IMG/VR virus record: IMGVR_UViG_3300032017_000001 | Coordinates: 21,152 to 85,151 of that record | DNA from: a virus | Lineage: Duplodnaviria; Caudoviricetes | Length of the DNA: 64,000 nucleotides | Strand: one strand, 5' to 3' | Shown: piece after piece, positions 1 to 64,000 of the stretch | Layout of the letters: every line of letters begins with the position of its first letter | Position numbering within the stretch: position 1 is the stretch's first letter | Position numbers and translations under genes: made by a program | The notes under the pieces: generated by a model | What the model was told of the DNA's origin: nothing | The model's database searches: none | The model's input: only the letters and a program-made list of their open reading frames with translations

Positions 1-732
1 GACCGCCCGCATGCCCAGTGCGACGACTACGTCCGCCAGCTCCAGGCACAGCACATGGACGGCAACGGCTGGTCCGACATCGGATACAGCTTCGCCGTCT
101 GCACGCACGGCTACGTGTACGAGGGCCGCGGCCTGCGCCGCCGCAACTCGGCGAACGGCAACACCAGCCTGAACGAGCAGGACTACGCGGTGCTGCTGCT
201 CGTCGGCTCCTCCGGCCTCACCGAGCCCACCGACGCGCAGCTGCACGGCGCGCGCGACGCCATCGAGTACTGCCGCGAGGAGGGCCCCGCAGGGGACTGG
301 CTCGGCGGGCACCGCGACGGATACGCCACCGCCTGCCCCGGAGACGCGGTCTACGCGTGGGTCAAGGCCGGCGCGCAACGACCCAGCACGACCGAGGAGG
401 ACGACATGGCGCTCAGCAACGCCGACATGCAGAAGCTCGCGGACCTGGTGGCGAACCGGGTGTGGCGGACGGACAACATGCCCGTCCGCTGGGGCACCAC
501 CGAGAACCCCACCTGGGCGGCGTACAGCATCCTGCACCACGTCACCGAGGTGTCCCGCGAGAACCGCGGCCGCATCAAGGCTCTCCAGGCCGACGTCGGC
601 GCGCAGGCCGCAGTCCTCGCCCGGCTCGCCGAGGGCGGCGGACTCACCGCCGCCGAGATCCAGGCCGCCGCCGAAGCCGGCGCCCGCGCGGCGCTCGAGC
701 AGCTCGGCGAAACCCTCACCGACCAGAGCTGA
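1..732 (+). CDS. Endolysin, N-acetylmuramoyl-L-alanine amidase (PGRP/Amidase_2 type), 5' truncated by window
   Basis: Frame open from base 1; GWSDIGYSF...VYEGRG...GHRDGYATACPG amidase_2 motifs; followed by holin. Confidence 0.9.
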   Translation, partial: DRPHAQCDDYVRQLQAQHMDGNGWSDIGYSFAVCTHGYVYEGRGLRRRNSANGNTSLNEQDYAVLLLVGSSGLTEPTDAQLHGARDAIEYCREEGPAGDWLGGHRDGYATACPGDAVYAWVKAGAQRPSTTEEDDMALSNADMQKLADLVANRVWRTDNMPVRWGTTENPTWAAYSILHHVTEVSRENRGRIKALQADVGAQAAVLARLAEGGGLTAAEIQAAAEAGARAALEQLGETLTDQS

Positions 733-739
733 AGCGCCA

Positions 740-1081
740 GTGATCCTCAACCTCACTCCGCACCCGATCCGCCTGTACGCCGCCGAGCGAGAGGACGGCA
801 TCGACGACCTGGAGCCGCACCTGCGCGAGGTCATCGAGCCGGAGGCGACGCCCGCCCGGCTGGCCACGTCCGAAGTCAGCAGCGGCATGTGGCCCGTGCT
901 CGTCGAGTACGGGCACGCCCAGAACCTGCCGTCCAAGCGCGACGGCGTCCAGTACATCGTCTCCCTCGTCGTCGCCCTCGCGCTCGCCGACCGGCGCAGC
1001 GACCTGCTCGGTCCCTACCGCGAGGTCCGCAACGCCAGCGGAACCGTCATCGGCTGCCGCGCCCTCGCGCAGCCCGTCTGA
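740..1081 (+). CDS. Conserved phage hypothetical protein (NLTPHPI motif)
   Basis: ORF track; codon-coupled inside lysis cassette. Confidence 0.7.
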   Translation: MILNLTPHPIRLYAAEREDGIDDLEPHLREVIEPEATPARLATSEVSSGMWPVLVEYGHAQNLPSKRDGVQYIVSLVVALALADRRSDLLGPYREVRNASGTVIGCRALAQPV

Positions 1082-1093
1082 GAAGAGAACCTC

Positions 1094-1456
1094 ATGAAGA
1101 TCTTCGGCAGAGAGCCCGCTCTCATCATCGCCAGCGTCAGCGCGGGCCTGTCCCTGCTCGTCACCTTCGGGTTCGCCCTGTCCGCCGAGCAGGCCGGCGC
1201 GATCGTCGCCGTCATCAGCGCGGTACTCGCCGCGGCCACCGCCGCCGTCACCCGGCCCATCGCACCGTCCGCGTTCACCGGCCTCGTCGCCGCCGTCGCC
1301 GCGCTCCTCGCCGCCTACGGCCTCGACCTGTCCGCTGAGAAGATCGGCGCCATCAATGCGGTCGTCCTCGCCGGACTGGCACTCCTGACTCGCGTGCAGG
1401 TGTCCCCGTCCAGCCCGAGCGCGCCGGCCACGGCCGAACCCCCGCGGACGGTCTGA
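1094..1456 (+). CDS. Holin-like membrane protein
   Basis: IFGREPAL start, 3-4 hydrophobic helices, follows endolysin. Confidence 0.8.
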   Translation: MKIFGREPALIIASVSAGLSLLVTFGFALSAEQAGAIVAVISAVLAAATAAVTRPIAPSAFTGLVAAVAALLAAYGLDLSAEKIGAINAVVLAGLALLTRVQVSPSSPSAPATAEPPRTV

Positions 1457-1896
1457 TGCGAGCGGCGGTCCGGCGGCTGTCTAAGCGGCTGGGCCGCCGC
1501 GGCACGTTCCTGCTGATCCTCGGCGTCGGCAAGACGTGCTGGGGCGTGAGTTTCCTCGTCGACCCGCCCGACGATCGCGGGCTGAGGCTGCTCACCGACG
1601 TGTGTAGCCTCCGCCACTGGTCGTGGTTGTGGATCGTCTGCGGCCTGGTCACCCTCGGCTCCGCGTTCCTGCGCATCGGCCGGGACAAGCTCGGGTTCCT
1701 CGCTGCGTTCATACCCCCCACCGTGTGGGCCACCGCCTACACCGTCGCCGTCATCAGCGGCGACTACTCCCGCGGCGGCTTCGCCGCACTCTGGTATCTC
1801 ACCTCGCACGTCGGGGTCATCTGGTGGGCGAGCACGGTGCCCGAGTACTCGGTCCCCCCAGCGCCGCGACCGCCCCGGAAGGGTCAGGCGCCATGA
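1456..1896 (+). CDS. Lysis-cassette membrane protein
   Basis: Four hydrophobic segments; TGATG coupling to holin. Confidence 0.7.
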   Translation: MRAAVRRLSKRLGRRGTFLLILGVGKTCWGVSFLVDPPDDRGLRLLTDVCSLRHWSWLWIVCGLVTLGSAFLRIGRDKLGFLAAFIPPTVWATAYTVAVISGDYSRGGFAALWYLTSHVGVIWWASTVPEYSVPPAPRPPRKGQAP

Positions 1897-2255
1897 ATGT
1901 CGCCGAATGGGCAGGCATCGTCGGGGCTGCGGGCAGCATCCTCGGGGGCGGCGGGTGGTTCGTCTCCCGCGCCACCCGGGATGCTGCCCGAGCGACCGCC
2001 GCAGCGACCGAAGCCGCCGCCCGCGCCAACGCCGCGCCGGCACAGCAGGCCGCGAACCTGGCCGTCCTCGAAGCGACCGTGCGACGCGTCGATGAGGAGA
2101 ACGGGCAGCTGAGGGGGAAGATGTCCCGCCTGGAAACCGTCGTGCGCGCGTTCGCGTGGACGACGGACCGGTGGGTCCGCCAGATGCATCGGGCGGGGAT
2201 CGAGCCGGAGCCTGCGCATCCTCTGGTGGATGAGTACAACCGAACTGGAGTGTGA
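1893..2255 (+). CDS. Membrane-anchored coiled-coil protein of lysis cassette
   Basis: N-terminal TM (MNVAEWAGIVGAAGSILGGGGWF) then heptad region; ATGA coupling. Confidence 0.7.
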   Translation: MNVAEWAGIVGAAGSILGGGGWFVSRATRDAARATAAATEAAARANAAPAQQAANLAVLEATVRRVDEENGQLRGKMSRLETVVRAFAWTTDRWVRQMHRAGIEPEPAHPLVDEYNRTGV

Positions 2256-2257
2256 GT

Positions 2258-2602
2258 ATGCCTCAGCCTCCGCGCGCGATGGAACGCCGCATCGACCCGT
2301 CGGCGGCGGACGCGGCTTCGCTGGTAAGGCTCGGGCTCACCGCCCCGCAGCCGACACCATCGCCGCCCCCCGAACCTCCCACGCCCGCGCCGGCACCCGT
2401 ACCCCGACCGGTGCCCGACCCGGTCGACGAGGCCGAAGCCCTTCAGCTCTCGATGGCTCTCACAGAAGCCGGCATCACCCCGGCAGCCGAAGACCAGGCC
2501 GCAGTGCAGCAGCTGGCGAAGCTCGACGCGGAGACCGTCGCCACCGTGCAGCGCTGGCTGAAGAAGCGGGGCAAGCCCGAGACGCCCGGCGTCAGCAAGT
2601 AG
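2258..2602 (+). CDS. Hypothetical Pro-rich protein
   Basis: ORF track; GTG 2252 or ATG 2258, coupled. Confidence 0.6.
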   Translation: MPQPPRAMERRIDPSAADAASLVRLGLTAPQPTPSPPPEPPTPAPAPVPRPVPDPVDEAEALQLSMALTEAGITPAAEDQAAVQQLAKLDAETVATVQRWLKKRGKPETPGVSK

Positions 2603-2610
2603 GAGACCTC

Positions 2611-2703
2611 ATGGCCGACGAAGACGACGACCCGCCGTTCTGGCTGTCAGGCCGCCCGTTCCGCGAACCGGAGTGGCCCCCGACCGACGACGAACCCGCC
2701 TGA
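2611..2703 (+). CDS. 30-aa acidic micro-ORF (MADEDDDPPFWLSGRPFREPEWPPTDDEPA)
   Basis: AGGAGA RBS, ends just before terminator hairpin. Confidence 0.55.
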   Translation: MADEDDDPPFWLSGRPFREPEWPPTDDEPA

Positions 2704-2709
2704 ACGACT

Positions 2710-2748
2710 GCGCCCCGCACCCCCGCTTCGGCGGCGGGTGCGGGGCGC
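2710..2748. terminator. Intrinsic terminator hairpin (TTCG loop) between convergent genes
   Basis: gcgccccgcaccc-ccgc-ttcg-gcgg-cgggtgcggggcgc. Confidence 0.8.
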
Positions 2749-2765
2749 TTCGTCGCGCGATCAGA

Positions 2766-3122
2766 TTAGGAACCGCTGGCCTTGAGTTCGCATGACGGGC
2801 ACAGCGCACCGTGAGTGGGCTCCGGGCATCCTGGGGTACCGCAGATTCCCAGCGGGGGTCGGGTCGCACTGGGGATAGTCGTCTTGCCGCGCAGCAGCGA
2901 CTCGAGGACGACGGCGGCATGGTGGGCCTCCCGTGCGAGACCCTCGTCGCCGGCGACTTCGTCTGGGTCGAGGATTCTGCCATCCAGGTCGTGCTTGTGG
3001 ATGCGGTGCAGGATCTCCCATGGCAACTCGCTGCCGTCGAGGTCGCGCACACGGTACGCCTGGAGTAGGGCGTAGACGCGTTCGTAGTCTGCACGGACTA
3101 TGGGCCGTTCCTTAGATGTCAT
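2766..3122 (-). CDS. Hypothetical protein with C-terminal Cys cluster (CGTPGC...CPSC)
   Basis: ATG at 3122 within ORF 2766..3308; possible Zn ribbon. Confidence 0.55.
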   Translation of the reverse strand: MTSKERPIVRADYERVYALLQAYRVRDLDGSELPWEILHRIHKHDLDGRILDPDEVAGDEGLAREAHHAAVVLESLLRGKTTIPSATRPPLGICGTPGCPEPTHGALCPSCELKASGS

Positions 3123-3184
3123 GGCCGACAGGCTAGGTGGCGGCGTCAGTGAGAGGTTCCCCCTGGCTCCCGGGTGGTCGTCTC

Positions 3185-3214
3185 CGCCCTCGATAACATG
3201 CCATATCGCGGGCG
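3185..3214. promoter_or_regulatory. 11-bp inverted repeat with 8-bp spacer (lox-like site or operator), upstream of TACAAT -10 box at 3224-3229
   Basis: cgccctcgata-acatgcca-tatcgcgggcg, 10/11 arm match. Confidence 0.5.
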
Positions 3215-3234
3215 AAAAAACGGTACAATCAGGC

Positions 3235-3642
3235 ATGCCTTTGAACCCGCATGACGAGTCGTCAAGCCGCCACCAGGCGGGCGCCCAGCTGGTCGCCAGC
3301 CCTGACATCGACCCGGTGTACGACCCCCGCGCCTGGGAGACCTACCGCCGCGACGCCGGATGCGGATGCACCGCACCGGCCCCCGTCGACTGCAAGGTCC
3401 CTCACGGCACCGGCGCGTGGCTGTGCGTCTGCCACCGACTCAGCGGGCCGCCCATCAAGGACACCGACCCGCCGGGCGAGTTCCTCAGCTCCAAGGACGA
3501 GGCGATCCGCCGCCACTTCACCGACCCGAACCGCTGCACGTCCACCGACTGGATGTTCCGCTGCTCCCGGCCCGTCGGACACTTGGGCCACCACCGGCAA
3601 GGGCGCACGTTCTGGGGGCGCCAGACAGAGGACGAGGGGTGA
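3235..3642 (+). CDS. Cys/His-rich hypothetical protein
   Basis: ATG 5 nt after TACAAT, probably leaderless; ORF track frame 3100..3642. Confidence 0.55.
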   Translation: MPLNPHDESSSRHQAGAQLVASPDIDPVYDPRAWETYRRDAGCGCTAPAPVDCKVPHGTGAWLCVCHRLSGPPIKDTDPPGEFLSSKDEAIRRHFTDPNRCTSTDWMFRCSRPVGHLGHHRQGRTFWGRQTEDEG

Positions 3643-3884
3643 CGCACGTGACCGAGTCCAACGGCCTGCCGCGAAATCTCATTGCCGCCGCCCTTCGTAA
3701 ACGTGCCGAGAACGGGGGCCAACATCTGCATCACCGGGATTGCATCCACAACCTGCCGCCCGATGAGCAGGTCGCAATGCGCGGCAAGACCGTGGAGTGG
3801 TGGACGCGGGTGATAGGCCCGTTGCCCGAGCAGATCACACCCGATCAGTGGGAGACTGACCCGCCCACTCGGCGGCCGGAGTGA
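3639..3884 (+). CDS. Hypothetical protein
   Basis: GTGA coupling at both ends. Confidence 0.55.
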   Translation: MTHVTESNGLPRNLIAAALRKRAENGGQHLHHRDCIHNLPPDEQVAMRGKTVEWWTRVIGPLPEQITPDQWETDPPTRRPE

Positions 3885-4918
3885 ACGAGCCCGTGACCAA
3901 CCATGCCCTCGTCCCGCGTCAGCCGGACGCCACCCCCGCCGTCTACGACGCTGCGACGCTCGCCGTCCTCGCCGCGATGGAGGAAGCAGCCGAAAAGCAC
4001 CTCGACGCCATCCGCCCCCACAACACCAAACGCAGCTACGCCAACGACTGGGCGTTGTGGGCAGAGTTCCACGGCTGGCTCGCCGAACGGACCGGGCAGG
4101 CGTTGCCGCTGACCGCCGTCACGAAGGGCACGCTCGTCGGGTTCGTCGTCTGGCTCGACACCATCAAGCTCGCCGCGCCCAACAGCATCGACCGCCGCAT
4201 CACCGGCGTCACCGTCACCGCCCGGAATGAACACGGGGTCGAGGTGCCGAAGGCTGCGACGGTCGCCGCGCGGCAGGCGCTCAAGCCGATGAAGAACGAC
4301 CCCGAACGCATGGCGCGCGGCCGGGGGAAGGCCGCAGCCGCAACCCCCGAACAACTGCGCCAGATGAACGCCGCTGTCGCCGACGGACTCACCGGCCTGC
4401 GCGACCGCGCCCTCTGGCTCATGGCCTTCGCCATCGCCGGACGCTCCGCCGAGGTCGCCGCCCTCCGCGCCGACACCATCGTCCACGTCAGCCAAGGACT
4501 CGAAGTCCACGTCCCCGCCGTCAAAGGCCGCCCACCCCGTGACGTCGTCGTCCACTACGGCCGCAACCCCGACACCTGCCCTGTCCGCGCCTGGCTCACC
4601 TGGCGCGCCGCCGCAGGCATCACCACCGGCCCCGCCTTCCTGCCCATCACCGCCCACGGCCGCCTCGGCGACCGCGCCCTCTCACCGGAAGCCGTCCGAG
4701 AGATCATCGCCCGCAACGCCGAACGCGCCGGCCTCTCCGTCCGCCTCACCGGCCACTCCATGCGAGCCGGATTCATCACCACCTCTCGACGCGCAGGAAA
4801 GCGAGAGGAGAAGATCCGCGAACAGTCCGGCCACGCCGAGAACAGCCCCGCCTTCTGGGGCTACATCCGCGAAGCCGACAAGTGGACCGACGCAGCATCG
4901 GAGGACATCGGACTCTGA
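3881..4918 (+). CDS. Cre-like tyrosine recombinase/resolvase (second recombinase)
   Basis: RDRALWL...GRSAEV (Arg I), GHSMRAG (HxxR), SGH, FWGY catalytic set intact; N-terminal SAM-like domain. Confidence 0.9.
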   Translation: MNEPVTNHALVPRQPDATPAVYDAATLAVLAAMEEAAEKHLDAIRPHNTKRSYANDWALWAEFHGWLAERTGQALPLTAVTKGTLVGFVVWLDTIKLAAPNSIDRRITGVTVTARNEHGVEVPKAATVAARQALKPMKNDPERMARGRGKAAAATPEQLRQMNAAVADGLTGLRDRALWLMAFAIAGRSAEVAALRADTIVHVSQGLEVHVPAVKGRPPRDVVVHYGRNPDTCPVRAWLTWRAAAGITTGPAFLPITAHGRLGDRALSPEAVREIIARNAERAGLSVRLTGHSMRAGFITTSRRAGKREEKIREQSGHAENSPAFWGYIREADKWTDAASEDIGL

Positions 4919-4926
4919 GCATGCGA

Positions 4927-4956
4927 ACGCCCCCGCAGCTACGGCTGCGGGGGCGT
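4927..4956 (+). terminator. Terminator hairpin after recombinase
   Basis: acgcccccgcagc-tacg-gctgcgggggcgt, perfect 13-bp stem. Confidence 0.8.
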
Positions 4957-5450
4957 CGTGCTGTCCGGGCTCTCAGCCCCAGGCGGTGTCGTCGCTCATG
5001 GCGCCTCCCCAAGTAGGTGCGGCCTGCCAGCGGGGAGAACCCCACGCCCCCGAGGGGGTCGCTGCGAACGAGGCGGGCCGCCCGGCCACGGTACGCGGAA
5101 CACCGCCGTCCTGTCATGGGGTCGTGCCACACTGGCCGCAGACCCGCCGTGCCGTCCCCCGTCCTGGCGGGTCTTCTGCCATCCTGAAGCAGGCGGCAAT
5201 GCTCCCGGGGAGGCTCCTCGGACACCTGGCGGTGACGGCCGCCGCCCCCTGACGCGCCACTCGTGGTGCTCAGAGGCGACAGCCTGGCGTGGTCGCCAAC
5301 CCCCGAGCGCCCTGTCTGCCCCCAGCAGCGGGGCGCTCGCGCTGTCAGCGGCCCCTCGTAGACTGGCCGGACTATCAGCCCATGCTGGCGCAGTGCTGAG
5401 AACGCCCCGCCTGGTCACGCAGGCGGGGCGCGCTGCTAGAGGAGGACGCC

Positions 5451-5852
5451 GTGGACGACCTGGTGCAGTGGCTCGGGCAGCAGCTCGACGAGGACGAGCG
5501 GACCGCGCGGGCGGCGGGCGGGGCTTCGTGGGAGGAGCTACCGGTCAGTGGCTGGGTGCACACCGCACCACTGCCGACGTCCGAGTGGCAGCCGCCGGGG
5601 TATGACCATCACGTGGCATCCGCCCCGTTGGTCGAGGACCGGGCGCACATCGTGGCGCATGATCCGGCGCGGGTGCTGCGTGAGATCGCTGCCAGGCGGC
5701 AGGCCCTCGCCCACTACGCGCGGGTCTGCGAGCTCACGAAGGACGGCGACGAGGCGTACCTCCTGGCCGAGGGCGTGGTTGCCAAGCAGCTCCAGATCAT
5801 GGCTACGGCCTACGATCACCGGCCCGGCTACCGGGACGAGTGGCGCCCTTAG
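5451..5852 (+). CDS. DUF6221-like protein
   Basis: MDDLVQWL..LDEDE...HDPARVLREI...YDHRPGYRDEWRP family pattern; GGAGG RBS. Confidence 0.75.
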   Translation: MDDLVQWLGQQLDEDERTARAAGGASWEELPVSGWVHTAPLPTSEWQPPGYDHHVASAPLVEDRAHIVAHDPARVLREIAARRQALAHYARVCELTKDGDEAYLLAEGVVAKQLQIMATAYDHRPGYRDEWRP

Positions 5853-6046
5853 CCCTCCGGGTGCCGGACGGCCCGCTTGAGCGCCATCTCCGCCTTGTAC
5901 CGGTCGACTCGGGCCTCGGTCGCGTAGGCGGTCAGCCGGTCCTGTACCGCGCCCGCCAGCTCCGGCGTCAGTGAGCCGGCCTGGATCGCCGCCCACGCCT
6001 CACGCTCAGCCGCCAGCAGGTCATCAGGGAAGTCGAAGTCGCTCAC
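5849..6046 (-). CDS. Small hypothetical protein
   Basis: ORF track; protein-like helical composition. Confidence 0.6.
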   Translation of the reverse strand: MSDFDFPDDLLAAEREAWAAIQAGSLTPELAGAVQDRLTAYATEARVDRYKAEMALKRAVRHPEG

Positions 6047-6055
6047 GACCGGAGC

Positions 6056-6235
6056 CTACGCCGCGGTCGTCACCTCGACGCGCACGGCCTCCGCGTACTC
6101 CCGCAGCAGCTCCTCGTACTCGCCACGCTCCACATCCGACAACCGCCGGCGGGTGCGCTCCAGCAGGGCACGGATCTCCGCGTTCACCACAGCAGAAGGC
6201 CGCGCGGGACCCTGCGGAAGCGAGGCGGGAGACAT
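6056..6235 (-). CDS. Small hypothetical protein (SAVVNAEIRAL motif)
   Basis: ATG 6235; recurrent Streptomyces small-protein pattern. Confidence 0.6.
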   Translation of the reverse strand: MSPASLPQGPARPSAVVNAEIRALLERTRRRLSDVERGEYEELLREYAEAVRVEVTTAA

Positions 6236-6268
6236 GCCCCGATCGTATCCGCGAGCCCCGACAGTCAC

Positions 6269-6520
6269 CTATGAGTTCCCGGCGGGCGGCTGCGGCAGCT
6301 CCGTGACGAACGTCCCGATGCCCACCTGCATCTCCGCCAGGCCGGCCGCCCGCAGCTCCTTCAGTACACGCTTCGCCGTCACCTGGCTGATGCCGAACTC
6401 GTCGCACACCGCCATCGCCGACGGGAGCCGCTCGCCGGGCGGATACGTGCCGTCGAGGATGCGCTCCGACATCACGGCATACACCTGCCGCCACCTCGGG
6501 ATCTCCGGCTCCCACTTCAT
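6269..6520 (-). CDS. GntR-family winged-HTH regulator (HTH only)
   Basis: WRQVY..I.DGTYPPGERLPS...EFGISQVTAKRVL..L...GL...GIGTFV. Confidence 0.9.
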   Translation of the reverse strand: MKWEPEIPRWRQVYAVMSERILDGTYPPGERLPSAMAVCDEFGISQVTAKRVLKELRAAGLAEMQVGIGTFVTELPQPPAGNS

Positions 6521-6678
6521 GATCCCGGACGGTAGGCGGACCAACCCGAACACGCGAGATCAGTCGTCCCATACGGGCTATACCGCCTATCCCGCAGGGG
6601 TACCCTGCAATTGCAGGACCCCCGCGACCGCCGTCAACGGCCCGGGGGCATGGCCGACAGCCGCAAGGAGCCGTCAGC

Positions 6679-6909
6679 GTGGACGAGCCTACGGACCCCG
6701 CACCCGCACCCGGAAGACGGCCGCCCGTAGCCGCCGGTATCCGCCTCAGCCCCGTGCAGGAGGCGTGGAGCGCCTACGTCGAGCACAGCCTCCACGCCTG
6801 CCCGGTCTGCCGGCGCGTCGACGGCAGCCCCTGCGAGGCTGCCGAAGGCCTGTATGCCGCCTTCCAGGAGCTCGCCAATGCGGGCATGGACCGGATGCGG
6901 GAATCCTAA
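6679..6909 (+). CDS. Small Cys-containing hypothetical protein (HACPVC...C)
   Basis: ORF track; divergent from GntR gene. Confidence 0.6.
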   Translation: MDEPTDPAPAPGRRPPVAAGIRLSPVQEAWSAYVEHSLHACPVCRRVDGSPCEAAEGLYAAFQELANAGMDRMRES

Positions 6910-7070
6910 AGCGCTGGCCACAGCCTCAACGGCTGGTCACAGAAACACACCGGGTGCACGCTGTCTGCACAGATTGATGCAGCCGACACCCTTCCCTTAG
7001 TGGATCAACATGTTGTTGACTCAAAATCGGTAAGAGGCCGGTAAACCTTCAGGTGAGATCGCTGCCGCCC

Positions 7071-7277
7071 TCAGCCGTGAAGGAGGTCGGTGACGTGCAC
7101 CCGCAGTGCGTGGGCAATCAACAGCAGATCCGAGTACTGCGGATCCCGCACCGCATTCTCATACCGTTGGATCGAACGTCGCTCCATGCCGGCGAGGTGG
7201 GCCAGCTCCTCTTGGGATAGGCCTGCTTGGCGGCGTAGGTCGGCGACCCGGTGACCGAGGTCTACACGCTTTTGCAT
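7071..7277 (-). CDS. XRE-family HTH regulator
   Basis: LRRQAGLSQEELAHLAGMERRSIQRYENA; start 7277, ORF extends to 7334. Confidence 0.9.
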   Translation of the reverse strand: MQKRVDLGHRVADLRRQAGLSQEELAHLAGMERRSIQRYENAVRDPQYSDLLLIAHALRVHVTDLLHG

Positions 7278-7430
7278 GACCCAGGCGGGTCGGGGGTTGC
7301 GGCGAGATGGCACTCCGCACACGCTCAAGCGCACGCGATCTTGTGTCAGTACCCAAACGGTCGCCTAGTGATCGAGGATCGGCCCTGCGGTATGGCGTAT
7401 GCCGCAGGGCTATGGGTTCTGTCCGAAAAT

Positions 7431-7444
7431 CGAACGGACGTTCC
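7431..7444. promoter_or_regulatory. Possible LexA (SOS) box
   Basis: CGAAC-GGAC-GTTCC vs Gram-positive consensus CGAAC-N4-GTTCG (1 mismatch). Confidence 0.35.
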
Positions 7445-7730
7445 CTCTTTCGGGTGAATCAAGACTTCCACCTGCATCCATCCGGGAAGCCGGATGGTCA
7501 GGAGGGATACGCGTGTCGGCGAACCACGGAACGGGCGCCCCCTTTTGTGGTCGCCGACGCGAGCGCCCCCCGGCCCACCCGGGGTCGGGGGGCGCGCCGC
7601 TGGGAGATTTGGGAGACGTTCCGGGAGATGATCTTGCGGAAGGAACCCAGAGAAACGCCGAAGCAAGCCAGAGGAACACCCGCCGATCTGCACAGCAACC
7701 AGGGAACTTGCCACCCGCGCCCAGGTGGGG

Positions 7731-7826
7731 CACCGCGACGCCGCGATCTACACCATCTTCGAAGGCACGAGCGAGATCCAGCGCCTGGTGATCGCCCGCA
7801 CCTTGTCGGGCATGCCCATCCGCTGA
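7731..7826 (+). other. attP homology: 3' end of a host acyl-CoA dehydrogenase gene (HRDAAIYTIFEGTSEIQRLVIARTLSGMPIR*)
   Basis: Translates to the canonical ACAD C-terminal motif IxEGTSEIQRxVIAR, has no upstream gene body, adjacent to integrase. Confidence 0.85.
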
Positions 7827-7868
7827 GAACATTCCAGCAGCAGGACACGCATAGATCAACACCACGGA

Positions 7869-7900
7869 AACGGCCCCTCCTGCTTTCGGGAGGGGCCGTT
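7869..7900. terminator. Bidirectional hairpin terminator between attP fragment and integrase
   Basis: aacggcccctcc-8nt-ggaggggccgtt, 12-bp stem. Confidence 0.8.
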
Positions 7901-7920
7901 CCTTCGCGCCCAGGCGAAGA

Positions 7921-9213
7921 TCAAATACGGTTTGGGAGACGGCTGGGAGATCGTTTTTTACGGGAAGCCTTCAGTGGGGGATACGGGCCGAACTCGCGGC
8001 GGTCCACGACGACCCTCAACGAGTCCTCCCACAGTCGCTGGAGGTACTCGGCGATCGCCAACTCCATCGCCAGCGTCACATGCGAGTACGTGCCCTCGAC
8101 GCCCTGGAGCACATGCCCCATCCGCGCCTCGACAGCCACCCTAGGATGATTCCCCTCGTCCAGCCAGACCTTGTGCGAGTGCCGCAGCCCGTGCGGCGTC
8201 AACCCTTCCACCCCCAGTACCGGCCGGAGCCCTCCGCGGGCCTTCGCGCCCCGCACCACACCGCGCGACGCCCGGCCCGACACCATCGGCTGCCACGTCT
8301 CGGCGTACCAGTCACCGCCCCGCAGCAGCCGGCCGCCCTTCGGTGCGGTGAACACCCACTCCCCCTCAGGCCGCGATTCCAGCAGCTCCCGCAGCAGGTC
8401 GGCGAGGAACGGCGGCAGGATTAGCCCGCGGCCCGAGTCGTACTTGTTGCCGATCTCTGTGAACTGGCCGTCGATGTACTGGGACTGCTGCACCGAGTGA
8501 AGCCGCGCTCCCTCGCCGGCGTCCTTCAGCGCCAACTGGTCGCGGTGCACGCCGGCCAGCTCCCCGATCCGCAGGCCCGTGTAGGCGGAGGCGAGGACGA
8601 TCGCGTACTCGTTCAGCCCACGCATCTCGCGCGCGTTGCGGGCGACGAGCAGCACCTGGCGGGGGGTGGCGATGGTTCGTTCGTCCTTCGGCTTGGGCTT
8701 GTATCGGCCGCGACGCCCGGACTTCCTCGCCGCCACTGGGTTGTCACCACGGAGCTTCTCTGCGACCGCGTCGTCGAGCATGGTGCGGAAGACGCTCATG
8801 ACGTTGTCGGCGTAGTTCTTCGACAGACGCTGACGCAGCCTCTTTTCCCATGCGGCGATGCCGGTGGGGGACAGGTCGCCGACGGCCGTCTCGCCCCACT
8901 CGGGCAGGATCTGGTTCTTCAGGCGGAGTCGGTACTCCTTCTCGGACAGCGGCCCGACGTCGATGGACGGCAGCCACTTCTCCGCCCACTCCTCGACGGT
9001 GATCCGCCCGTCGCGGGGGTTGATGAACTGTTTGCGCCGCACGTCGACCTCGAGGCCGTGCGCGTACTGCTCGGCGGCCCGCTCCGTGTAGAACGGCTGC
9101 CCATGCTCGTCCTTGCTGACTGACCCCCACTTGCCGTTGGGGAGCTTGTACCGGCCGCGGTACCGCCACTTCTTTGCGCGCTTGTCGTAGGTGCGTCTTT
9201 CCGCATGCGCCAT
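7921..9213 (-). CDS. int: Phage integrase, tyrosine recombinase
   Basis: N-terminal arm-binding region, YTGLRIGEL, HGLRHSH, RMGH, YSH. Confidence 0.95.
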   Translation of the reverse strand: MAHAERRTYDKRAKKWRYRGRYKLPNGKWGSVSKDEHGQPFYTERAAEQYAHGLEVDVRRKQFINPRDGRITVEEWAEKWLPSIDVGPLSEKEYRLRLKNQILPEWGETAVGDLSPTGIAAWEKRLRQRLSKNYADNVMSVFRTMLDDAVAEKLRGDNPVAARKSGRRGRYKPKPKDERTIATPRQVLLVARNAREMRGLNEYAIVLASAYTGLRIGELAGVHRDQLALKDAGEGARLHSVQQSQYIDGQFTEIGNKYDSGRGLILPPFLADLLRELLESRPEGEWVFTAPKGGRLLRGGDWYAETWQPMVSGRASRGVVRGAKARGGLRPVLGVEGLTPHGLRHSHKVWLDEGNHPRVAVEARMGHVLQGVEGTYSHVTLAMELAIAEYLQRLWEDSLRVVVDRREFGPYPPLKASRKKRSPSRLPNRI

Positions 9214-9242
9214 GGTTCACCTCGCCGTGCAGGCAGCTCTGA

Positions 9243-9461
9243 TCAGCCTGTGACTGCTCGAAGTGTGGCGTACACCGTGGCCTCGTCGAGCCGCCTCCAC
9301 CCGGCGATGGTGGTGTTGAGGATCTTCTGCAGGGCTTCGGCGCCCGGCACAGAGATCAACTCATCGTCGACGTACACGTTGAAGAGGCCGCTCTCGCAGT
9401 CCTCTACCCAGACTTTGACATTGAACGGCATATCCGTCACAGCCAGAACCCGCACAGGCAT
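9243..9461 (-). CDS. Hypothetical protein between repressor and integrase
   Basis: ORF track; position in immunity operon. Confidence 0.6.
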   Translation of the reverse strand: MPVRVLAVTDMPFNVKVWVEDCESGLFNVYVDDELISVPGAEALQKILNTTIAGWRRLDEATVYATLRAVTG

Positions 9462-9566
9462 AGGTCCCCCAACCGACCACTGCGGGCGCCCCCCTTTGTG
9501 GTCCTGGTATCAGATCACATTTCGGGCGGCCTGGGGAGGGGACGTGTGCGATCAGTGCGCAGGGAG

Positions 9567-10121
9567 TTACGCGCCGTTCGCGGCCTGTGGTCCGTCGTCG
9601 TTGTCGGGCAGTCGGCGCAGGCTGTGCTCAGCCTTCCGCCACGCGAGGAGCGCCTTCTGGATCTCCTCGGGGGTGGCGTCGGGCGTGCCGTGCACGACGA
9701 CGGTCATGCGCACTCCGTTGGCACCGGGCAGTTGGATGACCTGCGAGTCCAGGAGCGGGTCATCGCTCTCCAGTTCGTCGACGATCCGCAGCGGCAGTTT
9801 CCCGCGCAAGCGGTCGGAGCCGCCGCGAAGGCTGGCTGAAACGTCGTGGACGACCGGGGCCGGGGTGGGTTCGCCTCCGTTGAGGATGGCTACCGCTGAG
9901 CCGGCCGACCAGCCGAGGTGGGGCTCGAGCTGGGGCAGTGTTTTGGGGACGCGGGGACGCGGCTTGCCACTCTCGAGGTTCTGGACAGTGCTTTCGCTGA
10001 CGCCGGCGAGCTCGGCGAGCGCGACCTGCGAGAGGTGGCGTGCTTCGCGTGCAGCTCGGATGGCGGTGGCAAGCTCTGGCCATCGTTTCGTGGTCCAGTC
10101 CGCTGTCATGACGGCCATCAT
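9567..10121 (-). CDS. Immunity repressor, XRE HTH with C-terminal domain
   Basis: AIRAAREARHLSQVALAELAGVSESTVQNLESGK; divergent from Cro; start approximate. Confidence 0.85.
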   Translation of the reverse strand: MMAVMTADWTTKRWPELATAIRAAREARHLSQVALAELAGVSESTVQNLESGKPRPRVPKTLPQLEPHLGWSAGSAVAILNGGEPTPAPVVHDVSASLRGGSDRLRGKLPLRIVDELESDDPLLDSQVIQLPGANGVRMTVVVHGTPDATPEEIQKALLAWRKAEHSLRRLPDNDDGPQAANGA

Positions 10122-10380
10122 GCCGCACAGGTAGGCAACACGCACCCACCAGATCCCCCAATTGACCAGGATTGATCGGTCTTAGGGGCGCCATTTTTGT
10201 TGCTTTGTTAGCTCCCTATTGCGCTCGCGCCCCGTGAGTACGCCTGTGCGCGCCGTGCGCCTCTGGCCATAGTTCAGCCGTCAAGTTCACTCACGGCACC
10301 CAAGGAAGCCAGAGAAACACCCAGAGAACCCAGAACGCAGCCCTTGCTGATGCCGTTTCGTTGGGTCTATGTTGGGTGTC

Positions 10381-10632
10381 GTGAGACCCAATGGAGCCGC
10401 AATGAAGGCGATCCGCGAGGCACGGGGGATCAGCCTTCGGCAGCTCGCAAAAGACATCGGCCGAGATGTCGGCTTCCTCTCCCGAGTCGAGGACGACAAG
10501 CAGGGAGCCGGAGACGAAACCCTCCACCGCTACGCCGAGCGTCTGAACGTGCCCATCAAGGCCATAACCCACAAGGAGACGACCAGTGACCAGGACCAGC
10601 CTGGCTCCCCCCACCGAGAACACCCCCACTGA
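10381..10632 (+). CDS. Cro-like XRE HTH protein
   Basis: (V)RPNGAAMKAIREARGISLRQLA; TTGCTG-18-TATGTT promoter just upstream suggests leaderless start. Confidence 0.8.
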   Translation: MRPNGAAMKAIREARGISLRQLAKDIGRDVGFLSRVEDDKQGAGDETLHRYAERLNVPIKAITHKETTSDQDQPGSPHREHPH

Positions 10633-10921
10633 CCGGCCGGCCGCCGACGAGACCACCCTCATCCTTCGCCTCGCCGAAGTGGTTGAGCAGCTCGCCGCGA
10701 GGCAGACGGCGGCCGATCTGGAACTGCGCTGCTTCACCCCGGAGCAGGCCGCCTCGATCCTCGGCAAGACCGAGAACTGGGTTCTCGAGGCCATCTACGA
10801 GGGCCGCATCCCCTACACGCGGGTCGGCAAGTCCCCGCGTCTGACCGCGGCCCACATCCGCTGGGTGCAGGCCCAGGGCGAGTGCCTTCCCAACAAGTAC
10901 GCCAAGCCGATCGCCGCCTGA
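10586..10921 (+). CDS. Excisionase-like HTH protein
   Basis: FTPEQAASILG...V...IYEGRIPYTRVGKSPRLT (HTH_17 pattern). Confidence 0.8.
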   Translation: MTRTSLAPPTENTPTDRPAADETTLILRLAEVVEQLAARQTAADLELRCFTPEQAASILGKTENWVLEAIYEGRIPYTRVGKSPRLTAAHIRWVQAQGECLPNKYAKPIAA

Positions 10922-10999
10922 GCGGCAGTGAGGCCGACCCCGCGCCTACGGGACCGGCCTCGTGATCCCCATCCAGAGCACGCAACGAAAGGGACCACC

Positions 11000-11446
11000 G
11001 TGTCCATGATCTCACCCCAGTCCGAGACCCCCAAGGTCTCCCTCGACACCGAACTCCGCAACGCCGCCGCGAAGCTGCGCAAGCACCTGAAGCACGCGAC
11101 CGACAGCCCTTGGGTCGCCAGCTCCGTCTGGTCGCCGGATGCCGTGAGCACGTCCGCGGTCTACTCCCACGCCCACCCGACCGCCACGGTCGAGTCCGAG
11201 GTCGTCGCCTCCGGCCGCATCCGCTCCGGCTACGGCGGCATCCGCGAGCCGTGGAACGCCGAGTACATCGCCCTCATGCAGCCCGCCGTCGGCGCCGCGC
11301 TGGCGAAGCTGCTGGAGGTCGAGGCCGACGTCGTCGCGGCCCGCGTCGCCGAGGACGGCACGGACGACTACGCCGCCGACTTCGGCACCGGCTACCTCAT
11401 CGAGATCGCCCGCCTCATCAACGGCGACGAGGAGGCGGCCCGATGA
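11000..11446 (+). CDS. Hypothetical early protein, paralogous motif with 31296..31652
   Basis: AEYIALMQPAVGAALA motif. Confidence 0.65.
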   Translation: MSMISPQSETPKVSLDTELRNAAAKLRKHLKHATDSPWVASSVWSPDAVSTSAVYSHAHPTATVESEVVASGRIRSGYGGIREPWNAEYIALMQPAVGAALAKLLEVEADVVAARVAEDGTDDYAADFGTGYLIEIARLINGDEEAAR

Positions 11447-12168
11447 GCGACTACGCCGAGGTCGCCGCTCACGTCGCTCGTGACGTGAAGGACGGCAAGC
11501 TGGTCGAGCTCCGCGAGGACGGCCTGTACAGGCACGTCGAGTTCAAGGCCCTGCAGGGATGGTCGCGGATCATCCTCGTGACCTGGCCGTACAACCTGCT
11601 GGTCGCTGGCTCGCACGGCTCGTTCCACTTCGAGCGGTTCGGCCCGGACACCGAGGACATGTTCGACTGGCTACGCGGTATCCGCGTCGAGCCGAACCGG
11701 TGGGCGTCGAAGCTGGTCAACGGCGCCGACAGCGTCCGCGAGTACGACCAGGAGCGGCTCGTCGCTCAGGTCAAGGACGAGGTCGCCGAGGCCGTCAAGG
11801 ACGGTGCCCCGCGCGGTCTGCGGGCTGCGGTCCGGGAGCAGATCCTGGAGAGCGACCGACTGCACTCGCGGGACTGGGCCATGCAGATGGTCTACGACTT
11901 CGAGCACGGCGTCACCTACCGCGCCGAGTGCACCTGCGGGTCCTTCAAGGACCACGACGACCAGAGCGACGCCTACCGCTGGGAGTTCTACCGGCACCGT
12001 CCAGCAGGCGACCACAAGGTCAAGATCCGTGAGATCGGCGGCTTCGCCTTCTCCGACGTCGGCGACTGGTCCCTGGACAAGGTGAATTACCACTTCGCCT
12101 ACCAGTGCTACGCCGCTTCTTGGGCCATCGCCCAGTACGACGCCGCCCGGAAGCAGGTGGCCGCATGA
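11443..12168 (+). CDS. Conserved phage hypothetical protein (DGLYRHVEF motif)
   Basis: ATGA coupling; protein-like frame. Confidence 0.75.
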   Translation: MSDYAEVAAHVARDVKDGKLVELREDGLYRHVEFKALQGWSRIILVTWPYNLLVAGSHGSFHFERFGPDTEDMFDWLRGIRVEPNRWASKLVNGADSVREYDQERLVAQVKDEVAEAVKDGAPRGLRAAVREQILESDRLHSRDWAMQMVYDFEHGVTYRAECTCGSFKDHDDQSDAYRWEFYRHRPAGDHKVKIREIGGFAFSDVGDWSLDKVNYHFAYQCYAASWAIAQYDAARKQVAA

Positions 12169-12434
12169 GCGACGCCCTGACCCCGTTCGAGTCCTTGCTC
12201 CGCGCGTCCGACGTGCGTCTGCCGCACCTGTGGCAGACGGCGTGGGAGGAGGCGGAGACGACTCTGCAGGCCGTGTTCCCGGAGGGTTATGACGTCCTGG
12301 AGGCCGGCCGACTCGCGTTCGAGTCCCTGCACGACGACCTGAAGCCCGTCGCCCTCGACGCGCTCATCTACGGCTGGTGGGAGGCCGAGCAGGACCGCGC
12401 CGCCCGCTTCGAGGCCATGGGAGGCGCGCTGTGA
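12165..12434 (+). CDS. Hypothetical protein
   Basis: ATGA coupling. Confidence 0.65.
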   Translation: MSDALTPFESLLRASDVRLPHLWQTAWEEAETTLQAVFPEGYDVLEAGRLAFESLHDDLKPVALDALIYGWWEAEQDRAARFEAMGGAL

Positions 12435-12724
12435 GCGAGCTGACGCTGATGGTTCAGGTCGACGGCGAGATTCGCCCTCTGGCTAAGTGCGTGTGGATCA
12501 CGCGGGCGCCCTGCGGCTGCCCGTGCGGAGCACTCACTGCCGCCTACGGAGACCAGGCACACGCCACCGAAGAGCAGGCATGGCGGGAGCAGTACCCGCT
12601 GAAGCGTGAGCGCGACAAGTACCAGCGCAAGGGCTTCCGGCTGGAGCTCATGAGTTGGGACCGCTACCGCGGCGAGGTCGACCTCGCCGCACGGTGCCCG
12701 CACGTGAAGGCGGTGACCCGATGA
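12431..12724 (+). CDS. Hypothetical protein (CxC, Cys-containing)
   Basis: GTGA coupling. Confidence 0.65.
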   Translation: MSELTLMVQVDGEIRPLAKCVWITRAPCGCPCGALTAAYGDQAHATEEQAWREQYPLKRERDKYQRKGFRLELMSWDRYRGEVDLAARCPHVKAVTR

Positions 12725-12993
12725 ACGACCGCCTGACACCCCAGTGCGAAGCCGAGATCGTCGCCCGGCAGCGAATTGCCGACCTGCTGTGGTGGAGCGT
12801 TCCGAGCTGCGACAACACAGAGGCGAAGGCGAAGGCCGAGGCGTTGCTGGACGCGTTCGCCTCCGCTGTCCGCGCTGAGGCCTTGCACGCGGCGGCCGAC
12901 CACTTCGCCACCGCCCAGCAGCGGCACCTCGTCAACGCCACCGTCGTCAACATCCGCCGCCGCCGCGCCAACACCGCCGGGGAGGCGTCGTGA
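12721..12993 (+). CDS. Hypothetical protein
   Basis: ATGA coupling. Confidence 0.6.
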   Translation: MNDRLTPQCEAEIVARQRIADLLWWSVPSCDNTEAKAKAEALLDAFASAVRAEALHAAADHFATAQQRHLVNATVVNIRRRRANTAGEAS

Positions 12994-13178
12994 CCCGCCC
13001 GCTCGCCGACCTGGAAATCGACTCCGTCCTCGCGGTTGAGGCTGCCTGGGAGCGCCGCTCGCAGGGCCTGAAGCCGTGGACGACGGAGGAGTTCCTCGAC
13101 GCCGTCGCCGCTGTACACGCCCGCTACCAGCTGCGCCGTGAATGGCTGCGCACCCACCGGCAGGGAGACGCCACATGA
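12990..13178 (+). CDS. Hypothetical protein
   Basis: GTGA coupling, GGAGG RBS. Confidence 0.65.
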   Translation: MTRPLADLEIDSVLAVEAAWERRSQGLKPWTTEEFLDAVAAVHARYQLRREWLRTHRQGDAT

Positions 13179-13441
13179 CCGCCTACGAGCATGACGGTGT
13201 CGTCTTCGACTTGACCGTCACCCACACCGATGTGACCGGGGTGGAGTGGCAGTGGTCCGGCAGCTACAACGCCGCCGGGGAGCCGCTGATGGGGTGCCCG
13301 GAGCGCGGAAGCGTCATCCTCCACCCGGCGCTCGTGTCCCTGCCGGACCTGTACGCCTGGCACGGGCCACTCATCCCCAACCCGCGCAAGGCGACCGCCG
13401 CCCTCTACCGGCACGTCCTGCTGTCGGCGGTGACCGGATGA
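13175..13441 (+). CDS. phiSA1p31-like hypothetical protein
   Basis: HDGVVFDL...GVEWQW...GEPLM...LPDLYAWHGPL pattern recalled from that family. Confidence 0.55.
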   Translation: MTAYEHDGVVFDLTVTHTDVTGVEWQWSGSYNAAGEPLMGCPERGSVILHPALVSLPDLYAWHGPLIPNPRKATAALYRHVLLSAVTG

Positions 13442-13584
13442 CCGCCCCGCCCGTACCGGCAGTCACCGAGCCCGACGCCGCACCCAGCCGAACACCCGCC
13501 TGGATCACCAACCCGGACCTCATCGCCTCCATCGAGGCCGGACTCATCGACATCGACGACGACCTCCTGGGAGACCGCACGTGA
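13438..13584 (+). CDS. Small hypothetical protein
   Basis: ATGA/GTGA coupling. Confidence 0.5.
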   Translation: MTAPPVPAVTEPDAAPSRTPAWITNPDLIASIEAGLIDIDDDLLGDRT

Positions 13585-14042
13585 CCGCCACCCACACCGT
13601 CCCGCACGCCCCCTACATTGCGGCCGCTTTCGACGCGCTCGCCGAAGCCGCCACGCCGCCGGCCGAAGTGGACGTCCGCGCCAGCGAGTCCTGCGGCAAC
13701 TCCCTCATGCTCGACGCCGTCATCACCCTCACCCCCGAGGACTCGGGCATTCCCGCCGCCCGCTACCCGCACGGGCTGATCCTCATCTGGGAGCACCACA
13801 ACGAGCACGAGGACGGCTGCCTGAACGAGGGCGCGGTGTGGCAGTGGGCCCGCCTCAACGAGGACGGCAGCAACTCGCTGCCCGAGCCGCTGCCCCTGCC
13901 GGGCTGGGTGATGCCCGCAATGCTCGCCGGCGCTGTCGTCACGCTCGCCCACACCGGCACCGCCACCCCGATGACCAGCGGCTGGCACCAGCACCTGCGT
14001 GCCCCCGTCCAGACCGCCATCGAGGACTGGGAAACGCGGTGA
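13581..14042 (+). CDS. Hypothetical protein (DUF6292-like, tentative)
   Basis: YIAAAFDAL...LIW...W pattern. Confidence 0.55.
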   Translation: MTATHTVPHAPYIAAAFDALAEAATPPAEVDVRASESCGNSLMLDAVITLTPEDSGIPAARYPHGLILIWEHHNEHEDGCLNEGAVWQWARLNEDGSNSLPEPLPLPGWVMPAMLAGAVVTLAHTGTATPMTSGWHQHLRAPVQTAIEDWETR

Positions 14043-14149
14043 TCTACATCGCGCCCATCCTCGGCGGCGTGACCGCCTTCCTGCTCCTCTTCGGCGAACA
14101 GTTCGCCGCCCGCATCGCCGACCGCCTCGACAGCAAGGGGGACCAGTGA
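14039..14149 (+). CDS. Small membrane protein
   Basis: Single TM helix; coupled both ends. Confidence 0.55.
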   Translation: MIYIAPILGGVTAFLLLFGEQFAARIADRLDSKGDQ

Positions 14150-14505
14150 GCATCGCGACCGCACCCACGGCAACCGACATCGCAGCCGTCCTCGACCTGG
14201 CCGCCGACCACATCACCACCGTCGGCTACTGCAAGAAGTACCTGTACAACACCCACCAAGCCGCGACCGGGCCCCCGCTCGACAAATGCGCCGTCGACAT
14301 CATCGGCGCCATCAACACGGCCGTCCACGGCACCCCAAGGCACGTCGGAGGCGACCCGCTCACCTGGGCTGCCGAGAAGGCGCTCGCCGCCCGGATCGAC
14401 GCCCCGTCGCTCGCCGCGTGGTGCGACTACCCGGGCAGCGGCAAAACGACCGCGCTCGCTCTCCTCCGCGACACCGCCGAAGCACTCCGTGAGGAGACGT
14501 CGTGA
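14146..14505 (+). CDS. DUF6197-like protein
   Basis: AAVLDLAADHI...G...DIIGAIN...AAWCD...ALLRDTA pattern. Confidence 0.6.
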   Translation: MSIATAPTATDIAAVLDLAADHITTVGYCKKYLYNTHQAATGPPLDKCAVDIIGAINTAVHGTPRHVGGDPLTWAAEKALAARIDAPSLAAWCDYPGSGKTTALALLRDTAEALREETS

Positions 14506-14984
14506 GCATCCTCCAAGACCTCCGCACCCGGGGCCGGCACCGTGGCAAAACGCCGTGGCAGCTGATCCAGACGATCGGCCGCCTCGAACGGGAAGCGGAC
14601 ACGGCCGCCTGCCAGCTGGTCGCGATGGCCACGGAGGTCGACGAACTGACCGCCGACCGCAACCGGCTCGCCGCCGAGTGCGACGAGCAGGCGGTCGCCC
14701 ACCAGGCAGCCGTCGACACCCTCACCGTGCACCGCGACGAACTCCTCGCCGAAGTGACCGCCCTCAAGGACCGCTTCGGCCCGCAGCTCGCCGAAGAGGC
14801 CAACGAGAACGCCATCACTGTCCCGGCGATGGTCCGCGACACGAGCGCTTTCGAAGACCAGGCCACCGAACCCATCCCGGTGATCACCCTTCGTGAAGCC
14901 GCCGCCGCTGGGCGCCTGGGTCCGACCACCGACCCCGGCCGGATCGGGCCCGACGACGACACCCAGCCCATCCCGGCCACCTGA
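14502..14984 (+). CDS. Coiled-coil hypothetical protein
   Basis: ORF track; GTGA coupling. Confidence 0.65.
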   Translation: MSILQDLRTRGRHRGKTPWQLIQTIGRLEREADTAACQLVAMATEVDELTADRNRLAAECDEQAVAHQAAVDTLTVHRDELLAEVTALKDRFGPQLAEEANENAITVPAMVRDTSAFEDQATEPIPVITLREAAAAGRLGPTTDPGRIGPDDDTQPIPAT

Positions 14985-15061
14985 ACTGCCGCCCCGGCCG
15001 GATGACCAACGGCCGGCCGAGGCGGCACCCAACACCACCCCTACAGGAACGGACAGACCGC

Positions 15062-15505
15062 ATGACCGACCGCATGGCAGACCGCCTGTACACCGACGAC
15101 GACCTCCGCGCCGAGGCTGCCCGCCAGCTCTCTGCGCACGGGCCGGGCATGAGTCCCGAGCAGGCCTACGCTGCAATGCTCGACGCCCGGATCGAGAGCA
15201 CCAGCGACACGGACGGCCCGACGTGGTCCGAGGCACTCGGCGCTCCCGAGCTCAGCACCCCAGCGTCCGCGATCCACGCCCTCATCAACGGCGCGGCCGA
15301 CACCTCCGAGTGGGCCGTCAACCTCGGCGCCGACGGACTCCAGCCCGACGGCCACACCCTCCAGCTCGGGGCCAAGGGCCCCGCCGCAGAGGACCCGGAC
15401 CAGCCGTTCGTTCGACTGCACTTCGCCTTCCACCCCGACGCGACGGCCGACGAACGCGACCGCTTCGTCATGGAGCTGTCGAAGGCCGTGCTCCACAACC
15501 TCTGA
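15062..15505 (+). CDS. Hypothetical protein
   Basis: ORF track frame 15002..15505. Confidence 0.65.
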   Translation: MTDRMADRLYTDDDLRAEAARQLSAHGPGMSPEQAYAAMLDARIESTSDTDGPTWSEALGAPELSTPASAIHALINGAADTSEWAVNLGADGLQPDGHTLQLGAKGPAAEDPDQPFVRLHFAFHPDATADERDRFVMELSKAVLHNL

Positions 15506-15568
15506 CCACCGCCCACGAGAAGCGCCCCGCCGGGCGAATCGGCGGGGCACCAAGCCCAAGGAGAACAC

Positions 15569-15874
15569 ATGACCCTCGACCACACGGTCGGTGTCGCCTA
15601 CGGCTTCGAGATCCCCGACACCGACCTCGACGCCCTCACCGAAGCGACCGCCGGGCTGCCCGTCGGCTACGACACCCTCGGCGACCGCGACAAGACGTTC
15701 CTCGTCACCGCCTACACGCCCGTCGGCAAGAACACGGCCGCCCGGCTCACACCCGAGTCGATGGCCGCCGCCATCCCGGCCGGCCTCGACGAGGCACTCC
15801 ACACGGCCGCCACCCGGCTCGGCCACACCGATCACGACCCGCCCGCCTGGCTGGTCCTGCACGACTACAGCTGA
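15569..15874 (+). CDS. Hypothetical protein
   Basis: AGGAG RBS; ORF track. Confidence 0.65.
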   Translation: MTLDHTVGVAYGFEIPDTDLDALTEATAGLPVGYDTLGDRDKTFLVTAYTPVGKNTAARLTPESMAAAIPAGLDEALHTAATRLGHTDHDPPAWLVLHDYS

Positions 15875-16009
15875 CCGGCGCCACAACTCCACAGTCCGGC
15901 GGTCGCGTCGAGGCCCCCGCTCCGCGACTGCCACCTAGGGCATCCAGCCCCACCAACCCCCCGGTCGGGGCTGGATGCCCGCCACCCCGCACACCCGAAA
16001 GCAGGAGAC

Positions 16010-16417
16010 ATGAGCACCGAAACCACCACAATCCCGGCCGACGTTGCCGCGCACGTCCTGTCCCACTTCGGCCGCGGCGGCTACCCCGCCGGCGACTGGA
16101 CCGAAACCCTCATCACCCTCATCGACCGCGCCGACATGACCAACCGGGCCAAACTCGCCGCCGCCTTCCCCGACTACGGGGCCGCCGTCCTCCTCGCCAA
16201 GTACGACGAGGAAGGCATCGCCACCCTCCAGCGCATCCTGCAGGGCGAGACGACGCCCGCCCGATCCGACGTGCCGCAGTGCCCCGAAGCGCTGTTCAAC
16301 CCGGACACCGGCAGTCTCCTCCGCTGCGTGCAGGAGGGCAGGCACGACTGGCACAAGACGCCGGGTGGCACGCACTGGAACGTCCCCGTCGACTCCGGCG
16401 CGAGGGACCCGTTCTGA
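16010..16417 (+). CDS. Hypothetical protein
   Basis: AGGAG RBS; ORF track. Confidence 0.65.
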   Translation: MSTETTTIPADVAAHVLSHFGRGGYPAGDWTETLITLIDRADMTNRAKLAAAFPDYGAAVLLAKYDEEGIATLQRILQGETTPARSDVPQCPEALFNPDTGSLLRCVQEGRHDWHKTPGGTHWNVPVDSGARDPF

Positions 16418-17346
16418 TGGCCACCGCGACCGCACCCGAGGGCATCCTGCTCGGCTCCTTCACCCCCGGCACCCCGGAGTGGAACGAGGCACGGAAGGGC
16501 CTGTGCATCACCGCCACCGAGATCGCCGCCGTCGTCGGTCTCTCCCCGTGGATGTCCCGCTTCACCCTCTGGCACAAGAAGGCCGGCCTGCCCACCGCCC
16601 CGTTCGAGATGAACCTGGCGATCGAGTGGGGCAACCGGCTAGAGGACGCCGTCGCCTCCAAGTGGCAGGACGAACACCCCGGACACCTCGCCGCCCCGGC
16701 AGGAACGTGGCGGCACCGGGACCGCGAGTGGCAGCGCGCCACCCCCGACCGGCTCATCTACCCGCACCCCGCCACCGAGTTCGAGGTACCGGAGCAGGCG
16801 GTTGGACTCCTCGAGGTCAAGACGTCCCCGTTCGGGGACGACTGGGGACCGTCCGACTCGGAAGAGATCCCCATCTACTACCGATGCCAGATCCAGTGGC
16901 AGCTCGACACGCTCGGCCTCGACGTCTGCCACGTCGCGCTCCTCGTCTCCGGCCACGACTACCGCGAATACACCGTCGCCTACGACGAGAACGACGCGAA
17001 GATCCTCCGCGCCGCCGCCGAGCGGTTCCTCGACGACGTCCGCAACGGCGTCCGGCCGCCCATCGACGGCGCGACGGACACCTACCAGACCATCCGTGTC
17101 CAGCCGGACGGGCTCGAGGACCGCGACGTCGAAATCCCCGCCGAGTTGGTCGCCCGCTGGGACAAGGCCTACACCGCCGTCGCCACCGCCTCCGCCGATC
17201 TCACCCAGATCCGCGGCGAAGTCCTCGACCTCATCGGCACCGCCAAGCGCGCCATCTGCGGCGACCGCCGCATCGCCTACCGCACCGTCCGCGACGGCCA
17301 CACCTACAGCCTCAACCCCTACACCAGCAGCAAGGACGCAGCATGA
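16417..17346 (+). CDS. YqaJ-like viral recombinase exonuclease (RecE/lambda-exo type)
   Basis: ITATEIAAVVGLSPW...WGNRLED...ATPDR...LEVKT...YYRCQIQWQL. Confidence 0.92.
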   Translation: MATATAPEGILLGSFTPGTPEWNEARKGLCITATEIAAVVGLSPWMSRFTLWHKKAGLPTAPFEMNLAIEWGNRLEDAVASKWQDEHPGHLAAPAGTWRHRDREWQRATPDRLIYPHPATEFEVPEQAVGLLEVKTSPFGDDWGPSDSEEIPIYYRCQIQWQLDTLGLDVCHVALLVSGHDYREYTVAYDENDAKILRAAAERFLDDVRNGVRPPIDGATDTYQTIRVQPDGLEDRDVEIPAELVARWDKAYTAVATASADLTQIRGEVLDLIGTAKRAICGDRRIAYRTVRDGHTYSLNPYTSSKDAA

Positions 17347-18140
17347 GCCAGATCGGCAACGCCATCGCCACCCGGGACAACGGCCCCGAGGCCATCGTCC
17401 GCCAGCACAAGGACGACCTCACCCTCGTCCTCCCCTCCCACGTCAAGGGCGAGACGTGGATGCGCCTCGCCTACGGCGCCCTCCGCTCCAACAAGCAGCT
17501 CCTGCAGGCCGCCACCCGCAACCCCGGCAGCCTCATGAACGCCCTCCAGGAATGCGCCCGCCTCGGCCACGAACCCGGGACAGAGAGTTTCTACCTGGTG
17601 CCGTTCGGCAACGAAGTCCAGGGCATCGAGGGGTACCGCGGAGTCGTCGAGCGCATCTACCGGGCCGGCGCCGTCAAGGCCGTCAAGGCGGAAGTCGTCC
17701 ACGCGAACGACCACTTCGAGTACAGCCCCGACATGGACCGACCCGTGCACAAGCCGGACTACTTCGGCGACCGCGGCCCCATCGTCGGCGCCTACGCCTA
17801 CGGCGTCTTCCAGGACGGCTCCACGTCCAAGGTCGTCGTCATCAACCGCGCCTACATCGACAAGGTTCGCAAGGAGTCCAAGGGCAGCAACAGCCCCACC
17901 AGCCCGTGGGTGAAGTGGGAAGACCAGATGGTCCTCAAGACCGTCGCCAAGCGCCTGGAGCCGTGGGTGCCGTCCTCCACCGAGTGGCGCAAGGAGCAGC
18001 TCCGCGCTGAGCAGGAAGTCGCCGCCGAGCAGGGCAAGCACGCCGTCATCGCCCCCGCCACACCGCAGTCGGCGCCGCAGCAGACCGACGAGGCCACCGA
18101 CTACGACGAGGGCCCCATCGAGGGCGAACTCGTCGACTAG
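17343..18140 (+). CDS. recT: RecT-family single-strand annealing protein
   Basis: SLMNALQECARLGHEP...FYLVPF...IEGYRG...AEVVHAND.F...MVLKTVAKRL; follows YqaJ. Confidence 0.9.
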   Translation: MSQIGNAIATRDNGPEAIVRQHKDDLTLVLPSHVKGETWMRLAYGALRSNKQLLQAATRNPGSLMNALQECARLGHEPGTESFYLVPFGNEVQGIEGYRGVVERIYRAGAVKAVKAEVVHANDHFEYSPDMDRPVHKPDYFGDRGPIVGAYAYGVFQDGSTSKVVVINRAYIDKVRKESKGSNSPTSPWVKWEDQMVLKTVAKRLEPWVPSSTEWRKEQLRAEQEVAAEQGKHAVIAPATPQSAPQQTDEATDYDEGPIEGELVD

Positions 18141-18223
18141 CCGGCCGCCGTCGGGGCCCGGCCCACCCCAAGAGGGCCGGCCCCCGGCACCACCCAGCAC
18201 ACCACACCGTGAAGGAGCCAACC

Positions 18224-18595
18224 ATGGCCCGCAAACTCACACCCGCCGAGCGCCTCGCCTCAGCCGAGAAGGACCTCCTCCTCGAGGAGATCGCCGACCA
18301 GTCCTCGTGGGACCAGTTCCTCGTCGAGCAGGCCGTCTTCCACTACGGCCAGCGGCACAACGACTTCTCCTGCAATGACCTTCGAGACGTCCTGCCCGAG
18401 CTGGGGCACGGCTTCCTCGGCGCCGCCATCAACGCCCTCAGCCGCGGCGGGATCATCCAGCACACCGGCCGCACCGTGCCGTCCACCCAAGCCAACACGC
18501 ACGGACACCGCATCGGGGTTTGGACCCTCACCGCCAAGGGCCGGCAGATAGCCGCCCAGCGGGCCGCCCGCGCCGAGCAGCGGAGGGCCGCCTGA
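18224..18595 (+). CDS. Hypothetical protein (winged-helix-like)
   Basis: ORF track; AGGAG RBS. Confidence 0.65.
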   Translation: MARKLTPAERLASAEKDLLLEEIADQSSWDQFLVEQAVFHYGQRHNDFSCNDLRDVLPELGHGFLGAAINALSRGGIIQHTGRTVPSTQANTHGHRIGVWTLTAKGRQIAAQRAARAEQRRAA

Positions 18596-18870
18596 TGCCG
18601 ATCACCACCCACACCTGCATCACCGTCGCCTGCGACGTCTGCGAGCAGCCCCTCGAGGCCTTCGAGGACGAAGGCATCATCCACTTCGCCAACTTGACCG
18701 AGGCCCGCAGCCTGGCCCGGCACTACCGGTGGAACGCACTGTCCGGCGGCGAGTTCCTCTGCCCCGAGCGCGACCCGGAGCACCAGGCGTTCCTCGACGC
18801 CCTCATGCCGCCCGAGCCCGCCACCCAGGTCGTCGGCCAGCTCGGACTCGACGGAAGCGAGGCGTCATGA
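18595..18870 (+). CDS. Zn-binding hypothetical protein (CDVC...C...H)
   Basis: TGATG coupling; paralogous to broken ORF at 48030. Confidence 0.65.
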   Translation: MPITTHTCITVACDVCEQPLEAFEDEGIIHFANLTEARSLARHYRWNALSGGEFLCPERDPEHQAFLDALMPPEPATQVVGQLGLDGSEAS

Positions 18871-19859
18871 AGCTCACCGACGACATCCTCACCGTGCTGC
18901 GGGAGCGCACCGACATCGACGGCACGCACCTCGTGCTCACCGGCCCGCGCATGGACCCGCGCCTGTACCAGCGCGTCAATGAGGTTCTCGAAGCTGTCGG
19001 CGGCCGGTGGACCGCCAGCGTTCAGGCGCACGTGTTCCCCATCGACGCCACCCAGGCGCTCGCCCCCGTCCTGGAGACCGGGCAGGTCGTGACGCTGCGG
19101 GAGAAGCGACAGAGCGCCCAGTACTTCCCCACCCCGGCCGCAGTCGTCCAGCGGGTCATCGACCTCGCCGACCTGAAGCCCGGCATGGAAGTGCTGGAGC
19201 CGTCGGCCGGCTCCGGCGCCATCGCGACGGCCGCCGGCACCGCAGGCGCGATCGTCGACTGCATCGAACGCGACCCCGGATACGCGGCCGTCCTCGCAGA
19301 AACGGGCATGGCGCGCACCCTGACCGTCGCCGACTTCCTCACCGTCCCACCCCGCCCGATCTACGACCGCGTCGTCATGAACCCGCCCTTCACCAAGGGC
19401 GCCGACATGCAGCACGCCGAACACGCCCTCCGCTTCCTCAAGCCCGACGGGCTCCTCGTCTCGGTCATGTCGTGGGCGGTGACCTTCCACGGCCGGAAGA
19501 CCGCCAAGTTCCGGGCCCTCGTCGAATCCCGCGGCGGCACAGTCGAGGCCGTCGCCAGTGGAGCCTTCAAGGAGTCAGGCACCGACATCGAAACCGTCAT
19601 CGTCTCCATCCCCGCCAGCCGTTCCACCAGCGCTAAGCCCACCGTGTGGCCGCAACGGGAGATCCCGGCCGGACCGGAGCCGGAGTTCCAGCACCCCTCG
19701 GAGATCCTCGACGAGATCCGCGCCAACCTCCGCGACGCCATGCGCGAGTTCGACGCCCTCGCTGAACTCCTCGCCAAGCCCGCCCCGAAAGCCGACGTCA
19801 TCGACCTGCCCGCACCCCGCGAGGAACAACTCGCCCTCGACGTCGGGGAGGCGTCATGA
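18867..19859 (+). CDS. Amino (N6-A/N4-C type) SAM-dependent DNA methyltransferase
   Basis: QYFPTP, VLEPSAGSGAI (motif I), VVMNPPF (motif IV). Confidence 0.85.
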   Translation: MKLTDDILTVLRERTDIDGTHLVLTGPRMDPRLYQRVNEVLEAVGGRWTASVQAHVFPIDATQALAPVLETGQVVTLREKRQSAQYFPTPAAVVQRVIDLADLKPGMEVLEPSAGSGAIATAAGTAGAIVDCIERDPGYAAVLAETGMARTLTVADFLTVPPRPIYDRVVMNPPFTKGADMQHAEHALRFLKPDGLLVSVMSWAVTFHGRKTAKFRALVESRGGTVEAVASGAFKESGTDIETVIVSIPASRSTSAKPTVWPQREIPAGPEPEFQHPSEILDEIRANLRDAMREFDALAELLAKPAPKADVIDLPAPREEQLALDVGEAS

Positions 19860-19963
19860 CCGCCGCCCTGTTCCTCGCCTGCCTCGGTTTCACCATCGTC
19901 CTCGCCGCGGTCGCCTTCGCGCTCATCACCCGCCGCGCCCGGCGCTCGGGAGGCGAGTCGTGA
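19856..19963 (+). CDS. Small membrane protein
   Basis: Single TM; coupled both ends. Confidence 0.5.
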   Translation: MTAALFLACLGFTIVLAAVAFALITRRARRSGGES

Positions 19964-20916
19964 ACGCATCCCTGACCCTGGTCGCCTCCGAAACGTGCGC
20001 ATGCCCGCCACACGTCCGCTACTCCTGCGGGCACTGCTGGCACGACCAGTGCCTCGACTGCGGGTTCTGCACCGTCGGAGGCTGCGTCTGCCACTGCGAG
20101 TACGGCCTCGGATTCAACCCCGGCATCGCGCCCACAGTGGGCCCCCAGTTCTGGCTCGGCGCCCACCACCCGCGCTGGCTCGCCACCACCGGCGTGCCAC
20201 TCATGGTGTCCCGCCGCTCCCTCGCCGGCCGCCGCAGCCTGCCGCGCGCCGCCGAACAGTGGGTCCTCGACTCCGGCGGATTCACCGAACTCTCCCTCAA
20301 CGGCGGATGGACGGTCACCGCGCACGTCTACGCCCGCGAAGTCGCCCGCTTCCGCGACGAGATCGGCCGCATGGTGTGGGCCGCACCGCAGGACTGGATG
20401 TGCGAAGACCACATCCTCGCCAAGACCGGCCTCACCGTCGCAGAACACCAGGCCCGCACCGTCGGCAACTACCTCGACCTCATGTCCATCGACGACACCC
20501 TGCCCATCATCCCCGCCGTCCAAGGGCAGACCATCGCCGACTACGAACACTGCCTCACCCTGTACGACCGAGCAGGCATCAACCTGACCACCCGGCCACT
20601 GGTCGGAGTCGGCTCCATCTGCCGCAGGCAATCCACCGCCGAAGCCTCCGCGATCCTCGGCACGCTCGCCGAAACCGGGCTCCGCCTACACGGCTTCGGC
20701 CTGAAACTCGACGGCCTGCGCACCAGCGCCGACCACCTTGCCTCAGCCGACTCCCTCGCCTGGTCCTACGACGCCCGCCGCTCCGCGCCGCTGCCGGGAC
20801 ACGACCACAAGTCCTGCGCGAACTGCGTGCACTGGGCGATGCGCTGGCGGCAGCGCGTCCTCGACGTCCTCCACGGCCCGCGCCAGATGGCCCTCACCTT
20901 GAGGGAGGCCGCGTGA
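19960..20916 (+). CDS. dpdA: DpdA/TGT-like 7-deazaguanine transglycosylase family protein with Cys-rich N-terminal extension
   Basis: VLDSGGF, APQDWMCE, IPAVQG, VGVGSICRR, LHGFG, SADSLAW match TGT/DpdA catalytic motifs. Confidence 0.75.
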   Translation: MNASLTLVASETCACPPHVRYSCGHCWHDQCLDCGFCTVGGCVCHCEYGLGFNPGIAPTVGPQFWLGAHHPRWLATTGVPLMVSRRSLAGRRSLPRAAEQWVLDSGGFTELSLNGGWTVTAHVYAREVARFRDEIGRMVWAAPQDWMCEDHILAKTGLTVAEHQARTVGNYLDLMSIDDTLPIIPAVQGQTIADYEHCLTLYDRAGINLTTRPLVGVGSICRRQSTAEASAILGTLAETGLRLHGFGLKLDGLRTSADHLASADSLAWSYDARRSAPLPGHDHKSCANCVHWAMRWRQRVLDVLHGPRQMALTLREAA

Positions 20917-21242
20917 CCTCCGTCCAGTACACGGCCCAGGCCGTGACTCCGCTCGTCGACTGGTACATCAACCAGCTCGCCACCCACGGCCTCGAGGTTG
21001 TCCTCGCCGCCCAGGCAGCCGCATGCATCGCCACCTGGTGCGCCATCGGAGCCCTCCTCCATGCCATCGACCGCTACCGCACCCGGCGCGCCACCCGCGC
21101 CGAACGCCGACAGACGACCCCGCCCCGCGACGACACCCCCCTGATCCCAACCGAACCCGGCTGCGACGACGACCTACTCCTCGCCTGCTGGGACGCCTGG
21201 AAAGCCGACACCACCCACACCCGCAAGGAGGACCAGCCGTGA
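20913..21242 (+). CDS. Hypothetical membrane-associated protein
   Basis: GTGA coupling; one TM. Confidence 0.55.
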   Translation: MTSVQYTAQAVTPLVDWYINQLATHGLEVVLAAQAAACIATWCAIGALLHAIDRYRTRRATRAERRQTTPPRDDTPLIPTEPGCDDDLLLACWDAWKADTTHTRKEDQP

Positions 21243-22048
21243 CCACCACCGCCGACCACACCGCCTCCCGCAACTGCTACCTCCGCGGCTGCCGACAGCC
21301 GGCATGCGTCGAAGTCGCCACCCGCTACACCAAACAACTCCGCGTAGAACACGCCCGCGGCCAATACCGGCTGACCGGCGCCACCCAAACCCGCCACCAC
21401 ATCGAACGCCTCATGGCAGCCGGCTGGACACAGAAGCAGATCGCCCAGGTCACCGGAGTCGAATCCGCGAGCATCCACCAGATCTACGTCGGCCACCAAG
21501 AGAAGACCGCGAACTGGCGCGCCGCCGCCATCCTCGCCGTCCCCATCACCAGCCCGCCCGCCGACCCCCACCACGTCGACGCCACCGGCACCCGGCGCCG
21601 CCTCCAAGCCCTCCGCGTCATCGGCCACCGACGCTACGACCTCGCCGCCGCACTCGGAATGACCGACGACAGGGTCAAACACATCACCAACGGCAAAACC
21701 CGGCGCGTCCCCAAGCACGAAGCAGACGCCATCGCCCGCCTGTACCGGCGCCTGTCCACCATCCCCGGACCCAGCCAGCAGACCGCCACCATCGCCCGCG
21801 ACAAAGGCTGGCACGGCCCCCTCGACTGGGAAGCGATCGACGACCCCGCATGCCAGCCGGAAACCGGACACCGCTCGCGCGCCAGAAGGGGCAGCCGAAT
21901 GGCGGTCGTCGACAACGAGCGAATCGCCGAGCTGACCGCGGCCGGTCGCACAGCACAGCAGATCGCCGACGAACTCGGCTGCCACAAGCGGACCGTCACC
22001 CGCGCCCGCGGACGCGTCACCCGCCAGACCCTTCAGGAGGCGGCGTGA
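21239..22048 (+). CDS. Multi-HTH hypothetical regulator with N-terminal Cys motif (paralog 1)
   Basis: CYLRGCRQPAC, DATGTRRRLQAL, GW..PLDW, C-terminal HTH (TAQQIADELGCHKRTV). Confidence 0.7.
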   Translation: MTTTADHTASRNCYLRGCRQPACVEVATRYTKQLRVEHARGQYRLTGATQTRHHIERLMAAGWTQKQIAQVTGVESASIHQIYVGHQEKTANWRAAAILAVPITSPPADPHHVDATGTRRRLQALRVIGHRRYDLAAALGMTDDRVKHITNGKTRRVPKHEADAIARLYRRLSTIPGPSQQTATIARDKGWHGPLDWEAIDDPACQPETGHRSRARRGSRMAVVDNERIAELTAAGRTAQQIADELGCHKRTVTRARGRVTRQTLQEAA

Positions 22049-22839
22049 CCATCACAGGCCGACCGCACGGCAATGCCAAATACCGCCTCGAGAAGTGCCG
22101 CTGCCTGCTGTGCTGCACAGCAGCCCGCGACTACGACAACAACCGGCGTCGCGCCATCGCCTACGGCCGCTGGCAGCCCTACGTCGACGCCGAACCCATC
22201 CGCGCCCACGTCCGCGCACTGAGCGAGTTCGGCATCGGCTGGATGCGCCTCGCCCGACTCGCCGGCGTACCCCGCGGCTCCATGTCGAAGCTCCTCTACG
22301 GAGACCCCCAGCGCGGCATGGCCCCGTCGAAGCGGATCCTGCCGAAGAACGCCGCCAAGATCCTCGCAGTCGAGCCCGCCCTCGAACACCTCGGAGACGA
22401 GGTCAGTATCGACGGCACCGGCACACGGCGACGGCTGCAAGCCCTGGCCGCCGCGGGCTGGCCGCACCGGCAACTCGCCGTCCGCCTCCGGATCGAGCCG
22501 GCGAACTTCAAGCCGATCATCCACGGGCAGCCGGGCCAGTTGGTGAAGGCCGGCACCCTGCGCGCCGTCACCGCCCTGTACGACCAGCTGTGGAACGTCG
22601 ACCCGCTCCAGCAGGGCGTGCGCCGCGACTTCTACGACCGGGCCCGCGACCAGGCCCGCCAAGCCGGCTGGGCCCCGGTCGGCGCCTGGGACGACGACCG
22701 CATCGACGACCCCGAAGCCTTCCCCGACTGGACCGGCTGGTGCGGCACACCCCAAGGCCGCCGCATCCACTACCGGATCAAGGTCCCCGTCTGCCAGCCC
22801 TGCCGCGAAGCCGCCAGCCAGCAGCAGACCGCCGCCTAG
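22045..22839 (+). CDS. Multi-HTH hypothetical regulator (paralog 2)
   Basis: HG..Y..CRC..C, DGTGTRRRLQAL, GWAPVGAWDDD..IDDP. Confidence 0.7.
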   Translation: MTITGRPHGNAKYRLEKCRCLLCCTAARDYDNNRRRAIAYGRWQPYVDAEPIRAHVRALSEFGIGWMRLARLAGVPRGSMSKLLYGDPQRGMAPSKRILPKNAAKILAVEPALEHLGDEVSIDGTGTRRRLQALAAAGWPHRQLAVRLRIEPANFKPIIHGQPGQLVKAGTLRAVTALYDQLWNVDPLQQGVRRDFYDRARDQARQAGWAPVGAWDDDRIDDPEAFPDWTGWCGTPQGRRIHYRIKVPVCQPCREAASQQQTAA

Positions 22840-22850
22840 CCCACGACAAA

Positions 22851-22870
22851 GGCCCCGCGGAAGCGGGGCC
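22851..22870. terminator. Hairpin terminator between convergent genes
   Basis: ggccccgc-ggaa-gcggggcc. Confidence 0.65.
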
Positions 22871-22899
22871 CGGAGGACGAACGAGAGGAGGAGGGGATG

Positions 22900-23121
22900 T
22901 CAGTCGGATTCTGCGGCCGGCTTCTTGCGGCGAACGATCCGGGGCTTCGGTTTGGGCATGTTGATGCCCTCGGCCTTGCAGTAGGCGCGGACGCGCGAGT
23001 GGATGTGGCGGCGAAGGTCGTCGGTGCGCGTGGTGCCGTCTTTAGCGCAGGCGCGGTCGTACAGATCCCACATCTCATCGTCGATGCGGATCATGCGACC
23101 CGGCGTCCCTCTCGTCGTCAT
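22900..23121 (-). CDS. Ribbon-helix-helix (CopG/Arc-like) protein
   Basis: GRMIRIDDEMWDLYDRAC...TRTDDLRRHI beta-alpha-alpha pattern. Confidence 0.7.
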   Translation of the reverse strand: MTTRGTPGRMIRIDDEMWDLYDRACAKDGTTRTDDLRRHIHSRVRAYCKAEGINMPKPKPRIVRRKKPAAESD

Positions 23122-23149
23122 GTCGACAGCCTAGCTGACCTGACAGCGG

Positions 23150-23230
23150 CTACACACCCCGCGTGGCTGACCGTTTACCGCGAACGTGTTGCTCCTGTAT
23201 TGCTTGTGCCTACACACCCCGTTATAGACT
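23150..23230 (+). promoter_or_regulatory. Two 12-bp direct repeats CTACACACCCCG (23150, 23210) and TAGACT -10 box (23225) upstream of replication gene
   Basis: Exact repeats 60 bp apart; second lies in promoter spacer. Confidence 0.6.
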
Positions 23231-23337
23231 GGCTCCACGCCAACCGGCCAAAGCGAGACCGGTTCGAGCCTCCATGAGGGCTGTCCCAAAACCAGTCATG
23301 ACCAGCACAGACACCCTCCTCGAGAAGAGATCCATAA

Positions 23338-24279
23338 ATGCCAAGCCGGTTCGAGTTCGAGCGCGCGATCAGGCGCAGCAGCCTTCCGCCCCTGGCGCGG
23401 CTGCTCGCCCTGACCGTTGCGACGTGGGCGGACGCCGAGACCGGCTCTATCTCCCGGCGTCACCAGCCGGCCCAATCCGTCCTACTGGAGGCGACCGGGA
23501 TGTCGAAGTCCGCCTTCCTGTCTCATCGCAAGACCCTCCTCGAGGAGGGCTGGCTGAAGTGCGAGTCCCCGGACCGCATCAAGGCCCAGAAGGAGCACGC
23601 CCAAAATGTCTATTCGATCCATATTCCTGACGGTAAGGCTCGGTCGGGAGGCGACCTAGCTAAAACGGACAAGCGCCCCGGAAAGCGACGCGAACCTAGG
23701 TCGGGAGACGACCTAGCCCTAGGTCGCCAGCCGACCCAGCCAAATGGGGCAGAACCCGCTAAGTCTGGATTGACCCTAGGTCGCCAGCCGACCACAAGAG
23801 TTCTTTCCTCTACTTCTCTCTCCTCTCTCCCTCCCGTGGACAACGGGCCGGACGGCAGCAGCGAGGAACGGATCCCGGACGCCTTCGCCTACATCCAGCC
23901 GCTCATCCGAGCCATGACCGACGCCGGACTCACCGTGTCGTGGCAAATGCAGGCCGAGGACTACCAAAGCGTCGCCCGCGTCATGCACCGAGCTGGCGTC
24001 GAAGCGATGGTCGGCTTCGCCCTCGAAACCAAGGCCAGCAGCCGCAAGTCGATCCGCTACGCCACGTTCTTCCTCCGTGGCGGCTGGCTGGGCCTGCCGC
24101 CCAAGAGCACCAAGCCCACACCGAGGCATGGCAGTACGCCTGGCAAGCCGCCGCACTGCGGCCACCCCGACTGCGACCCGGCCAGCAGGCTCCGCGAAAC
24201 CGAAGACGACAACGGCCTCCGCCGAGTCCACCCCTGCCCCGACTGCCACCCCAACGCGAAGAAAGGCCACGCCGCATGA
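23338..24279 (+). CDS. Replication initiator (lambda O-like, N-terminal wHTH)
   Basis: wHTH N-terminus, internal iterons, C-terminal Cys motif, directly upstream of DnaB. Confidence 0.75.
   Translation: MPSRFEFERAIRRSSLPPLARLLALTVATWADAETGSISRRHQPAQSVLLEATGMSKSAFLSHRKTLLEEGWLKCESPDRIKAQKEHAQNVYSIHIPDGKARSGGDLAKTDKRPGKRREPRSGDDLALGRQPTQPNGAEPAKSGLTLGRQPTTRVLSSTSLSSLPPVDNGPDGSSEERIPDAFAYIQPLIRAMTDAGLTVSWQMQAEDYQSVARVMHRAGVEAMVGFALETKASSRKSIRYATFFLRGGWLGLPPKSTKPTPRHGSTPGKPPHCGHPDCDPASRLRETEDDNGLRRVHPCPDCHPNAKKGHAA
23642..23835. repeat. Iteron-like repeats and pyrimidine tract inside initiator gene (probable origin)
   Basis: ggtcgggag(g/a)cgacctagc x2 (23642, 23699); ccctaggtcgccagccgacc x2 (23717, 23774); CT tract 23801-23835. 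Confidence 0.7.
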
Positions 24280-25637
24280 CCGAGCCCCTGTGGGAGCCCA
24301 ACGCCATCGCCGACGAACCGGCGATGCCCCACAACATCGAAGCCGAAAGGGCTGCCCTCGGCTCAATGTTCTTCGACCTCGCCGCCATCGACGCCCTCGA
24401 CCGGACCCTCTCCGGCGTCGAGGACTTCTACGAGCTGCACCACCAGATCATCTACCGGACCGTCCTCGGCATGTACTGCCGCGACCGCAAGCCGAAGATC
24501 GACCCCATCACCGTCGCTGCCGAGCTCCTCGCCAGCGGCGAGCTCGCCAAGGTCGGCGGCGCCGCCTACCTCCACCAGCTCGCCCAGTCCGTACCCGTCG
24601 TCGGCAACGCCGTCGGCTACGCGGCCATCGTCCGCGAACACGCCCAGCTCCGTGCAGTTCTCGCCGCCACCCGCAAAGCCAGCCAGCGCGTCCTCTCCGC
24701 CGCCAATACTGCATCCGAAATCCTCGAAGCCGCCATGGCCGACCTCCAGGCCGCCGCCAAAGGCGTCGACACCGTCGACGAGAAGCTGTCCGTCGCCGAC
24801 CGCTGGATGGGATTCATCGACGAACTCGAGGCCGGTCACGACCCGCGCGCCCTCGACACACCCTGGCCCGACCTCAACGACATCATCGAACTCAAGCCCG
24901 GCCAGCTCATCACCGTCGGCGCCGGCACCGGCCAGGGCAAGTCCCTGTTCGGCATGAACCTCGCCGCGCACGTTGCTCTCACCCGCGGCAAGCCAGCCCT
25001 CGTCGCCTCGATGGAGATGGGCGGCAGCGAACTCATGGCCCGCCTCACGGCAGCCGAAGCCGGAGTCGACGTCGACCACCTCATCCGCCGCAAGCTCCAG
25101 GCGGCCGACTGGGAGAAAGTCTTCCGAGCCGCGCCGAAGATGCAGAACGCCGGCAACTTCATCCTCGACGACTCCCCGAACCTCACCCTCGGGAAGATCC
25201 GTGCTCGCGTCCGCTGGATGGCCGCATCCGGCTGGGCCCCGGCCATCGTGGTCGCCGACTACCTGCAGCTGTTGACGCCTGAGTCGACCGGCAAGAAGGA
25301 GCGCACACGCGCCAACGAGGTCGCCGAACTGTCCCGCGGACTGAAGCTCCTCGCGATGGAGTTCGAACTCCCCGTCGTCGCGCTCGCCCAGTTCAACCGC
25401 GGCGCGGTCGGCCGTCAGCCGATGGTGTCCGACTTCAAGGACTCCTCCAGCATCGAGCAGGACTCCAACGTGATCGTCCTGATGCACCGGCCGCTCGCCG
25501 AGGACGGCACGGACACCGGTCCGCGGGCCGGTGAGATCGACCTCATCGTCGCGAAGAACCGCAACGGCGCCTCCGGCCGCATCGTCTCCCTGGCCTTCCA
25601 GGGCCGGTTCGCCCGACTCCGGTCGATGGCCGGGTGA
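24276..25637 (+). CDS. dnaB: Replicative DNA helicase
   Basis: PHNIEAERAALG, GAGTGQGKS (Walker A), VVADYLQL, LAQFNR, SSSIEQDS, AKNRNG. Confidence 0.95.
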   Translation: MTEPLWEPNAIADEPAMPHNIEAERAALGSMFFDLAAIDALDRTLSGVEDFYELHHQIIYRTVLGMYCRDRKPKIDPITVAAELLASGELAKVGGAAYLHQLAQSVPVVGNAVGYAAIVREHAQLRAVLAATRKASQRVLSAANTASEILEAAMADLQAAAKGVDTVDEKLSVADRWMGFIDELEAGHDPRALDTPWPDLNDIIELKPGQLITVGAGTGQGKSLFGMNLAAHVALTRGKPALVASMEMGGSELMARLTAAEAGVDVDHLIRRKLQAADWEKVFRAAPKMQNAGNFILDDSPNLTLGKIRARVRWMAASGWAPAIVVADYLQLLTPESTGKKERTRANEVAELSRGLKLLAMEFELPVVALAQFNRGAVGRQPMVSDFKDSSSIEQDSNVIVLMHRPLAEDGTDTGPRAGEIDLIVAKNRNGASGRIVSLAFQGRFARLRSMAG

Positions 25638-26377
25638 CCGCCATGACCATCCAGCGCGACTGGCACTGCGCTTCAGCCGGTGACATAGCGGCCGAGCGCC
25701 TCGAGCAGCACACCGTTCGCCGCAGCCACATACCCGGCCAGCCCGGCGCCCTCGCCGACGGCATGACTCACGAAGCCCTGCCGACCTCCTACGCCGGCAC
25801 CACCTTCCGGTCCGCGCTCGAAGCGTCCTGGGCCGCCACCCTCGACACCCTCGACATCGCCTGGGAGTACGAGCCCGAGACGATCGCCCTGCCGTCCGGA
25901 GCCACCTACATCCCCGACTTCCGCCTGCCGGACATCGGCTGCTGGCTTGAGGTCAAAGGCCCCGGCGTCCCCCGTGTCGAGAAGGCCTACGAGTTCGGCG
26001 AGAGCCTCGCCTGCGGCCACCCCATGTGGGAGTGCGCTTGCCGCTGGCCGGGCGGAGAGCTCGTCCTCATCGGCCACGAGCCCAGGCCGTACAGCGCCTG
26101 GGGCGACCCGGAGATCGACGTCCAGAACTACTGGATCGCCGCCAACGTGCAGCGCCGCCACGGTGGCCACCCCGACTGGACGTCCACCCGCGGCCGGGCC
26201 GCATGGCTCACCCGGTGCGCGGACTGTGACCGCGGCACCTGGTTCGACAGGCCCAAATGCCGGGCCTGCGGCGGCCCTCTCGCCGACTGCTACGGCTATC
26301 GGCCTGGCGAACCGGGCCTCGAGTTCCGTCGTATTCGCGGTCCCGTCCGAACCCACGACACCGAGGAGAACCAGTGA
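25634..26377 (+). CDS. PD-(D/E)XK nuclease-like protein
   Basis: FRSALEASWA...WEYEPE...YIPDF...WLEVKG. Confidence 0.75.
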   Translation: MTAMTIQRDWHCASAGDIAAERLEQHTVRRSHIPGQPGALADGMTHEALPTSYAGTTFRSALEASWAATLDTLDIAWEYEPETIALPSGATYIPDFRLPDIGCWLEVKGPGVPRVEKAYEFGESLACGHPMWECACRWPGGELVLIGHEPRPYSAWGDPEIDVQNYWIAANVQRRHGGHPDWTSTRGRAAWLTRCADCDRGTWFDRPKCRACGGPLADCYGYRPGEPGLEFRRIRGPVRTHDTEENQ

Positions 26378-26832
26378 CCACGACCACCGACATCGCCCGC
26401 GCCCACGGTCACACCGGGCCGACCCGCTGCCAGGACTGCGGCACCACCGAGAACCTGCACGTTGTCCTGTGGTCCGACCCGAGGACCGGCGAGAGCGGAA
26501 CCCACCTGGAGTGCTGTACCTGCGGCATTGCCGCCGGTGACCCGATCTGCGTTCACGCCGAATGCGAGCCCGATGAGCCCGACGAGCCGGACCCGGAGCC
26601 CGTAGAGCCCGGACCGATCGTCCGCGTCCACCACCGCCCCGCCGGCTGGGTGCTGCCCGACTTCACCGACCTCGCGGACTGCACGACCAACTTCCACCGC
26701 GCCCAGGACGGCCGTCCCGCCTGCACTGACACCGCCGTGTGGAAGGTCGTCGAAGACCACGGTCTGCATTTGACCATCGGCTTCTACTGCGACGCCGATC
26801 TGCCCGCCGAACACCGAGAGGACGCCGCCTGA
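26374..26832 (+). CDS. Cys-rich hypothetical protein
   Basis: GTGA coupling. Confidence 0.6.
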   Translation: MTTTTDIARAHGHTGPTRCQDCGTTENLHVVLWSDPRTGESGTHLECCTCGIAAGDPICVHAECEPDEPDEPDPEPVEPGPIVRVHHRPAGWVLPDFTDLADCTTNFHRAQDGRPACTDTAVWKVVEDHGLHLTIGFYCDADLPAEHREDAA

Positions 26833-35915: not shown

Positions 35916-36343
35916 CCGGATCTGAGATCTCGCCACTGCGCGACCGGATCATCGCTGCCGTCCGCGACACCCCCGCCCAGTACCCCGACGACATCGCAGA
36001 CGCCATCTGGCGTGCCGTCCAGGCCGAGCTCGCCGGGCACTACCAGCGCGCCGTCGACGCCGCCCTCGCAGCCGAAGCCCGCGCGAAGCAAGCCGAGGAC
36101 ACGCTTGAGCATTACCGCGGCTGGCTCGCCACCCAGCACGCGAACGCCGCCCGCGCTAACCAGGCCGGGGGAGTACCCGACCACCTGAAGATCAGCCCGC
36201 ACAACGGGATCGCCGCCGGCCTCCACACCGCACTCCTCGGCCTCGACCGCATCCTCAACCCGCACGACGCCGGCCCCACCGTTGCCGAAGCAGCCGCCCA
36301 GGACCGGCGTTGGTGGAACAGCGAGAAGACAGGCGAGCGATGA
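35912..36343 (+). CDS. Hypothetical protein
   Basis: GTGA coupling. Confidence 0.6.
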   Translation: MTGSEISPLRDRIIAAVRDTPAQYPDDIADAIWRAVQAELAGHYQRAVDAALAAEARAKQAEDTLEHYRGWLATQHANAARANQAGGVPDHLKISPHNGIAAGLHTALLGLDRILNPHDAGPTVAEAAAQDRRWWNSEKTGER

Positions 36344-36465
36344 TCACCCACCCTGCGCTCCCCGAGTGGCGATGCCCGACGCCTGACGAACTGCGCGAGC
36401 AAGCCGAAACCGACGACCTCACTCTCATCCATCCACCTGACGAACAGTCCGAGGAGACGCCGTGA
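36340..36465 (+). CDS. Small hypothetical protein
   Basis: Coupled both ends. Confidence 0.45.
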   Translation: MITHPALPEWRCPTPDELREQAETDDLTLIHPPDEQSEETP

Positions 36466-36722
36466 CCGCTTGGACTCCGCCGCCGCCCGGCGACACCCGC
36501 GAACAACTCCCCAACCATGTGCTCGCCCTCATCGAGGTGCCGTCGTACCTGTCCACCGCCTGCGAGACCGCCGGGGCCATCGAGGCCGCGGTCGGCACCC
36601 ACCACACCCAGGCCGGCGAACTCGCAGTGTGGAGGGAAAGGCTGCACGCCCGCTGCCGCATCAACAACAAGTACACCGGCCAACTCTGCGTCTGCGGATG
36701 CCACACGGAGGCCCGGCCGTGA
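36462..36722 (+). CDS. Cys/His-containing hypothetical protein
   Basis: ORF track; coupled. Confidence 0.6.
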   Translation: MTAWTPPPPGDTREQLPNHVLALIEVPSYLSTACETAGAIEAAVGTHHTQAGELAVWRERLHARCRINNKYTGQLCVCGCHTEARP

Positions 36723-36997
36723 CCGAGCAGCTCGCCCTCGACGTCCCGATGCCCGCAGCGCCCGAGCCCAGCCCGGAGCCGCGCACCTACTGGGAGAACC
36801 GCGGCCCGAACCAGTGGGAGCCGGTCACCGTCCGCACCCGCTACGCCGCCCCCGGACCGGCACCCGACCTTCTCCCGCACGTCACCACCGGCCGGACCGC
36901 ACCCCGCAACGTCCTCGTCGAAAGGGGCGACGGCTCCCGGGACGTGCGGCCCGTCCGACTCCTCCGCGCACGACAACCCCGCACCCGCGACGGGTGA
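36719..36997 (+). CDS. Hypothetical protein (RNV.V...DG..VRPVR motif)
   Basis: GTGA coupling. Confidence 0.6.
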   Translation: MTEQLALDVPMPAAPEPSPEPRTYWENRGPNQWEPVTVRTRYAAPGPAPDLLPHVTTGRTAPRNVLVERGDGSRDVRPVRLLRARQPRTRDG

Positions 36998-37010
36998 CCC
37001 GGATACGGCG

Positions 37011-37045
37011 ACGCCCCTGCTCCTCAACCCGAGGAGCGGGGGCGT
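37011..37045. terminator. Hairpin terminator between convergent units
   Basis: acgcccctgctcctc-loop-gaggagcgggggcgt. Confidence 0.7.
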
Positions 37046-37057
37046 TCACTGCTGCCG

Positions 37058-37798
37058 TTACGGCCAGTACAGCTTGACGTCCTCGGCGGACCCTCGCTGC
37101 CGCCCCACCGTCGGCGGCTGCACCGAATACCCCAGCGTCCGCAGCACCTCGGCTGCAGCCTCAGGTGCATCCCGCACCGCCGACATCAGCTGAATCTCCC
37201 GCCAGCTCCTCAACCGCTCCTCGATCACCGCACGCCACCCCGGCGCCGTCTCAATGGCGAACTCCCGCTTCATGAACAGCAGCACGTCCTCGAGCGCCGG
37301 CCGCATCCGATGCCCACCCACAGGAAGGTGCATCTCCGACAGCCGCGGCAACTTCCGACGCCTGAACCCCTGCTTCGGCCGACCAGCATCCGCCAGACGC
37401 AGCAGATAGGCCATCTCATCCCGATGCGCGTGCACCTGAATGTGCGCGCCCGGCGGCTCCTTGCTGCTCCGCACATACTCGAAGCGGATCAACGGATCCG
37501 GGATGGCCGCATAGTGCAGGTGAATGTCGGCCTGGTCAGTTGCCAGGAACGTGCTGCTGCCATCCCAGCAGCAGAAGTACCGGACCCGAAGACTCAAGAC
37601 CGCCTCGCCGTTGATCGAGACAGGGATCCGCAGCTCCCTCTCGTCCGCCGCTATGGGCGAGACCCGAACGCGAGAACCCATGTTCAGGGCAGCAAAACGC
37701 GGGGTGTCCTCACCAAGGACACCCCGCGTCAGGCCGTTCAGATCATCCGCGAACGCGGCCGCTAACGCGTCGAGCTTCGACGTCTCCCCGTTGGTCAC
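37058..37798 (-). CDS. Hypothetical protein, candidate toxin/defence effector
   Basis: GTG 37798; RFEY...PGAHIQVHAH...HLPVGGHR.RP motif; antisense to early operon. Confidence 0.65.
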   Translation of the reverse strand: MTNGETSKLDALAAAFADDLNGLTRGVLGEDTPRFAALNMGSRVRVSPIAADERELRIPVSINGEAVLSLRVRYFCCWDGSSTFLATDQADIHLHYAAIPDPLIRFEYVRSSKEPPGAHIQVHAHRDEMAYLLRLADAGRPKQGFRRRKLPRLSEMHLPVGGHRMRPALEDVLLFMKREFAIETAPGWRAVIEERLRSWREIQLMSAVRDAPEAAAEVLRTLGYSVQPPTVGRQRGSAEDVKLYWP

Positions 37799-37973
37799 CG
37801 TCGAGAAGGTAGTCGATCCCCTCGATGGTGTGCCAAACGTCCAGCTCATCCATCGACAAGCTGTACATCTCGGCCCGATCACGCAACTGCTCGAAGGTCA
37901 TGCCGACCTCGGCGAGCAGACTGGCACGCTGCTCGCGTAACTGCTCCGGCGTCTTGTGGATCACCGTCGTCAT
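37743..37973 (-). CDS. Small acidic protein overlapping the above, candidate antitoxin
   Basis: MTTVIHKTPEQLREQRASLLAEVGMTFEQL; ATG 37973. Confidence 0.6.
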   Translation of the reverse strand: MTTVIHKTPEQLREQRASLLAEVGMTFEQLRDRAEMYSLSMDELDVWHTIEGIDYLLDGDQRGDVEARRVSGRVRG

Positions 37974-38174
37974 AGCGAACCCCCAGTTCGTTGCTGACCG
38001 CCAGTCAAGCAGCATCGACTGACAACGCGGCGGGCAACCCGCAGAAACAACCTCCGAGCGAGTGAAGCCCACACGGTAGATACCCACAAAACCACCAGCA
38101 GACGCCCAGGTCGACGCGTCAGTGCAGTCAGCAGAAGGAACACCAGTCCCGTTGCTCCGAACGGGCGCAGCCGG

Positions 38175-38558
38175 TCACCCGACGTCCGGCCAAACCTCCC
38201 GCGGCCCCGGCTGAGGCTCCGGATCTTGCCGCGCCGCCGCTCTGGCGTTCTCCGCCCTCAACGCTGTCAGCCATGGCCACAGATCCGGCAAAGCCTGCCT
38301 CGAACACGCGAGAGCATGCGCGATCCGGCACTGCTGGTCCCGGGCAGCCGGAAACGTGCCGTACACCGTCACCCGGCCGTCGGACAGCTCAATCCAACGG
38401 TGCTCCGCCGGCACCAGATGCGCCAACACGCGTGCCGCCGGTTCCAACAGCACCCAGTCGCCGTCCAGCGTGGCTGCACGATCCTGCGCCAGTCCGCAGT
38501 ACGGGCATGCCGACTGGCCGCTGCCAATTCGTCGCGGACGTTCCTCCACAGCCCCCAT
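38175..38558 (-). CDS. DUF6083-like protein
   Basis: CPYCG..DR..T..GDWVLLEP...HRW...CRIAHALAC. Confidence 0.7.
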   Translation of the reverse strand: MGAVEERPRRIGSGQSACPYCGLAQDRAATLDGDWVLLEPAARVLAHLVPAEHRWIELSDGRVTVYGTFPAARDQQCRIAHALACSRQALPDLWPWLTALRAENARAAARQDPEPQPGPREVWPDVG

Positions 38559-38701
38559 ATGTCGAGCGTGCGGGCGTGGCAGCAAGCGGAGTAGGGCGCG
38601 AAGTGGACGGGGTGCACGAGGCGACGTACAGCGTTGGAGGTGCTGGAAGCCACAACAGCCGCCATCAGCATCGGCCGCCAGACGGTCCCAGGCCGGAACG
38701 C

Positions 38702-38736
38702 GACGCGCCCCGCCCGAAGACCGGGCGGGGCGCGTC
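38702..38736. terminator. Perfect 15-bp hairpin
   Basis: gacgcgccccgcccg-aagac-cgggcggggcgcgtc. Confidence 0.75.
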
Positions 38737-38787
38737 TAGGTGATCAAACCCGCGACACCTCAAGCGGCGCCGGCACCGGCGGGGCGG

Positions 38788-39396
38788 TCAACGTGCACCC
38801 CGGGACATCTGCTCCGCGCGCGCTCCCGAGACACCGAGGACTTCGCCAACCTCGCGCCACGATCGGCCTTCTGCCTTCAGCTCCAGGACTGCTTCCTGCC
38901 GCACCTGGCGGAAGTCCTGCTTGAGGCGCGCCTGGAGCCGTTCAATCTCCCGGTACTGCTCTACGAGATCGGGCATGGCCGTGACGGCCCTCATGACGTC
39001 ACGCCGCCTCTCGTCGATGTGCGGGTGCCGCGAGTGAGCCATCTGGGCGAGCGATACTCGGGGCGCCGGCACCGTCCTCACCCTCCGAACCTTCGGGCTG
39101 GCTTTCCTGAGGCTGACCTTTGGTCGAAGCCACGGCTGCCCCTCGACCGCCCACTTGATGAGCTTCACCGGGTCGAGTCGGAATGTGAACCACTCCCCAT
39201 GTGACCGCAGTCGGGTGAAGTTGCGGTGCAACTGGGTCTCCAGCTCGTGCCCGCCTGGAGTCGTCCAGAGGATGGCCAGCGGTACTGGCGACATCCGTTG
39301 AATCTCGGCGAAGCGCTTGGTCAAGTTGGTCGTGCGACCGATCTTTACCGTGTTGCTGCCAGGCGTCCCGAGGACGTAGACGACCTCTTCGGGCAT
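38788..39396 (-). CDS. GIY-YIG (T5orf172-like) nuclease domain with C-terminal HTH
   Basis: VYVLG...VKIGRTTNL.KRF...E..LH..F...R..GEWF; RSWREVGEVLGVSGARAEQM. Confidence 0.8.
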   Translation of the reverse strand: MPEEVVYVLGTPGSNTVKIGRTTNLTKRFAEIQRMSPVPLAILWTTPGGHELETQLHRNFTRLRSHGEWFTFRLDPVKLIKWAVEGQPWLRPKVSLRKASPKVRRVRTVPAPRVSLAQMAHSRHPHIDERRRDVMRAVTAMPDLVEQYREIERLQARLKQDFRQVRQEAVLELKAEGRSWREVGEVLGVSGARAEQMSRGAR

Positions 39397-39469
39397 TCGT
39401 TCTCCTTCCGCGCGACAGGCCCGTCGCTGTTCGGCGGGCCTGTCAGACTCTAGGGCTGGTGCCTTGCCG

Positions 39470-39745
39470 TCAGACCTCGGTCGTGATGAACGGAGCCGGC
39501 AGCTCAGGCAGGTCGACGTCGAAGACTTGGGCGAGGAGGTAGCGGGCGACGGTGTCGTGCTCGAGTTCGCTACGGCCCGGAGGCATGGCGAGCAGCAGGT
39601 CACCGTTCTTCCGCTGGACGACCGCGCCGAAGAAGTCCCGGTCGGGGATCGAGCTGTCGATGATCTCGGCGCCCGTCTCGGCGAGCAGGTCGTCGAGCGG
39701 GGTGTCGAGCAAGTGGTTGGGGGAGAGGGGAAGCGCTACAGTCAT
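39470..39745 (-). CDS. Hypothetical protein divergent from GntR
   Basis: ATG 39745; protein-like. Confidence 0.65.
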   Translation of the reverse strand: MTVALPLSPNHLLDTPLDDLLAETGAEIIDSSIPDRDFFGAVVQRKNGDLLLAMPPGRSELEHDTVARYLLAQVFDVDLPELPAPFITTEV

Positions 39746-39906
39746 GAGCGGACTCCAATCTCTGCAGGATTGAGTTGCTGTTGGCGGTGGCGACCCGCCG
39801 CTTATTTGGCCGGACGGTGGCGACCGTCCGGCCATTTGCGTGCTGAGGGCGTGCAAGACCCTGCCGTGATGTGCTCACTGTCACAGCGCGGCCACGCCAA
39901 CGTATC

Positions 39907-39998
39907 GCTCTAGAGCAATCGACGCCAGTCTTCTTGCAGGAATCCCGGCAAGGGCTCATTGACCAGCAGCGATGTAGAGCGGGTAGCGTTGCTCTAGA
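39907..39998. promoter_or_regulatory. GCTCTAGAGC palindromic operators upstream of GntR gene
   Basis: Perfect copy 39907-39916, half/degenerate copies 39974-39980 and 39989-39998. Confidence 0.6.
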
Positions 39999-40021
39999 TG
40001 AATCCGTCCCAAGGAGAGCCC

Positions 40022-40777
40022 GTGTCACGCAAGCCCGGCGAGCCGCACAAGTACCGGGAGATCGCCGACGACCTGCGTAGGCGAATCAATGCCGGGGAGT
40101 TCGGCGAGAAGCGCAAGCTCCCGTCCGAGCGCGACCTCCGCGCACAGTACGACGTCTCACAGATGACCGTGCGGCAGGCGCTCGGTGTCCTGCGGGACGA
40201 AGGCCTGATCGAATCCCGCGTCGGCTCCGGCTGGTACGTCGCAGAGTGGCGTCCCATCGTCCGCAACGCGCTGCAGCGGCTCTCTGCCGCTCAGTGGGGC
40301 GAAGGCCGATCCATGTGGGACGTCGATATCGATGACCGCCGCCTTGAGGCGCGCGACGTGCAGATCGAGCTGATCGACTGCCCGGCCGACGTTGCCCGCG
40401 CCCTGGACCTCGAAGAGGGCGAGCCGGTCTGGCGCCGGGACCGGCGCTACGTCGTCGACGGGGAAGTCGTCATGCGAGCGACGTCGTACATCCCAGACGG
40501 ACTCGCACGCGGTACGCGGATCACGCAGATCGACTCGGGGCCGGGCGGCACCTATGCCCGGCTTCGTGAAGCGGGGCACGGGCCGGTGCAGTTCCGCGAG
40601 CAGCTGCGGTGTCGACTCGCGACGCCAGCCGAGGTGGACGACCTACGCCTCGCTGCGGGTGCTCCCGTGGTGGAGCAGCACCGCTCGGCAATGCGCGCGG
40701 ACGGGTATGTCGTGGAAATCAACCGAATGGTTCTGGACGCGTCGAGATTCCTCTTCGTGTACGACTTCCCTGCCTGA
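40022..40777 (+). CDS. GntR/HutC-family regulator with UTRA domain (KorSA/TraR-like)
   Basis: YREIADDLRRRI..GE...KLPSERDL..YDVSQMTVRQAL; UTRA region. Confidence 0.9.
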   Translation: MSRKPGEPHKYREIADDLRRRINAGEFGEKRKLPSERDLRAQYDVSQMTVRQALGVLRDEGLIESRVGSGWYVAEWRPIVRNALQRLSAAQWGEGRSMWDVDIDDRRLEARDVQIELIDCPADVARALDLEEGEPVWRRDRRYVVDGEVVMRATSYIPDGLARGTRITQIDSGPGGTYARLREAGHGPVQFREQLRCRLATPAEVDDLRLAAGAPVVEQHRSAMRADGYVVEINRMVLDASRFLFVYDFPA

Positions 40778-40789
40778 CCTGCCGCTTCT

Positions 40790-40820
40790 GGCCCTCACCC
40801 CTTGGGGTGGGGGCCTTTTT
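40790..40820 (+). terminator. Rho-independent terminator
   Basis: ggccctcaccc-cttg-gggtgggggcc followed by TTTTT. Confidence 0.85.
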
Positions 40821-40843
40821 GGTGTCTCGTAATCCACCTTTCC

Positions 40844-40870
40844 GCTCTAGAGCTATTGATTGCTCTAGCG
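40844..40870. promoter_or_regulatory. GCTCTAGAGC operators upstream of transfer operon
   Basis: Perfect copy 40844-40853, degenerate attgctctagcg 40859-40870. Confidence 0.6.
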
Positions 40871-40922
40871 CACTCTGCTTCTATCTAGGTGTTCACCCCA
40901 GTCGACCGCAGGGGAGCACCTA

Positions 40923-41150
40923 GTGACACCTGTCTCCGTCGCCCCTCCGGGCGACTACCTGACCACCGGAGAGGTCGCCCGCCGCATAGGCGGCACCTCC
41001 CAGCACGTGCGGCAGCTCATCAAGTCAGGCCGGCTCGCGGCGATCGATATCGCCAAGGGAAACGGCCGGCCCCGCTTCCGAATCTCCGAGGCCGCGCTCG
41101 CCGACTTCCTCCGCGACGCGACCGTCACCGCCACGGAGGTGGCCTCATGA
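40923..41150 (+). CDS. Excisionase-like HTH protein
   Basis: YLTTGEVARRIG....VRQLIKSGRL.A...RFRISEAAL. Confidence 0.85.
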   Translation: MTPVSVAPPGDYLTTGEVARRIGGTSQHVRQLIKSGRLAAIDIAKGNGRPRFRISEAALADFLRDATVTATEVAS

Positions 41151-41413
41151 CCAGCACCACCGCCCCGACCGCCCCGCTTCCCTCCGCCGCCGCGCTGGCC
41201 CTGGCCCGCCTGGAGTCGGCGTTCCCGGTCATCCAGGCCGTCACCGTGTACGAGACGGCGGCGGTGCACCGCGCCCAGCTCGCCGCGCTCGCCGAGGCCG
41301 ACAAGCTGTCGGACCTCGACGCGGACTCCCTGGCCCACGCCGAAGACCTGGCCGCCGGCGCCCACGCCACCCTCGCCAACGCCGGCCGCCTCGACCTCAT
41401 CGGCGGTGCCTGA
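41147..41413 (+). CDS. Hypothetical protein
   Basis: ATGA coupling. Confidence 0.6.
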   Translation: MTSTTAPTAPLPSAAALALARLESAFPVIQAVTVYETAAVHRAQLAALAEADKLSDLDADSLAHAEDLAAGAHATLANAGRLDLIGGA

Positions 41414-41649
41414 TGGCCCGCCCGTCCCGCCGCGAGATGAACGAACTCGCCGCCGACCGCGAGAAGTGCGCCGCCCGCAGCGAACGGAACGCCCAGTCCG
41501 CCAAGGCCGCCGCCAACGACCCCACGCTCCCGGAGACCACCCGCAAGCAGGCCGCGGCCACCGTGCCGATCGCGCTGCGCCACGCGGCGGAGTACCGAGA
41601 GGAAGCCGCAGCCCTCCGCGAGGGCCGCATCCCGGGGGAGGACTGGTGA
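41413..41649 (+). CDS. Hypothetical protein
   Basis: TGATG coupling. Confidence 0.6.
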   Translation: MARPSRREMNELAADREKCAARSERNAQSAKAAANDPTLPETTRKQAAATVPIALRHAAEYREEAAALREGRIPGEDW

Positions 41650-41810
41650 GCGCCCGCGAGATCCTGGCTGACTTCCCGGCTGGTGGCCCGCGCGGCAGCT
41701 GGCCGGCGGAGGAGAAGGCCGCCGAGCTCACCGCCTCCGGCACCCCCGCCACCGTCCGCATGGACCTCGACTCCGACCGGTTCATCGTCGTCCCGGAGCG
41801 TGAGTCGTGA
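41646..41810 (+). CDS. Small hypothetical protein
   Basis: GTGA coupling. Confidence 0.55.
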   Translation: MSAREILADFPAGGPRGSWPAEEKAAELTASGTPATVRMDLDSDRFIVVPERES

Positions 41811-41929
41811 GCCCCGCCGAGCAGGGCGCCGCCGCGAAGGCCCTCGCCGCGCAGGCCCGCCAGCGGACCGAAGCCGCGAAGGCCGCCGCCGAGGCTGCCG
41901 AAGCAGCCCGACGAGCCCGGCAGCGCTAA
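41807..41929 (+). CDS. Ala-rich micro-ORF
   Basis: GTGA coupling. Confidence 0.45.
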   Translation: MSPAEQGAAAKALAAQARQRTEAAKAAAEAAEAARRARQR

Positions 41930-42031
41930 CCCCCTAGCCGCCGCGGGGTGGCGGATGTCCACGGCTCCCCTCCGTCCCGCCACCCCGCGGCCACCACCAC
42001 TTCCCACCGCACCCCTTGAAAGGGCACAGCC

Positions 42032-42271
42032 ATGTCTCCGTACCTGTTCTCCGCCGACCACGGCCGCACCGACCTGGGCGAGCGGTTCCGCACCTCGATC
42101 ACCGTCGCCGAGGCGCTGACCCTGTCGATCTCCGAGGTGTTCGACGAGTACGCCGACGCCCGCAAGTCCGGCGACCTGGCCCGTATGGCCGCCGTCCGCG
42201 ACTACGCCGCCCACCTCGACTCCGAACTCGCCGACGAGCTGGACGGCTTCGACTACCCGGCCGCCGCCTAA
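42032..42271 (+). CDS. Small acidic hypothetical protein
   Basis: ORF track; preceded by long hairpin. Confidence 0.6.
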   Translation: MSPYLFSADHGRTDLGERFRTSITVAEALTLSISEVFDEYADARKSGDLARMAAVRDYAAHLDSELADELDGFDYPAAA

Positions 42272-42359
42272 CCCCACAGGCCGCCGCCGCGCGATCCGCT
42301 ACCCCCCGTCTCACGCGGCGGCACCCCAACCCGCACCACCAACCGAGAGGAACCCCGAA

Positions 42360-42530
42360 ATGGCCTTCTTCAAGCGCGACATCAAGCCCGTCACCGTCGC
42401 CGGTCAGCCCCGCTTCAAGATCGAAGCCGACCCGTCCGCCATGGCGTTCAGCACGCCCGAGGAAGCCGAGAAGCAGCGGGATCTGCTCGACACCTTCAAG
42501 CCCCTGGACGACGGCCGCCGCGAGGACTGA
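42360..42530 (+). CDS. 56-aa cassette protein (MAFFKRD...)
   Basis: GAGAGG RBS, read manually (below ORF-track cutoff). Confidence 0.65.
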   Translation: MAFFKRDIKPVTVAGQPRFKIEADPSAMAFSTPEEAEKQRDLLDTFKPLDDGRRED

Positions 42531-42538
42531 CCCCACCA

Positions 42539-42585
42539 GCCCCGGCTAAGCCGCGACGGTGTCCGATCGACTCGGGCCCGGGGCA
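42539..42585 (+). ncRNA. tRNA-like intergenic element 1
   Basis: GCCCCGG/CCGGGGC-A acceptor-like stem; GTCCG-ATCGACT-CGGGC T-arm. Confidence 0.65.
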
Positions 42586-42626
42586 CTGCACCACCCACCT
42601 GACCACCAACCCGAGAGGAACCCGCC

Positions 42627-42830
42627 ATGGGCCTGTTCAGCCGCAAGTCGTCCGAGCCCCGCACGGCTACGACCCCCGCCACCCAGACCGACCAGTACCG
42701 CCTGAAGGCCACCGGCCGCCGGGTCACCGTCCTCGAGTACCTCAGCGGCGGTGACGTCCGTATCGCCATGGACAACGGCCACATCACACGGGACGACATC
42801 GTCAGCTCCCGCGACATCACCCCCGCCTGA
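42627..42830 (+). CDS. 67-aa cassette protein (MGLFSRK...)
   Basis: GAGAGG RBS; ORF track. Confidence 0.7.
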   Translation: MGLFSRKSSEPRTATTPATQTDQYRLKATGRRVTVLEYLSGGDVRIAMDNGHITRDDIVSSRDITPA

Positions 42831-42838
42831 CCCCTGCA

Positions 42839-42888
42839 GCCCCGGCATTCACGCCGTGAGGGCGCCGGATCGACTCCGGCCCGGGGCA
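42839..42888 (+). ncRNA. tRNA-like intergenic element 2
   Basis: GCCCCGG/CCGGGGC-A; GCCGG-ATCGACT-CCGGC. Confidence 0.65.
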
Positions 42889-42931
42889 CGCACCGCAGCC
42901 CACCTGATCACTCACCCGAGAGGACCAAATC

Positions 42932-43150
42932 ATGACCGAGCCCACCACCCCCGAGCCCGTCACCTACCACTGGATCGCCACCGTGCAGACCGGCCGGGGG
43001 CGGATCGAGACCAACGACGGTCCGGTCAGCGCGATCCCGGGCGTCCACACGCACACCTCCACGTACCAGGCCGTCCTCGCCAACCTCACCGAGAAGTACG
43101 GGACGGACTTCGGCCTCCTGTTCCTCGCCCTCGAGCCCGACCAGCTGTAG
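42932..43150 (+). CDS. 72-aa cassette protein
   Basis: GAGAGG RBS; ORF track. Confidence 0.7.
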   Translation: MTEPTTPEPVTYHWIATVQTGRGRIETNDGPVSAIPGVHTHTSTYQAVLANLTEKYGTDFGLLFLALEPDQL

Positions 43151-43157
43151 CCCGCCA

Positions 43158-43204
43158 GCCCCGGACCCGGCGTGACGCTGCCGGATCGACTCCGGCCCGG
43201 GGCA
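43158..43204 (+). ncRNA. tRNA-like intergenic element 3
   Basis: GCCCCGG/CCGGGGC-A; GCCGG-ATCGACT-CCGGC. Confidence 0.65.
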
Positions 43205-43244
43205 CGCACCGCCCACCCGAACCCCAACCCGAGAGGAGCCCGTC

Positions 43245-43436
43245 ATGGGCCTGTTCACCCGCAAGGTCTCCGAAGCCGCAACCGAGGCCGCCGACACCGT
43301 CGCGTCCGCCGCTATCCGCGCCGGCCGGAAGGTCGCCGGAGAGAAGGGTGCCGACGCCGCGAACGCGATGACCGGCCGCCGCTACGCCCGCTGCCCCGAG
43401 GGCTGCGCCAGCAGCGACCCCAACCACAGCCACTGA
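43245..43436 (+). CDS. 63-aa cassette protein (MGLFTRK..., C-terminal CPEGC..H.H)
   Basis: GAGAGG RBS; ORF track. Confidence 0.7.
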   Translation: MGLFTRKVSEAATEAADTVASAAIRAGRKVAGEKGADAANAMTGRRYARCPEGCASSDPNHSH

Positions 43437-43448
43437 CCAGAACACCCA

Positions 43449-43501
43449 GCCCCGGCCCGGCCGATCTCGGGTCTACGCCGCAAAGGCAGGCCGGGGCGCC
43501 A
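43449..43501 (+). ncRNA. Variant element 4 (same acceptor-like stem, ends GCCA)
   Basis: GCCCCGG 43449-55 / CCGGGGC 43491-97, then GCCA; different internal hairpins. Confidence 0.45.
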
Positions 43502-43542
43502 CCCCTGACCACCCCATCCGCACCGACCTAGGAGAGGTCGCA

Positions 43543-43755
43543 ATGCTCCGCATCGTCCTGTGGGCGCTCGCTGCCCTGTACCTGCTCGTCGTCGGCCTGA
43601 CCCCGGCCGCACTCGCCCCCATCACGCTCGCGTTCGCCGGTCTGGCCGCCGTGATCGCCGCCGTCCCGCCGTCCGTGCTGCTCCTCGCCGCCGCCGTCGT
43701 CTGGCTCAAGCGCAAGCCCGCCACCGCCAAGCCCGCCACCACGAGGGCCGCCTGA
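43543..43755 (+). CDS. Small membrane protein (Spd-like)
   Basis: Two TM helices, basic tail. Confidence 0.7.
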   Translation: MLRIVLWALAALYLLVVGLTPAALAPITLAFAGLAAVIAAVPPSVLLLAAAVVWLKRKPATAKPATTRAA

Positions 43756-43949
43756 TGGCCCGGCGCAACGAAGCCGACGCCGAGTGCGGCGCAGGCCGCA
43801 CCGACGACAACCGCGGCCCCAAGCCCACCCGCGCCTGGCAGCCGACCGCCCCCGGCGAGAACTGGTTCAACGGGATCACCCCCCAGCCGTCCGCCCGCCA
43901 GGGCGAATCCACCCGCCTGTACCGACGCGCCCGCGTCACCGCCAGCTAG
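43755..43949 (+). CDS. Small hypothetical protein
   Basis: TGATG coupling. Confidence 0.5.
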   Translation: MARRNEADAECGAGRTDDNRGPKPTRAWQPTAPGENWFNGITPQPSARQGESTRLYRRARVTAS

Positions 43950-43970
43950 CCCAGAGAGGAATCGATCCCG

Positions 43971-45113
43971 ATGGACTGGAACGAGCAGCGCCGCCTGGAC
44001 AAGGCCGCCGCCGCCGACCAGAAGCGCAAGGACGCCGACGCCGAGGCTGACCGCCGGGCCCGCGCCCGCGCCGCCGAAGACGAGCGGCGCCGCGCCAACC
44101 GGCAGGCGGACAAGGCGGAGGCGCGCGCCGAGAAGGTCCAGAAGCGCCGGGAGAAGCGCGAACGGCGCCGCGAACGCGCCCAGGCGTGGACGAAGAACAC
44201 CACCCCCGCAGTCGTCTACCGGCGCGGCACCCTCGCCCTGGTCATCGCGTCCGCGCTGGCGTCCCTGCCCGCGCAGATCATGCACTTCGTCTCGATCTCC
44301 GCCATGCTGCTGCCCCTGCCGTTCGCACTCGAAGGCGCGGCCTGGGTGATGGCCGCCGGCGTCGCCTACGCCGACGAGAAGCGACTCCCGGCCTGGGTGC
44401 GGTGGCTGCTGCGCGGACTGTGCCTCACCGCCGCCGGATACGCCGCCTCCATCAACTACCAGTACGGCGCGCACATCGACCCGGCCGTCGGGTACGGCCT
44501 CGCCGCGGTCACCCTGCTCGGGCCGCTGTTCTTCGAGGTGCGGCAGTGGGTGTCCACGCTCACGGTCGACGCCGGGGAGAAGAAGCGCCGGGCGGAGGAG
44601 AAGAAGCGGGCGAAGCACGAGAAGGCCCGCCGCGAGCACCACAAGGACGTCGTCCAGCTCGCGGAGCGTCTGGTGTCCGCCGCCCCGTATGGAGCGCTGG
44701 CCCTCGAGGACGCCTTCGTCGCCGCGTGGGAGATCTTCTACGGCACGTCAACCCCCGGCATGACCCCCGCGATGCACGCCCAGCAGCTCGCCTCACGGCA
44801 GTCCCTCGCCGCCGCGATGGATGAAGCGAACGGGGCGCCGATAAGCGCTCGTGGGCGTCTCCTTCAGATGCTCCACCCGGCGCCCTCAGTGCTCATCTCG
44901 CAGCCTGGATCATCGCAGGTCGCGAACCAAGTCCCCCCCACCCAGAAGAGGCCGTCTGAGGTGCCCTCGAACGGTACGCCCAGGGGGGCCCGCCCGAAGC
45001 CCGTTCCGCCCCGCCGCACGAAGGGCGACACCCCCCGCTTCCACACCGCGGCAAAGGTCGTCGCAGCCGACACCGCCCGCAAGCACGCCACCGTCAACGG
45101 CCACCACCACTGA
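43971..45113 (+). CDS. SpdB/DUF2637-like multi-TM spread protein with coiled coil
   Basis: Charged coiled coil, four TM helices (LPLPFALEGAAW), upstream of TraB. Confidence 0.7.
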   Translation: MDWNEQRRLDKAAAADQKRKDADAEADRRARARAAEDERRRANRQADKAEARAEKVQKRREKRERRRERAQAWTKNTTPAVVYRRGTLALVIASALASLPAQIMHFVSISAMLLPLPFALEGAAWVMAAGVAYADEKRLPAWVRWLLRGLCLTAAGYAASINYQYGAHIDPAVGYGLAAVTLLGPLFFEVRQWVSTLTVDAGEKKRRAEEKKRAKHEKARREHHKDVVQLAERLVSAAPYGALALEDAFVAAWEIFYGTSTPGMTPAMHAQQLASRQSLAAAMDEANGAPISARGRLLQMLHPAPSVLISQPGSSQVANQVPPTQKRPSEVPSNGTPRGARPKPVPPRRTKGDTPRFHTAAKVVAADTARKHATVNGHHH

Positions 45114-45130
45114 CCCTCGAAGGACACCCC

Positions 45131-47230
45131 GTGAGCATCGAGACGACCCCGTCCAGCAGCCCCGACCCGGAGTGGGAGAAACTGATCGCCGGCTACCTCT
45201 CCGGCCCGGAGAAGACTCCCGCCGCGCCCCGCCCGTCCGCCGTCGACCTGATGGGCGACACGCCTCTCACCCCCGCCTGGACGAAGACCCGCAGCGGCTG
45301 GAAGGGCCGCGCCGAGGTCGGCCGCGTCAACACCGTCCGCGCCTTCCGCAAGTGGCTGCGCCGACAGGCCACCGAGCACGGGCACGCCGCCCAGCTCTAC
45401 CGAGGTGCCGCCCGCATCACCGTGTGGATCCGCGGCGTCGAAGGCGTCGAGGTCGCGAAGGCCAAGCACGAAGCGCGCCGAGCGCACAAGGAGTACCGGC
45501 AGGCGCAGTGGGCCAACGGGAAGCGGCTCATGCCCGGCAGCGTCAAGGACAAGCTGTCCAGGGAGATGGACAAGGCCGCCGAAGACTCCGAGCGGGCCAT
45601 GAACAAGTACCGCAAGGCCCGCAAGGACGCCCGGACCCTGCAGTCCCTTCGTGCCGCCGCGGCCATCACCCCGCTCGCCGCCATCGAGGGCGCCGGCCTG
45701 TACATGGGCGGCGGCCCCGGCGGGCTCCTGGCCGCCGGCCTCACCCTCACCGGGCTCACCCTCATCGGCCGCCGCACCACCACGGGCGAACTGTGGTCCG
45801 ACCGCGACGCGAAGATCGGCGACGGGGACCGGATGACCGAGACCATGCTGAACCGCGTCTACCTGGACGCCAAGGTCATCGGCTCCGACGACGTACTGAA
45901 GCTGACCACCCCGTGCACCCTCACCGCAGACGGCAAAGCCTGGCAGGTCGTCTTCCAGTTGCCGTCCGGTATCCCCGCCAAGAAGGCGCTCGGTGCACGC
46001 GAAGGCATCGCCAACGGGTTCGGGGTGTCCGTGCAGCAGGTCCACCAAACCCGCGGTAACCGCGAGGACACCATCCACCTGCGGGTGTCGCTCAAGCTGC
46101 CGTTCTCGTCCAAGCCGAACCGCGGCCCGCTGCTCGACGCGGAGCAGGTCAACCTGTGGAAGCCCATCCGCATGGGCGTCAACCTGCGCGGCGAGGAAGT
46201 CGTCACCTCGTGGGTCGAGCGGTCCGGCCTGTTCGGCGGAGAGCCCGGCTCCGGCAAGTCCGCCGCGGCCAACGACCTCCTGCTCGCCGCCGCGCTCGAC
46301 CCGACCGTGCGCATGTACCTTGCCGACGGCAAGGCCGGCGCCGACATCACCCCGTTCGAACCGATCGCCACCATGTACGACACCGACGGCGACCCCGGCA
46401 AGCTCCTCGAGATCCTGCAGTACATGTGGGACGTCGAGATCAAGGAGCGGCGGGCCCTCGCCAAGGAGCACGGGTCGCGGAAGCTGACCGAGGCGATGGC
46501 CGCCGTCGACCCGCGGGTCTGCCTGGCCGTGCTCCTCGTCGACGAGTGGTCGTCCTACGGTGCCGCCGCCGACCAGAAGACCCGCCAGGAGATGGAGCGG
46601 CTGCTGCGGCTGATCGTCCAGCAGGGCCGGGCGCTCGGCATCATCAGCCTCGCCGCCACGCAGAAGCCCGACGGCGACTCGGTGCCCACGGGCATCCGCG
46701 ACATCCTGTCGATCCGCTGGGCGATGCGCTGCCTCACCCCGCAGGCCTCCGACACGATCCTCGGCCAGGGCTACGCCTCCGCCGGCCACAACGCCCAGGA
46801 CATCCTCAAGTCCCAGCGCGGTGTGGGCATCTACATGGACGGCGAAGGCGCCGAGCCGGAGCTGGTCCGCGGCGACTACTACGACGACGAGGAAGTCGCC
46901 GCCATCCTGGGGCGTGCCTACAACCTGCGGCAGGAGGCGGGCACGCTGCCGCTGGGCCCGCTCGACCGGCTGCGCGCCGCCGACACCGACGGGGCGGTCC
47001 TCGCCGACCTGCTCGCCATGTACGACGGCGTCGAGATGCTGCCCGCAGCCCGGGTCCTCGAGAGGCTCACCGAGGCCGGCCACACGGTCACTGCGGACCG
47101 GCTGGCCGTGCTGGTGCCGCGCACCGAGGACGAGAAGCGGCGGCAGGACATCGACGGCAGCCGGGTGTCCGTCTACCCGCTTACCGCGGTCCGCCGGGCC
47201 GTGCTCGACCGATACGGAATCACCGCCTGA
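45131..47230 (+). CDS. traB: TraB-like FtsK/SpoIIIE DNA translocase
   Basis: TM pair, GEPGSGKS Walker A, LLVDEW Walker B, QQGRALGI..ATQKP, short C-terminal wHTH-like domain. Confidence 0.85.
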   Translation: MSIETTPSSSPDPEWEKLIAGYLSGPEKTPAAPRPSAVDLMGDTPLTPAWTKTRSGWKGRAEVGRVNTVRAFRKWLRRQATEHGHAAQLYRGAARITVWIRGVEGVEVAKAKHEARRAHKEYRQAQWANGKRLMPGSVKDKLSREMDKAAEDSERAMNKYRKARKDARTLQSLRAAAAITPLAAIEGAGLYMGGGPGGLLAAGLTLTGLTLIGRRTTTGELWSDRDAKIGDGDRMTETMLNRVYLDAKVIGSDDVLKLTTPCTLTADGKAWQVVFQLPSGIPAKKALGAREGIANGFGVSVQQVHQTRGNREDTIHLRVSLKLPFSSKPNRGPLLDAEQVNLWKPIRMGVNLRGEEVVTSWVERSGLFGGEPGSGKSAAANDLLLAAALDPTVRMYLADGKAGADITPFEPIATMYDTDGDPGKLLEILQYMWDVEIKERRALAKEHGSRKLTEAMAAVDPRVCLAVLLVDEWSSYGAAADQKTRQEMERLLRLIVQQGRALGIISLAATQKPDGDSVPTGIRDILSIRWAMRCLTPQASDTILGQGYASAGHNAQDILKSQRGVGIYMDGEGAEPELVRGDYYDDEEVAAILGRAYNLRQEAGTLPLGPLDRLRAADTDGAVLADLLAMYDGVEMLPAARVLERLTEAGHTVTADRLAVLVPRTEDEKRRQDIDGSRVSVYPLTAVRRAVLDRYGITA

Positions 47231-47326
47231 CCCCGTCCAACCCCCGTCCAGTACACCGGTTTGAACCGGTATGCCCTCCGTCGGAACCCCGTCCCGGCCA
47301 CCGCAACCCCGTCCGGCCGGGACGGG
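47230..47326 (+). repeat. clt-like 8-bp direct repeats CCCCGTCC
   Basis: Copies at 47231, 47242, 47287, 47307; variant CCTCCGTC 47275; inverted GGACGGG 47320. Confidence 0.65.
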
Positions 47327-47432
47327 CCCACCACCCCCAAGACGGACCCAGTCGGGCCCTGACCAGCAGAAACACATCCCATGACGGGCGCGACGGCGAC
47401 CCTAAACCCGCCCAAACCGAACAGGAGACCTC

Positions 47433-47864
47433 ATGCCCGAGCCGATCGCACCGATGAGTGAGGAGGCCGCCAAGGAGGAAGCTGACCGCATCCTCGCCAC
47501 CGCCTTCCGCGACCCCGCCCCGCTTTCCGCCGTCGGCACCACCCCGCCCGTCCCGCAGCCCGGTCGGCCGCCGATGAGCCAGGGCGCCACCGATGCCAGC
47601 GTCCTCATGCTTGCCGGGGGAGCGAGCACCGCAATGGTCGGCGGGACCGCCGCCGTCCTGATGTACGTCTCCCAGTTCGCGGACCCCGTTGTCTGCGGCC
47701 TCGTCTTCGGCGCGCCGACCGCCCTCGTTCTCGCCCTCGCCCGCCTGGCCAAGCGCGCCCGGCCCGAGCCGGAAGTGCACCAGCACTTCCACGGCACCGT
47801 CACTCACCAGACCACCCACAGCCGCACCAACGGCGTGTGGGCCCGCACCAACAACCAGAAGTAG
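47433..47864 (+). CDS. SpdD-like membrane protein
   Basis: VGTTPPVPQPGRPPMSQGATDASVLML followed by two TM helices. Confidence 0.65.
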   Translation: MPEPIAPMSEEAAKEEADRILATAFRDPAPLSAVGTTPPVPQPGRPPMSQGATDASVLMLAGGASTAMVGGTAAVLMYVSQFADPVVCGLVFGAPTALVLALARLAKRARPEPEVHQHFHGTVTHQTTHSRTNGVWARTNNQK

Positions 47865-47873
47865 GAGACCGGC

Positions 47874-48014
47874 ATGGACGAGTGCATTCTGTGCGGCGCC
47901 CCCGGCGGCTACCCGTACTGCGGCCCCGCCTGTGAAGCCGCCGACAACCCCGACGAAGACGTCCCATCCTTCAGCGCCGCCGACTTCGGCCCGCTCGCCG
48001 AGAACCTCAACTGA
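47874..48014 (+). CDS. Small Cys-rich protein (CILC...C...C)
   Basis: AGGAG RBS; read manually. Confidence 0.5.
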   Translation: MDECILCGAPGGYPYCGPACEAADNPDEDVPSFSAADFGPLAENLN

Positions 48015-48029
48015 CCGGAAGGATCCGCA

Positions 48030-48235
48030 GTGGCCACCCGACAGATCACCTGCTTCGAAGCCGTGTGCGACCTGTGCGGCACCAGCGAGACCACCGCGAC
48101 CCGAAGGACGGATGGACGGTCACGCCAGACGGTCGGCTCGTCTGCGACACGGTCAACGACGAAGCCCACCGCACCGCCCACGAGGAAGCAGGCAAGACCA
48201 TCAGCGACTGCGCCATGACCGCGAGCTTCGCCTGA
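48030..48235 (+). pseudogene. Frameshifted paralog of 18595..18870
   Basis: Starts ITCFEAVCDLC; continues in another frame as GWTVTPDGRLVCD...DEAH to TGA 48235. Confidence 0.5.
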
Positions 48236-48250
48236 TCAGCAAAGCGACGA

Positions 48251-48280
48251 GCCCCGGCTGTTCACCCGGCCGGGGCCTTT
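48251..48280 (+). terminator. Terminator hairpin closing transfer module
   Basis: gccccggctg-ttcacc-cggccggggc then CTTT. Confidence 0.65.
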
Positions 48281-48364
48281 CCTGTCACAACTCGGACACA
48301 CCGCCTACACGCTGCCACCATGCGGGCGCATGATGCCCACCCGAACCAACACCCAGGGGGGAAC

Positions 48365-48853
48365 ATGCTGTTCAACAGGGACCCGGAGAAGGCCGCACAG
48401 AAGGCAGCGGCCAAGGCGGAGAGGAAGCAGCAGCGGGAAGAGGCCGCAGCCCAGCGGCGCGCCGACGCGCAAGCGCTCAAGGAGTGGCGGGCAGCGCATC
48501 CCGCCGAGAAGACTCTCAACATGGCGGCGATGCTGAAGCTGTGGCCGTCGTCGAAGATGGGCGTCACCCAGCTCGGCCCGGTCAAGGGCGGATCTGCGGA
48601 GTTCGTCGACGCGGGCGCCCACAAAGCGTGGACCGCCACCCGGCTGATTGCTGGTGTCGCCACCGCCGGAGTCACTGCGGCAGCCACCGGCCGCAAGAAC
48701 AAAGGCGCCGCCGTCATCAACCTGACCTTCGGTAACGGGGCGGCTGAGACGTACACCGTCAAGCCGGAGCCTTCCTACCTGAAGGCCGCCAACCAGTACG
48801 TCAACGCCTTCAACACCCTCGCCGCCCAGCTCGCGGGGGAGGACGGCGACTAG
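48365..48853 (+). CDS. Stand-alone hypothetical protein (MLFNRD..., coiled coil plus one hydrophobic helix)
   Basis: Flanked by terminators; GGGGG RBS. Confidence 0.7.
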   Translation: MLFNRDPEKAAQKAAAKAERKQQREEAAAQRRADAQALKEWRAAHPAEKTLNMAAMLKLWPSSKMGVTQLGPVKGGSAEFVDAGAHKAWTATRLIAGVATAGVTAAATGRKNKGAAVINLTFGNGAAETYTVKPEPSYLKAANQYVNAFNTLAAQLAGEDGD

Positions 48854-48928
48854 CCTGCAACGACAGGGCCCCTGCCGTGGGCTTGGGTTCAAGGGGATTC
48901 GGCAGGGGCCCTTCGTCATGCGCGCGGG

Positions 48929-49108
48929 CTACAGGCGCCGACCCTCACGGCCACCACGCCACGCCCGCAGCCGGTCACGCCACGGGCGGCGCCGGCCATA
49001 CCGCGTCCGCCGCGCCCACGCGAAATACTCCCGGCTCGACATCTCGCCCGCGACCCACGCACGAGCCGCGTTGGTCGCCGGATCCGCCCGGCCAGCCTGC
49101 TCAACCAT
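48929..49108 (-). CDS. Small basic protein coupled to RHH gene
   Basis: ATGGTTGA overlap with RHH stop. Confidence 0.45.
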   Translation of the reverse strand: MVEQAGRADPATNAARAWVAGEMSSREYFAWARRTRYGRRRPWRDRLRAWRGGREGRRL

Positions 49109-49346
49109 CTTGGGCCTCCTTCTCTGCCTGCTTCCTGAGGTGTTCCGCCCGGGCCGCCTCGACGGCAGCCTTGCTCGGCCGGGTTGGCGCCTTGGATCCG
49201 GGCTTGTGGAGGTACCACTCCATGAAGGCGCGAAATGCGGCACTGCGATCGGTGTCCATCGCGTTGGTCGCCTCCCCGAAGACACCCCAGTCGGTGAGGT
49301 CTACGCGGATCGGTCGGGTCGGGGTCTTCGGCTTGTTCGGCGACAT
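49101..49346 (-). CDS. Ribbon-helix-helix regulator
   Basis: PTRPIRVDLTDWGVFGEA...DRSAAFRAFMEWYL. Confidence 0.75.
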   Translation of the reverse strand: MSPNKPKTPTRPIRVDLTDWGVFGEATNAMDTDRSAAFRAFMEWYLHKPGSKAPTRPSKAAVEAARAEHLRKQAEKEAQDG

Positions 49347-49363
49347 GCGCTGACCGTATCCGG

Positions 49364-49479
49364 GTGTAGCTACCTGAGTCATGTTCACCCCTTTCAGATG
49401 TAGCTACGGGTGTAGCTACAGAATCTGCACTGAACGGCTTGCGCCCCGGTGTAGCTACACCCTACGGTGTAGCTACACC
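49364..49479. promoter_or_regulatory. Five TGTAGCTAC palindromic operators in divergent promoter region
   Basis: 49364, 49399, 49410; perfect 14-bp GGTGTAGCTACACC at 49448 and 49466. Confidence 0.8.
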
Positions 49480-49518
49480 TCGAACAAGGGGCGCCCGGAG
49501 AACCAGCAGGGAGTGCAA

Positions 49519-49971
49519 ATGACAAACATCGAATCCGCCGCGATCGTCGCCGCCGGAACCGCCGTCGTCCTCACCCCCATCCCCGCGGCCGTCGTCCGCG
49601 ACCTCAACGACGCCCACGAGGCCCCCGAGCCGCAGCCCGCACCCGCCTTCGACGAGGACCTCACCCGCCGCGTCCACACCGCGCTCGGCATGCCCTACTG
49701 GCAGCCCCGCCCCTGGCTGGACGAGACCGAGACCCGCACCGTCCTGTGGTCGCAGCTGGAGCTCAACACCCTGTACGAGCGGGTCGGCGGCACCGTCACC
49801 ACCCACACCGTCCAGCGGACCACCCACGGCGGCGAGTCGACGTGGCAGGCCACCGAGATCACCGTCACCGTCGACCTGCCCGGCATCGGCACCGTCGCAC
49901 TCGTCACCGACTGGGACGAAGAGACCGGCGGACACGACCTGCCCCTCCTGCAGGCCATCGCCCACCACTGA
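49519..49971 (+). CDS. Hypothetical protein
   Basis: GGGAG RBS, ATG 49519. Confidence 0.65.
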   Translation: MTNIESAAIVAAGTAVVLTPIPAAVVRDLNDAHEAPEPQPAPAFDEDLTRRVHTALGMPYWQPRPWLDETETRTVLWSQLELNTLYERVGGTVTTHTVQRTTHGGESTWQATEITVTVDLPGIGTVALVTDWDEETGGHDLPLLQAIAHH

Positions 49972-50029
49972 ACCACCCGGGCGGCAGCCGACCGGCTGCC
50001 GCCTCACCCTCACCGCCTAGGAGCCAGTA

Positions 50030-50200
50030 ATGCCCCGTTCCGAAACCCTCGCCGACCTCTCCACCCGCGCCCTCCACGACGAGCGCGACGCCTGCCTCCT
50101 CCTCACCACCGACGACTACGCCGGCAGCGACAGCGTGAAGGAGTACCACGCCGACTACGCCGACCGGATCAGCGACGAACTCGACTGCCGCAACAGCTGA
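50030..50200 (+). CDS. Small acidic protein
   Basis: AGGAG RBS; read manually. Confidence 0.55.
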   Translation: MPRSETLADLSTRALHDERDACLLLTTDDYAGSDSVKEYHADYADRISDELDCRNS

Positions 50201-50266
50201 CCACGTGTGGGCCCGGTCGCCTGACCGGGCCCCTTCCACCGCACCACGAAACCGGGGGAACCATCC

Positions 50267-51004
50267 ATGCGTACCTACGCCACCGCCCAACTCATCGGCG
50301 ACCGTTCCGCGCAGTGCGACGCCACCGCCGTCTCGACCGCCCCGTCCGGAGCCCGCGCCTACGTCCTCCTCGACGGCATCGGCTCCACCGACGAAGTCCG
50401 CGAATGGACCCGCAACGCGGCCCGCAAGCTGGCCCGCGCAGCCGCCCGCCGCGGTGACGCCGAGGCCGGCCTGCGCGCCGCCTACAACCGGTACGCCGCC
50501 GACCCCGACCGGCACGGACCGTGGGGCATCGGCGCCAAAGCCTGCGCGGTCGTCGCCGTCACCACCCCCGGACGGCCCCTCACCGTCGCCTGGTGCGGTG
50601 ACGCCCGCGCCTACGCGATCCGCGGCAGCGCCGTCGACCGGCTCACCGACGACCACAACCTCCGCCGCCTCTTCCCGCCCCGCGACGGCAGCCCCGGCGG
50701 CAACCGCAACGTCGTCACCTCGTGCCTGGGTGCGGTCGAGACTGACGAGGAGAACCGCAACCAGTACGGGCACCCCGCCATCGAGACCGCCGTCTACCGC
50801 GCGGACACGTTCCGGCTGCTCCTCGCCTCCGACGGCGGATACGAGCCCCACGAGGACGCCGGCCACCACCTCGCCGACCAGGTGATCGGCATGCCGGGTG
50901 AAGCCGCCCGCCACTTCATCGACACCGCCGTCGCCACCGCGCGCGCCGTCACCGACCCGCACGCCGACAACGCCACCGTCCTCATCGCCGACATCCGGCC
51001 CTGA
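50267..51004 (+). CDS. PP2C/PPM-family Ser/Thr phosphatase-like protein
   Basis: LLDGIG, AWCGDARAY, LTDDHN, LLLASDG, DNATVL metal-binding motifs. Confidence 0.8.
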   Translation: MRTYATAQLIGDRSAQCDATAVSTAPSGARAYVLLDGIGSTDEVREWTRNAARKLARAAARRGDAEAGLRAAYNRYAADPDRHGPWGIGAKACAVVAVTTPGRPLTVAWCGDARAYAIRGSAVDRLTDDHNLRRLFPPRDGSPGGNRNVVTSCLGAVETDEENRNQYGHPAIETAVYRADTFRLLLASDGGYEPHEDAGHHLADQVIGMPGEAARHFIDTAVATARAVTDPHADNATVLIADIRP

Positions 51005-51018
51005 ACAGGAGCCCTCAC

Positions 51019-51201
51019 GTGAGCCTCATCGCCGCCTACCGCACCGCGAAAGCCCTCGCCGACCTCACGCCCGACGCCCCGGTCATCTCCCGGACGGACA
51101 TGGCCGTCGCGGCAGCCCTCGCCGGAGTGGACGCACCGCACACCGCCGCCGACCGGTCCGCCGTCTGCGACGCCCTCGACGACATCGAGGGCGTCCGGTG
51201 A
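51019..51201 (+). CDS. Small hypothetical protein
   Basis: AGGAG RBS; coupled. Confidence 0.55.
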   Translation: MSLIAAYRTAKALADLTPDAPVISRTDMAVAAALAGVDAPHTAADRSAVCDALDDIEGVR

Positions 51202-52001
51202 CTGCCACCCCGGCCGTCACCCCGGAGCGCGCCGTCGCCGCCTGCATCCGGGCCGCCGAAGCGCACGCCACCGCAGGCGCCGACTGGACCGACGCCGTAC
51301 AGCACACGGTCCGATCCCTCATAGACCGGCTCGCCACAGCCCGCACCCTGTCTGCGCCCCGCCTTCCACGCCCCACAGTGTCCGCCGCCGAGGCCGTGCT
51401 CGACGAGCTGGGCCCGCTCTCCGGCTGGCACGTGGACGACCTCGGAGAAGTGCACCAGCGGCTCCTCGAACTCACCCCCGTCACGAAATCAGACGGCACC
51501 GTGCACGCCAGCCGCCCCAACCAGGGCCGCCGCGACAAGCAAGGCGCCTGGTACACGCCACCCGAGGTGTCCGCAGCAATGGCCCGACTGGCACTCAGTC
51601 AGCAGATCGATCGCCTCGCCGCCGACGACGACCCAGGCGCCATCTTCGACCTTGCCGTCATCGACCCCGCCTGCGGCGCCGGCGTGATGCTCGTTGAAGC
51701 CGCCCGGTTCATCGCCGAACGGCTCGCCGCCCGCGTTAGCGGACAAGACCCGCCGTCCGACGTGCATGTGCGGGCCGCGCTGCCGGCCGTCATGACGGAG
51801 TGCCTGTACGGCGTCGATATCGACCCCGTCGCCGTCGATCTCGCGCGGGCCGCCCTGTGGCTGGAGGCGGGCGGCCGGGAGCCGTTCGGTTTCATGGACC
51901 GCAACATCGTCGTTGGGAACGCCCTCGATGACGACATGCCGCCCGCCTACCGCGACCGATACCGCGGCAACCCCGGCCGGAGCCTGAGACCCGTCGCATA
52001 A
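51198..52001 (+). CDS. N6-adenine DNA methyltransferase-like protein, apparently C-truncated
   Basis: GAWYTPP, VIDPACGAGVML, LYGVDID, GNAL; no NPPY before stop. Confidence 0.7.
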   Translation: MTATPAVTPERAVAACIRAAEAHATAGADWTDAVQHTVRSLIDRLATARTLSAPRLPRPTVSAAEAVLDELGPLSGWHVDDLGEVHQRLLELTPVTKSDGTVHASRPNQGRRDKQGAWYTPPEVSAAMARLALSQQIDRLAADDDPGAIFDLAVIDPACGAGVMLVEAARFIAERLAARVSGQDPPSDVHVRAALPAVMTECLYGVDIDPVAVDLARAALWLEAGGREPFGFMDRNIVVGNALDDDMPPAYRDRYRGNPGRSLRPVA

Positions 52002-52037
52002 CCCCCGGGCACGTCACATGAGACGCAAGGAGACACC

Positions 52038-52283
52038 GTGAACCATTTGCCTGACACCCGACAACGCACCGCGCAGCCCGTGTTCGAGATCGACGGCCGC
52101 CGCTTCACGGCAGGCGACCGCGTGCAGTTCCCGCGCGCCGGGATGCGCCAGAACCGGCGCCGTATCTACGAGATCACCGAAACCACGGCCGAGAGCATCC
52201 AGGTCAGCGTCGACGGATGCAGCTACCGGCTCGGCCGCGACAGCGCCGACAGCCTCGGCATCGTGCACGCCGAAGAGAAGTGA
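52038..52283 (+). CDS. Small SH3/KOW-like hypothetical protein
   Basis: AGGAG RBS; FTAGDRVQF. Confidence 0.6.
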   Translation: MNHLPDTRQRTAQPVFEIDGRRFTAGDRVQFPRAGMRQNRRRIYEITETTAESIQVSVDGCSYRLGRDSADSLGIVHAEEK

Positions 52284-52290
52284 GGAAGCC

Positions 52291-52488
52291 ATGGCTTACA
52301 CCGCGACAGTTGCTGCTCGAAGCGGCAACAACTCCACGACGGACCTCAACCACGTCTTCTGCTGCATTCCTGACCTCGCCCTCTGCGGTGTCGACATCAG
52401 CGGAGACGAGATCGTCGACTACGACGAAGCCGACTGCATCGTCTGCCTCGACCTCGAAGACCAGACCCGTCCCGTCTGCGGGGAGTAG
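52291..52488 (+). CDS. Small Cys-rich protein
   Basis: ORF track; C..C motifs. Confidence 0.6.
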   Translation: MAYTATVAARSGNNSTTDLNHVFCCIPDLALCGVDISGDEIVDYDEADCIVCLDLEDQTRPVCGE

Positions 52489-52631
52489 GCACCCAGCCCT
52501 GTGGGCCCGTGCCGATCCGGTGCGGGTCCACAGGCGTGTCTGGGTGAGCCATTGGCGCAGTGTTGTCCACCCCATGCTGCACCATTGGCCTATTGCGTCA
52601 CCTGCTTCCCGCACCACACGAGGAGCCTGCC

Positions 52632-53285
52632 GTGCACGACCACCCCACCGACCTCGACGGCTACGACTGGCCCACCTGTAGCCCCTGCGGGCGGCAACTC
52701 CGCCACGACGAACTCGGACGCGTCGCCTGCCGACTCTGCCAAGACCGCGCCGACCACGCCCTGCGGCAACTCCCCGGCCCCGGCGGCATCTACGCCAGCC
52801 TCGCCCACCGGCTCACCCCCGGACAAGGCAGCGATGCGCCCGTCGTCACCATGTCCCGCACCGCACCCCTCCCCGTCCGCCTCGAACCCCTCTCCCTTAT
52901 GGCCCGCGGCGGCGTCGTCACCATCCTCCAGACATGGCTGATCGACTGGCACGAGACCCTCGGATGGCGGCACCCCCGATGGGAAGGCAACCTCCAACAG
53001 CAGTGCGACCAGGTAGTCAAAGCCCTCCGCGTCAACCTCGAATGGGCCGCCACCGACCACCCGGCGTTCGCCGGCTTTCTTCACGAAGTCACCTCCACCG
53101 TGAGGCAGTGCGAGCGGCAGATTACGGGAGAGCGTCCCGAACGCCCCATCGCCGTCGCCTGCCCCTGCGGCAGCATCCTCCGCGTCACCGTGTCCACCCC
53201 CGGCGCCCGCTGCCGCGGCTGCGCCACCCAATATGGCCGCAGCGAAGTCCTGGACCTGCCCCTCGCGGACCGGGCCGCCGCCTAA
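52632..53285 (+). CDS. Zn-ribbon protein, probable late transcriptional regulator
   Basis: N- and C-terminal CxxC pairs; position after early region (inference). Confidence 0.6.
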   Translation: MHDHPTDLDGYDWPTCSPCGRQLRHDELGRVACRLCQDRADHALRQLPGPGGIYASLAHRLTPGQGSDAPVVTMSRTAPLPVRLEPLSLMARGGVVTILQTWLIDWHETLGWRHPRWEGNLQQQCDQVVKALRVNLEWAATDHPAFAGFLHEVTSTVRQCERQITGERPERPIAVACPCGSILRVTVSTPGARCRGCATQYGRSEVLDLPLADRAAA

Positions 53286-53386
53286 CAAGCACCCAGATTC
53301 GGCGACTTCCCGGTAGAATTGGGGCAGTTGAAACCCCGGCGACGGCGGCAACCGTCCCGGGGTACGGCCGACTGGTTGGAGTCGAC

Positions 53387-53986
53387 ATGGCCAAGCCTCG
53401 CAGAAGTCGCGCTGAATCGCGATTCGGGACCCAGGACCCGAGTTGGTACAGCGACCGGATCCCGCATGCGGACAAGGTGGAGCGCGACGATCCGGCGCGT
53501 ACCCACATCCTCATTCAGCTCCACTACATGGAGCAGGCAGGCGTCGAGATCGACGCCAACGCCGTAGACATCGCAACCAAGATGGGCCGCGCCCGCTACC
53601 AGCGAGCCATCGAGCAGCGGCCAGTGCTGGACGGAGACGTGCCCTCATGGCGGAAGGGCCCCAGGGAAGCAGGAGACCTTCCCGGGATCGTCTACTACAT
53701 CCGCATCGGCCATCTCGTGAAGATCGGCACCACGATCGATCCTGCCAACCGGTTCACCGATCTGCGCCCCAACGAGATCCTCGCTTACGAGCCCGGCGGC
53801 GAGATCCTGGAACACCAACGGCACACCCAGTTCAAGGCCCTGCGCGCACGGGGCGAGTACTTCCACCCGGGCAAGCTCCTGCAGGAGCACATCCTGCACC
53901 TGAGGGCCGAGCACGGCACCCCTTCGTGGAAGGTGACCACCGTCCCGGACGGGCAGGACTACTTCCCTCAGGAAGCAATCGCGTAA
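53387..53986 (+). CDS. GIY-YIG (T5orf172-like) domain protein
   Basis: VYYIRIGHLVKIGTT...E..RH.QF...R..GEYF. Confidence 0.75.
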   Translation: MAKPRRSRAESRFGTQDPSWYSDRIPHADKVERDDPARTHILIQLHYMEQAGVEIDANAVDIATKMGRARYQRAIEQRPVLDGDVPSWRKGPREAGDLPGIVYYIRIGHLVKIGTTIDPANRFTDLRPNEILAYEPGGEILEHQRHTQFKALRARGEYFHPGKLLQEHILHLRAEHGTPSWKVTTVPDGQDYFPQEAIA

Positions 53987-54107
53987 TCCGCACTTGCGGG
54001 GGGCTTGACAGGAACTGTAATCTCAGAAATTGATCGTGGAACTTCTGTCGCTACAGTCCACCAAGCCCTCGCCAGCCGAGGGCTTTCGTGGTTCCAGGGG
54101 AGGCGAC

Positions 54108-54341
54108 ATGGCCACCTTCCCCAACCCGGACCCTCGGGACGTCGACAACCGTGACGACGTCGGAGACATCTGGCAGGCCGCGCGCGCGGCGGGCGTGAAG
54201 CCCGGCACCATCCGCGTGTGGGTTCACCGGCAGAAGGTAGAGCCCTTCCTGGCTGACGACGGCGGCCCCGAGGTCTTCCACATTCCCACGATCATTCGGG
54301 CAGCCCAGGTTCGCCCTGGCCGCCCACGAGTAGCCGCCTGA
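54108..54341 (+). CDS. MerR-like HTH protein
   Basis: AARAAGVKPGTIRVWVHRQKV; GGAGG RBS; TTGACA at 54005. Confidence 0.7.
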   Translation: MATFPNPDPRDVDNRDDVGDIWQAARAAGVKPGTIRVWVHRQKVEPFLADDGGPEVFHIPTIIRAAQVRPGRPRVAA

Positions 54342-54357
54342 GGGCGGACGAGGAACC

Positions 54358-54612
54358 ATGACTGCATCCGACAGTGCCGAGCTGTACCCGGAAGACCTCG
54401 TCTTCGAGCACGAAGCGGTCGCCGCCACCGGAGTGCCCGGCCCCGTCATACGGCAGTGGGCCCGCCGCGGGAAGATCCGCCGCTTCAAGGGCCGACCCGG
54501 CGAATACTCGGGCCAAGGGCACGAGTACAAGACGATGTACGCGCTCCCCGAAGTGCGGGCACGTGCTGAGACCTACCGGCCAGTGCCGCAGCGGGCACCG
54601 CACGCCGCCTGA
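54358..54612 (+). CDS. MerR-like HTH protein (paralog)
   Basis: AVAATGVPGPVIRQWARRGKI. Confidence 0.7.
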   Translation: MTASDSAELYPEDLVFEHEAVAATGVPGPVIRQWARRGKIRRFKGRPGEYSGQGHEYKTMYALPEVRARAETYRPVPQRAPHAA

Positions 54613-54809
54613 TCTCCTGCGCCCTGGGTGTGCGCAGGCCGGGGCCTTGTAGCGCCACGCGCTCGGCCCTCTTGTCCGCCCTGGTCCTAGTGGGGGGCCA
54701 GGGCGAACAACAAACCCCTAAGCGGGGCGGAACCGGTCGCCGCCCCGAGTCCCGCCGCCCGAACGCCCCCGTCCAGACGGCGGGACACCCCAACCTCAGG
54801 GAGGCGACC

Positions 54810-54905
54810 GTGCCCGACGAGTACGTGCTGCGACTGGAAGCCTCCGGCGAAGTCACCCCCGCGGCCAACACCGACACGGAGTCCGAGACCGAGGAGGAGC
54901 AGTGA
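54810..54905 (+). CDS. Micro-ORF (VPDEYVLRLEASGEVTPA...)
   Basis: GGAGG RBS, GTGA coupling. Confidence 0.55.
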   Translation: MPDEYVLRLEASGEVTPAANTDTESETEEEQ

Positions 54906-55300
54906 CCGCAGGACTCGCCCCCGCCCTCGTCTCCGGCTGGCTCAACACCCTCCGCGCTGCAGGCTCCGCCTACAGTGCGGTCGCTGGCACGTTCGCCCAG
55001 CTCCACACCGGTGATCCCGGACCGGCCGGAACCGCCAACACCTCCGCCGGCACCACCGCGCGGAACAGTTTCACGTTCGCAGCCTCGGCCTCCGGCTCGG
55101 CGCTCGCCCTGGATGCGCCGCCCGCGGCGTGGACCAACGACGGGACGTCGGAGACGCTCACCCACATCTCCGTATGGACAGCAGCCTCCGGCGGCACCTT
55201 CCTCTTCTCCGTCGCGCTCACCGCATCGAAGGCGTGGGCTGACAGCGATCAGTTCACGCTCTCCACCCTCACCGCGGCCCTCACCCCACAGTCCGCCTGA
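54902..55300 (+). CDS. Virion fibre/collar-associated protein (actinophage minor-tail type)
   Basis: LHTGDPG.AGTAN...W...ETLTHISVWTAASGGTFLF pattern. Confidence 0.7.
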   Translation: MTAGLAPALVSGWLNTLRAAGSAYSAVAGTFAQLHTGDPGPAGTANTSAGTTARNSFTFAASASGSALALDAPPAAWTNDGTSETLTHISVWTAASGGTFLFSVALTASKAWADSDQFTLSTLTAALTPQSA

Positions 55301-55323
55301 CGGCCTGACCGGAGGCGCTCGGC

Positions 55324-56364
55324 ATGACCTCCTACCTCGCACAGGCCAACACCGGAACCGACGCGCTCGTGTCGTCCCGATCCGTCACCAAGCCCGGCAA
55401 CGTCACCGCTGGTGCTGTGGGCGTGTTCTGGCTGGTGCGGTGGAGTGAGTCAGCCAGCTTCCCCCCGGTCACGCCGCCTGCCGGCGCTGTGCTGCGTGGC
55501 ACCATCGCCACCGGCAACCTGCAGACCCTCTGCTACCTGCACACGGTCGCCGACGATACGGCGTTCGCCTACTCGTGGACCGGGACCCGCTGGTCCTGCC
55601 TCGCCGCACTCTGGTTCGACGGCGTCGACCCGGCCCTCGGCCTGGCCACAACCCCGTTCCAGTCGGCGACAGGCAGCAGCGCCAGCATCACCGCGCTCAC
55701 CGCCTCCACCGTCAACGAGGCCGCGCTCGCCTGGCACGTCAACACCATCGACAGTGCCTCCGGCATCACCCACACCCCGCCCGCCGGCTACACCGAGACC
55801 GCGGACGTTCCCCCGTGGGCGACCGCCTACCGCATCGCATCCGGTGACGGCGACCACACCGCAGACGGGGCCACGCTCAGCGGCAGCCGAACATGGGCGG
55901 CCGGCCTCGTAGCACTCGCCCCGCCCCCGACCGGCGAAACCGGCGATGCGGCACTCGCCGGCACCGCCACGCTCGCCGGGACAGGCCTACGCTCCACCGC
56001 CGACCATGCAGCACTGGCACCCGCGGCCGGCCTGGCAGCATCCGGGGTCCGCAGCGCGTCCGGGACGGCAGCCCTCACCGGGACCATGTCCGTCACAGCC
56101 GACAGCACACTGGCAGCCACCACCGACGCCAGCGCCACGGCCACCGCAGCCCTGACCGCGGGCGGGCAGACAGCAACCGCAGCCACCGCCCAGCTCGCCG
56201 CCACAGCAGCACTCACAGCCAGCGGCACCACACTCACCGACGACGACATCACCATCACCGTCGGCGCACCGCACAGCCCGTGGACCGTCAGCCCACCGAC
56301 GGCCGCCGCCTGGACGGCGAGCCCGCCACACACCAGCGACTGGAGGGTGGGCCCGCCATGCTGA
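55324..56364 (+). CDS. Beta-rich structural protein with Ala/Thr-rich repeat tail
   Basis: ORF track; GTATLAG-type repeats. Confidence 0.6.
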   Translation: MTSYLAQANTGTDALVSSRSVTKPGNVTAGAVGVFWLVRWSESASFPPVTPPAGAVLRGTIATGNLQTLCYLHTVADDTAFAYSWTGTRWSCLAALWFDGVDPALGLATTPFQSATGSSASITALTASTVNEAALAWHVNTIDSASGITHTPPAGYTETADVPPWATAYRIASGDGDHTADGATLSGSRTWAAGLVALAPPPTGETGDAALAGTATLAGTGLRSTADHAALAPAAGLAASGVRSASGTAALTGTMSVTADSTLAATTDASATATAALTAGGQTATAATAQLAATAALTASGTTLTDDDITITVGAPHSPWTVSPPTAAAWTASPPHTSDWRVGPPC

Positions 56365-56648
56365 TCCCCGCCACCTCCACCGAATACCTGCACATCCCCG
56401 TCACCCCACCCGATGGCACCGACCTCACCGGATCCCCGGTACAGATCGCAGTCATCGCACACGGAGACAACCCCAGCGGCGACGAATGGCACACCGCCGA
56501 ATGGGCCGACAGCCAGGCCCGCCTGCTCATCGGACCCGACAGCGGCGCACTCACCCTCACCCGCGGCACCTACCGCGTGTGGATCAACGTCGACCCGCCC
56601 GGCGCTGAAAACCTCGTGCGCCTCTCCGGCACCCTCAACATCACCTGA
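56358..56648 (+). CDS. Ig/BppU-like small structural adaptor
   Basis: ARLLIGP...LT.GTYRVW...G.L.I pattern. Confidence 0.55.
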   Translation: MLIPATSTEYLHIPVTPPDGTDLTGSPVQIAVIAHGDNPSGDEWHTAEWADSQARLLIGPDSGALTLTRGTYRVWINVDPPGAENLVRLSGTLNIT

Positions 56649-56683
56649 ACCCGCGCCGCGCGGCGCCCAACCGAGGAGGCCGC

Positions 56684-57064
56684 GTGGCCAACCTGACCCT
56701 CACCGCCAGCAATCAGGCACTCGCCTGGATGTTCGGCCTCACCGCCACCGCCCCCGACGGCGACCTCCAGGTCGCCCTCGTCACCGCCAACGGCACCGCC
56801 AGTGCAGCCGGCACCGAAGTCACCGGCGGCACCTACGCCCGCCAGGACCTCACCGTCGCCGCACCCACCGGCGGCGCCACCAGCAACGCAGCCGAGATCG
56901 TATTCGCGGGCATGCCCGCCTGCACCGTCGTCGGCGTCGAAATCTGGGACAGCGCCACCAGCCCAGTCCGCTGGTGGCACGGGGCCGTCGACACCCCCCG
57001 CACCGTCGCCGCCGGCGACGACATCCGTTTCATCGCCGGAGAACTCGACCTCACCCTGGCCTGA
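56684..57064 (+). CDS. Virion fibre-associated protein, paralog of 54902..55300
   Basis: VALVT..GT...GTEV.GGTYARQ...EIVF..MPA.TV.GVEIWD. Confidence 0.7.
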   Translation: MANLTLTASNQALAWMFGLTATAPDGDLQVALVTANGTASAAGTEVTGGTYARQDLTVAAPTGGATSNAAEIVFAGMPACTVVGVEIWDSATSPVRWWHGAVDTPRTVAAGDDIRFIAGELDLTLA

Positions 57065-57076
57065 CGGGAGGCGAGA

Positions 57077-58195
57077 ATGCCGTCCCTGTCCACCCTCGTC
57101 GACTCCTTCAACGACGGCATCCTCGGCCCCGAATGGGGCAACGCCTACGGCGGCACCACCGAAACCGGCGGACGCGCCGTCGTCCCCTGCACCACCGGAT
57201 ACGCCGGCTGCCAAACCGGCTACGCCTGGACCCTCGCCGGAGCATCCTTCTTCGTGCAGGTGCCCACCACCCCCGACCCGACCGGCGCCACCACCGAAAC
57301 CTACTGCGCCGTCACCGTCCAAGGCACCGTCGAAGGCACCCGCGTCGGCTTCATCATCAACAAGGTGGCCGGGCTGCTCCGCTGCGTATCCGAGACCGGC
57401 TACTGGGATGCTGCAGCCGTCGAAATCACCTACGACGCCGAAGACCACCTGTTCCTGCGGCTCGCCGAAGACGGCACCAACCTCGTGTGGTCCACCAGCC
57501 CAGACGGGACAACGTGGACCACCCGGCGCACCCTCGCCACCCCCGCCTGGATCCCCGCCGACGCCGAACTATGCGCCCTCGACATGAGCGCCCACCGCGA
57601 CGGCGGAACCAACGACGTAGCCGAATTCGACTACTTCAACACCCTCTCCGACGCCGCTGTGTCGAATCTGTCCGCCGCTCTCACCGCCACCGCCGTACTC
57701 GACGCCGCAGCCCCCACCCTCACCGCCGGAGCCACCGCCACCCTCACCGGCGACACCACCCTCACCGCCCCCCTCACCCTGTCCGCCCGCCTCACCGCCA
57801 CCCTCACCGGCGAGAGCACCCTCACCGCCCACGCCGGAGCCGCGCCGATCCCGGAGGTGGCAGCCATGGCAGCCGGAATCCGCAACCTGCACATCGAGCA
57901 GGGCGCGACGTTCGTCCAGACGTACACGGTCGTCGACCCCGCCGACTGGACGTGGGACGGATGGACAGCCGCCGCGCAAATCCGGTCCGCGCCCGCCGAC
58001 AACGGTGAACTCCTCTGCGACCTCACCCCCTACCTCACCGTCACCGGCCCAGCCGTCCGGCTCGCCATCCCCGCCGCCGTCACCGAAACCCTCACCCGCA
58101 ACGGCGTCTGGGACCTCGAGATGACGCTCGGCTCCACCGTCGTGCGCATCCTGCAAGGCAAAGCCGCCGTCTCCCTGGAGGTGACCCGGCCATGA
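57077..58195 (+). CDS. Lectin-like beta-sandwich, Thr/Ala repeats and LtfC/BppU-like C-terminal domain
   Basis: IEQGATF...W.A.AQIR...VWDLEMT..RILQG pattern. Confidence 0.6.
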   Translation: MPSLSTLVDSFNDGILGPEWGNAYGGTTETGGRAVVPCTTGYAGCQTGYAWTLAGASFFVQVPTTPDPTGATTETYCAVTVQGTVEGTRVGFIINKVAGLLRCVSETGYWDAAAVEITYDAEDHLFLRLAEDGTNLVWSTSPDGTTWTTRRTLATPAWIPADAELCALDMSAHRDGGTNDVAEFDYFNTLSDAAVSNLSAALTATAVLDAAAPTLTAGATATLTGDTTLTAPLTLSARLTATLTGESTLTAHAGAAPIPEVAAMAAGIRNLHIEQGATFVQTYTVVDPADWTWDGWTAAAQIRSAPADNGELLCDLTPYLTVTGPAVRLAIPAAVTETLTRNGVWDLEMTLGSTVVRILQGKAAVSLEVTRP

Positions 58196-59097
58196 GGATC
58201 GCGGTCACCGGCGAAACCAAACCCGACACCATCGACGTCACCGGCGGACGGCCTGCCACCGTCATCGAAGTCGACACCACCATCGTCGTCGGAGGCGACG
58301 GCAGCGTCGTCTCCGTCAACGGCGTCCTGCCCGACGGGTCCGGCAACATTGGCCTCGACGCCGACGCCGTGGGCGCCGACCCCGAAGGCACCGCCACCAC
58401 CGTGGTGTCCGCCCACACCGCAGCCTCCGACCCGCACGGCGACCGCGCCCACGCCGCCAGCACCCTCCTCGCCAAAACCGCCAACCTGTCCGACCTCGCG
58501 GACACGGCAACCGCCCGCACCAACCTCAGCCTCGGCGACGCCGCCACCCGCGACATCGGCACCACCACCGGCACCGTCGCAGCAGGCGACGACAGCCGCC
58601 TCGCCGACGCCCGCACCCCCACCCCACACGCCGCCACCCACACAGCCGGCAACACCGACCCCGTCACACTCACCCAAGACCAGATCACCGGACTCACCAC
58701 CGCACTGGCCGCACTACTCCCCCTCGCCGGCGGCACCGTCACCGGAACGGTCACGTCACACCGCGCGGCGGCCACCGACAGCGTGGTAGCCGGCATCGTC
58801 GGCGCCGACACCTTCGACCGCGTCCGCATCCGGGCAGACGGCCTCATCGAAGTCGGACCCGGCAGCGGAGCCCGCGACACCAACTGGCGGCGGTCCGCAG
58901 CCAACGAATGGACCACCGACGACTCCGTCGTGGTCAGCCTGACACTCCGACATCTCGGCACGAACCTCGGCTTCTACGGTGCCACCGCCACCACCAAACC
59001 CGCCGTCACCGGATCCCGCGGCGGCAACGCAGCCCTCGCCTCACTCCTCACCGCACTCGCCACACTCGGCCTCATCACCGACAGCACCACCGCCTGA
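58192..59097 (+). CDS. Fibre protein with phage tail-fibre repeats
   Basis: HTAASDPHGD, NLSDLAD.ATARTNL, GTVAAGDDSRL, HAATH, ITGL..AL repeats. Confidence 0.7.
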   Translation: MRIAVTGETKPDTIDVTGGRPATVIEVDTTIVVGGDGSVVSVNGVLPDGSGNIGLDADAVGADPEGTATTVVSAHTAASDPHGDRAHAASTLLAKTANLSDLADTATARTNLSLGDAATRDIGTTTGTVAAGDDSRLADARTPTPHAATHTAGNTDPVTLTQDQITGLTTALAALLPLAGGTVTGTVTSHRAAATDSVVAGIVGADTFDRVRIRADGLIEVGPGSGARDTNWRRSAANEWTTDDSVVVSLTLRHLGTNLGFYGATATTKPAVTGSRGGNAALASLLTALATLGLITDSTTA

Positions 59098-59111
59098 CCA
59101 GGAGGGACACC

Positions 59112-59822
59112 ATGGCCGACGACCTCCTCGTCATCATCCCCACCCGCGGCCGGCCCCAGGCCGTACCCGAGCTCGTCGCCGCATGGGACGAAACCGGCGC
59201 CACCGCCGACCTGCTGTTCGCCGTCGACACCGACGACCCCGAACTCGCCGCCTACAAGAAGCACGCCGCCACCCTCAAGGCGGACCCGCGGTTCCGGTTC
59301 ACGTTCGGCAAACGCCGACGCCTCGTCGGCACCCTCAACCAGCAGGCCGTCAAGGCCGCCAAGACCTACCGGTTTCTGGCGTTCATGGGCGACGACCACC
59401 GGCCCCGCACCGCCGCCATGCCATGGGACGCCCGCATCCGCGAATGCCTCTCCGCCGGGCCCGGCATCGTCTACGGCAACGACCTCCTCCAAGGCGAGAA
59501 GATGGCCACCGCCGTCGCCATGACCTCCGACATCGTCACCACGCTCGGCTACATGGCGCCGCCCGCCATGGTGCACCTGTGCGTCGACCTGTGCTGGGTC
59601 GAGTGGGGCCGCGGCATGCAGCGGATCACCTACCTCGACGACATGGTCATCGAACACCTGCACCCCGCAGCGTCCAAGGCGGAGTTCGACGCCGTGTACG
59701 AGGAGTGCAACAGCGAGCAGCAGGTGTCCGCCGACACCGCCGCCTACTACGACTACTGCGACGGCGGCGGCCTCGAAGCCGACCTGGACAAGCTGCGGAA
59801 CCTCGTCGAGGAGGCATCGTGA
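59112..59822 (+). CDS. Glycosyltransferase, GT2-like
   Basis: VIIPTRGRP, FMGDD (DxD-like), H..VD..W. Confidence 0.8.
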   Translation: MADDLLVIIPTRGRPQAVPELVAAWDETGATADLLFAVDTDDPELAAYKKHAATLKADPRFRFTFGKRRRLVGTLNQQAVKAAKTYRFLAFMGDDHRPRTAAMPWDARIRECLSAGPGIVYGNDLLQGEKMATAVAMTSDIVTTLGYMAPPAMVHLCVDLCWVEWGRGMQRITYLDDMVIEHLHPAASKAEFDAVYEECNSEQQVSADTAAYYDYCDGGGLEADLDKLRNLVEEAS

Positions 59823-60418
59823 CCGCCGCCGACGTCATCCAGGCCTGGGACCAGGCCGACCCTGCTGCGATCCACCCGTTGCGGCGCGTCTCCGAAGAGG
59901 CGTACTGGGCATCCGGTGAAGCCCAGGCCAGCATGCTCGCGTCGGTCATTCCCGACGGGGCGAAGGTCATGGACTTCGGCTGCGGAGACGGCCGCGTCGC
60001 CATCCCCCTCGCCGCCCTCGGCTACGAGATGACCGCCGTCGACTCCTCCCAGCGGATGCTCGACCGGCTCACCGAGCACGCCCCCGACCTCACCACCGTG
60101 CAGGCCGACGCCGACGGCATCGCCACCCACCTCGGCCGGCGCCGCATGGACGCCGCCTACGCCCTCGCCGTCCTCATCCACCACAGCTACGCCGACTGCC
60201 TCCACATCATCGGCAAGCTGCGGGCCGCAACCAAGCTCGGCGGGACCCTCGTCCTCGACTGGCCCGTCTCCGAGACGCCCGGCGAAGCCGACAACTGGAT
60301 CGGCGTCACCACTTGGTCCCCCCGGCAGCAAGCCGAAGCCTGCGAGCGGATCGGGCTGGAGCCCGTCGACAGCGACCTGCCGTGGGGCGTCTACCGGGCA
60401 GTCAAGGCGGGCAACTGA
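59819..60418 (+). CDS. Class I SAM-dependent small-molecule/glycan methyltransferase
   Basis: VMDFGCGDGR, AVDSS, VLIH, GGTLV. Confidence 0.85.
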   Translation: MTAADVIQAWDQADPAAIHPLRRVSEEAYWASGEAQASMLASVIPDGAKVMDFGCGDGRVAIPLAALGYEMTAVDSSQRMLDRLTEHAPDLTTVQADADGIATHLGRRRMDAAYALAVLIHHSYADCLHIIGKLRAATKLGGTLVLDWPVSETPGEADNWIGVTTWSPRQQAEACERIGLEPVDSDLPWGVYRAVKAGN

Positions 60419-61299
60419 TGCGCGTCCTCCTGACCGGGGCGTCCGGCTTCGTAGGCCGCCACCTCCACCGCGCGCTCGCCGACCGCGGCGACGACGTGTT
60501 CGCCATTGACCTGCGCCCCACACCGGGCGTCCAGGTCGGCGACGCCCTCGACTTCTTCCGCCACGACGACACCCGCTTCGAGCTCGCCATCCACTGTGCG
60601 GCGATCGTCGGCGGCCGGGCCAGCATCGACGGCTCCCCGCTCGGCGTCGCCACCAACCTGGCGCTCGACTCCTGGTACATGCGCTGGCTCGCCCGCACCC
60701 GCACCCCGCGCGCCGTCTACTTCTCCTCGTCCGCCGCCTATCCGGTAGAACTTCAGCAGCCGGGCGACGTGCGGAAGCTGTACGAGGAAGACATCAGCCT
60801 CGACTGCCCGGAGCAGCCCGACGCCACGTATGGCTGGGCGAAGCTCACCGGAGAGAAGCTCGCCGCCTACGCGGAGGCCGAAGGCTGCCGCATCCTCATC
60901 CCGCGGCCATTCAGTGGCTACGGCGAGGACCAGGACGTCTGCTACCCCTTCCCCGCATTCACCCAGCGGGCCCGACGACGCGACGACCCCTTCGAAATAT
61001 GGGGAAGCGGCGACAGCACACGCGACTGGATCCACATCAGCGACCTCGTCGGCGCCACCCTCGCGTTGCTCGACGCCGACGTCACCGGTCCCGTCAACCT
61101 CGGCTGGGGCAGGGCCACCAGCTTCAACGACCTCGCCCGCATCGTGTGCACGGCCGCCGACTACCAGCCCGCCTACAAGCACCGGACCGACGCGCCGCAA
61201 GGCGTCCACCACCGCGTCAGCGACCCCGGCCGCATGCTCGACCACTACCAGCCGGCCGTCACCCTCGAAGAAGGCGTGCGCCGGGCGCTCAACGCGTGA
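60418..61299 (+). CDS. NAD-dependent epimerase/dehydratase
   Basis: LTGASGFVGRHL, YFSSSAAY, YGWAK, RDWIHISD. Confidence 0.92.
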   Translation: MRVLLTGASGFVGRHLHRALADRGDDVFAIDLRPTPGVQVGDALDFFRHDDTRFELAIHCAAIVGGRASIDGSPLGVATNLALDSWYMRWLARTRTPRAVYFSSSAAYPVELQQPGDVRKLYEEDISLDCPEQPDATYGWAKLTGEKLAAYAEAEGCRILIPRPFSGYGEDQDVCYPFPAFTQRARRRDDPFEIWGSGDSTRDWIHISDLVGATLALLDADVTGPVNLGWGRATSFNDLARIVCTAADYQPAYKHRTDAPQGVHHRVSDPGRMLDHYQPAVTLEEGVRRALNA

Positions 61300-61315
61300 A
61301 AGCCGGGGTGGCCAC

Positions 61316-61564
61316 ATGACCGAAGCGCGCGTCGAACTCCGCGTCATCGCCAAACTCGAAGCCGACTTCGACAAGCACCAGCACCTCCTCGCCGGCCGCG
61401 AACTCACCCGCCGCCGCGAAGGCGACCACATCATCCTCACCTGGCTCGCCCCCGACGCCCCACCCGGAGCCGCGGTCATGAGCCCCTGGTTCACGCTCGT
61501 CGGCGACCGCACCGAACTCGGCGGCATCGACTACTACGACACCGCCGGATACCGCATCACCTGA
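61316..61564 (+). CDS. Hypothetical protein
   Basis: ATG 61316 in frame 60830..61564. Confidence 0.55.
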   Translation: MTEARVELRVIAKLEADFDKHQHLLAGRELTRRREGDHIILTWLAPDAPPGAAVMSPWFTLVGDRTELGGIDYYDTAGYRIT

Positions 61565-61584
61565 CACCCCACGGAGCCCGCGCC

Positions 61585-61767
61585 ATGGCCCAGTACCTGA
61601 TCAACTACCTTGACGGCGAGTCGGAGACTGTGACCGCCGCCGACCTCGCACCCTCCGGCAGCCAGTACATCGCCTGGGTCGCAGACGGCTCCGCAGCCGC
61701 CTTCATCTCCGCCGCCAACGTCCGCAGCATCATCCGCCAGAACGACGCGGAAGCGACAGACCGATGA
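61585..61767 (+). CDS. Small beta-rich protein
   Basis: GGAG RBS; ORF track. Confidence 0.6.
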   Translation: MAQYLINYLDGESETVTAADLAPSGSQYIAWVADGSAAAFISAANVRSIIRQNDAEATDR

Positions 61768-61976
61768 CCGCCGTACCCAGCTACCGCGAACTCGCCCAAC
61801 GCACCCTCGGCCAAGCCGCTCAGGATCTCAACGCCATGCCGCAAGGCAACGTGGCCAGCGCCGAGATCACTGCCCGTGCCGCCAAGGCGCAAGCCATCGC
61901 CACCGTCGCCGCAGCCCAGGCCCTACTCGAGATTGGCGACGTCCTCCGCGAACATCTCCAGCGAGGTGACGCCTGA
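61764..61976 (+). CDS. Hypothetical protein
   Basis: ATGA coupling. Confidence 0.6.
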   Translation: MTAVPSYRELAQRTLGQAAQDLNAMPQGNVASAEITARAAKAQAIATVAAAQALLEIGDVLREHLQRGDA

Positions 61977-62350
61977 TGGCCCGCCTGCAGATCCTCGAAC
62001 TCCCCGAAGGCACAGGCGACGACCGGCCGCCATTCCTGCTCGTCATCGACCAGGCCCCCGCCGACCTTGCTGGCTTCGATGCACTACGCCGCGACCTCGG
62101 CGAACACGAAGCCCTCATCGAGCGCATCGGCGCTCGCGCCGTCCTCGTCTTCGAAGAGACCATCGACATCCCCGCCAACGACCCGGCAACCCCCGTAGAT
62201 GAAGCCTTCAAGGGCGAAGTCCAAGAGTGGGCCGCAGGGATGAACGAGACTCTCGCACGCATCGTCGACGCGATCAGCCACCCCAAGAAGCGCCTGAGTC
62301 GAGACCAGGTCGTGCCGGAATTCGGCGGGCACCCCGAGCCCCATGCCTGA
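61976..62350 (+). CDS. Hypothetical protein (RLQILELP..PFLLVID motif)
   Basis: TGATG coupling. Confidence 0.65.
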   Translation: MARLQILELPEGTGDDRPPFLLVIDQAPADLAGFDALRRDLGEHEALIERIGARAVLVFEETIDIPANDPATPVDEAFKGEVQEWAAGMNETLARIVDAISHPKKRLSRDQVVPEFGGHPEPHA

Positions 62351-62549
62351 CGTGACGGTGAAGCTGTCCGACGGTATCCGCGAGGTCACCGTCGAGATCC
62401 ACGGCGCCGACGACGACCCCCTCGCCCGCGCCGAAGAGACCGCCGTCCGGCTGTACGACCACGCCGTCTCCAGCAGCCCCGTCGACCGGCGGGCCGGCTT
62501 CGGCGGATGGGCCGTCAGCAGCGATACCGAACGCAGCCCCGACGAGTAG
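62343..62549 (+). CDS. Hypothetical protein
   Basis: ORF track. Confidence 0.6.
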   Translation: MPDVTVKLSDGIREVTVEIHGADDDPLARAEETAVRLYDHAVSSSPVDRRAGFGGWAVSSDTERSPDE

Positions 62550-62558
62550 GAGGCGGCC

Positions 62559-62852
62559 GTGGCCGGAGGATGGGCCGGATCCGACAGGCGGCGGCGCCTG
62601 CCGCCCCAGTGGGCAAGGATCCGAGCGGAGATTCTGGCCCGCGACAGTACGTGCGTCCTGTGCGGCGTGCGACCCAGCACCCACTGCGACCACATCAAAG
62701 CCAAGACCGATGATCACCGGCCTGAAGGGCTCCAGGGAGTTTGCGGACCCTGTCATGATCAGAAGTCCAGCCGTGAAGGCAACGACGCGCAGCGCAACAA
62801 CCCGCGGCCCGGACGGAAACGGCCGCAGGAACCGCACCCAGGGCTCCGCTGA
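62559..62852 (+). CDS. HNH endonuclease (terminase-associated type)
   Basis: CVLCG...CDHI...LQGVCGPCH..KS; position near cos-like site. Confidence 0.88.
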   Translation: MAGGWAGSDRRRRLPPQWARIRAEILARDSTCVLCGVRPSTHCDHIKAKTDDHRPEGLQGVCGPCHDQKSSREGNDAQRNNPRPGRKRPQEPHPGLR

Positions 62853-62869
62853 ACGGAAAGGCCCGCGCC

Positions 62870-63070
62870 TTGAACGCAGCACTCCAGCTCTGTTACCAGC
62901 ACATCCCCAGCTTCAAGCGTGAGTCCGGCGGCATCTACCACCTCTACGCCACCCTCCACTCACGGATCTACGCCAAACGGATGCGGCACCTACACCGACA
63001 CGGACAGCACGCCCCACAACACGGACTCGACCCGCACTGCTCATGGTGCGGTGCCACACCGGAGCGGTGA
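62870..63070 (+). CDS. Hypothetical His-rich protein
   Basis: ORF track. Confidence 0.5.
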   Translation: MNAALQLCYQHIPSFKRESGGIYHLYATLHSRIYAKRMRHLHRHGQHAPQHGLDPHCSWCGATPER

Positions 63071-63073
63071 CCG

Positions 63074-63292
63074 ATGCCCGCCTACCTGATCGTCCACCCC
63101 CGCGAGCAACGCAAAGAAGACGTCCTCGTCGAAGACCCCCACCTCGAACTCACCGTCACCGACGGATGGGCCATCTTCACCGACCACGCCGGCATCTGCC
63201 TCGCCATACCCGCCGGCCTTGGAGCCCAGATCCAGCGGGTAGACGAAGAACAAGCCCCCGCACACGATGAGCCCGCGCCGCAGAAGGAGTGA
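63074..63292 (+). CDS. Hypothetical protein
   Basis: ORF track. Confidence 0.6.
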   Translation: MPAYLIVHPREQRKEDVLVEDPHLELTVTDGWAIFTDHAGICLAIPAGLGAQIQRVDEEQAPAHDEPAPQKE

Positions 63293-63537
63293 GACCTGTG
63301 GCAACTCGCGGACGCGGAAGCCGCGGCAACGCCGCCCAACTGCGCGCGTACTGGACGACGGGCCGAGGCGGGACAACCAAGGTGCGCTGGAACCAGGCCG
63401 GCGACCACCGAAGGTGTACACGAGCCCTTCGGAAGTACCTCGGTGGTCGAGCGCCGGCCTACTGCGCCTCCCTGCACCGGCAGATGACAGGGGTCTGGCC
63501 TGGCGACCGACGCAACGTCGGCCGACGACGCAGGTGA
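63289..63537 (+). CDS. Conserved actinophage small protein (RW...GD..RC...L.KY...YCA..H)
   Basis: Motif pattern; coupled. Confidence 0.65.
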   Translation: MRPVATRGRGSRGNAAQLRAYWTTGRGGTTKVRWNQAGDHRRCTRALRKYLGGRAPAYCASLHRQMTGVWPGDRRNVGRRRR

Positions 63538-63815
63538 CCACCACACTGCACGTCGCACCGATCAGTGACCTGGTCGACCACGACACCAGCACGGCCGACT
63601 CGGACTGCGTGTGCGGACCAGAGGTCAAGCCAGTCACCCACGACGATGGGTCGATCGGCTGGCTGCTGGTTCACCACTCCCTCGACGGCCGTGAGCAGGC
63701 GAACGGGTCGGCCCAGGCCGGGCCGGCGGGGTACGGGAGGGAGCAGGCATGGCAGCGGTCGGTGCGGTCCAGGTCCAGTGTCCCGAGTGCGACGTCGCAC
63801 TACCGATCACGATGA
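63534..63815 (+). CDS. Hypothetical protein (DCVCGP...VHHSLDGRE)
   Basis: GTGA coupling. Confidence 0.55.
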   Translation: MTTTLHVAPISDLVDHDTSTADSDCVCGPEVKPVTHDDGSIGWLLVHHSLDGREQANGSAQAGPAGYGREQAWQRSVRSRSSVPSATSHYRSR

Positions 63816-63928
63816 CCGCGAAGTCACCAACTCGCGAAGGCGACAAGGTGATCGTCAACCTGGAGCCTGACCTGGCCGATGTGATGGCGCACGCCTGGAC
63901 TCACGAGCCGGCCGACGACGATCACTGA
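63749..63928 (+). CDS. Small Cys/His protein (CPEC...H)
   Basis: GGAGGGAG RBS; read manually. Confidence 0.55.
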   Translation: MAAVGAVQVQCPECDVALPITMTAKSPTREGDKVIVNLEPDLADVMAHAWTHEPADDDH

Positions 63929-63955
63929 ACCATGATCCAAAGGGAAACGGACATA

Positions 63956-63969
63956 GGGGGTATACCCCC
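63956..63969. other. Perfect palindrome GGGGGTATACCCCC, cos/packaging-proximal signal candidate
   Basis: Follows HNH and last small genes; window ends 31 nt later. Confidence 0.45.
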
Positions 63970-64000
63970 CACCCATGATCCTTCCGGATTAATGATACGC

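What the first reader, a model, noticed from the sequence alone, without database searches (positions are those of the whole stretch)
39470..48235. Temperate phage carrying a Streptomyces conjugation/spreading module (KorSA-like GntR, Xis-like HTH, Spd-like proteins, TraB)
Seen: GntR-UTRA regulator, HTH protein, several TM proteins, a 699-aa FtsK/SpoIIIE ATPase with intact Walker motifs and an SpdD-like gene, embedded between early and late phage genes. The block has no Rep or integrase of its own and no visible att scars. Established: pSAM2-type AICEs and Streptomyces plasmids move dsDNA with a single FtsK-like TraB plus Spd proteins under GntR (KorSA/TraR) control. Inference: the excised circular phage, replicating with its own initiator and DnaB, could spread hypha to hypha without virions, a phage-AICE hybrid lifestyle. 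The Cre-like resolvase and CopG-like repressor elsewhere in the window would fit this.
Basis: partly seen in the sequence, partly recalled or inferred. Interest (0 to 1): 0.85.

Follow-up and report, generated by a model that had tools for sequence, protein, structure and literature searches.

The report
Conjugation module inside Streptomyces temperate phage
A complete 85-kb temperate Streptomyces phage carries an intact plasmid-style DNA-transfer cassette (repressor, membrane pore protein, TraB DNA pump and the DNA site the pump should recognise); the combination is already known from the plasmid-phages pZL12 and pFP4, but here it sits in an integrating phage lineage that has its own branch of TraB proteins.

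Summary
The window is the right three-quarters of a complete 85,151-bp siphovirus record. At 39.9-47.9 kb it carries a GntR/UTRA repressor, an excisionase-family HTH protein, a chain of small genes, a 2-TM protein, an SpdB2 homologue, a 699-aa TraB (42% identical over 95% to pSVH1 TraB, Walker A and B intact) and a conserved membrane protein.

Directly after the traB stop lies a clt-like array of four CCCCGTCC repeats plus a hairpin. It aligns position by position with the pSVH1 clt. In relatives the repeat word changes whenever the TraB C-terminus changes.

The cassette is not a recent AICE insertion. No flanking att repeats were found. It occupies the same slot in at least nine related phages and prophages, including one in S. 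azureus ATCC 14921. TraB dN/dS is 0.09-0.47. All phage-linked TraBs form one clade apart from the plasmid and AICE TraBs.

The concept is not new. pZL12 and pFP4 are published Streptomyces plasmid-phages with a transfer module in the same slot. New here are a pSVH1-type TraB-clt pair, an integrating lineage without ParAB, and a phage-associated TraB clade. Transfer itself is inferred, not shown. This scan had already noted the clt-like repeats on this same window.

The parts
39906..39917 (.). Palindromic candidate operator (T/C)GCTCTAGAGC(A) about 80 nt upstream of the GntR gene; a half-site GTTGCTCTAG abuts the ATG at 39988-39997
   Evidence: 7 strand-matches in the window against 1.7 expected, and all but one cluster around the GntR gene. 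A site in the same relative position occurs in the S. azureus prophage L010.
39998..40777 (+). GntR/HutC-type repressor (GntR HTH plus UTRA), TraR/KorA-like
   Evidence: Pfam PF00392 at 1.2e-22 and PF07702 at 2.2e-21. 29% identical to pSVH1 TraR, E 1e-20. 94% identical in the S. azureus prophage.
40843..40872 (.). Two further GCTCTAG(A/C)GC palindromes 18 bp apart, between the GntR and HTH genes
   Evidence: The same pair with the same 18-bp spacing is in L010 at 5393 and 5411.
40923..41150 (+). 75-aa HTH_17 / excisionase-family DNA-binding protein (candidate Pra- or Xis-like regulator)
   Evidence: PF12728 at 2.8e-8 and TIGR01764 at 30.4 bits, above its cut-off. Found paired with the GntR gene in L010, L016, G067 and pFP4.
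41147..43436 (+). Chain of about nine small, mostly translationally coupled soluble ORFs: 41147-41413, 41413-41649, about 41646-41810, about 41807-41929, 42032-42271, 42360-42530, 42627-42830, 42932-43150 and 43245-43436. Three 55-nt hairpin elements lie between them at 42532-42586, 42835-42889 and 43151-43205.
   Evidence: GC3 frame plot, repeats D1, D3 and D4, GAGAGGA ribosome-binding sites. Homologues of the 79-aa protein occur in L008, L009, L010 and L014. The N-termini of the 67-aa and 63-aa proteins resemble the start of pSVH1 Orf108.
43543..43755 (+). 70-aa protein with two transmembrane helices, conserved upstream of the SpdB2-like gene
   Evidence: Hydropathy. 45-71% identical in L006, L007, L009, L010 and L014.
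43971..45113 (+). SpdB2 homologue: charged coiled-coil N-terminus followed by 3-4 hydrophobic helices
   Evidence: 27% identical over nearly the full length to pSVH1 SpdB2 (E 1e-16) and 30% to pFP11 DUF2637 (E 3e-25). Sequence features. 80.6% nucleotide identity to plasmid CP075612.1.
45131..47230 (+). TraB, an FtsK/SpoIIIE-type dsDNA translocase with a pSVH1-like C-terminal recognition domain
   Evidence: PF01580. 42-43% identical over 95% to the TraBs of pSVH1 and pFP11. Walker A and B present. PDB FtsK match. 79-92% identical in related (pro)phages. dN/dS 0.09-0.47.
47231..47330 (+). clt-like site: CCCCGTCC at 47231, 47242, 47287 and 47307, a variant at 47275, the inverted repeat ACCGGTTTGAACCGGT, and a terminal hairpin CCCCGTCCGGCCGGGACGGG. 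A conserved CTGACCAGCAGAAACAC box follows at about 47358-47374.
   Evidence: 4 of the window's 14 copies fall within 84 bp. Positional alignment with the pSVH1 clt. The repeat word changes with the TraB C-terminus across 15 loci.
47433..47864 (+). 143-aa membrane protein (phrog_19266), the constant partner found downstream of the translocase
   Evidence: phrog_19266 at 4e-35. 56% identical to pZL12.70c, 48% to the pFP4 gene after its TraB, and 56% to the NZ_CP108705 gene. Present after TraB in all relatives.

Best explanation
This is a working Streptomyces-type dsDNA conjugation and spreading cassette that is a stable part of a temperate siphovirus genome.

Proposed mechanism, inferred by homology to pSVH1 and pIJ101:
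1. The GntR repressor binds the GCTCTAGAGC palindromes and keeps itself, the small HTH regulator and the downstream spd-traB operon off.
2. When repression is relieved and the phage genome is present as a circular, replicating dsDNA (after excision or after infection), TraB hexamers bind the CCCCGTCC repeats of the clt through their C-terminal winged-helix domain. They then pump the double-stranded phage genome across the hyphal envelope into a neighbouring mycelium.
3. SpdB2, the 2-TM protein, the 143-aa membrane protein and the small proteins move the genome across septal cross-walls within the recipient.

The phage would thus have a second, virion-independent route of transmission, after which it can integrate through its tyrosine integrase or enter lytic growth.

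Shown here: gene content, homology, synteny, conservation, purifying selection, and covariation of the clt with the TraB C-terminus. Inferred: regulation, timing and the transfer itself.
For: Homology and order TraR-SpdB2-TraB as in pSVH1 and pFP11. Walker motifs and an FtsK motor match.

The clt-like array starts at the traB stop codon and aligns column by column with the pSVH1 clt, with GACCCGGA replaced by CCCCGTCC. Across 15 TraB loci each C-terminal variant has its own 8-mer: CCCCGTCC, CCCGGACG, GACCCGGA, CCTGGACG, CCCTGTG(C/T) or ACCCTGCC. This matches the published rule that TraB recognises plasmid-specific 8-bp repeats in clt (PMC4447253).

The slot and gene order are the same in 5 IMG/VR phage genomes that also share portal (73-90%) and capsid (70-97%). 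They are also the same in prophages of S. azureus, S. thermocarboxydovorans, G067 and G294. TraB ORFs are intact, with dN/dS 0.09-0.47.

In the tree all phage-linked TraBs fall in one clade (SH-aLRT 100), apart from pSVH1, pFP11 and an AICE. No PLSDB plasmid has a TraB above 42% identity to this one.

The GntR operators are conserved in position and spacing in a second phage.

In pZL12, the module in the same slot (GntR, membrane protein, FtsK-like tra, 70c) is reported to be required for conjugal transfer (PMC3583192 citing Zhong 2010; anatomy).
Against: There is no functional or expression evidence.

Pfam does not detect DUF2637 in the SpdB2-like protein, and the NCBIfam plasmid_TraB model scores far below its cut-off.

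About 5 of 21 complete relatives with the same virion module show no recognisable translocase with my probes, so the module is dispensable for the phage.

One relative (G067) has an in-frame TAG in TraB.

An 85-kb genome is far larger than pSVH1-type plasmids. SCP2 and pZL12 show that larger replicons can transfer, but not with this TraB type.
Confidence: 0.68

Rival explanations
1. The cassette serves lytic growth only. TraB and the Spd proteins push replicating phage DNA through septal cross-walls into adjacent compartments of the infected mycelium, enlarging the infected biomass before lysis. They do not mediate mating-type transfer from lysogens to new hosts.
For: [quoted passage not shown] The module lies in the early/right arm, co-oriented with early genes. 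In pSVH1 the spd genes act in intramycelial spread.
Against: A dedicated Kor-type GntR repressor and a full clt are features of intermycelial transfer systems, and TraB alone suffices for primary transfer in pIJ101 and pSVH1. The two roles are not exclusive.
Confidence: 0.17
2. The cassette is a selfish passenger or relic: an AICE or plasmid fragment captured by recombination that is no longer used for phage transfer. It might be retained as a kil-kor addiction pair or for mobilising host DNA.
For: The translocase slot is highly mosaic. pSVH1-type, pZL12-type, pFP4-type and other P-loop ORFs replace each other behind nearly identical virion modules. The SpdB2-like gene is 80.6% identical at nucleotide level to a plasmid gene. 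GC3 of the cassette is 0.90-0.99, higher than in neighbouring genes. Some relatives lack the module.
Against: No att repeats flank it. ORFs are intact, dN/dS is below 0.5 and the clt is kept in register in all close relatives. The TraB clade is found with phage genes in 10 of 11 contexts examined and on none of 72,556 plasmids.
Confidence: 0.1
3. TraB acts as an FtsK-like segregation or dimer-resolution motor for the circular phage replicon. It would work with the Cre-like recombinase at 3881-4918, with the 8-bp repeats acting as KOPS-like loading sites.
For: TraB is an FtsK homologue. A second tyrosine recombinase, 41% identical to pZL12.36c, is present. The lineage lacks ParAB.
Against: Full-length homology, the SpdB2 neighbour, the GntR repressor and positional clt homology all point to pSVH1-type transfer. 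The recombinase gene lies 40 kb away and is not co-conserved with the TraB type.
Confidence: 0.05

Closest known systems
pSVH1 (S. venezuelae) transfer region traR-spdB3-spd79-spdB2-orf108-traB-clt (Reuther 2006; Vogelmann 2011; Thoma 2015, PMC4447253)
   Same: GntR repressor. SpdB2 homologue directly upstream of TraB. TraB 42% identical over 95% with the same C-terminal domain type. An array of 8-bp direct repeats plus hairpin starts at the traB stop codon and is alignable position by position. A conserved CTGACC(A/T)GC..AAACAC box follows.
   Different: The host replicon is an 85-kb tailed phage, not a 12.6-kb rolling-circle plasmid. The repeat word is CCCCGTCC, not GACCCGGA. The GntR gene is co-oriented and followed by an HTH_17 gene. 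Different small ORFs take the place of spdB3 and spd79. The gene downstream of traB belongs to phrog_19266, not spd198.
Streptomyces plasmid-phage pZL12 / phage ZL12 (GQ919031.1; Zhong et al. 2010 J Bacteriol 192:3747)
   Same: A temperate Streptomyces siphovirus genome with a GntR-controlled transfer slot in the order membrane protein, translocase, 70c-like protein. pZL12.70c is 56% identical to the 143-aa protein here, and the recombinase pZL12.36c is 41% identical to the Cre-like gene of this window. [quoted passage not shown]
   Different: pZL12's translocase (71c) has no BLAST similarity to this TraB. pZL12 is a ParAB plasmid prophage, whereas this phage has no ParA or ParB and carries a phage integrase. 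The virion modules are unrelated, although the plasmid NZ_CP108705.1 combines this phage's virion module with pZL12's tra and par modules.
Streptomyces plasmid-phage pFP4 (NC_017833.1; Chen et al. 2012 Plasmid 68:170)
   Same: Terminase, portal, capsid and tail genes together with GntR, a small HTH protein, DUF2637 (SpdB2), a 700-aa FtsK/SpoIIIE protein and a phrog_19266-like gene, all on one 41-kb replicon.
   Different: Its TraB is not detectably similar by BLAST to this one. It carries ParA and a prim-pol replicon, and it is half the size.
AICEs (pSAM2, SLP1, pMEA300; te Poele 2008, PMC2440964)
   Same: Integrase-mediated chromosomal residence combined with a GntR (KorSA-type) regulator, a single FtsK-like Tra protein and Spd proteins.
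   Different: AICEs are 9-24 kb, have RepSA, RepAM or prim-pol replication genes and no virion genes. This element is a complete phage whose tra block has no int, rep or att of its own.

Membership tests
Streptomyces TraB-type (FtsK-like) dsDNA conjugation system, pSVH1 type | FtsK/SpoIIIE translocase with intact Walker A and B | tested here: met
   PF01580 at 2.1e-8. GEPGSGKS at residue 370 and VLLVDE at 467. FtsK 2IUU match at 2.8e-5.
Streptomyces TraB-type (FtsK-like) dsDNA conjugation system, pSVH1 type | Full-length homology to an experimentally characterised TraB | tested here: met
   42.6% identity over residues 38-699 to pSVH1 TraB, E 1e-135 to 3e-144. The NCBIfam plasmid_TraB model NF041214 gives only 22 bits against a cut-off of 800, so this protein is not an equivalog of that particular model.
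Streptomyces TraB-type (FtsK-like) dsDNA conjugation system, pSVH1 type | clt: a cluster of 8-bp direct repeats next to traB, specific for the TraB C-terminus | tested here: met
   Four CCCCGTCC copies within 84 bp after the stop, against 14 copies in 64 kb. Positional alignment to the pSVH1 clt. Repeat word covaries with the C-terminus in 15 loci. Binding itself was not tested.
Streptomyces TraB-type (FtsK-like) dsDNA conjugation system, pSVH1 type | GntR-family Kor/TraR repressor | tested here: met
   GntR plus UTRA domains. 29% identical to pSVH1 TraR. Clustered palindromic candidate operators, conserved in a second phage.
Streptomyces TraB-type (FtsK-like) dsDNA conjugation system, pSVH1 type | SpdB2-type integral membrane spread protein | tested here: met
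   BLAST E 1e-16 to pSVH1 SpdB2 and 3e-25 to pFP11 DUF2637. Coiled-coil N-terminus plus 3-4 hydrophobic helices. The Pfam DUF2637 model itself did not hit.
Streptomyces TraB-type (FtsK-like) dsDNA conjugation system, pSVH1 type | Actual transfer and pock formation | not testable with these tools
   Requires mating assays.
AICE (actinomycete integrative and conjugative element) | Compact element bounded by att sites, with its own int/xis and a Rep (RepSA, RepAM or prim-pol) | tested here: not met
   The block has no int or rep and no flanking direct repeats. The integrase lies 31 kb away, next to the phage immunity region. The element is an 85-kb phage.
Plasmid-phage (pZL12 / pFP4 type, extrachromosomal prophage) | Virion genes plus a conjugative transfer module on one replicon | tested here: met
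   The slot is syntenic with pZL12 and pFP4.
Plasmid-phage (pZL12 / pFP4 type, extrachromosomal prophage) | Plasmid partition system (ParA/ParB) for extrachromosomal maintenance | tested here: not met
   PF13614 and PF02195 are absent from the 85-kb record, and PF13614 is absent from five relatives. One relative is an integrated provirus in S. azureus.

The most novel reading that the evidence does not exclude
A distinct clade of TraB translocases, each with a matching clt, has been maintained for a long time by integrating temperate Streptomyces phages that carry at least three unrelated packaging modules. These would be 'conjugative prophages', transmitted both as virions and as naked dsDNA through mycelial contact. 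The S. azureus ATCC 14921 member could be the phage component behind that strain's long-puzzling spontaneous pocks.
Probability: 0.45. Interest if true: 0.72.

Novelty: new variant of a known kind. Interest (0 to 1): 0.55.

Why it matters
If the cassette works, temperate Streptomyces phages have two transmission routes. One is receptor-dependent infection by virions. The other is receptor-independent, contact-dependent dsDNA transfer. That would change how host range, phage resistance and lysogen spread in soil mycelia should be modelled. It would also give prophages the chromosome-mobilising ability known for AICEs.

The concept has been shown for two plasmid-phages. The data here suggest it is widespread among integrated prophages and rests on a phage-associated TraB lineage. 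They also supply a directly testable TraB-clt pair (CCCCGTCC) and a candidate repressor operator (GCTCTAGAGC).

Tried and rejected
1. Recent AICE insertion. Rejected because no long flanking direct repeats were found (the best pair is 24 of 30 matches, 10.8 kb apart, at chance level in 70% GC DNA), the slot is the same in all relatives, and the block has no int or rep.
2. Decaying relic. Rejected because of intact ORFs, dN/dS below 0.5 and a clt conserved in register.
3. Extrachromosomal plasmid-prophage like pZL12. Not supported, because no ParA or ParB was found.
4. Searches of GenBank phages with TraB (tblastn) and with the 8.9-kb block (megablast) found nothing. Near-identical records may have been withheld by the tool.
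5. The pZL12 paper (PMC2897331) is not held and pFP4 is not mentioned in the library. Their experimental results are therefore cited second-hand or from my own knowledge.
7. The three large ORFs in the tra slot of NZ_CP108705.1 have no Pfam domain. They turned out to be pZL12.71c-73c homologues.
8. ARAGORN calls a tRNA-Ala at 41470-41549 (-) inside a high-GC3 ORF. Rfam finds no tRNA there, so I treat it as a false positive.
10. The treekit careful search did not finish. The tree cited is the quick IQ-TREE run, with G294 on a long branch.
Full report
WHAT THE WINDOW IS. The window is bases 21152-85151 of an 85,151-bp IMG/VR virus record that CheckV rates 100% complete. The 21 kb outside the window encode a classical siphovirus late operon: large terminase, portal, scaffold, major capsid, major tail protein, a 1979-aa tape measure and tail proteins. 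The window holds two tyrosine recombinases (one beside an XRE-type repressor), DNA methylases, a DnaB-like helicase, an IS110-type transposase, an RNA ligase and the block in question. GC is about 70% and all relatives are from Streptomyces.

THE OBSERVATION. I called genes by third-position GC. On the + strand the block reads as follows:
- a GntR+UTRA regulator (39998-40777);
- an HTH_17/excisionase-family protein (40923-41150);
- about nine small, largely translationally coupled soluble ORFs (41147-43436), interrupted by three 55-nt hairpin elements;
- a 70-aa protein with two TM helices (43543-43755);
- a 380-aa protein (43971-45113);
- a 699-aa FtsK/SpoIIIE protein (45131-47230);
- a 200-nt gap;
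- a 143-aa membrane protein (47433-47864).

The 699-aa protein has Walker A GEPGSGKS and Walker B VLLVDE and matches the FtsK motor structure. It is 42-43% identical over 95% of its length to the TraBs of pSVH1 and pFP11. The 380-aa protein is a full-length homologue of pSVH1 SpdB2 and the pFP11 DUF2637 protein (E 1e-16 and 3e-25). It has the charged coiled-coil N-terminus and hydrophobic core described for SpdB2. The GntR protein is 29% identical to pSVH1 TraR. The order regulator, SpdB2, TraB is that of pSVH1 and pFP11.

A CLT. CCCCGTCC occurs 14 times in the window (11.4 expected), but four copies lie within 84 bp starting at the base after the traB stop. The last copy forms a hairpin with its inverse. 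As a positive control, the same extraction on pSVH1 recovers the published GACCCGGA repeats in the same place. The 200-nt regions of the phage, four relatives and pSVH1 align column by column: stop codon, two repeats, an inverted repeat (CCGGTTTGAACCGG against CCGGATTGACCCGG), two or three more repeats, a hairpin, then a conserved CTGACC(A/T)GC..AAACAC box. The repeat word is exchanged throughout. Across 15 TraB loci, every C-terminal sequence type has its own word:
- W, L006, L007, L010, L014: CCCCGTCC;
- L016, G312: CCCGGACG;
- pSVH1, G246: GACCCGGA;
- pFP11, G245: CCTGGACG;
- L008, L009, G067, whose last 90 residues are unrelated: CCCTGTG(C/T);
- G294: ACCCTGCC.
This pattern is what the published finding predicts, namely that clt regions contain direct 8-bp repeats recognised by the cognate TraB (PMC4447253). 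It is the strongest in-silico sign that the phage genome itself is the substrate.

REGULATION. A palindrome, GCTCTAGAGC, occurs once about 80 nt upstream of the GntR gene and twice, 18 bp apart, between the GntR and HTH genes. That is 7 strand-matches in the window against 1.7 expected, and no shuffle reached 7. The S. azureus prophage, whose GntR protein is 94% identical, has the same three sites with the same spacing. By analogy with TraR, KorA and KorSA, the GntR protein probably represses itself and the HTH gene. Whether the HTH protein activates the spd-traB operon is my inference.

NOT A STRAY AICE. No long direct repeats bound the block and it has no int or rep. Five IMG/VR genomes of 62-77 kb carry TraB at 79-86% identity. 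All five also carry this phage's portal (73-90%) and capsid (70-97%). The order is the same in each: 2-TM protein, SpdB2-like, TraB, 143-aa protein, conserved right-arm genes, small terminase-like gene, TerL, portal. One of them is identical to a prophage in S. azureus ATCC 14921. S. thermocarboxydovorans has a TraB 92% identical, followed by a terminase and portal of different families. Streptomyces sp. NPDC006261 has a TraB 63% identical, with a third type of portal and terminase 7 kb away. G067 and G294 are further prophage contexts. TraB dN/dS is 0.09-0.18 for close pairs and at most 0.47 overall. In a quick maximum-likelihood tree of 36 TraBs, the ten phage-linked proteins all fall in one clade (SH-aLRT 100). 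A long branch separates that clade from pSVH1, pFP11, a plasmid-like contig and an AICE (midpoint root, G294 on a long branch). No PLSDB plasmid exceeds 42% identity to this TraB. In 401 Streptomyces species genomes only three have a match at 58% identity or more.

THE SLOT IS MOSAIC AND ACCESSORY. Two circular plasmids share this phage's virion genes; NZ_CP108705.1, the one fetched and compared, shows 65-92% identity. In the same slot NZ_CP108705.1 carries a different set of genes, which proved to be homologues of pZL12.71c-73c (88%, 67% and 59%), plus ParAB. Of 27 long IMG/VR relatives with the same portal, 8 have some TraB-like match, 9 have the 143-aa family and 8 have PF01580. About 5 of 21 complete ones give no signal. 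The 143-aa protein (phrog_19266) is the constant partner. It follows the translocase in pZL12 (70c, 56% identical), in pFP4 (48%) and in all relatives.

WHAT IS KNOWN. pZL12 (GQ919031.1, deposited as Streptomyces phage ZL12) and pFP4 (NC_017833.1) are published plasmid-phages. The records show virion genes plus a GntR gene, a membrane protein and an FtsK-like translocase. [quoted passage not shown] FtsK-like genes in virulent Streptomyces phages are reported without a transfer reading. What differs here:
- the translocase is a genuine pSVH1-type TraB with a recognisable clt;
- the lineage integrates and lacks ParAB;
- the TraBs form a phage-associated clade spread over several virion types.
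I found no paper in the library describing this, but the library is incomplete.

VERDICT. Observation confirmed. The main rival is use for intramycelial spread during lytic growth only. Novelty: a new variant of a known kind. Interest moderate (0.55). It is lifted by the covariation of clt with the TraB C-terminus and by the link to S. azureus. In that strain spontaneous pocks have been ascribed to pSA1.1 plus a lysogenic phage, and the genome paper reported no ftsK/spoIIIE-like gene (PMC4616171).

Noticed in passing
L015 (= L010), S. azureus ATCC 14921 NZ_DF968221.1 88872-110965: This strain's prophage carries the same cassette (TraB 80%, GntR 94%). The genome paper ascribes the strain's spontaneous pocks to pSA1.1 plus lysogenic phage SAt2, and says no spoIIIE/ftsK-like gene was annotated (PMC4616171). 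Whether this prophage is SAt2 is unknown.
   Followed up: partly
window 42532-42586, 42835-42889, 43151-43205: Three 55-nt hairpin elements (GCCCCGG ... GATCGACTC ... CCGGGGC), each followed by a conserved leader and ribosome-binding site, separate three small genes. Segments of 48-66 nt around 43155-43218 are 91-94% identical to intergenic DNA of four Streptomyces plasmids, among them pFP11 (H36, H39-H41). No Rfam family matches.
   Followed up: partly
window 43976-45107: The SpdB2-like gene is 80.6% identical at nucleotide level over its whole length to the 23-kb plasmid CP075612.1 (Streptomyces sp. JCM17656). That plasmid's TraB is only 31% identical to this one. This points to recent gene-level exchange between phage and plasmid.
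   Followed up: no
window 47358-47374; L011 (pSVH1) about 8290-8310: A box CTGACC(A/T)GC(A/G)(C/G)AAACAC downstream of the clt is conserved between pSVH1 and the phages, although their TraBs are only 42% identical. It may be a promoter or operator for the next gene, or part of the clt.
   Followed up: no
NZ_CP108705.1 (L004 and L005): This circular 88-kb Streptomyces plasmid is a mosaic. Its virion module is 65-92% identical to this phage's. Its tra genes are 59-88% identical to pZL12's (88% for the 71c translocase), it carries ParAB (identity to pZL12's not measured), and it carries a type III PKS gene.
   Followed up: yes
P0104 (Streptomyces sp. NPDC001268, 1063 aa): A member of the TraB clade carries a LAGLIDADG homing-endonuclease (intein-like) insertion.
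   Followed up: no
G067:C19:29740-31854: In this prophage-like context the TraB homologue (58% identical) has one in-frame TAG, which is a possible decaying copy.
   Followed up: no
window 38788-39603 (-): A T5orf172/MUG113-domain protein with a C-terminal HTH is encoded divergently from the GntR gene. Its function is unknown.
   Followed up: no
window 41470-41549 (-): ARAGORN predicts a tRNA-Ala(GGC) inside a high-GC3 coding ORF. The Rfam scan of the region finds no tRNA, so it is probably a false positive.
   Followed up: partly
window 3881-4918: The second, Cre-like tyrosine recombinase is 41% identical to pZL12.36c, 33% to the recombinase of NZ_CP108705.1 and 29% to that of pFP4. It is therefore the recombinase shared with the plasmid-prophage relatives, and may be a dimer resolvase.
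   Followed up: partly

Follow-up and report, generated by a model that had tools for sequence, protein, structure and literature searches.

The window analysed here, a stretch of 64,000 nt, carries three copies of a compact tRNA-like element between small genes, and the best explanation of their sequence and distribution is that they represent a conserved cis-acting RNA element of the polycistronic tra/spd mRNA in Streptomyces AICEs, plasmids and phage-plasmids. Comparison of the copies demonstrates that the element family exists, that its fold is under selection and that it is located on the sense strand. We consider it highly probable that the three copies and their relatives form a structured RNA element read from that strand.

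Three elements of one build

The three copies, named E1 to E3, and the leader that follows the first of them are located as follows.

42539-42585, plus strand: element E1 (R1 65.9 bits, E 4e-10; descriptor match)
42839-42888, plus strand: element E2 (R1 71.9 bits, E 3e-11)
43158-43204, plus strand: element E3 (R1 70.5 bits, E 5.6e-11)
42586-42626, plus strand: leader after E1, C/A-rich, with a ribosome-binding site CCGAGAGGA at 42611-42619 (repeat families D2-D4)

All three share the same order of parts: GCCCCGG, a linker of 4-7 nt, a small hairpin, a 5-bp stem with the loop ATCGACT, the abutting strand CCGGGGC and an A. In E1, the hairpin is GCCG-CGA-CGGT and the stem-loop GTCCG-ATCGACT-CGGGC. 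A stop codon lies just upstream of each copy (TGA at 42528-42530 with a gap of 8 nt for E1, TGA at 42828-42830 with a gap of 8 nt for E2, and TAG at 43148-43150 with a gap of 7 nt for E3), and the next ATG is found 40-43 nt downstream. Direct reading of the sequence thus agrees with an earlier note on this DNA, in which three spacers of like build were described 7-8 nt past stop codons. A repeat search of the window grouped E1-E3 in one family (D1) and the leaders in D2-D4. When the window was scanned with R1, the model that we built for the element family (copies of 47-50 nt), E1-E3 scored 65.9-71.9 bits (E 3e-11 to 4e-10) and the next match had an E value of 0.15. A sequence-free descriptor, consisting of a 7-bp stem abutting a 5-bp stem with an NTCRRNY loop, retrieved exactly E1-E3 from both strands of the window and nothing from reversed controls. 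Since the lengths of the copies differ by 1-3 nt within the range of 47-50 nt, a read-through coding extension was rejected.

The host module is a conjugation module

The surroundings of the elements are organised as follows.

39998-40777, plus strand: gene of a GntR-type regulator, heading the module (ORF; its syntenic counterpart on a plasmid carries the annotation GntR family regulator)
40790-40815: canonical hairpin and T-run terminator after gntR (terminator scan)
42032-42271, plus strand: orfA, 79 aa (GC3 0.95)
42283-42322, plus strand: plain GC-rich hairpin in the orfA-orfB spacer (fold -25.5 kcal/mol, z -3.33; leader in repeat family D2)
42360-42530, plus strand: orfB, 56 aa (GC3 0.91)
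42627-42830, plus strand: orfC, 67 aa (GC3 0.93)
42932-43150, plus strand: orfD, 72 aa (GC3 0.99)
43245-43436, plus strand: orfE, 63 aa (GC3 0.91), start and leader common with orfC
43449-43501, plus strand: divergent or degenerate copy of the element, with the closing stem extended to 9 bp, an altered interior and a GCCA tail (fold -32.6 kcal/mol)
43543-43755, plus strand: orfF, a 70-aa membrane-type protein (ORF list, GC3)
45131-47230, plus strand: TraB-type FtsK/SpoIIIE DNA translocase (Pfam PF01580, E 2.1e-8; the syntenic plasmid gene is annotated traB)

TraB-type FtsK/SpoIIIE translocases are a hallmark of Streptomyces conjugation. The elements sit in a conjugation module of the GntR/Spd/TraB type, as carried by AICEs, plasmids and phage-plasmids, and not in a phage operon. 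All the small ORFs of the module have a GC3 of 0.91-0.99 and are therefore real genes; from orfF onward the genes are tightly coupled, with spacers of -1, 21 and 17 nt. Pfam searches matched no family to orfA or orfB. Homologues of orfA occur in seven loci, one of which (L010) has a canonical element 27 nt after the gene, and homologues of orfC occur in L025, L101 and L063, with an element 16-21 nt past the end of the aligned stretch in each. The products of orfC and orfE share the start MGLF-RK, and the two genes share a 68-nt repeat (D3) at 85% identity. Consequently, where the earlier note saw a shared leader in front of unrelated ORFs, the leader stands (repeat families D2-D4) and the unrelatedness does not apply to the pair orfC/orfE. 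A tRNA-Ala called by ARAGORN at 41470-41549 on the minus strand was read as a false positive, no Rfam tRNA match being found there.

Two spacers of the module carry something other than a canonical copy. The segment 43449-43501 had been taken for a fourth variant; its sequence, closing stem and GCCA tail are real, whereas membership of the family is not upheld, as the R1 scan did not match it. In five relatives (L007, L014, L016, L017 and L104) the orfF homologue is preceded by a canonical copy whose end lies 43-46 nt away, which indicates that this segment occupies a site where relatives carry a canonical copy. Similarly, by positional comparison, the relative L010 carries a tRNA-like element at the site of the plain hairpin 42283-42322.

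Distribution and placement of the family

R1 gave 80 matches in Streptomyces loci (E 1e-10 to 6e-3), with more copies in IMG/VR and plasmid loci (pFP11 and plasmid unnamed3 of Streptomyces sp. NBC_01005 are among the carriers), and at least 135 distinct canonical copies were present in the 1.18 Mb of Streptomyces DNA examined. The exact pattern was found in 44 of 401 Streptomyces species genomes, with 0 to 3 matches per genome and none in the reversed control. Three whole genomes contained 2 copies each in an RNA scan that scored 150 of about 30,000 candidates per genome, and the number of copies per genome or element is about 1-4. Conjugation-module markers (TraB, GntR, Spd, DUF6284, NUDIX or DUF6251) were present in 70 of the 88 loci, and the element together with its leader had no blastn match in 50,697 phage records. 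The initial reading of the spacers as a device of phage mRNA is not borne out by these two results.

Across the family the element starts at a median of 11 nt past a stop codon and never less than 5 nt past it, the next start codon being 30-130 nt further on; the fixed placement noted earlier for the window is thus a property of the family. The flanking coding strand is the same as that of the element in 66 cases and opposite in 12 upstream, and the same in 78 and opposite in 7 downstream. The flanking genes themselves are highly diverse (173 proteins forming 88 clusters), and no single partner gene of the element was found across the loci examined. Checked against Rfam, terminator and REP families, the element matched none; in Rfam 15 no family reached its gathering score and nothing came near threshold. 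Full-text literature searches turned up neither a description of the element nor a published transcript map; a set of about 8,500 structured-RNA candidates from IMG/VR (PMC10690425) could include it unnamed.

A three-way junction under selection

The fold is a three-way junction, in which a 7-bp acceptor-like closing stem surrounds a tiny YGA hairpin (3-4 bp stem, 3-5 nt loop) and a T-arm-like hairpin. The latter, with a 5-bp stem and the loop ATCRRMT, runs straight into the 3' strand of the closing stem, with zero bases between, and an unpaired purine follows. In the alignment, 94.5% of the cells are paired compared with 88.7% in shuffles, none of 500 shuffles reaching the observed value, and pairing falls to 64% or less when the pairing partners are slid. 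The closing stem (helix 1) is paired in 99.1% of cells and the T-stem in 99.5%, with the tRNA-typical pair G53-C61 kept in 76 of 78. Compensatory two-sided changes affect four of the five T-stem pairs and two of the four pairs of the small hairpin, in keeping with the earlier remark that the T-stem covaries and the middle hairpin keeps its pairing; the closing stem covaries once, to GCTCTGG/CCAGAGC (L015). Moreover, wobble pairs are asymmetric on the sense strand (32 G-U cells against 8 A-C cells), and this one-strand tolerance of G-U, together with the compensatory changes, points to a single-stranded fold. Several features are near-invariant over more than 100 copies: the sequence of the closing stem, C at -2, R73-C74, the loop motif GATC and A54. 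Loop sequences in 109 copies were ATCGAAT (44), ATCGACT (37), ATCGGAT (15), ATCAGAT (6) and rarer others.

Likeness to tRNA and departures from it

With tRNAs, including those of Streptomyces, the element has in common a 7-bp acceptor stem, an abutting 5-bp T-stem with G53-C61, a 7-nt loop xTCRRxT and a purine discriminator. Indeed, the tRNA family RF00005 was its best sense-strand Rfam match, with model positions 1-71 set on the exact borders of the element and the D and anticodon arms deleted. The scores of 15.6 and 17.0 bits are far below the gathering threshold of 29 bits. On E2 the match covered exactly 42839-42888 (15.6 bits, E 0.33), 15 + 18 model positions being deleted and replaced by 4 + 7 nt. 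Unlike a tRNA, the element lacks both the D arm and the anticodon arm, with only a 3-4 bp hairpin in their place, and ARAGORN called no tRNA gene at E1, E2 or E3. The stems, the covariation and the RF00005 alignment support the top-half architecture proposed in the earlier note.

The details of the loop and tail are less tRNA-like. A purine occupies the discriminator (position 73) in 107 of 109 copies, and C follows at position 74 in 108 of 109. The loop fits the T-loop consensus UUCRANY at positions 55-57 and 60, but it has A at position 54 in 107 of 109 copies and G at position 58 in about 20%. A54 and the frequent G58 make a true T-loop fold uncertain. In addition, A54-U60 and often U55-A59 can pair, so that RNAfold prefers a stem of 6-7 bp with a tri- or pentaloop; such a stem would lengthen the 12-bp acceptor/T stack measured by RNase P and RNase Z. 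An RCCA tail occurs in only 8 of 109 copies, and the GCCA/CCA tail pointed out earlier is therefore not a family trait.

Genuine tRNAs resemble parts of the element. Its 3' half is identical to a Sinorhizobium tRNA-Asn at 26 of 28 positions, and a 59-nt cloverleaf-like variant of the family has tRNA-Sec as its best Rfam match. In one Streptomyces tRNA (from G003) the 5' strand is likewise GCCCCGG, the T-arm reads GTCGG-TTCGAAT-CCGAC and A73 is followed by C; no att-type duplication was found around it. The 3' end of tRNA-Arg(CCU), which AICEs duplicate as att repeats, appears by eye about 23/28 like the element, a likeness that is suggestive only. A search for a tRNA ancestor with a 5'-half pattern did no better than its control.

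Discussion

How might such an element act? We propose, tentatively and at somewhat short of an even chance, that host tRNA-processing enzymes cut at it. The element would be read as the top half of a pre-tRNA; host RNase P would cut at G1, and trimming at or after the discriminator would fall to a 3' tRNA-processing activity, either RNase Z or exonucleases that stop at the stem. The operon message would then be split into single-gene segments whose ends, and hence stabilities and outputs, could be set individually. A close parallel is found in the t-elements of plant mitochondria, at which RNase P and RNase Z generate the ends of mRNAs (Forner et al. 2007, PMC1920247). Both t-elements and mitochondrial tRNA punctuation show, like our element, a non-decoding tRNA-like fold with an acceptor-like stem and a T-arm motif adjoining reading frames in long transcripts. 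However, t-elements are organellar, their motif is GGTTCRANYCC instead of GGATCRRMTCC, and their RNA ends have been mapped experimentally; the Streptomyces element, for its part, forms one tightly conserved sequence family on mobile DNA. In the tRNA-like domain of tmRNA, which consists of the acceptor/T half only, and likewise in the 4.5S RNA precursor, the C4 antisense RNA of phages P1/P7 and some operon mRNAs, mimicry of the top half recruits RNase P (in part PMC3985003). These bacterial non-tRNA substrates are single-copy RNAs or unrelated sites, and in no case do they form a module that recurs between the cistrons of a conjugation operon.

One difficulty for the tRNA-processing reading is that, after a cut by RNase P at G1, the 3' end of the upstream cistron would have no structure to protect it. 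In MALAT1/mascRNA, RNase P cuts at a downstream tRNA-like fold, which creates the upstream 3' end and releases a small tRNA-like RNA; that system is eukaryotic and its upstream end is protected by a triple helix. Furthermore, the near-invariant closing stem, C at -2 and C74 are not requirements of RNase P, which hints at another, sequence-specific reader.

It is possible, though on balance unlikely, that the element is a generic intercistronic stability or translation element, a compact RNA knot whose resemblance to tRNA reflects ancestry (a remnant of a tRNA or att site) and not function. Such a knot could block 3'-to-5' exonucleases for the upstream cistron and/or sit at the entrance of the mRNA channel of the terminating ribosome and modulate termination. 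The plain hairpin and the degenerate copy in orthologous spacers fit this idea and suggest that tRNA likeness may not be essential; so do the departure of the loop from a T-loop and the placement at a median of 11 nt, never below 5 nt, from the stop codon. REP sequences within about 15 nt of stop codons modulate termination in E. coli, and the REP/BIME of enterobacteria are likewise repeated structures just past stop codons, which stabilise upstream cistrons and can affect translation termination. They are, in contrast, simple hairpins present in hundreds of copies per chromosome and associated with RAYT transposases, whereas the element has about 1-4 copies per genome, mainly in conjugation modules. 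Elements are also more alike when two loci have the upstream gene in common (0.81/0.92) than when they have the downstream gene in common (0.74/0.87, about background), indicating that the element travels with the 3' end of the upstream gene. However, linkage of this kind would arise in any case, the upstream spacer being far shorter than that on the downstream side. A simple barrier does not explain why GATC, the closing stem, C at -2 and R73-C74 are near-invariant while the T-stem covaries freely.

A sequence-specific partner would explain the near-invariance of the closing stem, C at -2, C74 and A54 while the other helices covary. We therefore also considered true bacterial tRNA punctuation, in which the excised RNAs of about 48 nt would be stable and have a function of their own, their acceptor-like stem being recognised by a sequence-specific partner such as a tRNA-binding enzyme of the host, a toxin or a synthetase-like factor; we regard this as distinctly unlikely. 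It is improbable, too, that the element is a binding site, as RNA or DNA, for a sequence-specific protein of the mobile element or host acting in regulation, plasmid positioning or DNA translocation. The almost invariant closing stem, C at -2, C74 and loop GATC would suit such a site, as would the ATCGAAT class, which as DNA forms a near-perfect 7-bp palindrome. Nevertheless, the compensatory changes and one-strand G-U tolerance indicate a fold of single-stranded nucleic acid, the orientation follows transcription (66/12 and 78/7), and the diversity of the flanking genes (88 clusters for 173 proteins) offers no single partner in the loci examined. The 8-mer recognition motif of TraB also differs from the element. 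The sps site of Streptomyces plasmids, CGTCACGTGACG (PMC4170104), and the TraR repeats, TTTGGTACACAACT (PMC4447253), bear no resemblance to it.

Could the element be a recombination joint instead, marking the boundary of exchangeable cassettes as an attC-like target or a plain patch of homology? The loci are indeed mosaic (upstream cluster 4 is combined with downstream clusters 3, 10, 16 and 64, and cluster 6 with 8 and 11), and homologues of the window ORFs are scattered singly over different plasmids. An ORF followed by a 3' element also recalls an integron cassette, since attC is a structured element at the 3' end of small, promoterless, same-strand genes in a mosaic array. Nevertheless, mosaicism is usual for these plasmids, and we judge a recombination joint quite improbable. 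The element has no IntI-type core sites (RYYYAAC / GTTRRRY; its ends are GCCCCGG / CCGGGGC), its interior loops are conserved, and its wobble pairs favour the top strand by 32:8, whereas attC sites fold on the bottom strand; the T-arm features are also left unexplained. In addition, double-stranded DNA is moved in Streptomyces conjugation, and the element is present on pFP11, described as replicating from a rep/iteron locus (PMC3583192), so that a supply of single-stranded DNA is not evident. Its presence on pFP11 likewise led us to reject a single-strand replication origin (sso).

A transcription terminator or attenuator between the small genes is very improbable: a GC-rich closing stem does lie directly downstream of stop codons, but no U-tract follows it (C predominates at positions 75-87), terminators are not typically branched folds with conserved loops, and the scan that flags the gntR terminator at 40790-40815 flags none of E1-E3; no promoter was visible before the downstream genes, which is weak evidence as the scan consensus was of the E. 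coli type. It is hardly credible that the excised RNAs are tRNA decoys that soak up a tRNA-directed defence nuclease or toxin of the host during establishment, for despite the near-invariant acceptor-like stem and the mobility of elements that enter new hosts, the RNA has no anticodon arm on which known anticodon nucleases could act, only 1-4 copies are present per element, the examined loci showed no link to defence or anti-defence genes and the placement after each small gene is unexplained. The alternatives raised in the earlier note, a decoy against anticodon nucleases and an integron-like array, thus receive little support.

We return to the view that the element belongs to the transfer message, in which it probably marks where a long mRNA is cut or protected. 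According to the literature, Streptomyces plasmids have very little sequence in common (PMC4170104). A 48-nt element conserved in the AICEs, plasmids and phage-plasmids of many species is thus a shared component of their transfer operons that was not to be expected, and a convenient marker by which to detect them. Punctuation by tRNA mimics is an established principle for mitochondria and a few eukaryotic RNAs; if host tRNA-processing enzymes cut at the element, the same principle would hold for the mRNA of a bacterial operon. The compact modular spacer, made of a structure, a C/A-rich leader and a ribosome-binding site, could serve as an insulator part in the engineering of Streptomyces operons. 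If the proposal is true, the element would provide a direct handle on how the many tiny uncharacterised genes of the spd region are expressed in set ratios.

Small-gene array and its spacers

The array lies on the plus strand (42032-43755) and consists of six small genes, orfA to orfF (56-79 aa), all with a Streptomyces coding signature (GC3 0.91-0.99) and with five spacers of 88-106 nt between them. Beyond orfF comes a tightly coupled run of genes that extends to a 380-aa protein and a TraB-type translocase. The three tRNA-like spacer elements reported in the earlier note were confirmed exactly, each starting 7-8 nt 3' of a stop codon.

Features of the array and its surroundings
40790-40815, plus strand: canonical hairpin and T-run terminator, directly 3' of the GntR gene
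41470-41549, minus strand: tRNA-Ala(GGC) called by ARAGORN, antisense within the plus-strand ORF 41413-41649
42283-42322, orfA-orfB spacer: plain strong hairpin (fold z -3.3)
42539-42585, 42839-42888 and 43158-43204, plus strand: tRNA-like elements
43449-43501, orfE-orfF spacer: divergent copy, closing stem the same, interior different
45131-47230, plus strand: TraB-type FtsK/SpoIIIE translocase, end of the coupled gene run

The tRNA-Ala(GGC) call is probably a false positive, because it lies antisense within an ORF and has no Rfam tRNA match. A repeat search showed that the leader described as shared after the elements is common to all five spacers; it is rich in C and A, with a CCGAGAGGA-type ribosome-binding site at its end. 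The genes that follow had been considered unrelated, but this does not hold for orfC and orfE: a 68-nt direct repeat (42588-42655 and 43206-43273, 85% identity) covers the leader, the ribosome-binding site and their first 10 codons (MGLF-RK...), which suggests that cassettes have been duplicated or have undergone gene conversion.

A conserved family with a covarying fold

We aligned 25 copies of the element and built a covariance model, R1, from them. In the window, R1 recovered the three copies alone (E about 1e-10); the fourth variant proposed earlier (43449-43501) keeps the closing stem but was not matched by the model. An exact 20-mer of the 3' half is present in 21 IMG/VR contigs, and among the Streptomyces plasmids in which blastn located the element are pFP11 and one of 32 kb, where it has four places; R1 found additional, more diverged copies at the same loci. 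A broader pattern, with the T-stem and loop left free, matched at least 120 stretches of a species-level genome collection, nearly all from Streptomyces among the matches listed, and R1 confirmed 80 matches in the 80 listed loci. Matches from Pseudomonas, Planctomycetes and the like were rejected by R1. Exact matches occurred in 44 of 401 sampled Streptomyces genomes and the reversed control pattern in none of them, the fetched DNA yielded 135 distinct canonical copies, and a sequence-free descriptor of the tRNA top half picked out these three sites alone in the 64-kb window. The element is a discrete, widespread family conserved in sequence, and among the genomes searched its confirmed copies are confined almost entirely to Streptomyces and closely related organisms.

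The consensus reads GCCCCGG, a linker of 4-7 nt, a hairpin G(C/G)CG-YGA-(C/G/U)G(G/C)(C/U), a 5-bp stem with loop ATCRRMT and its return strand, CCGGGGC, a purine and C. Among 78 distinct sequences, 94.5% of the cells were paired versus 88.7% in shuffles (0 of 500 reached 94.5%), and pairing collapsed when partners were slid by 1-3 columns. Changes on both sides were seen in four of five T-stem pairs and two of four hairpin pairs, so the proposed covariation of the T-stem and retained pairing of the middle hairpin extend to the homologues. The closing stem is near-constant, with GCTCTGG/CCAGAGC in one copy as the exception. Since G-U cells outnumber A-C cells in the helices (32 vs 8) and gene orientation follows the element (co-oriented 66:12 upstream, 78:7 downstream), we place the predicted fold on the transcribed strand, as RNA (or sense-strand single-stranded DNA) and not as a duplex-DNA palindrome. 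Outside the helices, in tRNA-style numbering, C is found at -2 in 100 of 109 copies, A or C at -1, and C at 74 in 108 of 109. Family-wide (109 copies), the A at position 54 creates an invariant GATC in the loop, and CCCGGG is always present at the T-stem/acceptor junction.

Likeness to tRNA

When the Rfam search space was kept small, the tRNA model gave the best match on the sense strand, at scores far below threshold (15.6 and 17.0 bits, E 0.33 and 0.13); its positions 1-71 aligned precisely to the boundaries of the element, with nothing deleted but the D and anticodon arms. Two 59-nt variants (L093:6167-6225 and L093:6502-6560, minus strand) have one more arm, of 5-6 bp, and their predicted fold is a four-way junction without linkers, in effect a mini cloverleaf (z about -3); for the one searched, tRNA-Sec was the best own-strand Rfam match. 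By blastn, one element matches a genuine tRNA-Asn from Sinorhizobium at 26 of 28 positions, over the T-arm and the 3' strand of the acceptor. A Streptomyces tRNA of 74 nt (L163:1449-1522, equal to G003:C1 at about 2,303,411), whose anticodon is CAA and which lacks a long variable arm, has the same GCCCCGG 5' acceptor strand, a T-arm differing at position 54 alone, and A73 followed by C. Because these parts nearly equal the top half of the element, this tRNA is a possible ancestor or model of it. The GC content around it is lower (64-69%).

The tRNA top half recognized in the earlier note is upheld by the junction geometry and the alignment boundaries, but the loop departs from a T-loop at positions 54 (A in 107 of 109 copies) and 58 (G in about a fifth). 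A54-U60 could pair, and for most classes of loop so could U55-A59, which would lengthen the stem and leave a small loop, the form that RNAfold prefers. CCA is encoded in only 8 of 109 copies, all 5' of one or two related downstream genes. In one variant (L009:6370-6426, minus strand), which is a weak R1 match (25 bits), the loop is the canonical TTCGACT, the middle arm is longer and the tail reads G-CCA. The antisense strand of another element (L042:4601-4651, minus strand) matches RF04354 (Plastid-ycf2 5'UTR; 22 bits, E 0.005), the consensus of which resembles an antisense tRNA T-arm.

Genomic context

Within the fetched 1-14 kb, 70 of 88 element loci contain conjugation markers (TraB-like, KorSA-type GntR, Spd, DUF6284, Pif-type NUDIX or DUF6251); those lacking them are mostly short or have the element near the locus edge. 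A syntenic plasmid region is annotated with GntR, DUF2637, small hypotheticals, traA and traB. Judging from gene content, the element belongs to conjugation modules; the phage mRNA system envisaged earlier does not fit these loci, nor the lack of any blastn match to the element in phage records. The window itself looks like a plasmid or phage-plasmid, because a backbone at 14893-28589 (YqaJ-like recombinase, DpdA for 7-deazaguanine DNA modification, DnaB helicase, C5 cytosine methylase) accompanies the TraB module and Streptomyces plasmids of about 85-99 kb are among the blastn relatives of the window. Several tRNA-Arg 3'-end repeats surround element copies in two Streptomyces genomes (G003:C1, 6.306-6.345 Mb; G001:C1, 4.436-4.472 Mb), a pattern that would fit att repeats of AICEs inserted into tRNA-Arg genes.

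Over 111 instances, the median distance from a stop codon to the start of the element is 11 nt (interquartile range 8-14, minimum 5), and the next start follows at 30-49 or 70-140 nt downstream. The proteins on either side are short, with medians of 92 and 88 aa, and extremely diverse (88 clusters among 173 proteins). One and the same upstream family precedes differing downstream families across loci; the element sequence tracks the upstream gene, not the downstream one.

Possible function

Two readings are serious. We prefer that of a pre-tRNA mimic, in which the element would recruit RNase P at G1 together with an activity that processes tRNA 3' ends, by analogy with the t-elements of plant mitochondria, which recruit the same activities (PMC1920247). 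Alternatively, the element may act as a stable RNA knot of a generic kind, shielding the upstream cistron or modulating termination. Orthologous spacers indeed hold plain or degenerate hairpins, the loop is not a canonical T-loop, and cleavage at G1 would expose the upstream mRNA. However, a plain stability hairpin would need neither the tRNA junction geometry nor the conserved G53-C61, purine discriminator and C74, and it is for this reason that we favour the mimic. Neither reading accounts well for the invariant sequence of the closing stem. An intrinsic terminator is rejected, because no U-tract follows the element and the module uses a canonical terminator after gntR, the sole terminator-like site in 40700-45200. 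We found neither an Rfam family for the element nor a description of it in the literature, and it differs from the cis sites that have been described for Streptomyces plasmids. In kind, it falls among the tRNA-like cis elements of mRNAs, with pre-tRNA mimicry as its candidate function.
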